A stretch of 63,156 bases of DNA, counting the filler, from Octopus bimaculoides (taxonomy: Eukaryota): the NCBI RefSeq assembly GCF_001194135.2. It is 5 parts of 5 records of this genome, joined end to end, with 100 filler letters (N's around TTAATTAATTAA, not from the genome) between each part and the next. Parts side by side here need not be neighbours in the genome. Positions count along the whole stretch, not along the records: positions 1 to 26,859 come from NC_069002.1; 4 more parts are not named here. One strand, 5' to 3'. Both the position numbers and the translations under genes were made by a program. Below the pieces are notes generated by a model, which ran no database searches, had not been told where the DNA came from, and saw only the letters and a program-made list of their open reading frames with translations. Below are positions 1 through 63,156 of the stretch, piece by piece; within the stretch, counting starts at the first letter, position 1; each line of letters opens with the position of its first letter.

Positions 1-393
1 GTGTGTGTGTGTGTGTGTGTGTGTGTGTGGATCAGCTATAGTTTGTTGTAGTAAGGTGATAGAAATTGCATTAGATGCAACCACAATGCAACAAATGCAA
101 TATACTTTTGCAAAAGCTCTCTGCTGCTACATTCAGTTGTCTTATGTTCCAATGTGGTTATTTATGGTCTCTTAATTGATTAGCATTAATCAGTAGACAT
201 AATATTGATCTGTAGTTTTGGTTTCTTGTAAATGAAGGCCAGTATAGAAAGCTGGGAGTCATTTTGCTGTTGTGTGTAAATATAACGAAGAAATATAAAA
301 TAGCATTTTGACCGTTTCCGCTTTCATTCTCGCTTGTTTTAATTATCTTTTTCTGGGAAATTAATCCAACACACACACACATGCGCGCGCGCA

Positions 394-1253
394 CAGGGTG
401 GGTGAAAAGTAAGTAGGCATTAAAAATCGGTAATAAAATCCATATTCCTTTCACAAATTTATTGAAACAAATGATACATGTTCTTTATTACATGGGAAAG
501 TGAAAGTAAATCTTCATATTTCAACGTAAGCACCGGTGGCGTCAACCAGTTTCCTCAAATGGCCAGGGATGGAATGAACAACTTTCTGAAGGACATCATC
601 AGCGATATCATTGAACTTCTGAATCCATGTCTCCAAGTCCTCCAGTGTGCGAGGTTTTGTCTTGTACATCTCTTTTGTGTAACCCCACAGGTTGAAATCA
701 CATGGAGTGAGATCTGGGCTTCTTGGACTTCTGGACTTTTGTGGTCACAGTCTTCAGGTTTTAGCTCCTCCACGTAATGGGGTTTCCATGGATGAAAATT
801 CAATTCTTTATGCAACACCGTACATATTGTGTGTCTTTCACAAGCTGCTTAACGTGTTGATTTTTGCAAGCTGCAATTAAACATTTCCTGCACTGTTGTC
901 ACACTCTCCACTGATTGAGATGTGGTTGGATGGCTACTTCTTCTTGCATTGTTCATTGAGCCTGTGGTCATGAGCTTTGCATGACAAACTTCTTATTGTC
1001 TCCAGCCATAGTGTTGTATGCTTACCTTTCCATACATGCCACCATCTCTGAACCAAAACAATGGAGATCCACACTTCATAGCATGCTGCTATCTTATCTG
1101 GCTCCTGGACAGTCAAACGACCAGCCCCCTGGCAAATAAGAAAATAAATCCCTATTTAGTGTTGTCTGTTTAAAAAATGTTTTTGTCCTGATTTCAAAGA
1201 AACTAAAAATTTTATAAGCAATTTCTAACACCTAGTTACTTTCCTCCCACCCT

Positions 1254-1254
<1 letters not shown>
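394..1254 (-). mobile_element. Degenerate Tc1/mariner-superfamily DNA transposon
   Basis: TIRs CAGGGTGGGTGAAAAGTAAGTAGG and ...CCTAGTTACTTTCCTCCCACCCTG followed by TA. Transposase remnants ACYEVWISIVLVQRWW, HKELNFHPWKPHYVEELKPED and a SPDLTPCDFYLWG-type motif. Confidence 0.85.
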
Positions 1255-1297
<43 letters not shown>

Positions 1298-3951
1298 CGG
1301 GGATTAATCTTCTATCTTCGATCCTTTGCACCACATGGGCTCAACTCCCCTCCACTCTTCATCTAACCCCCTCCTCCTGTCTCTCTCCCCCACCCTCCCT
1401 CCTACCACCCATCTCTCCCCTCCCCCACCTCCTGCTCCGACTCCTACTTCTTTGAATGTCTCTTCACCTCTCTTCATNNNNNNNNNNNNNNNNNNNNNNN
1501 NNNNNNNNNNNNNNNNNNNNNNNNNNNNNNNNNNNNNNNNNNNNNNNNNNNNNNNNNNNNNNNNNNNNNNNNNNNNNNNNNNNNNNNNNNNNNNNNNNNN
1601 NNNNNNNNNNNNNNNNNNNNNNNNNNNNNNNNNNNNNNNNNNNNNNNNNNNNNNNNNNNNNNNNNNNNNNNNNNNNNNNNNNNNNNNNNNNNNNNNNNNN
1701 NNNNNNNNNNNNNNNNNNNNNNNNNNNNNNNNNNNNNNNNNNNNNNNNNNNNNNNNNNNNNNNNNNNNNNNNNNNNNNNNNNNNNNNNNNNNNNNNNNNN
1801 NNNNNNNNNNNNNNNNNNNNNNNNNNNNNNNNNNNNNNNNNNNNNNNNNNNNNNNNNNNNNNNNNNNNNNNNNNNNNNNNNNNNNNNNNNNNNNNNNNNN
1901 NNNNNNNNNNNNNNNNNNNNNNNNNNNNNNNNNNNNNNNNNNNNNNCCTCTCTTACATCCACCTTCCCCTTCTCCCTCCTCGTCAACACCCCCTCATAAG
2001 CTCATCCCACCACACCCCAACACACTCCTACTCTACCTTCCCACTCCAACCATTTTGGAAAGTCTTAAGTTACCAACTTATTGATGGCATTTATCTGTCT
2101 ATTTATCTACTTCGGTCACTTAGCTGGTGTTCATTTGCATTTTCACTTCTTGTTCAAGCAGGGGATAACGTCAAGTGAAGTAAACAATCTATTTGGAAAT
2201 AATAAAAAGCTTATTTCCTTGGAGATTCACTGATTATCACGAAATAATTTTGTTCCTTTAGTACGGGAATTACTGCCCGGGTGCTGCAGTGTGAGAAATG
2301 ATAAATACGCCATTCTTGGCCCCGTTGCTCTTTCCTTCTGAAACTTGATTCCGCAGTCCAAGTTGCTGTCTGATAGCTAATCATCCCGTTAGGATTGTAT
2401 TAAGGTGAAAAGAATCTTGTTGGAGTGAGAATAAACATTAGTGGAGGTAGGGGGGAATGGCAGCATGAATTCCATTGATTCAACTTGTCTCAATGTGTAC
2501 AACAGGTTTACAGATTTATTCCTTTTAATTGTAAAGAATAAATCTTTGGTAAAAGTAGAACAACAGAAAGTATATAATCTTTCAATGGTCGTGGCTTTCC
2601 AATCAACATCTTTCATAATTATTACCACTGAAATTCAATGAATTTGAATATCAAAATAAATGCCATATGCTTATCTGCCAACCTGTATAACTAGTATAGA
2701 TAGATTTAAATAGGAATGGTTTCGGGCTGGAAGTGTAGCTTCATCTGATAGCATTGGGTACGATGTGAACTATTTTGAGTACTGAATCTGGTAAACAAAT
2801 CTTATGCGCACGTGTGTGTGTGTATAAATGTTTCTCTTTTGACGATTATATATTTGTAAGTTGCCAGGTTTTCATCAAACTCCTTATTTTCAGATGTCAT
2901 TGAATCAGTTTAGTTATTGCTTTCATTGTGTGTTCAATGTGGGCACCCCCACCTCCTTAAAACAATATTTGCCCATTATAGATAGAAAAGGAAGCAGTTT
3001 TAACACACACACACACACACACACACGCGCTCTGAATTGCTGTTTCATCTGTGAAGGGTGAATTTTTATTGAATTTTAATTTCATTTTTCACATTAACTA
3101 CCTATCAATTTTATTCGTTTCTATTTACCTCCAAAACTAACTATGAGGGGACCCTATCAAGACAATATCAAAGATTGGTTACACAGGGAAATTATTCAGT
3201 TCTTAATGAAGGGCTTGAACACCTGTCATTAGGAGTTAACATTGAAAATCTCAACTTTTGTTTTGCTGTTGGTCCTGTTAACTTGATAGCAAATGCTGTA
3301 AGGTGGTTTAAAAAAAAAAAATTTGCTTTTTTTTTTTTAATGTTTTGTTTAAAATGTGTACTTGTCTTTAAGACATAAATGCAGGAACAAAAAATAAATA
3401 TATACGTATTCTAATGTGAATCCAATTTTCTTTTGTTTTATTCCTCTCCTTTTCTAATGGTAACTTTATCCGTTTTATTATAAAACCACCCTGGGAAACC
3501 TGATATCTTTTGAGTGTTGTAAATTGGTTTGAATTTAACTTTCTTTCACCTTTTAACCCCTATTGTTAATAATTTGTTTCAAATACTGTCCATCTTCCAA
3601 TGGGAAGAAATTGACAAAATCAAAAACTTTAATTAGTTTTTAGAATTGTTCAGGTTTGAACATTATTGCAGAGTTAATTGAAATAATTTGGGTGATCATC
3701 ATCATTATCTCAACATCCTTTTTACCATGTTTGCATGAATGAGATGGAAGTCATTGAGGAAGGTTTTCAACTGGATGCTTTTTCACCAGTTTCCAAGGAA
3801 GGTAATATTTACCCGTGGCCAGACATGTTTTCATGGTAGGCAGGAAACCGAAGGCACCGCTGGTATGACTGATGCTTGTTGGCAATTATTGCATGATGTC
3901 AAGACAAGGAGACATCAATACTCGCCCACTCTGGCAGTCACAGACATATTA

Positions 3952-4823
3952 CGAGGTGGTATCAAAAAGTTCCTGAACCAGTTCTGTAGCGTGCCAACAG
4001 ATGGCAGCACACAGTTGTGTGCTCAGTGAGCTTCATGAGGCAGTGTGTCGAGTGACATTGCTGTGACAAGTTGTGAAATTGTGATCCTGTGTCTGCTGTA
4101 GTCTGCGATTTTTGTCATGGACAGGAAGTTGGAACAAAGAACCAATGTGAAATTTTGCATTAAACTTGGGAATCCTGCTACAGAGGTATTGAGCCTGCTT
4201 CGGCAAGCTTACAGTGAAAAGGCAATGGGTTGTATGCAATATTTCAAGTGGCATGGGCACATGACTTATCCACAGCTCAATCAGGAGCATTGTTTTTTTT
4301 TCTACCTCTGTGGTATTGTGCATTGAGAATTCATCCTCCCCAGGGCCAGACCATCAATCAAGAGTTCTACTGTGACGTTTTCGAAGCATTTGAGGGAGGA
4401 GGACATTCGGTGAAAGCGACCAGGTCAGCACAAGGAATTAGATTCTTCATGGAAACAATGCAGCCTGTCACTAAGCTGTCCTCACTTGTGAGTTTCTCAC
4501 CAGAAACATGGTATTGCTTCTGCACCCTCCCTATTTGCCAGATTTAGCACCTCCGGACTCCCATCTTTCATCTCTCCGAGATGAAAATGTGGCACAAAGG
4601 TCACTGTTTTAACACCATTGTCAAGATCCATAGCAAATCGCAGAAGGTCCCTGACTTACGGAAAACAACTTCCAGGCCAGATTCTTAAAGTGGCAGGAAC
4701 GCTGGGACCAGTGTATTGCTGTGCAAGTTGGCTATTTTGAAAAGAGATGATGTTAAAACTTAAGGTAAATAAGTTGGTTTTTTTATTAAATATAACTTAA
4801 TCTAAGAACTTTTTGATACCTCA
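3952..4823 (+). mobile_element. Internally deleted mariner element
   Basis: TA-flanked TIRs CGAGGTGGTATCAAAAAGTTCC and AGAACTTTTTGATACCTCA. Transposase pieces MDRKLEQRTNVKFCIKLGNPATE and PQGQTINQEFYCDVF, with frameshifts. Confidence 0.9.
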
Positions 4824-4949
4824 TATGCATGCACATTCATTATATGATGGATTTCTTTCAGTTTCCATTTCAAATCCATTCACAAGGTTTTAGTTACTCT
4901 GCAATGCAGAAGGACTGAACTTGAGACAGTAGAGTTACAAAGCAAATTT

Positions 4950-5500
4950 CTTAACGACACAGCTTCTTTGTGTGTATATTGATGGATCTTCTCAAGCATG
5001 GCATATCACCAAAAGTCTCGGTCACTAGTCATTGTCTCTGTGAAGCCCAACGTTTGAAGATCATGCTTCATCACTTCTTCCCATGTCTTCTCTCCATTGT
5101 TGGAGATCAGCACTTCTTCAAACAGTTGTCCACATTTATCTGCATCACATGACCATACCAGCGCAGTCTTCTCTCTTGCACATCACATCTGATGCCCAAC
5201 TTTTCTCTCGACGCTTGCACTATCGTACATGCACATTCAGTGAAGCATCGTTCAAGCCTACACATGTCCTTGACTGAAACAGCCCATGCTTCACTGCCTT
5301 GTGGCATGGCTGTTTGCACGCAGGCATCATTGCATCTGCCTTTCATTCTGAAGGAGAGGTCCTTTGTTACCAACAGAGGTAGGAGCTCTCTGAACTTTAG
5401 CCTATTCTTATTCTAGCAGCTATGCTCTTGGGGCATCCACCCCTGCTACTGACTTGGTCACCTAGGTAACAGAAGCTATCAACTACTTCTAGCTTTCCTC
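4950..5500 (-). mobile_element. RTE-clade LINE ORF2 C-terminal fragment
   Basis: KDLSFRMKGR...GSEAWAV...QERRLRWYGHVMQ, the typical RTE post-RT region, with frameshifts. Confidence 0.8.
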
Positions 5501-5894
5501 ACCTGGCATTTGATGGAGTCTCACTTGCATGTTCTATTTTTCGTATGATTTCTTCAGCTGGATGCCCTAACACCAACCGCCTTTACAGTGTGCTGGATGC
5601 ATTAAACCATGGTGGCATAAGCACTAAAGTGGTTGTAACGTCAAGGACGGGACAAGTTCACATCTCAAGCATATTGACAAGACAGGAACTTCTTAATCGC
5701 ATGACCATGCCTACACCTGAAACCAACTTCTAAACTACTTGAGCATCACATTTCTAATTCGTGATTAAATTTTAGCAATATCTGAAATAAGTAAAGAGTA
5801 AGAGAATTAATAGTGGAAATAAATTAGAAAACAAGCTTTTACATTTGATTTTTTTAATGCAACAATGATTTTGTAAATAAATCTAAACTTGAAG

Positions 5895-8800
5895 TCAGTT
5901 TGCAATTGCTACAGACACAACACTATCACCTCGAATAAATAACTGGTTCACATGGCGCTGACAAACTTTAGTCTTTAGTCTGTTATATACTAAACATGGT
6001 TCGATTCTTGAGGACAAACACACAACAGGCAGTTTTGAACCTGGTAATGCAACAGTCACATCTTGCTTGATCTTCCCACAACGTTCGTCATGTCTCTGCT
6101 TTGTTAGTTCACTGAATGTTCTGACGTTAAGTTCCTCACTTGAGTCTTCTTCATCTTCAAGGTAATTGCAGTCGTCGTCGTCACTGTTGTCATCATCTGA
6201 GTTACCTGGACTAGTTGAAGGAACAATTGGGAAAACCTTGCAAAATAAAATGAAACAAATAAATCAGTCATTTGTTATTTTATGTCCATTTTCCCATGCT
6301 GGCATGGGTTAGTGGAATTCATATGTGAGTGGGTGCTTAAAAGTTCCTGGCTTTAAGGTATCACAAAGAGCCTGGTTTGGGGGCCCAACATTCAGAGTTC
6401 TTTTGCAGGGCAAAGTGTGTGAATCTGAGAGGGGGAATATGTTAGATAAAAATCATAATTAATTGATCCTCCTGTATTTTCTTTTACCCAAAGCCAGAAA
6501 CTTTTCAGCACCCACTCATTACAGAGGCATTATTTTACAAAACTGATGCCCTTCTTGTCACTTTGCTGATTTTCATATAAAGTAGCTCATATCTTTGAAG
6601 GCATGAGAGGCTGATTTTTGTTAACAGAGGTCACACTACCAACACAGGAGACCATTCAGGTAAGGCAAATTAATGGTGTGTACCATTTACCATGGTTATT
6701 GTAGGCGCACATCAGTCACAACTAACTGCTGGGTGTATGGTTAATTTTTTAAATGCAAAGTTTAGTGCAGACATGCGCAACCTTTTCTGAGAAGCCACAA
6801 TTCTAAAAAAATATTCAAAGTAATTTTTTGTCAGGCAAGCAGGATGCAGTTTGCCCTTGACTGGTTTAGTGAAAAGAAAAGATGAGATTATTAGCACAAA
6901 CACAACATGAAAGACACTCTTTGAATTTGTTTGTCTTGTATTTCTGGTAATTAAGTCTGTTGATGAATGTGATCTGGACGTTATGTCAACAATAATCTGT
7001 GTTGGACAAACCACATTTCTAAAGTTATCAAAAAATCTCAGTGTCTAAGCACCACTCAGTAAAGCCTTTGTCAGCCATCTAGCTATATATGTCTATGGTA
7101 TGTTCACACAGTTTGCATCTCCACTCTGGAACACTCATTTTGTCCAGAATATTGATCAACTGGAATTGTCCAGCAATGTGCAACAATAAGATCATCATCA
7201 TCATTAAGAGGGCAAGCTGGCAGAATTGTTAGTATATCAAGCAAAATGCTTAGCGACATTTTGTCCAACTTTATGTTTTGAGTTCAAATTCTGCTGAGGT
7301 CATCTTTGTGTTTTGTCCGTTCAGGGTTGATAAAAAAAAGTACCAGTTGAGTATTGGGGTCAATGTAATCTACTTAACCCCTTCCCTGAATTTGCTGGTC
7401 TCATGCCAAAATTTGAAACTATTATTAAAGTGGTGAGCAGACAGAACCATTAACACATTGCACAAAATGCTTAGCAGCATTTCATTTGTCTTTATGTTTT
7501 GAGTTCAAATTCTGCTGAAGTTGACTTTGCCTGTCATCTTTTTGGGTTGATGAAACAAGTACCAGTTATGCACTGGGGTCGATGTAATTCACAAGCCCTC
7601 TCCCTGAAAATTTTAGGACTTGTGCCTAGAGTAGAAAGGATTATTATTATTATTTCATTCCAAGCCTTTCTTTACATAATAAGAATAAATTTAAAAAAAA
7701 AAAATATTTATGACAAAAAACAAAGTCTGTAGGGAATACTGAATATCATACCTTGATATCTCTTTTTCGTTTTGTAGGATAAATAGGTTTGCGGAATGTT
7801 TCATCGACATCTATCATCGCCTATGAAAATAAATAAAAAGACTGAACAATAGGTGCAGGAGTGGCTGTGTGGTAAGAAGCTTGTTTCTCAACCACATGGC
7901 TTTGATTGGCCCAAAGCTATAGTAGAAGGCACTTGCCCAAGGTGCCAATCAGTGGGACTGAACTCAGAACCATGTGGCTGGGAAACAAGTTCGAAATGTC
8001 AGATGAATGAGAAAGGAGTACTCAACTGTGTGTGTGTGTTAATCATTTGACAGGGTATGAAAATGGTGACACTTACTGAGTAATAGGACAAAAGAAATGG
8101 AGTGGTTGGTGTTCGGAAGGGCATCCAGCCATAGAAACCAAGCCAAAACAGACAATGACAGCTGGTGCGGCCCCTGGCCATACCAGTTCCTGTCAAGCTG
8201 TACAACCCATGCCAGCATGGAAAACAGATGTTAAATGATGATGATGATGAAAGATACTTCCAATTTCATAAAAGAAAAAGACGAGTGTAAAAGAAACAAA
8301 AAAACAAAACAAAACAAAACAAGAAAAAGGCAGAATGGGAATGTAAATTTCAGGATTGGTCTACGGTTGTTTTGTATGAGGTACTGTAAATGCTTACATA
8401 GTTATATTTACCTTGAAAATATGGTTGTTATATATAAAATACTGTAAAGGATTGAGTAGTTATAGTTACCATATTCAAGTGTTTATCATAGGCCACAATA
8501 AACCCTTGACAGAATCCACGTATATAACCAGCACTTCTCGTCCATACTTTTACTCGATGTTTCTCATATACGCAGCGTCTTAGTAAAGATAAGGGGCCAA
8601 CTTGATCATGAGCTGAGTAAAAAACATTAAGAGACTATAAAATCATTGACAAAACATGAATTTGAAAAAAAAAATGCTTCCATATTAGAAAACAGTAAAA
8701 ATAATATATTTCTCAAGTACGAGAGGAGGAAAAGTTAACCCTTTAAGCATTTAAAGTGCAACATCTGGACGAACTGGGATCACACGGACCTCGGTCGAGA

Positions 8801-9293
8801 ATCACTGCTTTCGAGTATTAAACATAAATATATGGCACCCCCTCCAGACAAGACCATGGGTCCTTAGCAGCTTTTGTTTAGAAGTGGATTTCAGGACAGT
8901 CCTGTACTCTGACGTATTGATTAGAGTGACATGATTAAAATACAACATACTTTCCATACGAGTGAAGAGATTTCTTTTATGTCTAGATTGTTGTTTATCT
9001 ACAGGTTCTTCAGATGTCAGGTCTGGTTCATTTGCAGGAACCGCTTGACCAGCTTTCGTTTTGTTTTCATCATCAGTTTTCTGAGATTGGTTGCTGTCGG
9101 TGCTGGTGGAGGCAGCGTGTTTCTTAACCGCTGATGTACGAGTGACAAGTGAACGGTACTCAGCCAAGTTATTAAGTGTCTTTATATTAGGATATGGAAC
9201 TGTAACATTTCCTAGGCGTAAAGCAAGAAGTGCATTAAAGTTGGGCGACTCAAAATCCAGTTCTCCTTCGACATCTTCAGATTTTTCCGCCAT
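5895..9293 (-). CDS. LSM11: U7 snRNP-specific Sm-like protein LSm11, 4 coding exons, 298 aa
   Basis: Exons 9293-8951, 8612-8470, 7820-7752 and 6236-5895 total 897 nt, all with GT-AG introns and matching phases (1,0,0). N-terminus LDFESPNFNALLAL...VPYPNIKTLNNLAEY; NLFTRM motif; Sm1 GPLSLLRRCVYEKHRVKVWTRSAGYIRGFCQGFIVAYDKHLNMAMIDVDETFRKP; long acidic insertion; Sm2 QRHVNQLFIRGDSVVSVAIAN-stop. A split Sm fold with this N-terminus is characteristic of LSm11. Confidence 0.95.
6326..6519. mobile_element. Mariner-derived MITE in LSM11 intron 3
   Basis: TIRs TGAGTGGGTGCTTAAAAGTTCCTGGCTTT and AAAGCCAGAAACTTTTCAGCACCCACTCA. Confidence 0.8.
7209..7650 (+). mobile_element. Two tandem copies of an abundant SINE in LSM11 intron 3
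   Basis: Both carry GGCAGAA..TTAG, GAGTTCAAATTCTGCTGA and AAGTACCAGTT..TGGGGTC. The same family occurs at ~12150-12310(-), 12575-12750(-), 18270-18425(-), 20395-20590, 22697-22800, 32483-32705, 43975-44140(-), 58446-58765 and 58785-58957. Confidence 0.85.
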
Positions 9294-9759
9294 GTCGTTT
9301 CTAACAAAGCTGCCATGATTTTTAATTCTTGGTTTCGTACAAACTTCAACCGTATTCTTAATAAAACAAATTAAATACTCCTAAAAAAATTAATAATTGT
9401 CTAAAATGTTCATATTAAAAACATTTCCCATTTAAAAATATATATTTTGTAGTTATTAGCATGTAAATAAATAAAATCTTTCGAAATTAACTTCTTTAGC
9501 AGCAGACGATAAATGTCGACTTATGTCACACACACATAAAAACAAAAAACAAAATTAGATTCCAAAATATCTGAACATTGTCAATTTACTTTTCAAAGAT
9601 AGATTACAAAAAGAATTGTGCTACATACATTTGCTGTAAAATAGGCAATTTTTAAAAATATTAGATGAAGAAGCGAAAAAAGAAACTATAATTTATTTTT
9701 AATATTTTCTTTAATATAAAGAACAAGTTTTTAGACAGTGTTATTAAATTGATACCTCG

Positions 9760-9799
<40 letters not shown>

Positions 9800-9949
9800 C
9801 TACTATATATTTTAATGTTTTTATTTTTATTTTTTTATCAATGAATAAAAAAAAAAACTTTGATTCGAAACTGCGTCGATAAAATAACTAACTAGTGTCG
9901 TTGTTATGGTAACAGTGACGCGTGGAAAGGATACAGTTTATGAGAAATA
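9294..9949. promoter_or_regulatory. Head-to-head (bidirectional) promoter region of LSM11 and the CCDC166-like gene
   Basis: The two start codons face away from each other, 656 bp apart (9293 minus, 9950 plus). Confidence 0.75.
9900..9913. promoter_or_regulatory. RFX X-box
   Basis: GTTGTTATGGTAAC, a close match to the palindromic X-box GTTGCCATGGCAAC, 36 nt upstream of the ATG of a coiled-coil gene from a cilium/flagellum-associated family. A TGACG half-site follows. Confidence 0.7.
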
Positions 9950-11268
9950 ATGCCGCCGAAAAAGAAAAAGCAGAAGAAAAAGACGAATTCTCCCAAAGAA
10001 ACAGTGCTTGTCCCCGAGAAGACTCTGAAAGAGACAATTCTAGAGAAACAGTGTGTATTTGTTTATAATCACCATTATTTTATCGATTAGGTTTTAAAAT
10101 GAATTAGTTAACCATTTTATGCTCCATGCATTAAATACGTCAACAATAAATTATCAGAGGATAGAAAATATAGTTCAACATCAGCAAGATTCGAAGTCAG
10201 AAATGTAAAAAGCCGATTTTTTTGTTGTCTAGGGGTGCCATGATTGTGTGGATTAAGAAGTTCAATTTGCTATCCTGTGGTTCCATTTGGAATCCCACTG
10301 GGCAGTACCCTTTGACTTAGAGTCTTAAAAATTTTTTTTTTTTATCACAGCCCCTTCTAATGACTAATATGTTCTGAGGGAAATTTGCCCAGTGGAAATG
10401 GATATATATATATGTATGTATTTGCATGTGCATACATGTAAATGTGTGTGTGTCTTTTATATTTTACTTGTTTCCGTCAATTGAAGAGTTTTAGTCAAAC
10501 AATCGACCCTAGGACTTATTTTTTAAAGCCTAATGCTTATTCTATCGGTGTCTTTTTGCTGAACCTCTAAGTTGCAGGAATGTAAACAAACTAACACTAG
10601 TTGTCTCGTGGTGGTGAGTGACAAACATTCGCACACAGACATAGATATCTACACACACACACACACATATATATATACAATGGGTTTCTTTCAGTTTCCA
10701 TCTACTAAATCCACTAATAAGACTTTGGTCAGCCCAAGGCTGTTGTAGAAGACACAGGTAGTTGGGAAGCCACACCTGCACCTACTAAAACCTGAAATTT
10801 GGTGGGGTGGTGGTGGTGGGGGACTAGTCAGTCTCAGAGACCTGCACCTTGAGTTTCCCATTACTGTGATCTTCAAGCAAACCTGACAAGACAAGATATT
10901 TGTGGTGTTTCTGTATCCTTTGGTGTACATGGGTGGTCCCATGCCACTGCTGGCCGCTTAGATATCTCATTGGTCGTATGGGTTGTAGTTGTGGTATAGT
11001 ATTTGTGGGGGGTGTATTCATTTATGGTGGGTTGGTGACGGATGTATTTATTTATTTTTACTTTTGTTTATTTACTTGGTTAATTTTTGGTTTATGGTAT
11101 TTACCGTGGCATGGTTTGTTCTAATAGAACATCCACGTTTAAGTGGGGATAAATATTACATCTAGAAATACAAAATGACCCACACATACACACAGCTCCA
11201 CAAACCCATACATACATACATACATACATACATACATACATACATACATACATACATACATACATACA

Positions 11269-11299
<31 letters not shown>

Positions 11300-11821
11300 N
11301 NNNNNNNNNNNNNNNNNNNNNNNNNNNNNNNNNNNNNNNNNNNNNNNNNNNNNNNNNNNNNNNNNNNNNNNNNNNNNNNNNNNNNNNNNNNNNNNNNNNN
11401 NNNNNNNNNNNNNNNNNNNNNNNNNNNNNNNNNNNNNNNNNNNNNNNNNNNNNNNNNNNNNNNNNNNNNNNNNNNNNNNNNNNNNNNNNNNNNNNNNNNN
11501 NNNNNNNNNNNNNNNNNNNNNNNNNNNNNNNNNNNNNNNNNNNNNNNNNNNNNNNNNNNNNNNNNNNNNNNNNNNNNNNNNNNNNNNNNNNNNNNNNNNN
11601 NNNNNNNNNNNNNNNNNNNNNNNNNNNNNNNNNNNNNNNNNNNNNNNNNNNNNNNNNNNNNNNNNNNNNNNNNNNNNNNNNNNNNNNNNNNNNNNNNNNN
11701 NNNNNNNNNNNNNNNNNNNNNNNNNNNNNNNNNNNNNNNNNNNNNNNNNNNNNNNNNNNNNNNNNNNNNNNNNNNNNNNNNNNNNNNNNNNNNNNNNNNN
11801 NNNNNNNNNNNNNNNNNNNNN

Positions 11822-11855
<34 letters not shown>

Positions 11856-14800
11856 GTACATCACTTTACATCTGCTTTCTATGCTGGTATGGGTTAGATG
11901 GATCACAATGGTTTGAATTAACTAATATTCAGAAGAGCTGCTCATCCAGGTAGATTAGAGGATCTCCTCTCACTTGTGACGTCTTGGCTTGTATACTCTT
12001 CCTAATGCTAATTACCTTACAGAGTATACAGCGTGTTTTTTTGTTTTCAAACCTTCCAATAAAATTTGAAGTTAATTTATGTTGCAAACACCAGATTAAT
12101 AACGGTTTCACATTTTGGTGCAAGGCTAGTAATTCTGGTGGAGAAAATAAGTTAATTTCATTGACCACCCCCTGCTCAACTCGCACTTATTTTAGTGACC
12201 TCAAAAGGATGAAAGGTAAAGTCAATCTGAATGGAATTTGAACTCAGAATGTAATGATGGACAAAAGTTGTGCTATGCATTTTTGCCTTGTGTGTTAATG
12301 ATTCTGTCAGCTTATCACCTACAACACCAGATTAATAATGACAAAGTTATTTTACTAAATACCTCCTTATTTTCGAAATCAATCAAAACAAAGGCAGTTT
12401 ATTATCACAATTATTCTTGTAATTTTTTTCCATTCTTTCTTCCTTCTATTTCAGTCTGCAAGATATTACAAGACAACTTGAAAAATGCAAGGCCCGAGTA
12501 GCTGAACTGTATCTTTTTTCTTTGTGCATTTTCTATTAAATATTAAAAATTTTTCTCTGGAATATTCTTAGTTACTTACTAATTTGCAGGGTTGGGGTTA
12601 TATCAACCCCAGTATGCAACTAGTACTTATTTTATCCATTCTGAAAGTTTGAAAGGCAAAGTCGACTTCAACAGAATTTGAACTCAGATTGAAAAAATGG
12701 ATGAAATGCTGCAAAGCATTTTGTCTGGTGTGCTAGCAATTCTGCCAGCAAGGCTGCAGTCCAATGACTGAAACAAGCGAAAGATAAAAGATGGTATTTG
12801 TAGCATAGATAACCATCTCTTCTCCCCAGGGTTAAATTGGCTTTTGAAAATTATAACCTTCGTTCTCTAGGATATATGGTAAATGTTCAAGACTTATTTT
12901 AAGGAATAAAAAAAGCAGTGTCCTTGATGTCCAAATTATGTGTAATTTCTAATTTAAAAATGAAACAAATCACTAAAATTTCCTAAGTTTCTCAGACAAT
13001 ATGAAAATACAAGTCTGGAAGATGAAGCCACCAAGACACGGACGGAAAGTGTAAGAATTTTGTTGATGTTTCTTTGTAATCAGTTCCATAAACTTTATTC
13101 ATTTGTTAATCTTTTAATAATTATTTTTATCAATTAGTCAGGAAGAAAGGCCCATGATACTTTATAGGGCCTCTGAAACTGGTGAGAGGGAGGGGGGAAA
13201 GGAAGAGGTAAGATATTTTCAAACCGGGGACCTCACCTAGATACTGGCAACAGAGTGGACTCTGATAAAAGTACCCAAGGACTCTGATAAAAGTACCCAA
13301 GGTGGAATTGGTGGTGTTAAATTTAGTCTTCCACCTGTGTCGGCCTAAGGTGGGATTTGAAGTCAGATTGCAAAGATTCAAAGCAAATACCACAAAAGAT
13401 ATTCAGTCTTTCTGACACCCTAATGATTCTGCCAGTCCAACATGTGCCACTGGTAATTTATTTATCAGTTGAGTGGTTTGGGGCATCAGGGACAGGTGAC
13501 ACCTTTGACAAAGGAATGCCACACACTGCTATCACTGCCACTGCCACCACTTCTACTACATCATCATCATCATCATCATCATCATAAATATTTTAATGTA
13601 CATATGAATATCTATTAAATAGTATTGCATAACCGTTTGTGTGTGCATGCAGTGGGGAGGATGCAAAAGGATGCAATATGTCGAATGCAGTGAATATTAT
13701 ACCTCCCCTGTATGTGTGAAAGGGTGAACATTGTAGACCGACCAGGAAAGCTTCTTGCTGTGTTGTCTTTCAGCATGAATACATGAACTACATGGGGAAG
13801 AAGACGGAGCTGAGGCAGAAGACAGTCGTCACTCTGAATGACCACAACAAAGAACTCTTTCGTGCAATTCAAGAAGAACGAAAGCAGATAGAAGAAAAAT
13901 ATGATGGCCGGAAAAAAGGTAATGTTCTAATGTCTCGTAGGTAAAGGTGAGCTTAGACATTTGTATGAGACCGAGAAAAAAGATAGTTTATCAATATCTT
14001 GTAGGTAATAAGTGCAGGCATGGCTATGGGATAAACATTTTGCTTCCTATCCACATGACCACATGGTTCTGGGTTCAGTCTCACTGTGTGGCATCTCTTG
14101 TCAAACGTCTTCTACTATAAGCTTGAGTTGACCAAAGCCTTGTGAAGGGATTTGGCAGACAGAAACTGAACGAAGCCTGTCATATGTATGTATGTATCTT
14201 GTGTAGTTAATCATTTAAATTCTTCCTCTGAAGAAGACTGAGCTGGTTTCTAACAAAGATACAAAGCTCCATCTTTGGAATGTTGATAACAAAAAACAAC
14301 AACACATTTTAAACCTGAGAAAAGTCTTGCAGAGTTTTACTGTTCCGCTTACAGACTGCATTTGTGATGTGTGAATCAGTTGGTTGACTTCTTTTTCTGG
14401 AAATCTAAGCTCATCATTTGACAACCAGTGTTTGTTTGTTTACATTCATGTAACTTAGTGGTTCAGCAAAAGATACCAATAGAGTAAGTGCTGGGGTTGA
14501 TTTTTCAACTAAAATCTTCAAGGCTTCAGGTCTCCAGCAGTCCATATCAATGAATTACAGAAACAATAAATTTATAAGTAAATAATTTGTCATCAACTAC
14601 AGTGTAGAATTTTAATCCTTTAACTTCAAAATTAAATTTTATGGTTATTCTAGTAATCATGTTAACTATCTTCCCGAAAAAATAGAATTGGTATTTTCTG
14701 CAAGTCACATTGCCTCAGTAAACTTGACGTATTTCATCAGAAATTAGTTTCAAACAAGATATTTCTCAACAAAAGATTAGATTGGTCTATAAAATTGCTG

Positions 14801-17800
14801 TCCACAGTTAAGGGTAATGAAATTTTGAGCGGCTACATTGGATTTCTACAGTAAAAGGGTTGAGGCATGTGGAATGGAGAGTCGCTGAAGAGGTGACAGG
14901 CTGTGTGATGAAAGATTTCCAGACAAAGGACACTAAAACAAGAATAATAATTCAGCTGAAGTGAAGACCAAATATATGGTGTATGTGGTAATTGGCAAAA
15001 AATGGTTTGTAGTTTTAAAGGCACGAAATAAAGTTGCTTTTATGTTGAGTTGCAATTGGGAACAACTAGTCGGATCATTCAGTTGTAATCACGTGTTGAC
15101 TCTGCCGATCCCTCGCTAGCTAGGACTACTGCACATGACTTGCTTTGCCTACAGACCCCATAAGAAAGAGGATGACTTGACCTGTCACTTGTGGATGTGA
15201 TGTCATCTCATCCCTTTCTGGTCCCTTTGCATCCTGTTTTTTTGCAACGTCTCTCTTTCTCCCTTCCAGTCAATTACCCTTCCACCACAATATGACCATC
15301 CCCAAATACAGCCAAAAATGAAATTCATTGAGACTAAATTAGTAAATATTGTTTCTTAAATCTATTCTGGTATTTTATCACTTGAAATGTTTAAATGTCC
15401 TTTTTTGCAGATCTTGAAACGGTTCTTTTGGCAAAGAGACATGTTCTTCATCAAACGAAAAAAGAAATGGATGCCCTCCAAGAAAGTAAGGTATTAGAAT
15501 AATTTTACCCATTTCTTTTGAAAATAATAGGTAACAATCTCACTATAAAGGGTTATTTTCTTGGCCTGTTTTCAGTGGGTTTTAACTCTTTTATTGCCAT
15601 ATTCCAAGGCTGTAGTAAAAGACACTTGCCCAAGGTGCTCACACAGTGGAACTGAACCTGAAACCATGTGATTGGGAAGTGATACATTTTTGACTTTTAT
15701 TTATTTCTTTTTTTGGCCCTTGCAAATGCTATTTCAGAATTTATATTTTGCTGTGTTCCAATCCTAGTTTCTCCAAGAGGAACAGTTGAAAAGAATCACT
15801 GAACTTGAAAAGGAAATAATCGAAATCAGAAACCATCATGCATTGAGTGTTGAAGAATTGAAAGAGAAATACATAGATGAGAAAATGAAGTTTCGTATGG
15901 AGGCAGACGAAAAAATCCGTGTGCTTACCAAAGAGGCAAATGAGGTAAGTTCTCACTAATTAAATGGATTACTGATTCTCTAGTTGACAGAGATTCATCA
16001 TCATTGTTGTTCTTGTCACCACCACCAAAATGCCTGTTTAAAAACAAAAAAGTGCTATAGTTGTCAGAAGCTGGGACACAGGAGTTCTCATTGTAGACAA
16101 GACTCAAACACAAAAAGTTCTAAGGTGTTTTCAGTGGAGAGGGATTGCGACAGATAAACAAGAAAATTTGTGCACATAAAAATAAATGATGTGAATATCA
16201 AATTCTGTAAAAGGTATGTGATTAAGTATATTTTCACTCCATCCTACCACCTGAGGTCAAACGGGCTGGTAGAAAGGTTTGTGGACACCTTTAAAAGTGT
16301 GTGAAGAAAAGCGAGGAATTAAGTAATGATGAAGCACTGACAAATTTCTTAAGAGTTTACAGAGTGACCCCCAATCCAAGTAGAAATTCAGGGAAGTCTC
16401 CCTCAGAATTGATGTTCACAAGAAGAATGAAATTCATTTTTGATAAGCTATTACTAGGGGAAAAAAGACATAAAGGAAATACAAAACTAGCAAGATTAAT
16501 GCAGGAGAAAGAAGTCTAGGAGTAGAGAATGATGGTGTCCATCTGCAAACGATGTGGTAGGGAGACAGAGAGGGAAAGTAGAGTGGAGCCAGAAAGAAAG
16601 ATAAAGAAGGTGATGACGAAATGGCAGAATGTAGTCTCAAGGTACAAGAAGGTGAGTAGAAGAGAGTGTAGGCTCAGGAAGGGATGTTGTAAGATTTTGT
16701 GAGGGGAGTCAAAGATGGTTGTTGTTCAGAAATGGTAGCACAGTATAGCACATAGTCTATATTATATCTGTTCAGTGCTTAGTTGTTTTTTTTTATGTTG
16801 TGTTAGATTTATAAACCTTCAAGTTTTGTTTTGTATGTCTGTATGTTTTTCTAATCATTTCCAAAACATTATTATTTATGTGAGGTTAATGCACTGGTTC
16901 TCAACACTGGTTCTCAATATGATCATTGGGGTCCATATAAGATTTCGTCGTTAAAATTTATCTGCAATAAAATGGTTATACTTCTACAATGCATAAAATA
17001 TTAAAAAATTTTTTTTATATAATTTTGAATTATAAAAATATAATAAGATTTTTTTAAACATCAAATGGCCATGAGGATCCAACCAAGTAAAATAAGAATC
17101 GAAGGGGTCTAAAGGTAAAAACTGGGTTAAAAGTATGAAAAAAAAAGGGAGATTCATGGCTATTTTACATTATTATTATAGGGGGCTATGGATTAGTAGT
17201 AGTATCTATAGAGTATCAGGCAAAATGACTGGTGGTATTCGTTCTGGCTTTTTACATTTCTAAGTTCAAATCCTACTGATTCCAACTTTGCCTGTCATCC
17301 TTCCAGGGTCAATGAAATAAAGGATCAGTTAAGATCACTTTAATCCTTTAGCTTTCAGATTATCCTCTCAAGTGTAATACTTATTTGTTCACATTGTTTT
17401 GAATTAATCATGCATTAATCTTGTAGCTTTGACATTTTGTTGATATGGTTGTTCATTTTGATAATGACATTGTAGAGCAGGTATGAAAGATTGGATATGG
17501 CCAGTTTGAACATAAAACTAGTAGAATATTTTGGCTGGATATGGCTGGTTTAAACGTTAAAGGGTTAATCAACTAACCCCCACCCCTTTCTTGTAAATTT
17601 CTGGCCAAAGTTAGAAATCAGTAATATTTAATCTTTTATGTTTTTCAATGCAGGAAGCCAGGAAGCATTTGGTTCAATATGCTGAGATGATAAAGAATGA
17701 AAACAGATCTTTGAGGAGACAACTTAAATCTTTGATTGTAAGCAACCGTGCACTTCTGGATCATCGGCAGCGACTGGAAGAACAACATAAGACACTTGCT

Positions 17801-17956
17801 TGGAAATTACAATATGCTGAAGACATGAAGTCTTTACATAGAAGACGTTTAAACAAAGCCTCTTATCTCAACAATGACTCCACTAGCATTCTGGATGACT
17901 TGGTGAATTCTAAAAGTATAGCTCTGAAGAAACTTTATGCTGAAACAAATCCTTGA
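9950..17956 (+). CDS. CCDC166: CCDC166-like (DUF4515 family) coiled-coil protein, 7 coding exons, 304 aa
   Basis: Exons 9950-10050, 12455-12508, 12996-13050, 13774-13918, 15411-15490, 15768-15944 and 17654-17956 total 915 nt, GT-AG with consistent phases (2,2,0,1,0,0). Basic start MPPKKKKQKKK, then heptad-rich segments HEYMNYMGKKTELRQKTVVTLNDHN, LQEEQLKRITELEKEIIEIRNHH and EARKHLVQYAEMIKNENRSLRRQL that recall CCDC166. The exon 1 and 2 donors (gtgtgt, gtatct) are weak. Family call from recalled similarity; CCDC121 is a related alternative. Confidence 0.82.
14015..14195 (+). mobile_element. tRNA-derived SINE, second family
   Basis: GCAGGCATGGCTATGGG...GGGTTCAGTCTCACTG...ACCAAAGCCTTGTGA..GATTTGGCAGACAGAAACTGAA..AAGCC followed by a (TATG)n tail. 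Related pieces at ~7852-7990, 10480-10760(-), 18905-19090, 28760-28830 and 34070-34107. Confidence 0.75.
16040..16800 (+). mobile_element. Gypsy/Ty3 LTR-retrotransposon remnant in CCDC166-like intron 6
   Basis: Gag zinc knuckle CYSCQKLGHRSSHC (~16052-16093) and integrase C-terminus YHLRSNGLVERFVDTFK...FLRVYRVTPN..SGKSPSELMF. Confidence 0.8.
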
Positions 17957-20089
17957 TATCTTTGGCTTTATTTCAAGCTTCCATGTATATAACTTTACTG
18001 TTTCTCCACTTAAAATGTCATTAATGGTAGATTGAGACAGCTTTTTTTAGTGACTGCATTCTAAGGCAACTTTAGTTTTAACATGGTTTATTTCATGGAG
18101 ATTCTCAACTTTGTTCTACCAAACAGTAAATTATCAGGATCACAATTGAGTGTGCTTTGTTTATTTTTGAAATTTCATCATTCTATTGTATACCACCATG
18201 TCTACAAGAGTTAACTCTTTCATCTAGCACAGTGATTTCCAACCATTTTTTATCTATGGACTTCTGTGATTTCTATTTACATCGACCCTAGTACTCAACT
18301 GGTACTTATTTTATTGATCCCGAAAGGATTAAGAGCAAAGCTGATCTTGGCAGAATTTGAACTCAGCACATGTAAATGCCATTAATCATTTTGCCTGATG
18401 TGCTAATGATTCTGCCATCTTGCCTTTTATATATGTATGTATGTATGTACACATACACACACATACACATACACACACACACATACACACGTGTGTGTGT
18501 AAGAGAGAAAAATCTTATGTTTGTATGAGTGTAGGTGTGCATGTCTCACTTAATTCTTAATCCATTCAGTTCTGGAACCAACAAGTAATTAAATGTAACT
18601 GACTGGATTATAGCTACACCAAGAGAAACTACCGAGTGATATCAGATTTTATAGATTTAGCTCTGAGATTACATTTACCAGCTGTGGCACTGTTACATTA
18701 TATGTTAACATGGTTCTCCCTGCTATAAAAACACGATAAATTCAGAATGAAAACAATTAAAAAATATGTAATAGTTTTGTGAGCATGGCCCACAGTAGCC
18801 GTTGAAAAGCCTCTAAGGCCAGGAAAATCCTTGAAGCAGCTGAGAAATATTCTTTAGTCTGTAATTGCATTATTCATTGAACTGGCATGAATTGGCGGGA
18901 ATTGGTGTGAATTGGCATGGCTGTGGGGTTAAGAAGTTTCTGTCCCGTCTATGTTGTCTTGAGTTCCGTCCCAATGTGTGGCATGTTAGGCAGATGTTTT
19001 CTACCACAACTCCGGGCTGGCCAAAGCCTTGTGAGTGGATTTGGTAGACGAAAACTGAAAGAAGCCCACTATGTATGTATGTAAGCATGCATGTATGTGT
19101 GTGTGTGTGTGTGGGTTTGTGTGCACATCTATGCGTGTGTGTTTTGTGTTTTCCCTCACCATTGCTTCTATATTATAATAGAGAAAGCTGCTTATTAATT
19201 AATTATGTAACAGTTACTAAAACAAAGCAATTATTAAAGGTTTGACTGTCTGGAAAGTTTTTTATAAATTCATGTTCCAAGAAATTTCCTGTAATTTTGA
19301 TTTCTGAAGCTTACTGAATATTTGAATGACAAGTTTTTCACAAAATTTGAATATTCATTGTCTTATTTTTGTTTTCATTGGTGTTTTCAATTTTTTTGAC
19401 TGCTTTTGTTTTTCATTTGGCTTTTTGTTGTTGTTGTTGTTGTTGTGGTTGTCCTTACTTTGATTGGTATTGGTGGGATAGTAGTGATGTGGATGGTAGG
19501 AATGGTGGGACGTCATTATGGAAACAGATGTTCCAATCTCTGGTTTAACATCTTTGGCAATTTGCCAAACAATTTGACACTTTTATTTTTGTTTAATGTG
19601 TAGATTTTTAGAAAATAAAAACAATACAAAGAAACATTGAATAAATAACTTACAAACATCATCTGATCCTGGGACATATAAGTTCTACAAGAAACGTGGG
19701 GAGGTGAAGGGCCTTATACAATATATAAATAGATAAGTTAAAATTTGTCAAGTACTGGGCCCACAGCAAATAAAATAATTAAAACGAAATTAAACACGAA
19801 AGCTGTTGTGGTTCACATCTCTACGATAAGTGCAAAAGATTGTTTTAATTGGTGTGTTATGTGTATTGGGAAGGACATTGTCACTGCGAGAACGATTGCT
19901 GCCTGTGTGTGGTTAATTATATTTCTACATCCAATCGATGTATACAGCGAGTTTCTTTGCCCTAAGCAACAGGAAGACACTCGGCAAAGAAATGGAAAGA
20001 TAATTGAAGGAAAAAGAACTACTACTACTACTACTACTACTAGTAACAACAACAACAACGACAACAACAATAATAATAATAATAATGAT

Positions 20090-20375
20090 TTCTTTTATTT
20101 GCTACCAGGGCGAAGGATGAGGGGGCGCAATACAAAGACAGACAAAGGGTGTGTGTGTGTGCTTTTTCCAACTTCTTTCCTCCGACTCACAGGTCTACAC
20201 TGAGAGTGCTATCATCCACTCTTGCCATTTTCACAACTTTCATCTGCCTTTTGATAAATTCACTCGAGGACAGCTCCTCCCTCACTTTCCTTTTCAAGTG
20301 AAACTTGAAAAACATCGATGAGGGCTTTACCAAAGAGGAATGTCTTTGTCCTCGTTCCTTTCAGCCTCTTTTGCC
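20090..20375 (-). mobile_element. 3' fragment of a Tx1/L1-like LINE
   Basis: The reverse complement matches 60230-60300 (GACATTCCTCTT..GTTTCACTTGAAAAG). The 3' end abuts an (AAT)n run. Confidence 0.75.
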
Positions 20376-20609
20376 ACAGCCATAGAATCATTAGTACGAT
20401 GGGCGGCAAAACGCTTAGCGGCATTTCGTCCGTTTTTACGTTCTGAGTTAAAATTCCACCAAGGTGGACTTTGCCTTTCATCCTTTCAGGGTCAATAAAT
20501 TAGGTACCAGTCAAGTAGTGGGGTCAATGTGATTGACTTACCTCTTCCCCACAAATTTCAGGCCTTTTGCCTATTGTAGAAAGGATTATCATCATCATCA
20601 TCATCATCA

Positions 20610-21149
20610 TCATTGAATGAGAGAGTAGTGCATGCCAGCAAAGTGACACGGGGGTAAAATATACAAAGCCCAATATACCCATCATGACTGGCCGTCTGAT
20701 AAGGCCCATGCATCACAACCATATGTGTGCAATATGGTGGTCTCATATCAAGATAAACAGCACATGACCTTGCAGGTGGGGCCCAGTTAGAATTTACTTC
20801 AGGTCGAGTAGCCCATCCTGCTCAAAGGGTCCTTGAATAAGGTTTGCTTAAGGATGTTGAATGAAACACCCATGTTTCTTGAGGTGAATTATCCAAACCC
20901 CAAAGAATTCCTCTCAACACATGGCTATGATGCTCCCCCACTGCTTCTGCTCGTGATCAGAGATGCACATATCGTCAGCCACCAAGGGACATGCTCATCT
21001 GGTTAAGGTCAAACAACTGACAAACAAATCTGTGGTATTGAGCAGAATATTTGCTGTAGCTCATCTTTTTATACCAATGTACATGATAACACTTCCAATC
21101 AATTCAGATCAGAAGCCATGAGAGCCACAGCCTGGTGCTGCATCAGGGA

Positions 21150-21150
<1 letters not shown>
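20610..21150 (-). mobile_element. ~550-bp interspersed repeat bounded by trinucleotide runs (three copies)
   Basis: Homologous full copies at 34740-35295(+) and 44160-44700(+) share GATGGGCTACAGCAAATATTC, GTTGAGAGGAATTCTTTGG and GTACCCTTATCAGA. Class not determined. Confidence 0.8.
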
Positions 21151-21183
<33 letters not shown>

Positions 21184-22167
21184 TCATATATGCGTAAGAA
21201 GAATTTCCTACCACTAGGCTACAAGTAACAGATGCCAAGAACCTTCCTAAGTATCCCAGCTGACTCTAATAATACTTTTTTTCTGGAGCTGCACTGCTCC
21301 CTTTATCCATCTGTTCAAATCTTTTGGGATAGTTCCTGATGCACCCTATAACTACTGGGTTACATTTTACCCGCACTTTCTTCCATAGCCTCTATAATTT
21401 AATGGCTGGGGCCTGGTACTTTGCTATTTCCTTTATCATACCTCTTATATTGACCTTCTTCTTCTTCTTCTTCTTCTTCTTCTTCTTCTTCTTCTTCTTC
21501 TTCTTCTTCTTCTTCTTCTTCTTCTTCTTCTTCTTCTTCTTCTTCTTCTTCTTCTTCTTCNNNNNNNNNNNNNNNNNNNNNNNNNNNNNNNNNNNNNNNN
21601 NNNNNNNNNNNNNNNNNNNNNNNNNNNNNNNNNNNNNNNNNNNNNNNNNNNNNNNNNNNNNNNNNNNNNNNNNNNNNNNNNNNNNNNNNNNNNNNNNNNN
21701 NNNNNNNNNNNNNNNNNNNNNNNNNNNNNNNNNNNNNNNNNNNNNNNNNNNNNNNNNNNNNNNNNNNNNNNNNNNNNNNNNNNNNNNNNNNNNNNNNNNN
21801 NNNNNNNNNNNNNNNNNNNNNNNNNNNNNNNNNNNNNNNNNNNNNNNNNNNNNNNNNNNNNNNNNNNNNNNNNNNNNNNNNNNNNNNNNNNNNNNNNNNN
21901 NNNNNNNNNNNNNNNNNNNNNNNNNNNNNNNNNNNNNNNNNNNNNNNNNNNNNNNNNNNNNNNNNNNNNNNNNNNNNNNNNNNNNNNNNNNNNNNNNNNN
22001 NNNNNNNNNNNNNTTATATAAAGCTCATCAGCTGACTCCAGCTTTTCATCAGAAAAATATACAGAAGACTTCAGATACACATATCGTTATAAACACATCT
22101 TAAAATAATGACTGACTATAAAAAGTAAGTAATGTTTAAATTATTCTCTATGGTTGTATGTGGACCA

Positions 22168-22209
<42 letters not shown>

Positions 22210-22211
<2 letters not shown>

Positions 22212-22625
22212 CCTTTCTTTATTAGCCACAAGGGCCGACAAAAATAAGATTAGACATTATAAAACATGAAGAGCAAAGTGGAGTTACATAGAGTGTCGTG
22301 TAAAAAGTCAATGACAATGAAAGATATAACAAAGAAAATTCCTAAAATAGGCAAGCAACACTGGACTACTCATGGAGACCCCACGAAAAATCCACAAGCG
22401 CCACGACCACAACCCTCTCCCCACCTATCTTTCTCTCTCTCAGCCTTGGAAACTCAAAAGCACATGCTCACTTTCCTTTTCAGAAAAGTTGATGAAGGGT
22501 AGGCCAAAGAGAAAAGGATTTGTCTTCAGCCCTTTCAGTCCAAACTACCACACAACCTCTTTCACTACGGCCATGGAGCAGATGAAAATTGCCTTCCCTT
22601 ACTGACCAAAGGAAGGGAAATCTTC
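22210..22625 (-). mobile_element. 3' fragment of a Tx1/L1-like LINE
   Basis: The reverse complement resembles 60160-60300 (GAAAGAGGTTG..GGACTGAAAGG..GAAAAGGAAAGTGAG). Adjacent to (AAT)n. Confidence 0.7.
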
Positions 22626-22956
22626 ATGATGGAATCAGCCGACACATAAATTCATATATCAGATATGCTCGGGTACTGGATGAGTGGATGCAGAAAGACG
22701 GCGAGCTGGCAGAAGCGTTAGCACACCGGGCGAAATCTGTCTTTACGTTCTGAGTTCAAATTACGCCGAGGTCGACTTAGCCTTTCATTCTCTGTGTTTG
22801 TAAAATTATGAAAGTACTTGTACATGTATTTGCATACATATGTGTATATATGCATGTGCACACACATACACAGACACACACACATGCGCATGCACACATA
22901 CATCTGTATATACTGATATTTGATTTTTTCCCATTTCCAGTTTCAACAAGTGCACA

Positions 22957-25900
22957 ATGAAGATTATCCTTGGTGTCTACTTCTGTGCTCTTTCATACGC
23001 AATGTCCCTTAACAAGGGTAGGTACTCGCTATACACAATACTCTATAGTAAACAAATGGAAGAAGAGTTGAGGGAGAAGATGAAGGAGAAATGAAGAGAA
23101 CTGATTGGCATTGTCTTTGTTCTTTTTCTATGAAGACAACTCAATTCAGAGGAAGACTGTCGGTGCAGCAGATTACCCCTCCCCCATTCAGATTACCTCT
23201 TGGTGACTTGAAATAGTGTTCAGATTAGGATGAAATAGATTTCAAATTACCCCAGCTTAGCGAGGAAGGGAATTTTGGACATCCTGCCAGATTAAAAACA
23301 AAATCAGACAGGGATTCGTGGCCATGTGATTGGTTGGCTAAAATTTACCCTCAAACAACCCCCAGTCTTTGTTCCATAGGCATGCTGCTTCCTCTCACTG
23401 TTTTTCTCACTGCTACTATTAGGGACTCTGTTCCTAAAGCTAGCTGTTCCCATGCAACCCACACTTAGAATGTTTGGCCTTGGGAACTCTTTCTCTGCTC
23501 ATGTTTTTTCAGCAATAGTTTAAACAGAATATTAACTGTATGAACCTCATCGATCCAAAAGGTCTATGAAAGCTATGGGCACTATACTTTTCTCAAGACC
23601 CAGCAAGTTAATATATATATATATATATATATATAAAAACAGGGGTTTATCTTTATTTGTGAATTTCCACAGGTTTGCCTATAACTCATGATTATTCATA
23701 ATTTTTGTATCTCCTAATCATTGAAATTAAATATATTCTGTTATAAGATTTCATCCATTGGGATCATCATATCGCCTTCAGGAAATATGAAATATATCTT
23801 CCAACTGTGACCATTCTGTCTGCATTTTACGAGCAAGAAATATATTATGTATTGGTCATTAGAATATCCGCCGAGTGTACTTGCTTAATTTACATATTCT
23901 TAGGCACGACTTCGTTAAAACGAATTGTAATTCTTGGATATAATTTTTTATCTCATTTCCAGATGCCGCTACAGTTGATAATTCACTACAAGTTGCAAAC
24001 ACAGGTTTGGAAGAAAGGTAAAATTATATACTTACAATTGCTTTAGATGTGTATTGCTCAAATAATTATTCTGAAACTTTTGTTAAATTTTACTGTTGTA
24101 TGCACATTTTATTTTCATGTGTGCAGCACATACCGTACCTCTTGTCATAAAAGTAAAAAAAAAAGAAAAATGGGTGGATTAACTTATATGCCAAGACGAT
24201 TTTGGAGGACCAAAAATTGCCTGTGAAATAGACAAATAGACATTACTCTATATACTTTTATATATNNNNNNNNNNNNNNNNNNNNNNNNNNNNNNNNNNN
24301 NNNNNNNNNNNNNNNNNNNNNNNNNNNNNNNNNNNNNNNNNNNNNNNNNNNNNNNNNNNNNNNNNNNNNNNNNNNNNNNNNNNNNNNNNNNNNNNNNNNN
24401 NNNNNNNNNNNNNNNNNNNNNNNNATAAGCAGAGGCACCCAGCGTTGTCCAGGAATGAAATTATTCCTTATATATTGGAAGAAAAAAGCAAAATATGTTG
24501 TATAGAAATTTGTTTTTCTAAATTCAATTTATTCTTCAATTGGAAAATCAATTCTGGATTCATAACACAAAAATAATAATAATGATGATAATAAAAAACG
24601 AAAAATTCGATCCTATGCACAGTGTTGTGGAAAAAGTTTAGGTTCATGTTCATTCACAAATGCAGCCAAGTTGGTGATGTCATAATTTGTCTCTTTTGCT
24701 ATGTCTCTTGAAGTTAAATCACTAATTTAACAGTTTGTTTTTGGCAGTCCAGAGCCAGACTCTTGCAAATTTTTGCCTCCCATGGCCAAAACTTGATCCT
24801 CAATTTCAATTAGGGCTTAGTTAAAAATTGATTCAGATGATTAAATATTGATATCTGGGTTTGCCTGTTGAACTGCATACTTTAAGTCCTCAACCATATC
24901 CTCTTGATGTTTCATCCAAAGCTGTAGGGGACTGCTAAGTTGACACATGTTCAGTCGAATTGCAAAACGGTTACAGAATTCTCTTTGAGAATCTGATACT
25001 GATGCTTCAGTCAATGCAAGGTCCCAATACCCATCATTTTGTAGAAAGACCTTGTTGATAGCATGCTTCCCTATAAGTTTCACACACATGACCATTTACC
25101 CTCCTCGAATCTTGGAATGATTTGGGACCATGTACTTCATGCAAAAGGAGCCATAAGTAGTAGCATTCTGCTTGGCTTGGGGGGTGGGGGCACACTAAAC
25201 TCTTGCAAGAACGTCAGCCTGTTTCCTCTTATGCCATTTATTGTTTCCCCAGGTGTAATACTTGGGTAATTGTGGGTAAAGGAGTTTTCTTGCATGTTCA
25301 TCTACTTGACACAACTTAAAAAGCCAGTAAAGGTAGTTTCTTTTGGAGAAAGTGCTTGTTGCAAGGCTGTTGGCTTTGTAAAGATAACCCTGTGGCCATA
25401 CTCTAGATGGACACTCAATGAACGATTGCTGGGTGCCTCTCATGAATGGGAAAATTGAAGATGCACGAAAAAGTCTCATGTCTGATGTGAATATCTTTCT
25501 GAAAATCAAAGAGAAAGAAGACAACTACAGACAACTGTTTTGAAACCTCTAGCTTCTACGTCTGGATTACAAATTTACATTTATACAAATAATAATTGGT
25601 TCACTTGATTTTCTAAGTAAATAACGAATTGTCAGTTTGGATAAGTCTGGATTTTCAGAAAAGAAAATCAACCGACTCACACATTATAAATACAATCTGA
25701 AAGCGGAAAAGTAAAACTTTGCAAGACTTTTCTCGGGTTTAAAATATGACGTTGCTTTCGTTATCTGCATTCCAAAGATGGAGCTTTGTATCTTCGTCAG
25801 AAAGTAGTTCCTTCTTCAAAGAAAGAATTTATAGAACTAAAAACAAAAGATAACATACTTGCATAATACATACATACATACATACATACATACATACATA

Positions 25901-26381
25901 CATACATACATGCATACATACATACGTGCATGCATACATGCATACATACATACATGCATACATGCATACATGCATACATACATACACACATAAATACATA
26001 CATAAATACATACATACATACATACATATGTATTATATGCATTATGTACACATGTACATTTATATAGATACATGTGAGTGTATGCATGTACACAAAATTT
26101 GTCAGGACGTATGCAGATCATTTTGTGGAAATTTTTTTTCCAAACTTTAATAACTGTGAATAGTTACGAGTTTATTGTTAAATACAAATGGTTTATTCTT
26201 GCTTTCAATGTTCTTTATTTACAGAAGCGAAAAGTGTGTTAAATGGAATTATCTTTGTGGTCCTCCCGGAAAAAAAACCTACCCTCCTTGTTGTTCTAAT
26301 TATTACTGTCGATGCAACAGTTTTTGGAAAACAACGTGCCGATGTCATGGATCGAGTTTAGGTTCTTTGCAAGGCTGTTAG
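22957..26381 (+). CDS. Secreted inhibitor-cystine-knot (agatoxin-like) peptide precursor, 3 coding exons, 90 aa
   Basis: Exons 22957-23017 (acceptor at 22940 implies a further 5'UTR exon; donor G|gtaggt), 23963-24017 (tttccag|...AG|gtaaaa) and 26225-26381 (tttacag|...TAG) total 273 nt, phases 1 and 2 match. Protein MKIILGVYFCALSYAMSLNK-DAATVDNSLQVANTGLEER-SEKCVKWNYLCGPPGKKTYPPCCSNYYCRCNSFWKTTCRCHGSSLGSLQGC. Framework C-x6-C-x10-CC-x4-C-x-C-x7-C-x-C-x10-C. Confidence 0.88.
24660..25540 (-). mobile_element. Helitron Rep/helicase fragment in intron of the knottin gene
   Basis: FKLCQVDEHARKLLYPQLPKYYTW..KWHKRKQ and LQNDGYWDLALTEASVSDS...CQLSSPLQLWMKHQEDMVED are typical Helitron RepHel linker motifs; the frame is broken. 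Confidence 0.8.
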
Positions 26382-26859
26382 TCATGAGGAACAAAAGAGA
26401 ATCGAACCCGTTTTGTTCTATTCCTGTTTCTTTTTTTATTTACTTGTCATCTTTATTTTCCTTTCTTGTGTCTTGAAGAAATATTCTCTAAAATGTCAAC
26501 TTTCGCTTAAATTACTTTGCTTTTATGTTTTGTTCCTCGTTTACGTCAGTGCTTCTCAATTGTGTGACCCCCCCCCCTACAAGGTTCTGGGTTGCATATG
26601 TTTACAATCAACAGGGATTTCATAAATCTGTCGTTTCAAACAATATACTGAACTAGTTTTCTGCCTTTCTTTGTTTTTCAAATACATTAAATGTTAACAT
26701 AGTCAAATACACATTACACTTTTTAATACACTGTGTGACAGATGCTGCATAATCTATTACAAATTAAATTGTTTAAATGTAGGAACAAAAAACAGAAATA
26801 TAGTGTAGCGGCTTCCAAAAAGGGATATTTTCATTTCGAATGGAAGAGAAGAAAAAATA

Positions 26860-26959
26860 NNNNNNNNNNNNNNNNNNNNNNNNNNNNNNNNNNNNNNNNN
26901 NNNTTAATTAATTAANNNNNNNNNNNNNNNNNNNNNNNNNNNNNNNNNNNNNNNNNNNN
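26860..26959. other. Assembly linker N44-TTAATTAATTAA-N44 (1 of 4)
   Basis: The identical 12-mer sits centred in a 100-bp spacer at 26904-26915, 37371-37382, 45097-45108 and 58267-58278; it is not biological sequence. Confidence 0.95.
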
Positions 26960-27228
26960 TTTATATTGAACACTCAATATTTCATCTACATTCAATACTT
27001 TATTTCATGGTGCCATCCATTTTTATTTTATTTTATTTTATTTTATATTGTATATTGTATATTATATTATATATTGTATATTCCATATTCTATACCCCAC
27101 ATGAGTTCTGCAGGAATATAAATAAAACATAAAAAACAGACAGTGTTGGAACTCTTTTAAACAAAATAATATATTCCTCTATACACAATCATACAAAAAA
27201 ACCCACCTTTTTTGTATTTATTTTTACT

Positions 27229-27267
<39 letters not shown>

Positions 27268-28908
27268 TTTTATTAAAGCTGTAATATTTTCGCAAAGCTA
27301 TTACTCAGAGCTTCACCACAGGGGTCTGACGAACGGGAGCCTGAAAGTCTGAATAACAGTTTTACGAAGATTTTGCAGCTTTAAAAAAGGCATATTATTC
27401 TACTTCAGTTATTCGAGTACTATTTTCCCCTTTGTTCCGCGTTTATATGCTTACTTGTGCATATAGATAGGTATGTGTGTGTTTGTAAACATGTGTGTAT
27501 GTGCAATAATCATGCACTTATGCTCCACACTTTGTAACTCCATATCACACCTCAAGTAATATAAAACAGTAATTTAGTGGAAGGACGCAGTTTTAAATTC
27601 GGAATTAATTAGAATTATGTCAATGTACATGAGGCCTTATGTAGAGTAGTATATATGAATCTCTTTTAAGAAAGGTGATATGCTTATATTATCTTTAATC
27701 CGGGATATATTGCTTCGTTTCGGCCTATAGGAGTATGCATCATTGCAGCACTTGGCTGTATTCATCATTAGTCGGTATAGTCCCGGGTTCCCAAGGTTGG
27801 CCAGTCGAGCGCAGTCATAGTCAGTGATCCTTTTCGCGAGATACCTTCTCATTTGCCGTGTCCATGTGGTATATGGTCGCCCAGCACGAACCATCAACCC
27901 AGCCGGTTCAGGAGTGAAGAGAACACGGTAAGCAGGGTTTAACTCAGAAATCCAGCAGCAGTCTGACCTGGCGCTCCTTAGTTCCTATATGGCTGGGGAT
28001 TTGACATTCTCCGGGTGTCATTTCCATTGTTGCAGTGTATACTCCGACTGTTATGAGCCATTTGCAGAATACATTTTCACTCATGTAAGATCATAAGTAA
28101 TATTCTCTGTGTTTCACATGTAACTCAAATTTATTTACAATATGACAACTCCATTTAAGTAAAATTATATAACTGGCTTTTTGATTAACCATCGGAAGCT
28201 CTTTGGCTGTTACTTGGATCACACTTATTCAACTTATTAAACATACCACAAATCTAATGAAACACTAAACAATAATCCATTCAGAGATATTCTAAGCACC
28301 TCATGTATATTAGTTTCTGCCAGCTCGCCGCCATATGTCAGTGAAATAATGAAATTTAGAGAGATCAGTTAAATATCGGTTATGATTCTACCAGCTGACA
28401 GAAAAACGAAAATAGAACCAATATTCACAATAAAAACCGAAAAAACATGAATCCCAACGTTGCTATTTACCGAAATAATTTAATCCACACCGGTTAAACA
28501 GAAAGATCATATCACTACTATAGTATGTGTACTGTGAGGCTGCTTAGTCTTAACTACAAATATCGATGACATTAATTTCAACTAGGTTATCTTACACTAC
28601 GGATAATTGCTAGGATTTTTTTTTCCAGTATGCATCTTAATATTACAATGGAAACTTGGTTAAAATTCAATTTAAAGATAAGACCTGTTATAAAAAAACA
28701 CTTGTTTCTCACAAGAAGAAAAAAAAAACAAAAACAGAAGAAACATATCCTGACATTGCTCCATAACATAGGTCCAAAGCTTAGTGAGTAGATTTGGTAG
28801 ACGGAAAGTGAAAGAAGCCCGCCCCATATAAATATATATGTATATATATGCGTGTGTGTGTATGTGTGTGTGTATGTGTGTGTGTGTGTATGTGTGTGTG
28901 TGTGTGTT

Positions 28909-28939
<31 letters not shown>

Positions 28940-29457
28940 TTGTGTGTGTGTGTATGTGTGTGTGTGTGTGTTTGTGTGTGAGTGTGAGTGTGAATACACA
29001 TTCATACACAAATCTTGTGTGATAGTGATGCCTAGAACACGTTAGATATTATGGGGCTACAGGACAACATTGATACAGCTTTTAAAACACCCCCACGAGT
29101 TCACTGTAAATTTAACATAATTAATGTAAACTGCACGCATTCTGAATTAATTAGTACCGTTGTCATTGAAAGTTGTCCTTTAAATAGGAAAATGTGGGTT
29201 AACCTTACTTCTCAATGGACGAACAGAAGCCTATTATACAATTGAATTTTAGTTTCGACAATCCTTTACTTCCGCAAAATTTAGACTACACAGTGCAAGA
29301 GGGTCTTTCATTTATTGACATCGTAGGGATGGCTTAAAGCGATCAAAGCTGATATTTTTTGCAGTGGATTTATTTGGTTTACATCAGGGATGAAGGTTGG
29401 CAGGTGCTTTGTATTTCGTATTGTTTTATAAAAAATAATTGGATAGATAACCACACT

Positions 29458-29517
<60 letters not shown>

Positions 29518-29893
29518 CACACATGTACATGTACACATAGGTACACACATTTTCATGCACACAAACACCTTCACATGTCGAGGGTAATGGGCATGTCAGT
29601 AACTGTGTGTTAGTAAAAATCTGCGTCTTTGCATGTTTGGGTAAGTGCATGAAAATGTCACCGCACGCTGTCACAATTCTAAATAACCAAGGGAAAATAA
29701 CGACTTCATTTAGACACATAGATAACCAAGCGTTGGCTCCCTATATGAAAGTGCAACAATATTCATTTTTCTCTGACTATATGATAAATCTCTTCTAACC
29801 TCATCACTTTTGTGCATTTTTATCACATTTTACTTTATCTCAGAAATATCTCAATTCATTATATTTGATAATATATTTTTTAAAGTTTGTCTG

Positions 29894-29937
<44 letters not shown>

Positions 29938-30722
29938 CTTATCTATCTATATGTCTGTCTGCCAGTCTACCTGTCTGTCTGTCTGACTATCGATATATTT
30001 ATATACATACATTTACATATATGTACATATATATATATATATTTATATATANNNNNNNNNNNNNNNNNNNNNNNNNNNNNNNNNNNNNNNNNNNNNNNNN
30101 NNNNNNNNNNNNNNNNNNNNNNNNNNNNNNNNNNNNNNNNNNNNNNNNNNNNNNNNNNNNNNNNNNNNNNNNNNNNNNNNNNNNNNNNNNNNNNNNNNNN
30201 NNNNNNNNNNNNNNNNNNNNNNNNNNNNNNNNNNNNNNNNNNNNNNNNNNNNNNNNNNNNNNNNNNNNNNNNNNNNNNNNNNNNNNNNNNNNNNNNNNNN
30301 NNNNNNNNNNNNNNNNNNNNNNNNNNNNNNNNNNNNNNNNNNNNNNNNNNNNNNNNNNNNNNNNNNNNNNNNNNNNNNNNNNNNNNNNNNNNNNNNNNNN
30401 NNNNNNNNNNNNNNNNNNNNNNNNNNNNNNNNNNNNNNNNNNNNNNNNNNNNNNNNNNNNNNNNNNNNNNNNNNNNNNNNNNNNNNNNNNNNNNNNNNNN
30501 NNNNNNNNNNNNNNNNNNNNNNNNNNNNNNNNNNNNNNNNNNNNNNNNNNNNNNNNNNNNNNNNNNNNNNNNNNNNNNNNNNNNNNNNNNNNNNNNNNNN
30601 NNNNNNNNNNNNNNNNNNNNNNNNNNNNNNNNNNNNNNNNNTCAAAGAAGGGAAAAACGGAGGAAGAAAAAATCGCCACCGATGTCCAAGCTTTCTTGCC
30701 ACACAGCCAGCAACTCCTGCAC

Positions 30723-30816
<94 letters not shown>

Positions 30817-33800
30817 ATCCTTCCCCCAAAAACGAAGAAAAGATAAGAAAAATAACAACGCCAGTACGTGGTACATGCAAAGTATATAGACGAATGGGTT
30901 TACTACAATCGTTCCGTTAAGAGTATTATTATGATGTAGGCATAGTACAGTTAGGTATGCAGTCTGCACAACGTCTAGAAGTTTATGTAATACGTTTGCA
31001 ATTCTCAACTCATCAGGCGAACCAAATAACCAAGCAGCAGTGACATTTTGAATAATCAACGTATCATCAAGAGAAATTTTGAATCAGAGTTCTCAACATA
31101 TAAGAAATGTAAATTTGGTGGGATTACAAACTGTTAAACAAGGGTGGTTAGTAGAATGAGATTGTTGAGGAACAGTTGCAGTGATTTTTTCTCTTAATAT
31201 GTCATTAACCCTAGCAACTATGTTCATAAAGGTTGGTAATGTCAGAGTATGTTTGTATACCGATAGGCAGTAGGCGCCAAACATGACATTCGACACTCGA
31301 CACTTGTTCACAGACCAGCTGGTGACACTGCTAAAAAGAAAAATATTTTCAGTGTTATTTAGTTTTAAATTTTACTACATTGTGGTGTGGCATGGCTAAT
31401 AAATTCCAGCGTTACCTACTCCTTTTCTTAATAAGTCTTCATAAAAATGCTCCGATTAATTCTTAAAGGAACTGATAGAATATTAGATATAACTACTGGA
31501 AATCTTGCCAATTATAACCAGGGAATGTAACTCAAGGAAAACCTCAGATTAAGAAATCCCTGTAAAAATTCAGAGAAGGAAAAAAAAAGTAGGATGCAGA
31601 GAAAAAGGAAAGAAATGATAAAAACAGAATAGGATAAATCAAATGCAGAGAATTGATCAACACGTTGACAGCAATACAGTAATTGGCATAAACAAATAAT
31701 TTTGCGTCCTAGACTAATGAAAGTTGTGTAAATAATAATCAGTGTCAACTTAGAGATATCATTTTATGAATTTACAAATTTATGTTGAGTTAAATATCGA
31801 AATTTACTGATATCAGTTATTTATCTGCGAGGTGAGAAGATAATAATAAAAAAAGTAAAAACATAGCCAAGTTTCACGCTAAAGAAAGAAAACAAAAACA
31901 AAATGAGAAAATTATAATCCTTGTACGTCAACCAACAGACATTGTGACAATATTATTTAGAATGAAATAAATCAGTTAAAATCATACTGATTCAGTGGAC
32001 AGCTAAAACACTACCATAAAAATTAAAAGTTCTGGCGAGTAATAAGTGAGAAGAGTTTATAAGGATTATAAAAATATTACTAAGGTCATTAATGTTAAAA
32101 GAATCTGTAGGATTATAACGAATTATAAAGGAACTAGATATGAAGATACAAATATTATGAACATATCACTTAAAACTAGAAGCAAACTGAAAAAAGTTAT
32201 TAAGTTAAATCACATCAAGTATAGATCACGTAAAATTACAGTCATCGATATTTGTAGTTAAGACGAAACAACCCCGCTCTCCGCATAATTTTTAATTACT
32301 ATAGTAGTGATATGATCTTTCTGCTTAATCCGTATGGTTCAAACTTACCAGTAATAGAAACGTTGGGATTCATGTTTTCTTCGGTTTATATTGGAAATAT
32401 TGGTTCTGTTTCCTCTTCTTTGTCAGCTATCAAATTCTTAAGAAATATATAACTGACCTCTCTCAATTTCAGTAATGACATATGGCGATTAGCTGTCGTA
32501 GACGATGGCACACCGGGCAAAATGATTAGCAGTATTTCGTCCCTCATCACAGTTTATATTAAAAGATCCACCAAAGTCGACTTTGTCTTTTATCCTTTTT
32601 GGGGTCGATTAAATGTACCAGTTGAACCCTAGGGGTCTATGTGATCTACTTAGCTCCGCTCCCGAAGTCGCTGGCCTTGCGCCAAAATTTGTAGCCAGCA
32701 TTTAACTGATATATATTATCTTTTATGTTGTCACTGTCTATAGCTTAAACTACTGACATTAATCTAATATTCACATTTAATTGTTCGTCTATACCAAGGC
32801 TGTCTTCACCTCAACTGTGTTGCAAACTTTGTATATTAGATTCATCCTATTCTCTTTCTATTTAAGTTTTTATAGGTTACGCTTACTGGCAATTTAATTA
32901 TGGTAATCTCTCTATTTTAATTTTCTTTCCCTTTCTTTTCACATTTCCTCCTTTTTCTTTCGCTCTTCTCTGAAATTTCGTAGAGATCAACGTCATTCTC
33001 CCTGTTTTTGCCCTAAGTTATTTTTCAAGAAAAGTAATTAGCTGGATCTTTCTTAATTAAAGATAATATTCTATTAGTGCTGCAATAATTAATCGGAACA
33101 CTCTCACCAAGAGGAATCAAGTAAACCATGTCAAAACTTTGATAGACTAAACATTATAAAACACTAAGCTCTTTTAGAACAACGTCGGCAGAGATCTTCC
33201 ATAAGGTCGTGATGAGGTCAAATGTCATGCTTGGCCCCTGCTATCTACTAATATATAAGTCTGTTGTGAAAGTTTCAAATTTTATGGGCGATGTCTTTAA
33301 GTTTAATGACATCTTTAGTATAGAAATACTTTTTAACTGTTCTATAATTGACCACCTCATTTTACAATGCACCCTCGTGATTGACTGATTGTAGTCTTAC
33401 TGTATGTTTCATAAATATTGGTGATTCTGATTCAAAATTTCATTCGTTCCTTCATCAGCATCTCACTGCGAGCTTGTATATTTGCAAAGCCTCGACGAGT
33501 TGAGAACTGCGTAACCTATTGCATAATCTAATGGATGTTGTGCTTACTACATACCTGACTACACAACGTTTACACCACAATAAAAACTCATACTGAAACA
33601 ATTGTCGTAGTAACAGAAAATCCTTTCAGCTCTTTTTATTATGTTTTACGCCACACTTAAGATTCCGTTTATGTTGGGATAACATTGGAGTTGCAAATTA
33701 CTAAAGAACCCGCCCCTCTAAACATTTCATACAATGATACTGGATTACTTATTTAACGGTTTAATTTGCTGTAAATAAAAGGATAGAAGGCAAAGTCACC

Positions 33801-33900
33801 TTCGGTGGATGTAGAAATTAGAATGGAACGCCGGAAGAAATACCACAAAGCACTTCGGCGCGCACGGTAACGATTCTAATTCCTTGCCGTTTTTATAATG

Positions 33901-33992
<92 letters not shown>

Positions 33993-33993
33993 T

Positions 33994-34069
<76 letters not shown>

Positions 34070-34692
34070 GGCGACGGAGTGGCTGTGTGGTAAGTAGCTT
34101 GCTTACCNNNNNNNNNNNNNNNNNNNNNNNNNNNNNNNNNNNNNNNNNNNNNNNNNNNNNNNNNNNNNNNNNNNNNNNNNNNNNNNNNNNNNNNNNNNNN
34201 NNNNNNNNNNNNNNNNNNNNNNNNNNNNNNNNNNNNNNNNNNNNNNNNNNNNNNNNNNNNNNNNNNNNNNNNNNNNNNNNNNNNNNNNNNNNNNNNNNNN
34301 NNNNNNNNNNNNNNNNNNNNNNNNNNNNNNNNNNNNNNNNNNNNNNNNNNNNNNNNNNNNNNNNNNNNNNNNNNNNNNNNNNNNNNNNNNNNNNNNNNNN
34401 NNNNNNNNNNNNNNNNNNNNNNNNNNNNNNNNNNNNNNNNNNNNNNNNNNNNNNNNNNNNNNNNNNNNNNNNNNNNNNNNNNNNNNNNNNNNNNNNNNNN
34501 NNNNNNNNNNNNNNNNNNNNNNNNNNNNNNNNNNNNNNNNNNNNNNNNNNNNNNNNNNNNNNNNNNNNNNNNNNNNNNNNNNNNNNNNNNNNNNNNNNNN
34601 NNNNNNNNNNNNNNNNNNNNNNNNNNNNNNNNNNNNNNNNNNNNNNNNNNNNNNNNNNNNNNNNNNNNNNNNNNNNNNNNGTTTTTATAATG

Positions 34693-34736
<44 letters not shown>

Positions 34737-35399
34737 TATGTTTGATGCAGTAAGTACTAGGCAGTGGCTTTCATTTAATCTTAACTGATTGCATGTGTTA
34801 TCAAGTACACTGTTTTGTTTTGGTATAAAAGGTGGGCTACAGCAAATATTCGGGTCCATACCACAGATTTGCTACTCAGTTACTTGACCATAAGCAGCTG
34901 AGCATGTTCTTTAGTGGCTGATGACATGTGCGTCTCTGATCATGAGCAGAAGTAGTGGGTGAGGGGTATCATAGCCATGTATTGAGAGGAATTCTTTGGG
35001 ATTTGAATAATTCACCTCTGGAAACACGGGTGTTTTGTTCATCATACTTAAACAAGCCTTATTCAGTGACCTATTGAGCAGGATGGGCTACTCAACCTGA
35101 AGAAATTTCTAACTGTGCCCCATCCGCAAGGTCATGCGTAGTTTACCTTGATATAAGATCCCCATGTCGCGTAGATATGGTTGTGATGCTTGTGCCTAGT
35201 GTACCCTTATCAGACGGGTAGTTATGATGGGTATATTTGGTTTCGTATATTTTACCCCAGTGTCACTTTGATGCCGTGCGCGCTCTCTCACTCAATAATA
35301 ATAATAATAATAATAATGACAATAATAATATTTTTTTTATTTATTTTATTTTCATGTATCTTTTTTTAACCACTAATCTTCATACGGGGGCCGCATTTA

Positions 35400-35622
35400 T
35401 CATCATTAGCAGCAGCACCAATAGTTGTAGTGGCAGCAGCAATATCACTATCAGCAGCAGTAGCGGCAGTGGTAGTAGTAGTAGTAGTAGTGGCACCAGC
35501 AGCAGTAGTAACAATAACAGCAGCAGTGGTAGTAATAGCAGTAGTAGTTACGGCTGCAGCAGTGGTAGCAGCAGCAGCGGCAACAGCAGCAGCAGCAGTG
35601 GTAGCAGCAGCAGCAGCGGCAA

Positions 35623-35690
<68 letters not shown>
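35400..35690. repeat. Compound (AGC)n/(AGT)n trinucleotide microsatellite
   Basis: Direct inspection. One of many SSRs in the window, including (GT)n, (TA)n, (TACA)n, (TTC)n, (AAT)n and (GA)n; most large N gaps are flanked by them. Confidence 0.95.
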
Positions 35691-36419
35691 AGTGCGGCTC
35701 GTATTTCTTTTTTTCTTTTTATGGAGTAGGATGGGATGGGATCGGTCAAAAAGAGTTCAAATGTCTACTACTACTAGCAGCGAACAACAGCAACAGTGAC
35801 CTCGACCTTAAGAAAAATTAAGGAAGGGCCGACTTACTCTGTTCTGTATTATTTTTGAATAGAGAAGTTTTGTTCGACCAGAGAGAATCTATTATTAATC
35901 ACTATTATTATTTTCCCACGTGCATATCTGTTATTGCATATTTCGGGTAGTCAGGGAGAAAATAAAGGTAATATTGTAGAAATTAAAGTTGACTTTTGTA
36001 GAGATGTTCTTTTGTATGTCCAGTTAGAGAAAACAGTTGTGTTTTTGCAATAAAAAAAAGATGCTTACAATTTTGAAAACTCGGGGAGAAAGGAAAGAAA
36101 AGACAAGAAGAGTCAAATTTTCACATAAAGTTTTAAGATTCACCTAAGATCTTTTGTATGTCCACACAGAGAAAACTAATGTTTTTAGAATAAAAAAAAG
36201 GGATGTTTACTTTTTCGGATACTCAGGAAGAGACGACAGGATGAGTATTCACAACAGTTGTGAATATCAAAGTTTGTGCGTTTGAAAACTGTAGATATGT
36301 AAATTTGTAAATTTCTTAACTTATTTTGAAGGGAATTTTAAATCCTCACAGGATATTGTATATATTCCAGTCTTTCAGAGTTATTATTTCTTTTTTTCTT
36401 TTTCGCCGTTCTCCTGTTG

Positions 36420-36700
36420 GGTCATATTAGTGTTTCTATGTCTCTGTGAAGACCTACCAAAAACTGAGCAAGTCTATAGATCTTGAAATAGAAATTAGCA
36501 AAATATGGAACCTGAAGACTGAAGCAATACCTGTTGTCGTAGGTGACCTAGGAATGATAGCAAAAGGGGATGATTGCTACCTAGCTCAGATATCAAGAAA
36601 CTCCAAAATTGCAGAAATTGAAATGATAGTGCTCAGGGGAACTGGATATATCCTACGTCAAATACTGTTTATGTAATCTCAATATTTTAAAACAAACTCA
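36420..36700 (+). mobile_element. C-terminus of a restriction-endonuclease-type (R2/R4/NeSL-like) non-LTR retrotransposon
   Basis: KSIDLEIEISKIWNLKTEAIPVVVGDLGMI...IVLRGTGYILRQIL, the characteristic RLE-domain end. Confidence 0.8.
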
Positions 36701-37091
36701 TAATTTTCTTATGTTTTCTTAAACATTCTCTAGAACAACATTATGTACAAAACCAAATATATGGCACCCTAGGCATAACACCAACTTCTAACTTGTCTTT
36801 TGAGCCAACTTGTACAAATGCAAAGCAAAAGCCAAACATATAATAATAATAAACAAATAGGGGCTGCAATATGGAACAAATAGGAGCTGCAATAAGGGTG
36901 GAACACTTGTACATGGAACAAATAGGGGTTGTAATAAGGGTGGAGCACTTGTAGAAAACAGCACTGCTTGGAACTTCTCGAATACTCCAGGAGGTGCTCG
37001 AAAACTAAGGGGTGTTACCTTAGTTCACTGGTAGTGAACAGCTGACACGGTAGTATATCTCCAGCTTTAGAAGCTGTACAAAAGCAATAGC

Positions 37092-37164
<73 letters not shown>

Positions 37165-37426
37165 GGGAAGTTTAACATGTGAGTACGATAAATCACTGCT
37201 CCGAAACTTATCCAAAAACATCGGAAATAAAGACATCGCATGGAGCCCAAATATAGCTGACAAAGGGTTGGACTATACCCGAGTAAGTAATACTCATTGA
37301 AATTTATTCCTATTTTTCCAAATATANNNNNNNNNNNNNNNNNNNNNNNNNNNNNNNNNNNNNNNNNNNNTTAATTAATTAANNNNNNNNNNNNNNNNNN
37401 NNNNNNNNNNNNNNNNNNNNNNNNNN

Positions 37427-37463
<37 letters not shown>

Positions 37464-37639
37464 GTGATAAGTGACAGATTTTTTCATGTGTTCCATATCG
37501 CCATATGGTATATTTTATGTATATATTGTATATCAACTTTTTATTTATTTATTTATTCATTTTATTTTTTTTTATCCAGCTTAATGCTGGGTTTTTTTTT
37601 GCGCGGGGACATAGAAATAATCAGACTGAATACCCGATC

Positions 37640-38155
37640 GTGCGGTTAAACATTGGGAGTGAAGGACCCCTAGCCCTTGTTAGGGCATCCTTCTAGGAGA
37701 AGGCAACTCAGGCAACTGGGATAACTCCGACATAAAACCTGCGGCTCAGTGGTTACCGATGATGTTGAATTGTTCTTCTTTCGGGTTATGGCTACTGTTG
37801 CTTAGTGAGTGGGATTGACTCAGTGCACAGCCTTTCCTCACTTAAAAAAAAAACTTCTTGCACAGGCACTGCACGATAACAACACGGATTGATTGATTAA
37901 TCAATTAACTAATTGATGATTATTGATAGTGCTGTGAGTCTCAACCGAATGGCTGGCTGTAGCCTTAAAAAGCAAACAGTCAATGATGTACCAAAACAGT
38001 AAAATTGCCAGTAAAGGTTTTGGATGCCAACTCTGTGCAAGACATTGTAGATCTTTGGCTGGGCTAAAAAGTCACATTCGATCACAGCACCGTTCAGTTA
38101 AGCTTCGTGCAATGGCCATACTCGATAACGAGGGAGCAGCCATCATGTATGTATG
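37640..38155 (+). mobile_element. Short RTE-related element (5'UTR-like part plus 3' zinc-finger end and TATG tail)
   Basis: GGAGAAGGCAACTC..ACATAAAACC 5' motif; 3' GCQLCARHCRSLAGLKSHIRSQH followed by (TATG)n, which resumes at 39116. Confidence 0.65.
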
Positions 38156-39115
38156 TGTAGAACGACCGTGCGAACCAAAGGAGAAATGGTGACGAATGGA
38201 AAACAGGCTCCTTTTTTAACGCGTCACACGGTCGACACAAAATATATGATAATGTTATAATACTATAACATAGAGAATTCGCATGTGAAATGCGAAGGAG
38301 TGCCAGTAAGGAAAAGATAGAAACGCAACCGATAAAGATAACAGTAAGATTTATTGGAGCATTAAACTGTATGTCTGTGTGTGAGTGTGAATGCGACATA
38401 ATAAGACACAATATAAGACAGGCCGTCATGTAAACAAAAGAGTGTGTATACAAATATATGTATGTGAATGCAAGAGATACAGAGTATAGATAAGAGTCAG
38501 TAACACGGATAAGGAAATACCAGTTCTGTTAAGGTACACAGTAGTTAGAAGGTCTGTATATAAGAGGTTAAGGTTGAGGCAGAGCTAAGTCACTTGTCGT
38601 GCAGTTGAGGCTTCGATGCCGGGCCGGGCCGGATTCTTGATACAGATGGGTTCTCGCAGGTGTCGAATTCTGGCTGTTATTTCGTGGTGAACAATTCACA
38701 CAACAGGGTTGAGAAGAGAAGCTGCGGTTGCTGTTTGGTAGCTTGTGTACGTAGAGTCGTGTTGACGCCGGCGACGTTGGATTGTAGTAAAGAGTTGAAC
38801 GATGCTGTTGATGTCGTCGCTGGAAACTGGCTGGCTGTGTTACGTGTGTGGTCAACGACCAGATCTGTGAGGATCTGAAGCCGCGGGTTAAAACAGGCTA
38901 TTTATAGGTACAGAGAGCATAAGAAAACACTCTTTCACGTGACCTTATTAGATGGCCACGGTTGGTCGGTTTGCATCCTGGCGCGAAAGGACTGGAGGCA
39001 AATACCGCGAAAATAAAAGTCAGTCAGGTGATGACACAGCAAGGCGGGAAAGAGTTGTTACCTGCTACGTTCGCATTTGTTAATAAATAACCCCGAGAGA
39101 GGTGGTTTCACTACA
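38156..39115 (-). mobile_element. Solo LTR (~960 bp, Gypsy-like)
   Basis: Termini TGTAG...CTACA with a 4-bp TSD TATG (38152-38155 and 39116-39119). TATAAATA lies on the minus strand near 38900. No internal coding region. Confidence 0.8.
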
Positions 39116-39132
39116 TATGTATGTATGTATAA

Positions 39133-39328
39133 GTATGGCCGGTGTATGGGGTTTGGCTTTAGAGCGTTTCTTCAAACCCAAAAATCCATTGGCCAATGGT
39201 CTCTCTAACAAGTGGACGTCTCGCCAGACTCTAAAGCCGAAGCTTCGACTTTAGAGTCTGACGAGACATCCACGAGGCTAAAGCCTTTGTGGATGTGAAA
39301 CCATTGGTCACTCTATGACCGGACATAG
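39133..39328. mobile_element. Palindromic MITE-like element with a 60-bp near-perfect central hairpin
   Basis: The inner palindrome 39212-39273 is centred on AAGCTT; outer arms TATGGCCGGT..CCAATGGT and ACCATTGG..ACCGGACATA. Confidence 0.75.
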
Positions 39329-39633
39329 ATTCAATTACTTTTGATACATTACTGCTCTATAAACACACAAGCACACACGTCATTGTTACTTCTATATAAT
39401 TGTTTCTCATTTAGACACAAGGCTAACGTTTTTGAAAGGAGTTGGGTTAGTTGCTACCATCAACCCCAGTATCTGGTTGGTACTTTATTTTATCAACCTC
39501 GGAGTAATGAAAGACAAAGTTGTTCTCGGTTCGATTCGAGCTCGGAATATAAAGTGTCGGAAGAAACACCGCAAGGCATTTTGCATTATTTCTATATTGA
39601 AAGACTTGTGCAAAAATATATTTTGTTATAGAC

Positions 39634-39685
<52 letters not shown>

Positions 39686-39912
39686 ATTCGAGTTGTGATT
39701 TCGACTTAGTTTGGTATATTCAGACCCAGTGCAATCATAACCATAGACGCTCTTTCTATCAAATTATCATATATAGAGCTGTTATTTTAGAGTAAAGCGA
39801 AATAACTAAAATATACATTGTTACATATAAATTATGAATTTATGTTCTTTGGTGCATTACGTAGTTTTCATATATAACTCAAATGAAATACAGGCGAGCG
39901 CGCACGCACACG

Positions 39913-39944
<32 letters not shown>

Positions 39945-40289
39945 GCATATGTATATAAATATAATAAACGATGTTTACGTATATCGTTTTAAATACTGTA
40001 TTAATTTAAATAGTTCCTGTAAACAATTTACTTGTTATTTACCAATATATTATTTCAAGCCTAATATTTATTCAACTTGAAAAAAAATTATGAATTTCAA
40101 AATAACAGTTTTGAAATTATTTCCTTCCTTTCAAATATTTTTGATTAACGAGTAAGGTAGCGGAAAATATGTTTCTATCTTTAATAATTTTTCAATTATA
40201 TTTATTCTTCCTCCTGTCTTGTACTCTGATAATTTCGCATGATAAATTTTAAAATATTCCGAGTACCATTCCTCTTTTTCTATGCATAC

Positions 40290-40390
40290 CAATTCCTTTG
40301 TCGCGTTTATTGTCCCTTTTCTATTTTTCGATTTATTTTTCTTCTCTTTCTTAACGTTACGCTCAAATCTCCTTGCCAGTTTACGTTTGC
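40290..40390 (-). CDS. Candidate internal coding exon of an unidentified gene (K/R-rich)
   Basis: Acceptor ttctctttttcttgtgcag and donor TTG|gtatgc; open frame (phase 1 to 0) KRKLARRFERNVKKEKKNKSKNRKGTINATKEL. No family recognised. Confidence 0.45.
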
Positions 40391-40992
40391 CTGCACAAGA
40401 AAAAGAGAACTACAGTTGAACGAGAGAATGTGATAAATAAACCAAAACACATGGGAAAAAAAAAGAAAAGAAAGGAAAGATAAGTAAAAAATAAAACAAC
40501 CAACCAATTCACTTAGGAAGATACATATGTACATATATTGGTGCGCATTTACGAATATGAAACACATTTCTTAGAATCTGGATACGTATCGAGCACCGGG
40601 TTGGTATGTTACGTCTCTATTCAAAATATCACCATTCACTATTCTCTATTTAAACACATATGCACGAAATTAATACTATTTCACATTTTAAACAGTCTTC
40701 ATTTTCAAAATAATCATCTTGCTCTTCCTGCCTTTTCTCTACATGCAAATTTTTGAAAATGTATCATATTGATAAAGGCATTACATTAGTCATATTTGTT
40801 AACAGATTCGTTGTATTTTTAAGACCCCCCCCCAAAAAAAAAGGACAGGATAAAAAAATATGAGTATGTGTGCATTTATATATATATATATAATGATTCT
40901 TTGAATACATGCATACCAATACATTCATGTTTATGTGTGTATGCATATATACATATATTCATCCATACACACCTGTTTTTGCAAGCATATAC

Positions 40993-41035
<43 letters not shown>

Positions 41036-41114
41036 GTATAGGAACATGTGTACTTGTGTGTGCGTGCATGCATATGTAACTCTCTCTCTCTCTCTCTCTC
41101 TCTCNNNNNNNNNN

Positions 41115-41165
<51 letters not shown>

Positions 41166-41374
41166 AACATACACATCTCAATATATCTATACACACAAAA
41201 AACATACATGCAAACACATCTATTTATGTATCGAACATATACTCGTGTGTACGTTTGTGTGCATACACATACACATGTACTGTGCATGTATATGTATGAA
41301 TGTATATCTACCTTTATACCGCACACACGCACACACATATTATCAGTCATCTTCACCATTATCGTGTGTCGTAC

Positions 41375-41461
41375 CTTGTCTGAACACCACCGTCCAGATT
41401 CTTTCACTACAATACTGTGAAAGTTGCTGTTTTGGAAATAACGGTTTACAACGAGTGGTCC
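41375..41461 (-). CDS. Candidate 87-nt exon upstream of the 40290-40390 exon
   Basis: tttag acceptor after a long pyrimidine tract and donor CAAG|gtacga. Phase 1-1 frame TTRCKPLFPKQQLSQYCSERIWTVVFRQ joins the next exon in frame. Confidence 0.3.
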
Positions 41462-41929
41462 CTAAATCCCTTCTCGCAGCGCAGATGATTCTCAGAGTCA
41501 AAGAGAGAGAGAGAGAGAGAGAGATGGCAGAGGGATGTGGAGAGAAAACGTCATTCGTATATCAACTTAGATTTGAACCCAGAATGTAAAGAACAGAACA
41601 AATGCTGCGAAGTATTTCTCCAATGCACCAGTGTTTTTGTATGTGTGTGTGTCTGCGTGTTTGTATACCAGTATATATGTGTATGTAAAGACAGCTGTGT
41701 GTGTCATAAACACACACATACACGCACACGTGTATATACACATGTATGCATGCACACATGTATTTGTGTTTGCATGTGCGCGTGTACGAATATATGAATA
41801 TACATACATGCATACCAATATACATGTACGCATATGTACACACTCAAGCACGCACACACACACACAACGCAAAATCATCTATGGGTGTATATTCATACGG
41901 TAAAGATGGACTATATGTAATCTGAACCT

Positions 41930-42285
41930 TTCCCCCCCTTATTTATTAATTTTTTTTACGGAATCCCACGTTTTAGGCTATGGAGATTCCGATTCTGAAA
42001 AAATATTTTTTGAAAAATTTCAATCCCCCCCCCACCAAGCAGGCTATTTACATGCTAGAAATAACAGCCAAATCTCACAAAACTAGTGTTAGGGTTAGGG
42101 TCAGAGTTAGGGTTAGGGTTTGAGTTAGGGTTAGGTTTACCCTGTGGATCTATATAAAAACCGAGGGGGGGGGATCGAAATTTTGAAATTGAGATTTTTG
42201 AAAATTTTTTTCCAGAATCGGATTCTCCATGGTCTGAAACATAGGATTTCGTAAAAAAAACAAAATTTAAAAGGGGGGGGGGTAT
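41930..42285. mobile_element. Foldback element with long TIRs enclosing degenerate (TTAGGG)n
   Basis: Arms 41954-42033 and 42166-42258 are reverse complements (TTACGGAATCC..ATGGAGATTCCGATTCTG versus CAGAATCGGATTCTCCATGG..GGATTTCGTAA). TTAGGG-like units at 42089-42136. Confidence 0.75.
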
Positions 42286-43449
42286 ACCCAGATTACATAT
42301 ACTCCATCTCCACCATTCATACATGCAACACCTATCAGTATTTATACGTATATACCTAAATTTGTACACACACACACACACGTTGAGAGGCATAAAAGAA
42401 ACAAGGTACACATTAAAAATATAATTTTTGTAATATTTGGAGGATCAATGTTTACGTCGGTTGTACAAAACGAACAATAATCAGCTGCTAAAATCATAAC
42501 TATTTATTTATTTATGGGTTTCAGCCAAGTGGCTGTGGTCATGCTGGAGCCGCGTGCTTGTGTGTGTGTGCACGCGCACACACACTCACACTTATTTTAT
42601 TTCATAAGCTATGACATAACTGTATTTCTGTCTCAATATATCAAAAACTGCACCAACACAAAAATAGTGAAACCAATATTGAGAGAGAATTATATTGACT
42701 TTCACAGATTTAATTTATAAGCTGTGGGTGTTGAAATGTACGACTCGTACATAAATACCTGCATACATCCATGCAAACATACATACAGACACTCACGCAT
42801 CTATTAATTCAATCTGTTCATCCATCTATCTATCTATCACTTTTATCAGATAATTTATTTAATATATACAACATCAGCATTACCTACGCAGTTTGGTAAT
42901 GTTTATAAATTATGGTAGACATTCGATAAATAGAACACATTTCAAAAATGATTGTAAAAATTGCAAATATATAAGATGATGATGATGATATGACTATCGA
43001 ACAAACGTTTATATTTTTAGGAGAATCGTATAATATCAGCTGCTCCAAACATTTTTTTTAGTTTTGCATGCATGCATACATACATACATACATACATATT
43101 CGTGTACAGTAATTTTCTGTTTAAGCATTTGTTTTTCACGTGTCGTGTGTGTGTGTAGCGGAAGGGGAGGATGTTGCAGAAGGAGGAAAATGAATCTTTG
43201 AACGATACACTATGCCAGGCTGCATGTTTTCCTCTGTTGGTATCGAAATGGGATGAACCTATTTGTCGCTACATTTAATAACAGTTCACACATCTTATGA
43301 TTAAAAGATGAAAAAACAAGAACAAAAAAAAAAAATGAAAACGTTTAAGCTTCATTGATTTATAGATTTATGTTCACCTCTGCAATATTTTCCGTTACTT
43401 TATACACTATTGACGAGTGAATGAATAAATTAACGAATAATAATAATAA

Positions 43450-43968
43450 TAATGATTTCATTTATTTGCCACAAGGGCGAAGGATGAAGGGGGGACAATA
43501 CAAAGACAGATATAAAGTGTGGGGGGTTTACATATAGTGAAATGATAGAAGATGAAAAGAAAAGGAAAGAAAGAGTTTAAGTATACAGGTATACACTGAA
43601 AAAGAAGGGACATTTTGCATAGCATACAAAGCTTTAAAAAAAGGTGGCAGGGAGGATGATAGAGATGTGGCCCTCCTGATACAGGAAGGCATCTAGGGAT
43701 AACTGAGGAACCCCACTGTCCAAGATTTCCTTGAAACCCCAAGAGCAAGTGCCCTCTCCAATTCCTTCTCTCTGACAGATCTACACTTAGAGAGGCACCA
43801 TCCACTTTTGCCATTTTTGCAACTTTCACCTACCTTTCATTAAACTCACTCGAGGACAGCACTTCCCTCTCCACTTTCAATTTCCTTTTCATGTGAAATT
43901 TGAAGAAGTCAATGAGAGCTCTACCAAAGAGGAATGTATCTGTCCTCATGCTTTTCAGCCTTGTCCAC
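43450..43968 (-). mobile_element. 3' fragment of a Tx1/L1-like LINE
   Basis: Closely similar to 20090-20375 (GGGCGAAGGATGA..ACAATACAAAGACAGA; CACTCGAGGACAGC; TACCAAAGAGGAATGT). Confidence 0.75.
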
Positions 43969-44819
43969 TGAAATCCTTTCTACTTAATGCACAAGGCCTG
44001 AAATTTTGGTGAAGGTGGCAAGTCCATTTCATCGATCACAGTGCATAACTGGTACTTACTTTATCAACCCCAAAAGGATGAAAGGCAAAGTTGACCTTGG
44101 CAGAATTTGAACTCTGAATGTAAAGATGGACAAAATGCCGCTAATAATAATAATAATAACAAATGCCCTAATGCAGTACCAGGCACTGGTACTCATGGCT
44201 TCTGATCTTAACTGATTGGAAGTGTTATCAGGTACATGTTTTGTTTTGGTATAAAAGATGGGCTACAGCAAATATTCTGCTCAATACCACAGATTTGCTT
44301 ATCAATTGTTTGACCTTAACCAGTTGAGCATGTCCCTTGGTGGCTAATGATATGTGCATCTCTGATCACCACCAGAAGTAGTGGGGGAGCACCATAGACA
44401 TGTGTTGAGAGGAATTCTTTGGAGTTTGAATAATTCACCTCTGGAAACATGGGTGTTTCATTCAATATCTTTAAACAACCCTTATTCAAGGACCTTTTGA
44501 GCAGGATGGTCTACTCAACCTTAAGAAAATTCAAGCTGGGCCCCACCTGCGAGATCATGCACTGTTTATCTTGATATGAGATCACCATGTCACGCACATA
44601 TGATTGTGATGCATGTGCCTGGTGTACCCTTATCAGATGGGTATACTGGGCTTCGTATATTTTACCCCAGTGTCATGCACTGCTCTCTCACTCACTCAAT
44701 AATAATAATGATATAATTTCTTTATTAACCAGTAAGGGTTTACATTAAGAGAAATGTGGACAGCACAGGACAAAGAGAATTTGGAGTTACATTTAAGTCG
44801 TGTAAACAAAGGCATTTGA

Positions 44820-45052
44820 TTCATCATCATCATCATCATCGTTTAACGTCCGCTTTCCATGCTAGCATGGGTTGGACGATTTGACTGAGGACTGGTGAAA
44901 CCGGATGGCAACACCAGGCTCCAGTCTGATTTGGCAGAGTTTCTACAGCTGGATGCCCTTCCTAACGCCAACCACTCAGAGAGTGTAGTGGGTGCTTTTA
45001 CGTGTCACCCGCACGAAAACGGCCACGCTCGAAATGGTGTCTTTTATGTGCC
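44820..45052. mobile_element. Abundant (CAT)n-associated interspersed repeat
   Basis: CATCATCATCGTTTAACGTCCGCTTTCCATGCTAGCATGGGTTGGACG..GGATGCCCTTCCTAACGCCAACCACTC. An inverted related copy lies at ~8040-8250. Confidence 0.7.
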
Positions 45053-45152
45053 NNNNNNNNNNNNNNNNNNNNNNNNNNNNNNNNNNNNNNNNNNNNTTAA
45101 TTAATTAANNNNNNNNNNNNNNNNNNNNNNNNNNNNNNNNNNNNNNNNNNNN

Positions 45153-45196
<44 letters not shown>

Positions 45197-46599
45197 TTGT
45201 GTGTTATATTGTATTATACTGTTTGGGATAAAGAAAGATTACAAATTCGAACCATAGTTCAGTTCGATATGTCCTTTGCTTGATTGCATAAATTAGTGGA
45301 TTGGAAAATGGGTGTAATTACAACAGTGGAAGCGTTATAAATCATCGTTTTACTATCGTGCCTCGGTATGGAATAGGACGAGGCTCTTTAACGGTAATTT
45401 GGGTATGTGTTGGTAAAGTCAAAACTAGTTTACTCCATGTATTTAAGAATGAAAAAGAATGGCAGATGTTGTGGAATTTCTCTGTAAGAGAGAGGTTGCA
45501 TGACTTCAATATGCTGCTCAATAACTGTGCTTTATTGAATACTGTTTATGAGATGCTGGTAATCAATCATTTATCTCTGGATTTCCAAATACGCTTTGAA
45601 AGTGACGTGGTGTTTTTCTATGTAGAGAGGGTAGCAGTAGCGGTTGTACTGGTATTCTGTATGCTCTGTGTAGCTTGATGTTTTGTTTGTGGAGACATCA
45701 ATACAGTAAACAACCCTTTTCTCTACGCATTTTCCTTTTGATGAACCGAGCACTGTATTTCAGAAACTCCATGTCAACTAGATTTTCTTTACGTTTGCTT
45801 GAAGTATTTTTTTACATTGTATATCTTAATCATACTAAACTTTTTCATACAGTTGTAGTTTATCTGTTTTTTGATTGAACAGCTGAATCTGGAAATGTAC
45901 AAGGTATTATACTATATTACATTTATTGTCATAGCGTTTTTTCATGGGAGTGGGGATGATAGTAGCTAGAGGTGTTTAATAGTAATTTATTGCTTCTTGT
46001 TATCGGCTATGTAATAAAACCTTCCTTTCATGGTCGATAATGAATTTTTTTTTTTTTTTTTTTTTTGCTGTGCTCTTACTTCACAACGATGTTTCTACGT
46101 TGTCACCCAAATTCCTAGAAATTGTAGCTAAATCTCCTCTAAACTTTACCAGAGATGTTTACTTCATTCAAAGTGGTACTAAATGAAACTGAAAAAAGTT
46201 AATAATTAGTTAAATCACTTAAGAAATACCTTAAGTGATTTAAATCACTTAAGTGAATAACCGCGTACATACCAGGAATGCCAATTCAAAATTTTGAAAA
46301 GCACAATGTTAATAGGCACTAAGTTAATAGGCACTACAAAGCACTGGATAAAAGTGGAAAGTACCAAAAAACACCTAAATATAAAAAGAAATCGCATAAA
46401 AAGGTGTAAATATCAAAAGATTTATATTAAAAGTTTCAGCTTCAATTAAATTAAAATGAAATTAACATCACTTGTATTTTTACTCCTTATGATTTTTGAA
46501 GATTTCCCAGTCAATTTCTTTTGATGTAGAAGCTGCAGTTTCACACGATTTATAAGCTTCCGTGGATCCAATTTTCTTTAACAGTTGGCTAAGTAGATT

Positions 46600-46970
46600 A
46601 CAAACATAACTATTTACCACTTCGTTTAAGGCTATATTTGATATTCAGAATTTCTCTTTGTGCTTCTATGCTTAGACGGTTACGCTCTTTTGAGTTCATA
46701 AAATTCATGTGGATAAATATGCTCTCAAAATTAGCATTTGCATGTGGTAAAATGAATAGTGTTGAAGCTAACTTAGAGAAATGTTCAAATAGTTTTTTCC
46801 CAGTCGAATCACTTATATGAGGATACTTCAATCCAAATAGAAGTTGTCTGAAACGACTGGAAAAACACATTTTCTTGTCACAAAATTTATCTGCTTTAAT
46901 TTTTGATAACAAATTCCGAATTAAATTCTGATTTCTCTTTAATGAAGAACTAACTAACTTAGGCACTAAA
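46600..46970 (-). mobile_element. hAT transposase C-terminal dimerisation domain remnant
   Basis: FEHFSKLASTLFILPHANANFESIFIHMNFMNSKERNRLS matches the hAT LPHSNADxERxFS..K...RNRL motif; truncated by an N gap. Confidence 0.8.
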
Positions 46971-47920
46971 TNNNNNNNNNNNNNNNNNNNNNNNNNNNNN
47001 NNNNNNNNNNNNNNNNNNNNNNNNNNNNNNNNNNNNNNNNNNNNNNNNNNNNNNNNNNNNNNNNNNNNNNNNNNNNNNNNNNNNNNNNNNNNNNNNNNNN
47101 NNNNNNNNNNNNNNNNNNNNNNNNNNNNNNNNNNNNNNNNNNNNNNNNNNNNNNNNNNNNNNNNNNNNNNNNNNNNNNNNNNNNNNNNNNNNNNNNNNNN
47201 NNNNNNNNNNNNNNNNNNNNNNNNNNNNNNNNNNNNNNNNNNNNNNNNNNNNNNNNNNNNNNNNNNNNNNNNNNNNNNNNNNNNNNNNNNNNNNNNNNNN
47301 NNNNNNNNNNNNNNNNNNNNNNNNNNNNNNNNNNNNNNNNNNNNNNNNNNNNNNNNNNNNNNNNNNNNNNNNNNNNNNNNNNNNNNNNNNNNNNNNNNNN
47401 NNNNNNNNNNNNNNNNNNNNNNNNNNNNNNNNNNNNNNNNNNNNNNNNNNNNNNNNNNNNNNNNNNNNNNNNNNNNNNNNNNNNNNNNNNNNNNNNNNNN
47501 NNNNNNNNNNNNNNNNNNNNNNNNNNNNNNNNNNNNNNNNNNNNNNNNNNNNNNNNNNNNNNNNNNNNNNNNNNNNNNNNNNNNNNNNNNNNNNNNNNNN
47601 NNNNNNNNNNNNNNNNNNNNNNNNNNNNNNNNNNNNNNNNNNNNNNNNNNNNNNNNNNNNNNNNNNNNNNNNNNNNNNNNNNNNNNNNNNNNNNNNNNNN
47701 NNNNTTGTTTAAAACAGACATTTATTAGTTTTAAAAATTTAAGGACGAAAGTTTGCAATACACTCTAGGATTTTGTAAAATAAATTATCTTTCTTGCATC
47801 TCCTTCTCCACATAAATCCACAAAGATAAAAGTCAACCATGCCCAGGTACTTTCAATTTGTTGAGTCCCATCTGTTATGAAAACAAACAATTATAGAGCA
47901 AGTGGCGGCTACACTTCTTG

Positions 47921-48029
47921 TGCGCATGCGCAGCATCTTTGGTTACTATGGAAACAGAGTTCTTCGCAATCAACTATGGAATACGTGGTGCTTCTTTGCT
48001 TTGGTTACTACAGAAACAGACTTCTTCGC
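47921..48029. promoter_or_regulatory. Promoter-like cluster: NRF1-type palindrome plus two X-boxes
   Basis: TGCGCATGCGCA at 47921-47932, GTTACTATGGAAAC at 47942-47955 and GTTACTACAGAAAC at 48004-48017. The X-boxes sit in a duplicated ~30-bp unit. Confidence 0.6.
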
Positions 48030-48899
48030 TACGGTGATGTCTAAAATATTCGCTTTTGATTGGCTAAAATACCCAAATTTTGCAAATTTTAAAGGCTAAA
48101 AACTTTTTAATTATGGATTTATAGGAAAGATGAATTTCATTCTCATAATTAGTATGCAAAACTTAATTCATATACCAAATTTGAAAACAACTGGAACAGT
48201 GATGAAAACCACAAAGTTCTTTCTGGCCTTGTGCCAAAATATGAAACCATTATTAGTAAGTAACTATAGGTACTTACTAATAATGTATAAGGTATAAACA
48301 TTTTCTAAACTTATTTTCCCGCTCCAATGGAATTAAACCATGCGCGTATATAAGAAATAACTATAACATTATACTTCGTTTCTGTACCGATATACAAATC
48401 AAGTGAATAATACAAATTATTTATAGACAAAATGCACGCAAGAGAAAACCAAAAACAAACAAAATATAAAACATTTATTGTCTCTTTTATTCTCCCTACT
48501 TCCTTTATGTTCTCTACTTCTTTGCTTCCACCCCCTCCCCATTCTCTACATCTCTATCTCTAACTCTTATTCCCTCCCCCTCTCTCTCTTTCTTTATCTC
48601 TCTCTTTCTCTCTCTCTCTTACTCACTCTTTCTCTGCCTCTTCGCCTACATCACGCAGACACTTTCTGTAAGTAGGCGTCAGAACAGATACACATGCATG
48701 CACATAAACATGCTTTCTTTCTCTCTTTCTCTCTCCCTCTCTACCATTTCTCTCTCTCTCTCTCTCTCTTTCTCCCTCTCTTTCCCTTACATACACACAC
48801 ACACACATACACACACAATATGTCTTTCTCTTCCTCATCTGGAGATTTTAGAGTGATAGCAAAACGGAACTGACCGACTTTGTGATGTAAAATCCGGAA

Positions 48900-49810
48900 T
48901 CCAAGCAATCTGGTGATAGTCTATGCTATCAATAATTAATTACTAGAAGTGTTTATAGAAATTCATTTTCAATGAAAAGTGAATCACCCGACATTTCGGT
49001 ACGTTGCCCTTTACCTGAGAATGTTGTCGTTTTGGTCGATTGCCTAAAAAACATCCTCACTTATCCTACCTTCTCTCTGACGAAGAACATTAACCTGAAA
49101 CAATAGATTATTTGCTCACCGTAGCTATTAAACTTATCAATTTCTTCTATGACTCCTCTGCAAACATGTTATTCTTTCTATTCCACCCCATCCTGCCTTC
49201 TGGCGAACTCTCTTCCATTCTATAGTTCTTTTACTACAACTAAACTATCATCACAACAATAACTACGACAACTACTACTACTGCTACTACAACTAAAAAC
49301 CACATCATCATATTCATCATCATCATCATCATAACAAATACGAATACTACTATATTACTACTGCCATTAGAACAATCATTTCTTCTGAAATATTTACCAT
49401 TGAAATCAAAACCGAAGCGAGACTCCGAGGGAGTCACTACGAAGTCCCACGGTCTGCTAGAAATAGCACCAAAAATCCCTTAAACTACAACCTTCCGTCG
49501 TCCAGAAAAGAAACACACTAGATTATGTGAGCCTGCGTTTCCCGTACCTACGTAAAAGACCACCACTCAGAAGAACTTAGATTGAAGAATAACAATTTTC
49601 ACCCACAGGAGCGTTGTATTCTATTGACTGCACAAGTCGTCTTGGCCGCTAACTCCAAAAGTTTTATTCTCTCTGTTTATTTCCTCATGTTCCTTTATGT
49701 TGAAGAGCGTAGGCTCGAAACGTAAAAGACTTTCTCACCTTACCGAGCGTCAAACTAATACACTTCCTTGTTGTTTATACACCTATCTTCGTCTTCTGTT
49801 TTTTGTAAAT
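48900..49810. mobile_element. Probable Penelope-like element remnants
   Basis: Degenerate hammerhead-core-like strings CTGACGA..GAAAC (~49076-49100) and TTGAAGAGCGTAGGCTCGAAAC (~49700-49722). No RT reading frame is visible. Confidence 0.4.
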
Positions 49811-50754
49811 TTCAGCTAGATATATATATATATATATATANNNNNNNNNNNNNNNNNNNNNNNNNNNNNNNNNNNNNNNNNNNNNNNNNNNNNNNNNNNN
49901 NNNNNNNNNNNNNNNNNNNNNNNNNNNNNNNNNNNNNNNNNNNNNNNNNNNNNNNNNNNNNNNNNNNNNNNNNNNNNNNNNNNNNNNNNNNNNNNNNNNN
50001 NNNNNNNNNNNNNNNNNNNNNNNNNNNNNNNNNNNNNNNNNNNNNNNNNNNNNNNNNNNNNNNNNNNNNNNNNNNNNNNNNNNNNNNNNNNNNNNNNNNN
50101 NNNNNNNNNNNNNNNNNNNNNNNNNNNNNNNNNNNNNNNNNNNNNNNNNNNNNNNNNNNNNNNNNNNNNNNNNNNNNNNNNNNNNNNNNNNNNNNNNNNN
50201 NNNNNNNNNNNNNNNNNNNNNNNNNNNNNNNNNNNNNNNNNNNNNNNNNNNNNNNNNNNNNNNNNNNNNNNNNNNNNNNNNNNNNNNNNNNNNNNNNNNN
50301 NNNNNNNNNNNNNNNNNNNNNNNNNNNNNNNNNNNNNNNNNNNNNNNNNNNNNNNNNNNNNNNNNNNNNNNNNNNNNNNNNNNNNNNNNNNNNNNNNNNN
50401 NNNNNNNNNNNNNNNNNNNNNNNNNNNNNNNNNNNNNNNNNNNNNNNNNNNNNNNNNNNNNNNNNNNNNNNNNNNNNNNNNNNNNNNNNNNNNNNNNNNN
50501 NNNNNNNNNNNNNNNNNNNNNNNNNNNNNNNNATTTTTAAAGAAATGCACATAGTTTTATATTTATATATCATTATGATACATGTATTCATTTATGCTTG
50601 TTATAATATCAATAGGATCTTTTCTGTTTGGCGACCAATTTTCAATCTCTTCAATTTCTGTGCGTATTGATTTTATACTCGGTGTAATGATACAGTTTTA
50701 TATGCTAATCAATGCCATGAAATTCGTTTTCGCCATAAATCAACAAGGAGTTAA

Positions 50755-51290
50755 TAGCTTTTAAAGTTTGCAAATTTTGGGGTAATTTTAGACAGTTGTA
50801 AGACACAAACACATTTATGCCTGCTTCTATGAGAACTCTTTTGTCTGCGAGAAAGCACGTGTTGACAAATATATTCTATTCATTGAGGTGGTGGTGAGAT
50901 GTGCTAAAAATAAGAGCTAAATAGGCCTTAAATCATGACCCCACCCAAATTTTTTGTTTTGGTTTTTACTTAACTGTATGAATTCCCGTGTGTAGAATTC
51001 GCAAAACTTTTCTGAAAATACCAAAAAAAAAAAAAAGTTATGAGGGTTATATGACAAGCGTAAAGCAGAATTCCGCCAGTAATTCATTTGTTTACAGTTG
51101 ACAACACTTGCAGTCACGCGCAAAATGACAGCTTCCAAATCCTGTTTTCTGACCGAGTGAAAACTATCAACCTTTAAGCCGCTATGACTTTTAAAAAAAA
51201 AATTATCTGGAAAGAGTGAAATTTCTCCTGTGATTCGGCTTGGAAAATTACATTAATAACCAAATTTTAAAATTTTCAGTAAACTTTGAA
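50755..51290. mobile_element. Non-autonomous DNA transposon (MITE)
   Basis: Imperfect TIR TTAAAGTTTGCAAATTTTGGGGTAATTTT; the same terminus occurs in inverted orientation at ~48060-48100. Confidence 0.55.
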
Positions 51291-51439
51291 ATTTCCACAG
51301 GTGCAGCCAAATAGAAAAGATCCTATTGATATTCTTGAAATGTATATTCCATGTAGTATTGAAATGATCGTAATTAAAGAATCAAATGTAATACTTAAAT
51401 TCCAGTCGTTGAGTTCTCCTCTGTGTTTGTGTATATATG

Positions 51440-51473
<34 letters not shown>

Positions 51474-51478
51474 TGAGT

Positions 51479-51888
51479 GGAGGCGCAATGGCCCAGTAGT
51501 TTGGGCAGCGGACTCGCGGTCATAGGATCGCGGTTTCGATTCCCAGACCGGGCGTTGTGAGTGTTTATTCAGCGAAAACACCTAAAGCTCCACGAGGCTC
51601 CGGCAGGGGATGGTGGCGAACCCTGCTGTACTCTTTCACCACAGCTTTCTCTCACTCTTACTTCCTGTTTCTGTTGTGCCTGTAATTCAAAGGGTCAGCC
51701 TTGTCACACTGTGTCACGCTGAATATCCCCGAGAACTACGTTAAGGGTACACGTGTCTGTGGAGTGCTCAGCCACTTGCACGTTAATTTCACGAGCAGGC
51801 TGTTCCGTTGATTGGATCAACTGGAACCCTCAACGTCGTAAGTGACTGAGTGCCAACAACAGCAAAATGTATGTATGTATGTATGTAT
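51479..51888 (+). mobile_element. Near-intact tRNA-derived SINE (~410 bp)
   Basis: Pol III A box TGGCCCAGTAG, B box GGTTTCGATTCC and a (TGTA)n tail. Confidence 0.85.
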
Positions 51889-52317
51889 TGAAATGCTAGT
51901 AGGCTCTTCAAGCAAATGAAGAAACCGGCTAACACTCACTTTACAGAGGTTCTCGATAAAAAGCAAGACGTTCCGAAAGTTCAATATGCAACAATTATCA
52001 TTGTTATTATCCAAATGCCATTAATGGAGCTTCTGGTTCTTCTGTTAGAACTCAACTAACCTCCATCAAGGAAGAATTCTAATAGATAAAATGTGAAAGC
52101 ACGCCCTCATTCCAACGGTGGAACTTTGTATCTTCATTAGAAACAGCTCCTTCCTTACAGGAAAACTTTGAATAATTAAAAATAGAAGAGAAGATACATA
52201 CATATACACATACACACGCACAAGCACACACACATGCATACATACATATATATATAAATACAAATATACATACACACATAAGTACATACATATTGTGTGT
52301 GTGTGCGTGAGAGAGAA

Positions 52318-52382
<65 letters not shown>

Positions 52383-52450
52383 AAGAGAGAGNNNNNNNNN
52401 NNNNNNNNNNNNNNNNNNNNNNNNNNNNNNNNNNNNNNNNNGAGAGAGAA

Positions 52451-52497
<47 letters not shown>

Positions 52498-53033
52498 AAG
52501 CAGGCGCGCGTGCGTATATCTTAGCAAGGACTCCTGTGGTGAACCCAATTTTCATGCTATTACATATTCTCGCTATTTCTACCTCCCTTCTGTCCCTATA
52601 TCACTAACGCTAACAGGTGTAACATTAAACATGTGGAGGGATTGATCTAAAAACCAATTTCCCTCTCTCTCACTATTCCCCTACTATTTTTGTATCTCAG
52701 TAGTTTTATTCGTTTCTTATACGAATTAACTCGGCTTTCATTTTATACTCGAAAAGATACCATCTTTTTCATAATGACTAGTTGCTTCCTTACTTTTGTT
52801 CCTTTCTTTCTGCCACCCTCTACCCTCTTCCCCCCTCTCTATCTTTCTCTTTCTTATCTCTTAATCTCTCTCAAGGAGATAAAATAAAAAAATTAGAGAC
52901 ATAGAAAGGGAGATAGAGAAAGCGGGAGAGGAATGCAATTTATTGTTAGTTTGATACTTTTGGTGGCAGGACTGATTAGTCGGGCGTGCAAATATATATA
53001 GATATATATAGATATATATATACACACACACAC

Positions 53034-53067
<34 letters not shown>

Positions 53068-53836
53068 GNNNNNNNNNNNNNNNNNNNNNNNNNNNNNNNN
53101 NNNNNNNNNNNNNNNNNNNNNNNNNNNNNNNNNNNNNNNNNNNNNNNNNNNNNNNNNNNNNNNNNNNNNNNNNNNNNNNNNNNNNNNNNNNNNNNNNNNN
53201 NNNNNNNNNNNNNNNNNNNNNNNNNNNNNNNNNNNNNNNNNNNNNNNNNNNNNNNNNNNNNNNNNNNNNNNNNNNNNNNNNNNNNNNNNNNNNNNNNNNN
53301 NNNNNNNNNNNNNNNNNNNNNNNNNNNNNNNNNNNNNNNNNNNNNNNNNNNNNNNNNNNNNNNNNNNNNNNNNNNNNNNNNNNNNNNNNNNNNNNNNNNN
53401 NNNNNNNNNNNNNNNNNNNNNNNNNNNNNNNNNNNNNNNNNNNNNNNNNNNNNNNNNNNNNNNNNNNNNNNNNNNNNNNNNNNNNNNNNNNNNNNNNNNN
53501 NNNNNNNNNNNNNNNNNNNNNNNNNNNNNNNNNNNNNNNNNNNNNNNNNNNNNNNNNNNNNNNNNNNNNNNNNNNNNNNNNNNNNNNNNNNNNNNNNNNN
53601 NNNNNNNNNNNNNNNNNNNNNNNNNNNNNNNNNNNNNNNNNNNNNNNNNNNNNNNNNNNNNNNNNNNNNNNNNNNNNNNNNNNNNNNNNNNNNNNNNNNN
53701 NNNNNNNNNNNNNNNNNNNNNNNNNNNNNNNNNNNNNNNNNNNNNNNNNNNNNNNNNNNNNNNNNNNNNNNNNNNNNNNNNNNNNNNNNNNNNNNNNNNN
53801 NNNNNNNNNNNNNNNNNNNNNNNNTATATACATATC

Positions 53837-53891
<55 letters not shown>

Positions 53892-54593
53892 TTATGTATG
53901 TATGTATGTATGTATGCATACTTGTATGTATGTTTTATCTTTTCATTTGGTTCAGTCATTAAATTGCGGTCATGCTGGGGCACCGCCTAGAAGAGTTTTA
54001 GTCGAACGAATCGACCCTAGTACTTCTTTTCCCTTTTCAGCCTGGTACTTAGCGTTATTTGCGTTCGTTTCCTACCACTAAATTACCTTACATGGTTACT
54101 TTTCCACCCTAAATGTTAATGTTTCTGATAACCACCCACCCGCATCCCATTCTATTAATGGTGCGTATCACCATTATCATTGAAGTAGACAGTAAAAATA
54201 TGTACAACTCTCTGTACTTACCAATAAGTCCTATTCCCTCTCCACCAAACATTTACCCTCAACGGTCGCTCGTTCTGCTAGAGCTAGCAGCTAAATCTTA
54301 TTTTAATATATAAAATTGGTATATCAGCAACAACTGAAATATGCATATACACCCATTTCCTTTTATCTTTTTTTTTTTCTATCTTCTATCGCATTGTTTA
54401 CATAAATATATTCGTATACGAAATGTCATAACTTTTAGAGCTGGCTCTAATTCCTAAAGAAAAACTTTAAAAATTAATCGAATCGCACTGCTAACACAGG
54501 TAAGACACAGTCAGTTTTGACTTATAAGCCTTAAATATACTTGACAGTATATTATAATTGCATATCGAAATACAATGTCCGTACCACCAATTA

Positions 54594-54642
<49 letters not shown>

Positions 54643-55306
54643 NNNNNNNNNNNNNNNNNNNNNNNNNNNNNNNNNNNNNNNNNNNNNNNNNNNNNNNNNN
54701 NNNNNNNNNNNNNNNNNNNNNNNNNNNNNNNNNNNNNNNNNNNNNNNNNNNNNNNNNNNNNNNNNNNNNNNNNNNNNNNNNNNNNNNNNNNNNNNNNNNN
54801 NNNNNNNNNNNNNNNNNNNNNNNNNNNNNNNNNNNNNNNNNNNNNNNNNNNNNNNNNNNNNNNNNNNNNNNNNNNNNNNNNNNNNNNNNNNNNNNNNNNN
54901 NNNNNNNNNNNNNNNNNNNNNNNNNNNNNNNNNNNNNNNNNNNNNNNNNNNNNNNNNNNNNNNNNNNNNNNNNNNNNNNNNNNNNNNNNNNNNNNNNNNN
55001 NNNNNNNNNNNNNNNNNNNNNNNNNNNNNNNNNNNNNNNNNNNNNNNNNNNNNNNNNNNNNNNNNNNNNNNNNNNNNNNNNNNNNNNNNNNNNNNNNNNN
55101 NNNNNNNNNNNNNNNNNNNNNNNNNGCAATATCATATCTTCTCCACTACTTCTGTATTACGTGTCACAAAAGTGAAACAATAACATCTCTCTATTGTAAT
55201 GTCAGATATTTTCATTTTAATAGTTTCACTTTAATACTGAAACTATTAAAACGAAACTATTATCTCACATATATACAGGCATACATATATATATATGTAT
55301 ATATAA

Positions 55307-55400
55307 TACTAGCAGAGTTACCCGGTGTTGCCCGTGTTACATGCAATTGAAAAATTGGACTTTTCTGTTATATTTTCTCTAATGAACTGGAATACCTATG
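55307..55400 (+). mobile_element. Terminus of a non-autonomous Helitron-like element
   Basis: ACTAGCAGAGTTACCCGGTGTTGCCCG resembles the widespread ACTAGC..ACCCGGCGTTGCCCG Helitron-type end. Confidence 0.5.
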
Positions 55401-56299
55401 ATTCGAATTTCATCAAAATTGCAGATGAGAGTTCTTTCCCTCTTTACACACCCTAAACAATTCTAATCATGACACATATATCCCATACTACTGATCTTTA
55501 AGCGCAGATTCCAAAATTCCAGTATTATGGAACCTATTAAAAGGATTTTGCTCCTGTAAAATGGGGGTCATGGAACTCTAAAATGTGGGAGTTAAGGCCC
55601 CTAGTGGGGGTGGTGTCTTAATGTCAACTAGAGAAGTTGAATTGTTGAGAATCTTTTTATCTATTGTTTGAATTTCTTTGAAATAGGAAATACATGTATG
55701 TTAACTGGGTTTGTAAGAGAGAGCAAAGCTACAGGAAGCCAAAAGACGAATGATCACAATAAGCAGTCAGCTACCCTACCCTACCACTCCCAATGTAGGA
55801 TTCCTCACCATACAAGTGACAGGCACAGCCGTAAGATGCATTACGGATCTATAGCAATTGGAAGGGCATGACCCAACTCAAATAAACAACCAAATAACTT
55901 TACTCAACACTTTGCAACTGAATCAGTGGAGGCAAATATGCCTCTAATTTACTTGACAATTTATGCACCAAATTGCAGAAATCACAATCTAAGTATATCT
56001 CAAAGCAAGCTCTTACATTGTTGTACCATTGAATTACAAATAATGCTCATCTTTTATGCTCGAGTGACCCTACAGCTTCCAAGAGTACAACTGTATTCGT
56101 CTTTGCTTAGATAAAATGACTAAATTGTGAGTGTTAAGTCACCATGAAGGGGTCTTTATAACTTCTAAGAAGATGAAATTTTAGAAATATTACTTCATTT
56201 GTGTCTAATATCTATGGTTAAAATTTCATCAACAGCAAAAATATGAATTTTCATGGGGGTTATGGCCCTTGTGCGTAGGATATAATTTCCAAATTTCAT

Positions 56300-56339
<40 letters not shown>

Positions 56340-56845
56340 ATACAAAAGATGGAGGTGGAAATAGCACAGAAGGAAATCTAAGACATTTCAATTTAAGAAG
56401 GAATTTGATAAAATGATTTTTAAAATTATATAAAGAAAATATTACTGGTTTTGATGGTGAATCTCATCTTATCAAATATCAGTAAAGAATTTATAAAAAT
56501 TTGAAGTAAAAACAGTTTATCTTTTGTCTGGGGGTCAAAAACATTGTCTGGAGATTTTTCGTTGAAGTCTTCTTTAAATATAGTTTGGTATAGAGTTCAA
56601 AGTGTAAGAGAGTAAGAGAGGGAGAGTAGTTGGATAGATAGACAGACAGACAGACAGACAGAATTTCAAGTATGAGTTCTCGAGGGATATAAACAACATC
56701 GAACACACATACACAAGTTTTGTTTTGCTCGTTCGTGGGAGGGCTTCGCGTAAAGGCGTAAGAGTATATATTCTCTTCATATGCCATGTATTAAGGTACT
56801 TGAAAGCCAAAAACAAGTGAGATAACTCGCATCAGATCCCATTCA

Positions 56846-56902
56846 GGAGCGACAGACCTCGATGTTTCGTCATGTTGGTGACTTGTCAATACCGCGTACT
56901 CC
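56846..56902 (-). ncRNA. Minimal type I hammerhead ribozyme (U3-A8 variant)
   Basis: Minus strand GGA-GUAC-GCGGUA UUGACAA GUCA-CCAACA-UGAC GAAAC AUCGAG GUC^ UGUCGC-UCC. Stem I (6 bp plus 3 bp beyond a bulge), stem II (4 bp, G10.1-C11.1), core GAAA, short near-palindromic stem III and a GUC cleavage triplet are all present. Confidence 0.8.
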
Positions 56903-57859
56903 AAAGGAGGTCCGATGCAAGCTAAATCGCTATGATTATATGCAAAATGATGTAAGAACTATCTGCTGGTTTGTCCCAACAAGTTATGTGTAGTTCGTGG
57001 GTAGGCCGCAGTTATAGGAAAAATTAGGTGGAGGAATTGTTTCGTAGTTTGTTGATCGCTTCTTAAGAGAGATGTACCTCATTTCCTTTCCAAAACGATA
57101 GCATTGAATATTGAATTAACGATGTTTTGGTTTCAACTCTATTCCTTTTTTTTTCTTTTTTTTTTCCTTTTTTCTCTTTTTTGTATCTCCTTTGGATGTA
57201 AATTATAAAATTATATGAAAACGTTTTTCTTGCAAAATTTCTGATGTTTTATTTCCATCTTCATCAAAATACCTGCTGCTCCAAGCACTGTAAAACTTTT
57301 TCACTGGTACTCACTTTGGTGGTAATTATTTCACATTCCTTCACTTACATGTTACGTCTCAGACTTCTCATACCACTCCATCATTTCAATCACCTTCTAC
57401 ACGGATGAATAAGGACAAAAATACATTCTACATTATTATATCTGATTCTTTAATTACAACTTTTACTAATTTTTTCTAGCATTAAATTCTACTACTATTA
57501 TCTACTTCCTGACTATTTAGATATTTTTACAGTGTTCCAGTAAATTAAATAAATAATTAATTTAGTCTCTTTCGGGGTTTTCATACTGTTCTATCCGCAC
57601 CGTTACACACACTGGTTTAAACTATCTCTGTTTAATACATTACTGTTGCTTACCATAACTTTTCAAATTTTTGTTTTAGTTATTTTCATTCTTTATTCTT
57701 CCATTCCTTTATGCTTAGATTTACCTTTACTTTCTATCCCTACTAACCCTCCTGTTTTTTTTTTTTTCACCATGTTCTCAATTTACATATTTCTTTCCGT
57801 GCATCACTGACATCACGTGCTCTCCATCCACTCCCTAAGGAAGACCTATAACTTTCTTT

Positions 57860-58190
57860 TTGAATAAGTCGGTTTTATTTTAATAAAATCTTAAGAATGA
57901 GTATCTCCACAATCAACCTTGTCCCATTGCACAATTTAAGAGGATCTAAATTTCCTAGAAGCATTATTGGGACTCCTACCTTCAGAAAAAGTTTATGTGG
58001 AGGAGTTCTAGGTGGCTCAAGAGAATTAAGGAACTCTTTTGAGTAACGGACAGCTTGATTTTCGTCAAGTACTGAATCAACTGACTTGTACTTCTTAATG
58101 ATTGTTGGAATTTTAGTCTTTAATTCATGGTTAATCCTTGCTACTGTCTCATTTTTGGGGGAGCAAGAATTGCCCTTTCACACAACCATT
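57860..58190 (-). mobile_element. Helitron PIF1-type helicase fragment
   Basis: Minus frame YSKEFLNSLEPPRTPPHKLFLKVGVPIMLLGNLDPLKLCNGTRLIV, the diagnostic Helitron helicase motif. Confidence 0.88.
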
Positions 58191-58333
58191 TATGTAAATA
58201 TATAATATATAAATATATATATNNNNNNNNNNNNNNNNNNNNNNNNNNNNNNNNNNNNNNNNNNNNTTAATTAATTAANNNNNNNNNNNNNNNNNNNNNN
58301 NNNNNNNNNNNNNNNNNNNNNNATAGCAAAAAG

Positions 58334-58385
<52 letters not shown>

Positions 58386-58956
58386 AATAATAATGATAAT
58401 AATAATAATAATAATAAATAATAATAATGATAATAATAATAATAATGGTAGAATCGTTAGCACGCTGGACGAAATGCTTTGCGGTATTTGGCCCATCGCT
58501 ACGTCCAGAGTTCAAATTCCGCCGATGTCAACTTTGCCTTTCATCCTTAAGGGGTCAATAAATTAAGTACCATTTGCATACTGGGGTCGATTTGCATACT
58601 GGGGTCGCTACGTCCAGAGTTCAAATTCCGCCAATGTCAACTTTGCCTTTCATCCTTAAGGGGTCAATAAATTAAGTACCATTTGCATACTGGGGTAGAT
58701 TTAATCGACTCCCCCTACCCACATCCTCAATTTCAGATCTTGTGCCTATAGTTGAAAGGATTATTATTATTATTAGTGCAGCTAGCTAGCAGAATCATTA
58801 GCACGCTGGACAAAATGTTTAGCGGCATTTCGTATATTTTTACTTTCTGAGTTGAAATTCCGCCGAGATCGAGTTTGCCTTTCATCCTTTCGAGATCGAC
58901 ATAATAGATACTGGGGTCAATGTAATCGACTTAGCCCCTCCCTCGGAATTGCTGGC

Positions 58957-60330
58957 TTGCGCTGCGGAAGTTGAAACAGTTAAGGGATATCCCTTTCGAA
59001 CTGGGACTCGGGAGGGCAGTGTCGGTGTACACGGACGACATCACCATCATGGTTTCGGGTGCCTCCGAAGTGAAGAGCGTCGGCTCCATTCTAAAGGAGT
59101 ATGAGTGGGTTGCCAAAATCGGGGCCAAAATCAATGCCGACAAGTCGGTGAATTTGAGACAGCACCTGGAGAGGCAGATCGATGCCGTTGGACGGTGTCG
59201 TCGGACGCTGGACTGACGGGCCAGTTAAACTGCTTGGGGTCTGTTTCGGCCTCGACCCCCAGGTTGGTAAAAATTAGAATGAGGTGACGAACTAGGTGGC
59301 CAGTCTTACCCACAAATAGGCAGAAAGAAAGCTGTCCCTGAAAGATCGGGCATGTGTGGTGAATGCCTACATCACCCCTGTCATCATTTATCGCCTGACT
59401 ATTGTGTCTTGTCCCAGGTACCACCTGATTATGTTGAAGCGTTTCTTGTTTAATCTTTTGCGGAAGGGACGTGTTCCAATGGTCAGGCGGTTAATCTGCT
59501 ACAAGCTCTCTCAACATGGCGGTTTAGGCATGCCATGAATTTTAATGCGCAGACACGCAAGTTGCGCCACCTGCAACAATTTCTAGAGTGTGAACATGTG
59601 TGGGCTCAGTTCGTGAGATACGTCTTCCAGCAGCTCGCCTCTTTGACAGAACTGCAGTCCTGAGTGAAAGATAGACCAAGACTAGGCGTCTAGCACCTAA
59701 AATGTTGTCAGGCGTTCACTGTCCTCTACCAGTCGGGCAATAGGATCGGTGAATGTTCCACTTTATCTATATATATAGAGGATTAGTAACGGGGAAGTAC
59801 TACAGCATCCTCGAGGAGACCCTGGGCGTCGACGAAAACGAACTGGCCAGTCTGTTTCGGAGGGCTTTCCGATCGGGGACTACTATGGATAATTTCTAGA
59901 TGTCTTTGGCTTGGCAGTACTACCGAGGGGCGGTACCGGTTCGAGACAAACTCTACAGACACGGATATGCCATCAGACAGGCTTGTCCAAGGAGTGTGCA
60001 GAGCAACTGAACTGTTCTACATGCACTCTGCATGCACTCGTTCATTGCTGACTTGTGGAGTTATGCCGAGCAGCTGCTGTCACGTGTGGGACCCGTCTAT
60101 CGGTTGAGTCCATAATGATGATCGCTCCTCCACTCTCATTTAATCAGGAAGACAAAGTTGTTTTTCTTTGCCTGGTTGTTGTGGCGAAAGAGGTTGCTTG
60201 GTGGACGAGGCTGAAAGGAATGAAGGCAGAGACATTCCTCTTCGATAAAGCCTTTACCGACTTTCTTAAGTTTCACTTGAAAAGAAAACTGAGGGCGGAG
60301 AGGAAGGTGCTCTCTCTTATAGGATGACCT
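58957..60330 (+). mobile_element. 5'-truncated Tx1/L1-like LINE ORF2 (RT C-terminal half), pseudogenised
   Basis: VYTDDITIMVS RT motif, KINADKS, KLSLKDRACVVNAYITPVIIYRLTIVSCP, HGGLGMP and a C-terminal VVAKEVAWWTRLKG..FHLKRKLRAER; many stops and frameshifts. It begins inside a SINE. Confidence 0.85.
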
Positions 60331-60659
60331 AATAATATATCGATACAATAGATTGATATAGATTGAAGTATATCTTTGACTTTGAAAGGAAGACATCGTG
60401 GGTGATCTGTAGAATGCTGGATATATTATTCTTCTGTGTATCTCTTCTTACGATTAAACACAATGTTATCATGCTTATGACCCTTAGCGTTAGATCACAA
60501 AAAGAGGTTGTAGGACTATATCAAAAAAGGTTTGGCTAAATTCTTGGCAGTATGCAATACAAGGTGTGGTTTTATTTTGCTTCACCTTGCTTCTTTGCTT
60601 CTTCTTCTTCTTTCTTCTTTTTTTTCCTTTTTCTTTTTTCTTTCTCGGTTTCGATGAAT

Positions 60660-61430
60660 CCGTCTGTTCAGGCAGAAAATAATGCGGTTTTTCAAGCGTA
60701 CGACCTAAAAGTCGGAGGGGGACAAAATAGACTACCTGCAGGTAGTAATTTTACCTTGTACTTATGCTTAGTGCAGTTTGATTTTAACAGTTATATTTTC
60801 AAAGCATATTCGGCATATTTGGCTTTATGAGTTCAATAATTGCAACAACGCAACGGAAAGTTCGAGGAATATTAATGCAATAAATGGGAATTGACAATAA
60901 GCGTAAGCTAGTGTCAACAGCAGTTCCAGAAATTCCGAGCTGGAAACTATAGCGTAGAAATCGAGCCCCATCCTAGTTTTGTAAATCTCGGCGAGGTGGA
61001 ACAAAATCCCATCGTAACTGTTGAGGAACCAGCAGAGAAGCTTGGATTTGGTCATTCAACCATTCATCGATAATTGCGTGCCATCGGAAAAGTCAGCAAA
61101 TTGGGTCAATGGGTTCCTCACACACTTTCCGAGTCTAATCTCGCGCAGAGAATGAATATGTGCTCTTCTTTGCTGTCACCTCACACGAATGAAGAGTTTT
61201 TTTTTTCGACCGAATAGTGACTGGTGATGAGAAATGGGTTCTCTATAAAAATGTCAAGTGCTGAAGACAGTGGGTAGGAAAATGAGAAACACCAGCATCC
61301 CAGGCTAAAGAAGGTCTTCAGCCACGTAATGTGTTGTATCTGTTTGATGGGATACGAAAGGTTTAGACCATTTTGAACTTTTAAACCCAAACCAAACGAT
61401 AACAAAGGCGATCTACGGCGCGCAGCGTAT
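60660..61430 (+). mobile_element. Mos1-like mariner transposase pseudogene, 5' half
   Basis: KHIRHIWLYEFNN, KLGQWVPHTLSE and DRIVTGDEKWVLYKNVK motifs; degenerate TIR near 60661; cut by a (TA)n run and a gap. Confidence 0.88.
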
Positions 61431-61952
61431 ATATATATATATAAATATATATATATATANNNNNNNNNNNNNNNNNNNNNNNNNNNNNNNNNNNNNNNNN
61501 NNNNNNNNNNNNNNNNNNNNNNNNNNNNNNNNNNNNNNNNNNNNNNNNNNNNNNNNNNNNNNNNNNNNNNNNNNNNNNNNNNNNNNNNNNNNNNNNNNNN
61601 NNNNNNNNNNNNNNNNNNNNNNNNNNNNNNNNNNNNNNNNNNNNNNNNNNNNNNNNNNNNNNNNNNNNNNNNNNNNNNNNNNNNNNNNNNNNNNNNNNNN
61701 NNNNNNNNNNNNNNNNNNNNNNNNNNNNNNNNNNNNNNNNNNNNNNNNNNNNNNNNNNNNNNNNNNNNNNNNNNNNNNNNNNNNNNNNNNNNNNNNNNNN
61801 NNNNNNNNNNNNNNNNNNNNNNNNNNNNNNNNNNNNNNNNNNNNNNNNNNNNNNNNNNNNNNNNNNNNNNNNNNNNNNNNNNNNNNNNNNNNNNNNNNNN
61901 NNNNNNNNNNNNNNNNNNNNNNNNNNNNNNNNNNNNNNNNNNNNNNNNNNNN

Positions 61953-61993
<41 letters not shown>

Positions 61994-62371
61994 CACACAC
62001 ACATACACACACGCACAAATATACGCGCGTACTAGTGGTAAGGGGGTCGCAGGGTCGTGTTTCTATTTCCAGATAGGCGGTGCGTTGGATTCTTCACTTT
62101 ACGTTCCTCCAATCCACCCAGATGTAAATGTGTAAAGTTGCGACAGACTGACATTCCGTTCAGAGGGAATTTTCGCCTGACCATGCTAGCCAGAGGAGTC
62201 ATATCATTTGAAAGCTATAACAATGCTAAGAAATGTATTGTGGCTAGCGATGTTTAACATCTGGTAGCCTGGTCGATACAGTGATGCAACAATAGGGTGA
62301 TACAGCAATCTAGAAATATGTATCGATATATCCGTACATACATGTATATAAATTATATTATATTACATAGT

Positions 62372-62700
62372 GCAGGCGCCTGGGTCAATGATAGAGCATT
62401 GGGTTTACAATTACGGAGTTGTGAGTTCGATTCACGGACCGTAAACGTCTTGTGCTCTTGAGCAAGACATTTTATTCTACGTTGCTCTAGTTCACTCAGC
62501 TGTAGAAATGAGTTGCAGCGTTACTGGTGCCTAGCTGAACCGGCCTTTAACTTTCCCTTGGACAACATCGGTGGCGTGGAGAGGGAAGATTGGCATTCAT
62601 GGGTAACTTCCACAAACAGCCTTGCCCTGACTTGTCTCTCTTAGAGTCGAACTTTCTAGGTGCAATCACATGATCATTCGTAACCGATGGGGGTCTTTAC
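62372..62700 (+). mobile_element. tRNA-derived SINE
   Basis: B-box-like GAGTTCGATTC followed by TTGTGCTCTTGAGCAAGACATTTTA..GTTCACTCAGCTGTAGAAATGAG. Confidence 0.65.
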
Positions 62701-62787
62701 CCTTTTTATGCTATATTTCCCCGCTATCCATTTCAGTTGACTTCAGTACTGAATAACATATCAATTAACTGCAAGATGCCAGCATGT

Positions 62788-62968
62788 CCTGTAAGTTCAC
62801 CGTCATCAGTTCATAGCAGGGAAAGTTCACCGTAAGGGATGTTCACTGCGAGGAAATTGCACCACAAGGAAACTATCAATGGTAAGATACTATGGATATA
62901 TTTTCGCAGTAAACTTTCCTTGCGGTGAACTTCCTTCACGGTGAATCAATGGCGGTGAACTTGCCTGT
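62788..62968. repeat. Foldback element made of ~15-bp subrepeats
   Basis: The left arm repeats AAGTTCACCG variants and the right arm repeats CGGTGAACTT variants. Confidence 0.7.
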
Positions 62969-63103
62969 AATCGGATGCCACAGTAAGTGAGAGAGAGAGA
63001 TATATATATATAAAGGGAGAGAGGGGGAAGAGAGAGATAGAGAGGGACAGAGAGGGATAGAGGGGGATAGAGAGGGATAGAGAGGATGAGAGAGTGAGTG
63101 AGT

Positions 63104-63156
<53 letters not shown>

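Follow-up and report, generated by a model that had tools for sequence, protein, structure and literature searches.

LOC128250540, a small split gene of Octopus bimaculoides, raises the question of which known peptides its cysteine-rich product is related to, and whether that product is more plausibly a venom component, a signalling peptide or a defence peptide. The gene lies near the end of the first part of the window, the whole 63,156-nucleotide stretch of DNA that was analysed. Its product is probably a prepropeptide of the CCWamide/agatoxin-like peptide (ALP) family, and the gene a lineage-specific paralogue with at least three others of its kind in this species; its mature-peptide exon has diverged fastest. 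The gene model, the family membership, the paralogy and the divergence pattern are observations made in this analysis; the possible roles of the peptide are graded below.

Positions 12108-26859 of the window match chromosome CM046622.1 (GCA_001194135.2) with 0 mismatches, and all features of the gene lie on the plus strand. Its coding exons (22957-23017, 23963-24017 and 26225-26381) are joined through GT-AG introns, with donors GTAGGT and GTAAAA and with a pyrimidine tract before the AG of both acceptors. The joined coding sequence of 273 nt is in frame and gives 90 residues followed by a TAG stop. This translation is 100% identical to UniProt A0A0L8G4S4 (Octopus bimaculoides) over 100% of its length, and RefSeq LOC128250540 has the same gene model with a short additional 5′ exon. 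A sequence-only reading of this DNA had proposed three in-phase spliced exons for a 90-residue precursor, with roughly one module per exon, and both proposals hold: exon 1 carries the signal peptide, exon 2 the propeptide and exon 3 the knottin. The gene, which it described as missed by the ORF track, was already modelled in UniProt and RefSeq.

Coding exon 1 (22941-23017) opens at the acceptor 22940/22941, and the conserved start codon, an ATG at 22957, lies within it. The exon codes for the signal peptide MKIILGVYFCALSYA(MS), the residues LNK and base 1 of the Asp21 codon, and a phase-1 intron follows. Exon 2 (23963-24017) supplies the propeptide DAATVDNSLQVANTGLEE and the AG of Arg39 ahead of a phase-2 intron, and exon 3 (26225-26381) contributes the last base of Arg39, the 51-residue mature region SEKC...LQGC (26226-26378), with an eight-cysteine knottin core and a ninth, C-terminal cysteine, and the TAG stop at 26379-26381. 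Two ATTAAA polyadenylation-like hexamers, at 26686 and 26763 (26686-26768), are candidate sites 305 and 382 nt past the stop.

The gene span first proposed was correct for exons 1-3 and too short at its start, because 22941 is a splice acceptor and an additional 5′ exon, ending at 22124, lies upstream. This exon (22075-22124, where 22075 is a nominal start and the true 5′ end may differ) is followed by the donor GTAAGT (22125) and includes an in-frame ATG at 22108, from which RefSeq derives a 101-residue product (XP_052831767.1, MTDYKN...). It is most likely 5′UTR, because the same region, when translated in the paralogue isoforms, gives a different peptide that is not conserved. A TATA-box-like element, TATATAAAG, is a candidate core promoter at 22015-22023; it adjoins an assembly gap (21561-22013) and lies about 85-95 nt upstream of the ATG in the 5′ exon. 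Neither tBLASTn nor a regex scan found a second knottin exon in the window or up to 10 kb downstream, and two minus-strand ORFs in intron 2 (24841-25095 and 25195-25524) had no Pfam match. Exact-sequence look-ups of the 90-residue product and of two paralogue isoforms returned no contigs, only the longest RefSeq products being recorded, and the gene and protein identifiers had no literature match.

Intron 2 contains an assembly gap of 159 N (24266-24424), and the chromosome-level assembly has the same run. Since it begins 249 nt past the exon-2 donor and stops 1.8 kb short of the exon-3 acceptor, it is intronic and non-coding. The join of exons 2 and 3 is independent of the gap: the Arg codon is split AG|A across 24017/26225, identically to the paralogue LOC128250511. 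It is possible that the gap conceals a micro-exon, yet all relatives are colinear without one.

The precursor starts with a hydrophobic core (residues 2-12) and has -3/-1 sites after residues 15 and 17. An acidic spacer of 22-24 residues then leads to Arg39, and the remaining 51 residues are cysteine-rich. Their framework is C-x6-C-x10-CC-x4-CxC-x7-CxC, and the ninth cysteine, Cys90, is the last residue; the sequence-only reading had counted eight and overlooked it. Across all six reading frames of the window, the generalised pattern C-x6-C-x(4-12)-CC-x4-CxC-x(5-8)-CxC was found a single time, and 200 shuffles gave none. The mature peptide is about 5.7 kDa with a charge of +6 and a pI of 8.95, and it is rich in aromatic residues, including F72 and W73 in the Cys6-Cys7 loop (NSFWKTT). 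The precursor ends ...HGSSLGSLQGC-stop, with no terminal Gly or basic signal. An AF2 model of the peptide (pLDDT 71.5) contains the expected beta-hairpin (residues 26-30/38-42) and a tail, residues 46-51, that scores below 50. Its top Foldseek matches are spider ICK toxins (best probability 0.87, TM 0.53-0.58), but with E values of 0.16 or higher.

The propeptide ends in LEER, which had been taken for the processing quadruplet of spider toxins. The pattern does fit, but the Arg is simply the split-codon basic residue conserved across the family. We know of no protease of the spider quadruplet type in octopus. For prohormone convertases, a lone Arg preceded by Glu-Glu is a weak site, and removal of the propeptide there may fail.

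Searches with the peptide led to CCWamide precursors. With phmmer against 1.84e9 representatives, a paralogue was found at E 3e-18 and the CCWamide precursors of oyster, Sinanodonta, Lineus and octopus at E 4e-5 to 4e-4; hhalign of the octopus nine-cysteine group against CCWamide/ALP gave 97.9% probability (E 3.4e-13). These results, together with PDB matches to spider ICK toxins, support the link to agatoxin-type knots and arthropod ALPs made by the sequence-only reading. The cysteine framework aligns column by column with more than 30 family members. Loop lengths agree with those of CCWamide/ALP relatives as well, and so do the CxCN-xW motif and the W that follows Cys1. CCWamide/ALP genes have three coding exons, and a phase-2 intron interrupts the codon for the basic residue ahead of the peptide (PMC8557429); LOC128250540 shares this structure, its phase-2 intron falling between nucleotides 2 and 3 of Arg39. 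It also has the precursor layout of the family, namely a signal peptide, a propeptide, a cleavage site and a single C-terminal peptide.

The likeness to the CCWamides/ALPs described by Thiel et al. 2021 (PMC8557429) extends to the short precursor, with its signal peptide, non-conserved propeptide and C-terminal peptide, to the spacing C-x6-C-x10-CC-x4-CxC-x6/7-CxC, to the W after Cys1 and to the aromatic residue between Cys6 and Cys7. The nearest CCWamides are of molluscan type A (the O. bimaculoides Ocbimv22001854/LOC106867751, oyster and Sinanodonta precursors). However, LOC128250540 differs from the family in several respects. The amidated aromatic or aliphatic C-terminus is absent, and a five-residue extension that closes with the ninth Cys follows the ancestral "...LG" position. 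No dibasic site follows the split Arg any longer, and the Cys6-Cys7 loop is one residue longer. Moreover, the gene is one of at least four that are confined to octopus and have a hyperdivergent mature exon.

One-to-one orthology with the brain-type neuropeptide, which the sequence-only reading had named as evidence against a venom role, does not hold: the canonical octopus CCWamides are separate genes, and LOC128250540 is therefore a divergent paralogue. Three further members, LOC128250510, LOC128250511 and LOC128250512, form a cluster on the same chromosome, 8.1 Mb away; all three have the extra C-terminal Cys and are without an amidation signal. A word-seeded protein search with the precursor alone matched only itself, and alignment-seeded searches recovered only the O. 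bimaculoides paralogues and canonical CCWamides, with no orthologue in O. sinensis, O. vulgaris or any squid. This absence outside O. bimaculoides may reflect small genes missed in annotation rather than true absence. A tree with agatoxin-like peptides had also been suggested, and a neighbour-joining tree of the 37-residue core gave the LOC128250540 clade just 18% bootstrap, so it was not used for placement. As the core tree is unresolved, the four-gene subfamily rests on the shared derived features and on the similarity of the signal/propeptide region.

The divergence between LOC128250540 and its closest paralogue, LOC128250511, is very uneven along the gene. In the signal/propeptide region, 25 of 39 residues are identical (dN 0.20, dS 0.64), whereas the mature region retains 10 of 42 non-Cys positions (dN 0.6-0.9). 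Since dS of the mature exon is saturated (pS 0.78-0.87), no formal omega can be given for it. The 5′UTR exon and the introns around exons 1-2 are 67-81% identical between the two genes: 78% for window positions 22075-22146 against the 5′ exon region of LOC128250511, 81% for exon 1 with its flanks, and 67.5% for exon 2 together with some 350 nt of the intron sequence on either side. At the DNA level exon 3 is no more similar than shuffled sequence (z 1.1), and the 27 nt directly before its acceptor are colinear at 22 of 27 positions (z 7.3). Net charge is not kept either, the pI being 8.95 in the LOC128250540 peptide and 5.58 in that of LOC128250511. In evolutionary mode, not in homology, this recalls conotoxin-type gene superfamilies, where the signal/propeptide and introns are kept and the mature disulfide-rich exon has diverged beyond recognition at the DNA level, although the pattern here is seen in one gene pair. 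The contrast within this single pair (LOC128250540/LOC128250511) could alternatively result from exon exchange or from gene conversion of the 5′ half.

How such a peptide might act can be outlined from its architecture. The signal peptide of 15-17 residues would direct the precursor into the secretory pathway, and the short acidic propeptide, which ends at the family-conserved Arg39 with its codon split by the phase-2 intron, would be cleaved there. The last exon would then deliver a basic knottin of about 5.7 kDa and pI ~9, whose core disulfides, by analogy with agatoxins, would be C1-C4, C2-C5, C3-C8 and C6-C7. The low-confidence five-residue tail past "...LG" would leave the ninth Cys unpaired, and this residue most plausibly enters an intermolecular disulfide that yields a dimer or binds a covalent partner; with an odd number of cysteines, a free thiol or another pairing is also conceivable. 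The product may be a diffusible ligand of a membrane receptor or ion channel. No receptor has been identified for the CCWamide/ALP family (PMC8557429, PMC13311285).

What the peptide does in the animal is a matter of competing readings. Family membership and precursor architecture point to an endogenous neuro- or endocrine peptide, a sub- or neofunctionalised CCWamide paralogue released from neurons or gland cells onto the CCWamide/ALP receptor or its duplicate, and we regard this as quite possible, though at less than even chances. ALPs and CCWamides are neuroendocrine or peripheral in non-venomous animals (PMC8557429), and the oyster CCWamide is expressed chiefly in the digestive gland (PMC8398477). 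However, the amidated aromatic C-terminal residue that the family conserves, presumably important for receptor binding, has been lost, and the mature sequence is very poorly kept between paralogues. Both features are unusual for a receptor-constrained ligand and weaken the signalling reading. The same divergence suits a toxin. It seems unlikely to us that CCWamide-derived knottins were recruited into the octopus posterior/anterior salivary glands and have diversified under prey-driven selection; this would mirror the way in which spiders drew U8-agatoxin from the same family of neuropeptides. The family expansion is lineage-restricted, charge differs among the paralogues, the conserved signal/propeptide beside a hyperdivergent mature exon is like conotoxin-type gene superfamilies, and members of the same family were recruited as toxins in spiders (PMC8557429; PMC13311285). 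Furthermore, in structure as in sequence the best matches are insecticidal toxins of spiders, and the best PDB sequence matches are the spider ICK toxins Magi3/6ax2, omega-Tbo-IT1 and omega-Aga-IVB (E 0.017-0.46). Compared with U8-agatoxin, mu-hexatoxin-Mg2a (Magi3, PDB 6ax2), omega-Tbo-IT1 and omega-agatoxin IVA/IVB, the octopus precursor shares the cysteine framework, the CxC...W..CRC motifs and a propeptide ending in Glu-Glu-Arg. In contrast to these toxins, it comes from a mollusc rather than a chelicerate, and its extra Cys has no partner, whereas that of Magi3 and those of the ten-Cys nemertean CCWamides do. It scores below the gathering thresholds of Pfam Toxin_7 (PF05980; 18.7 bits vs 27) and Toxin_9 (PF02819; 11.6 bits vs 21.3), the latter of which a canonical octopus CCWamide passes (25.1 bits). 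Against a salivary role, the text of a 2026 study of secretomes from cephalopod salivary glands, with O. bimaculoides among its species, names no agatoxin, knottin, ICK or cystine-knot peptides. In addition, the collection searched contains no Logan transcript-derived proteins for LOC128250540 or its three paralogues, although the canonical CCWamides have entries and PSG RNA-seq is public; this is a weak negative against high expression, and because no such protein matched, expression may be low or restricted. That octopuses independently turned a CCWamide/ALP gene into diversifying, possibly disulfide-dimerising knottin toxins of the salivary venom is, taken as a whole, rather less likely still. 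If true, a mollusc would have repeated what spiders did in recruiting agatoxins, and these salivary knottins would be the first cystine-knot toxin family in cephalopod venom.

Rapid diversification also suits immune effectors, and the cationic, aromatic-rich mature peptide (+6, pI 8.95) could be an antimicrobial or chitin-binding knottin of host defence, like the tachystatins of horseshoe crabs. Such ICK peptides can be antimicrobial and bind chitin (PMC8984021), and tachystatin A and B are among the fold matches. These matches are non-significant, however (E 1.9-9), and the closest paralogue is acidic (pI 5.58); a defence role is improbable in our view. Finally, UniProt names A0A0L8G4S4 an "Agouti domain-containing protein", probably through a rule, which would make it a molluscan Agouti/AgRP member and an antagonist-type GPCR ligand. 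The C-terminal domain of Agouti/AgRP is indeed a knottin built on a CC...CxC...CxC core, in which the last Cys closes a C-terminal loop; the octopus peptide likewise has a C-terminal Cys after the CxC motif, and the two have the same best non-family PDB match, 6ax2. But Agouti follows C-x6-C-x6-CC-x2-C-x2-CxC-x6-CxC-x6-C with an RFF active loop (AgRP reference verified against PDB 1HYK), whereas the octopus peptide has CC-x4-CxC, nine cysteines rather than ten, no RFF triplet in its loop and no counterpart of the CC-x2-C cysteine, which in AgRP is the partner of the final Cys. There was no match to Pfam Agouti (PF05039) at E<=10, AgRP/ASIP chains were not among the PDB matches, and the hhalign probability of 18.5% was no better than the 14.6% of canonical CCWamides against Agouti. 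On this cysteine pattern, the missing RFF, the lack of Pfam and PDB matches and the hhalign result, we reject the Agouti relationship, to which we give next to no probability.

LOC128250540 was already annotated, and its sequence places it as a divergent CCWamide/ALP paralogue. The name "CCWamide/agatoxin-like peptide paralogue" can replace the UniProt label as well as the "uncharacterized protein" of RefSeq. With its recruitment from neuropeptide to toxin, the CCWamide/ALP family has become a textbook example, and to our knowledge its receptor and function are not known in any animal. From a biological perspective, the octopus paralogues amount to a natural experiment on the reuse of a hormone scaffold: they have kept the knottin core and the gene structure, lost the amidated end and gained an unpaired Cys, and the mature exon has diverged far faster than the introns around it. 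A salivary role of these genes would give cephalopod venom its first cystine-knot toxins and would mean that the same ancestral gene was recruited a second time, independently; a neural or endocrine role would make them a new branch of cephalopod peptide signalling.

Joining exons 22957-23017, 23963-24017 and 26225-26381, read within 22800-26500, gives a 273-nt in-frame ORF that translates to MKIILGVYFCALSYAMSLNKDAATVDNSLQVANTGLEERSEKCVKWNYLCGPPGKKTYPPCCSNYYCRCNSFWKTTCRCHGSSLGSLQGC and ends at a stop codon. Introns 1 (phase 1) and 2 (phase 2) begin at donors GTAGGT and GTAAAA, and at both acceptors a pyrimidine tract ends in AG. The product is identical over its full length (100%) to UniProt A0A0L8G4S4 (Octopus bimaculoides, "Agouti domain-containing protein"), and RefSeq XP_052831767.1 (LOC128250540, "uncharacterized protein") adds 11 N-terminal residues to it. 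The three-exon, in-phase gene of the sequence-only reading is therefore real, but it was already annotated in both databases rather than overlooked, and its mature region has nine cysteines, not eight, the last residue, Cys90, having been missed. CM046622.1:37.29-37.31 Mb (GCA_001194135.2) is identical to window 12108-26859, N runs included. In six-frame translation, the window contains the knottin framework a single time, against none in 200 shuffles.

The proposed gene start at 22941 does mark an exon boundary, but this is the splice acceptor of coding exon 1, and a further plus-strand 5′ exon ends upstream at 22124 (donor GTAAGT). A TATATAAAG box lies at 22015-22023 (+), directly after the gap at 21561-22013. 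RefSeq begins translation at an in-frame ATG at 22108 in the 5′ exon, and starts at 22108 and at 22957 both give a functional-looking signal peptide. However, the three isoforms of LOC128250511, the closest relative, carry wholly different peptides ahead of the conserved MKIILG start, despite 78% DNA identity between the two 5′ exons. We thus infer that the 5′ exon is 5′UTR and that the true start is 22957.

Intron 2 contains a gap of 159 Ns (24266-24424), which starts 249 nt past the exon-2 donor, leaves 1.8 kb to the exon-3 acceptor and affects zero coding bases. As the gap is still present in the chromosome-level assembly, it could in principle hide a micro-exon. However, every relative, transcript-derived ones included, aligns colinearly from the basic site to the Cys domain without any added segment. 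Exons 2 and 3 together complete an Arg codon (AG/A), LOC128250511 splits the same codon in the same way, and the position and phase of an intron in this basic-residue codon are conserved across the CCWamide/ALP family (Thiel et al. 2021, PMC8557429). Together with the colinearity of the relatives, these features support the exon-2/exon-3 join.

Evidence from sequence comparison places the predicted precursor in the family of spiralian CCWamides and arthropod agatoxin-like peptides (ALPs). Among 1.84e9 representatives, phmmer found a single close relative, LOC128250511 (P0002, E 3e-18), followed by CCWamide precursors from oyster, Sinanodonta and the nemertean Lineus and by the canonical octopus CCWamide (E 4e-5 to 4e-4). 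Comparing the profile of the octopus group with that of canonical CCWamide/ALP peptides gave 97.9% probability (E 3.4e-13). Orthology links spiralian CCWamides to arthropod ALPs and U8-agatoxin; the peptides end in an amidated aromatic residue and carry 8 Cys, with an aromatic residue between the sixth and seventh, and the genes have three coding exons with a phase-2 intron in a basic-residue codon (PMC8557429). The window peptide shares every one of these features except the amidated C-terminus. The phmmer and profile matches and the shared gene structure support the agatoxin-type assignment of the sequence-only reading. The only Pfam matches, Toxin_7 (E 0.002) and Toxin_9, both spider-toxin families, fell below threshold; Agouti was not among them. 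The PDB sequence search matched only spider inhibitor cystine knot (ICK) toxins, namely, Magi3/mu-hexatoxin-Mg2a, Tbo-IT2, purotoxin-1, omega-Aga-IVA/IVB, delta-palutoxin and mu-Aga-I. An AF2 model of the mature peptide (pLDDT 71.5) has a hairpin at 26-30 and 38-42 and a disordered tail at 46-51; its best fold match was Magi3 (prob 0.87, TM 0.53-0.58), followed by other knottins including tachystatins, none significant by E-value.

Membership of the Agouti family, as the UniProt name has it, is very improbable. The AgRP domain, whose reference sequence was confirmed against PDB 1HYK, has ten cysteines (CC-x2-C-x2-CxC ... CxC-x6..9-C) and an RFF loop, whereas the window peptide lacks both RFF and the CC-x2-C cysteine, the partner of the last Cys in AgRP. 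Against Agouti, hhalign gave 18.5% probability, no better than the 14.6% of canonical CCWamides. These three observations rule against an Agouti identity, and the name is best read as generic knottin resemblance. The full 10-Cys Agouti-like framework does occur in Magi3 and in certain nemertean CCWamide paralogues (...CCDECYKCKC...CTCQKKMFSCWGKR), one example being Lineus lacteus comp12621 (PMC8557429 supplementary file 26; CC-x2-C-x2-CxC...CxC-x6-C). As these nemertean paralogues carry the exact framework, the pattern exists within the protostome CCWamide/ALP family. The divergent octopus peptides have the "last" Cys without its partner, which suggests that in the window peptide it most plausibly forms an intermolecular disulfide.

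One-to-one orthology with a neuropeptide gene, which the sequence-only reading held would speak against a venom role, was not found; the canonical cephalopod CCWamides are other genes, type A being Ocbimv22001854 (LOC106867751, P0007/P0012; C-terminus ...CRCDDTLG) and type B octopusVulgaris.32202 (...CRCVNKLWGG). The window peptide is also absent from the available text of the PMC8557429 sequence collections. Judged from these comparisons, the window gene is a divergent paralogue, not the canonical CCWamide neuropeptide. The same chromosome carries LOC128250511 at a distance of 8.1 Mb, in a tandem cluster of CCWamide-like knottin genes (CM046622.1:29150904-29186003, positions below counted along this stretch) in which LOC128250512 (1-698, +) and LOC128250510 (6054-8380, -) flank it (10001-25100, +). 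The 8-Cys core is intact in all four divergent genes, none has an amidation signal, and each has at least one more Cys in a C-terminal extension, with x6, x10, x12 and x16 spacing after the CxC motif; across a 5.8e9-cluster collection, all four occur in O. bimaculoides alone. Since "...HGSSLG" of the window peptide aligns with the ancestral "...R-LG-stop", its tail SLQGC is an extension past the old amidation site. The C-terminal extension of LOC128250510 (P0017) is long and contains Cys. In LOC128250512 (P0018), the last 28 residues of the RefSeq product, past the 9th Cys (591-698 of the cluster stretch), form a strongly hydrophobic tail, AIIAMHNYICILICLLAFLLHVVWTFYM, which would either anchor the knottin in a membrane or stem from read-through where a splice or polyadenylation site has gone unrecognised. 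A fourth small gene in the cluster stretch (33221-35100, +) starts with a similar signal peptide, MKSLSVLLFCVFVSYTFS, and extends off the locus.

Divergence between the window gene and LOC128250511 is uneven. The signal and propeptide are identical at 25/39 positions (dN 0.20, dS 0.64) and the mature region at 19/51, or 10/42 excluding cysteines (dN 0.60-0.87, synonymous sites saturated), and the predicted mature peptides differ in charge, with pI 8.95 for the window gene and 5.58 for LOC128250511. DNA identity is 78% in the 5′UTR exon, 81% in exon 1 and flanks and 67.5% in exon 2 with ~350 nt of intron; exon 3 and the 3′UTR do not exceed shuffled controls (z 1.1 and 1.2), and the 27 nt immediately 5′ of the exon-3 acceptor are colinear (22/27, z 7.3). 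A hyperdivergent mature exon alongside conserved modules for secretion and processing is also seen in conotoxin-type toxin superfamilies and some immune effectors, although here there is one gene pair, and an exchange of exons, or gene conversion affecting the 5′ half, would look the same.

Within intron 2, adjacent minus-strand ORFs (24841-25095, 84 aa; 25195-25524, 109 aa; region 24600-25524) resemble the decayed coding region of a mobile element; they had no Pfam match and no copy in the cluster stretch. A short interspersed repeat between the 5′ exon and coding exon 1 (22695-22791) has several copies there, on both strands (74-92% identity). The upstream neighbour is a DUF4515 coiled-coil gene (12108-17956, +; annotated product 304 aa), and the ORF of its last exon (17648-17956) aligns with the C-terminal portion of the DUF4515 profile (E 8e-4). 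A 163-aa, ATG-initiated, Ser/Thr/Glu/Lys-rich ORF (8802-9293, -) has no significant match in Pfam; it might represent an exon or a small opposite-strand gene upstream of or within that gene region. Downstream, ~3.3 kb past the end of this part of the window, an importin-11/exportin-domain gene (17683-20784 of the surrounding chromosome stretch) is annotated as one unbroken 3.1-kb ORF (1033 aa) and looks like an intronless, possibly retroposed, copy. The microsatellites (CATA)23 (11207-11298) and (CTT)35 (21455-21560) abut the gaps at 11300-11821 and 21561-22013, which suggests that long simple repeats caused these gaps; (TAA)14 lies at 22169-22211 and (ACAT)44 at 25853-26028, 200 nt 5′ of the mature-peptide exon.

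The signal peptide would be cut co-translationally after Ala15 or Ser17, and the eight core cysteines would fold oxidatively into an ICK paired C1-C4, C2-C5, C3-C8 and C6-C7, by analogy with agatoxins. Arg39 is a possible site of propeptide removal, though an uncertain one, because the R-G-[KR]-x-[KR] dibasic sites that relatives carry at this position are lost in the window gene. The secreted product would be a basic knottin of ~5.7 kDa, possibly a Cys90-linked dimer, acting as an extracellular ligand. An endogenous signalling peptide is a tentative reading of its role; a salivary toxin is unlikely and a defence peptide more doubtful still, with the rest of the probability going to other roles and the Agouti reading. 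Transcript-derived (Logan) entries exist in the protein collection for canonical CCWamides (P0011, P0014) and for none of the four divergent genes, a weak pointer to low or restricted expression. A 2026 preprint on cephalopod salivary secretomes reports, in its available text, 27 superfamilies of short secreted proteins whose function is unknown, and neither knottins nor agatoxin-like peptides are mentioned there; CCWamide is not among the molluscan neuropeptide queries given in that text. The window gene model and the CCWamide/ALP family, octopus included, were already known. In the literature searched, we found no description of LOC128250540 (A0A0L8G4S4) and three related genes as an octopus-restricted CCWamide/ALP subgroup, C-terminally extended and non-amidated, in which the number of cysteines is odd and the mature exon hyperdivergent.
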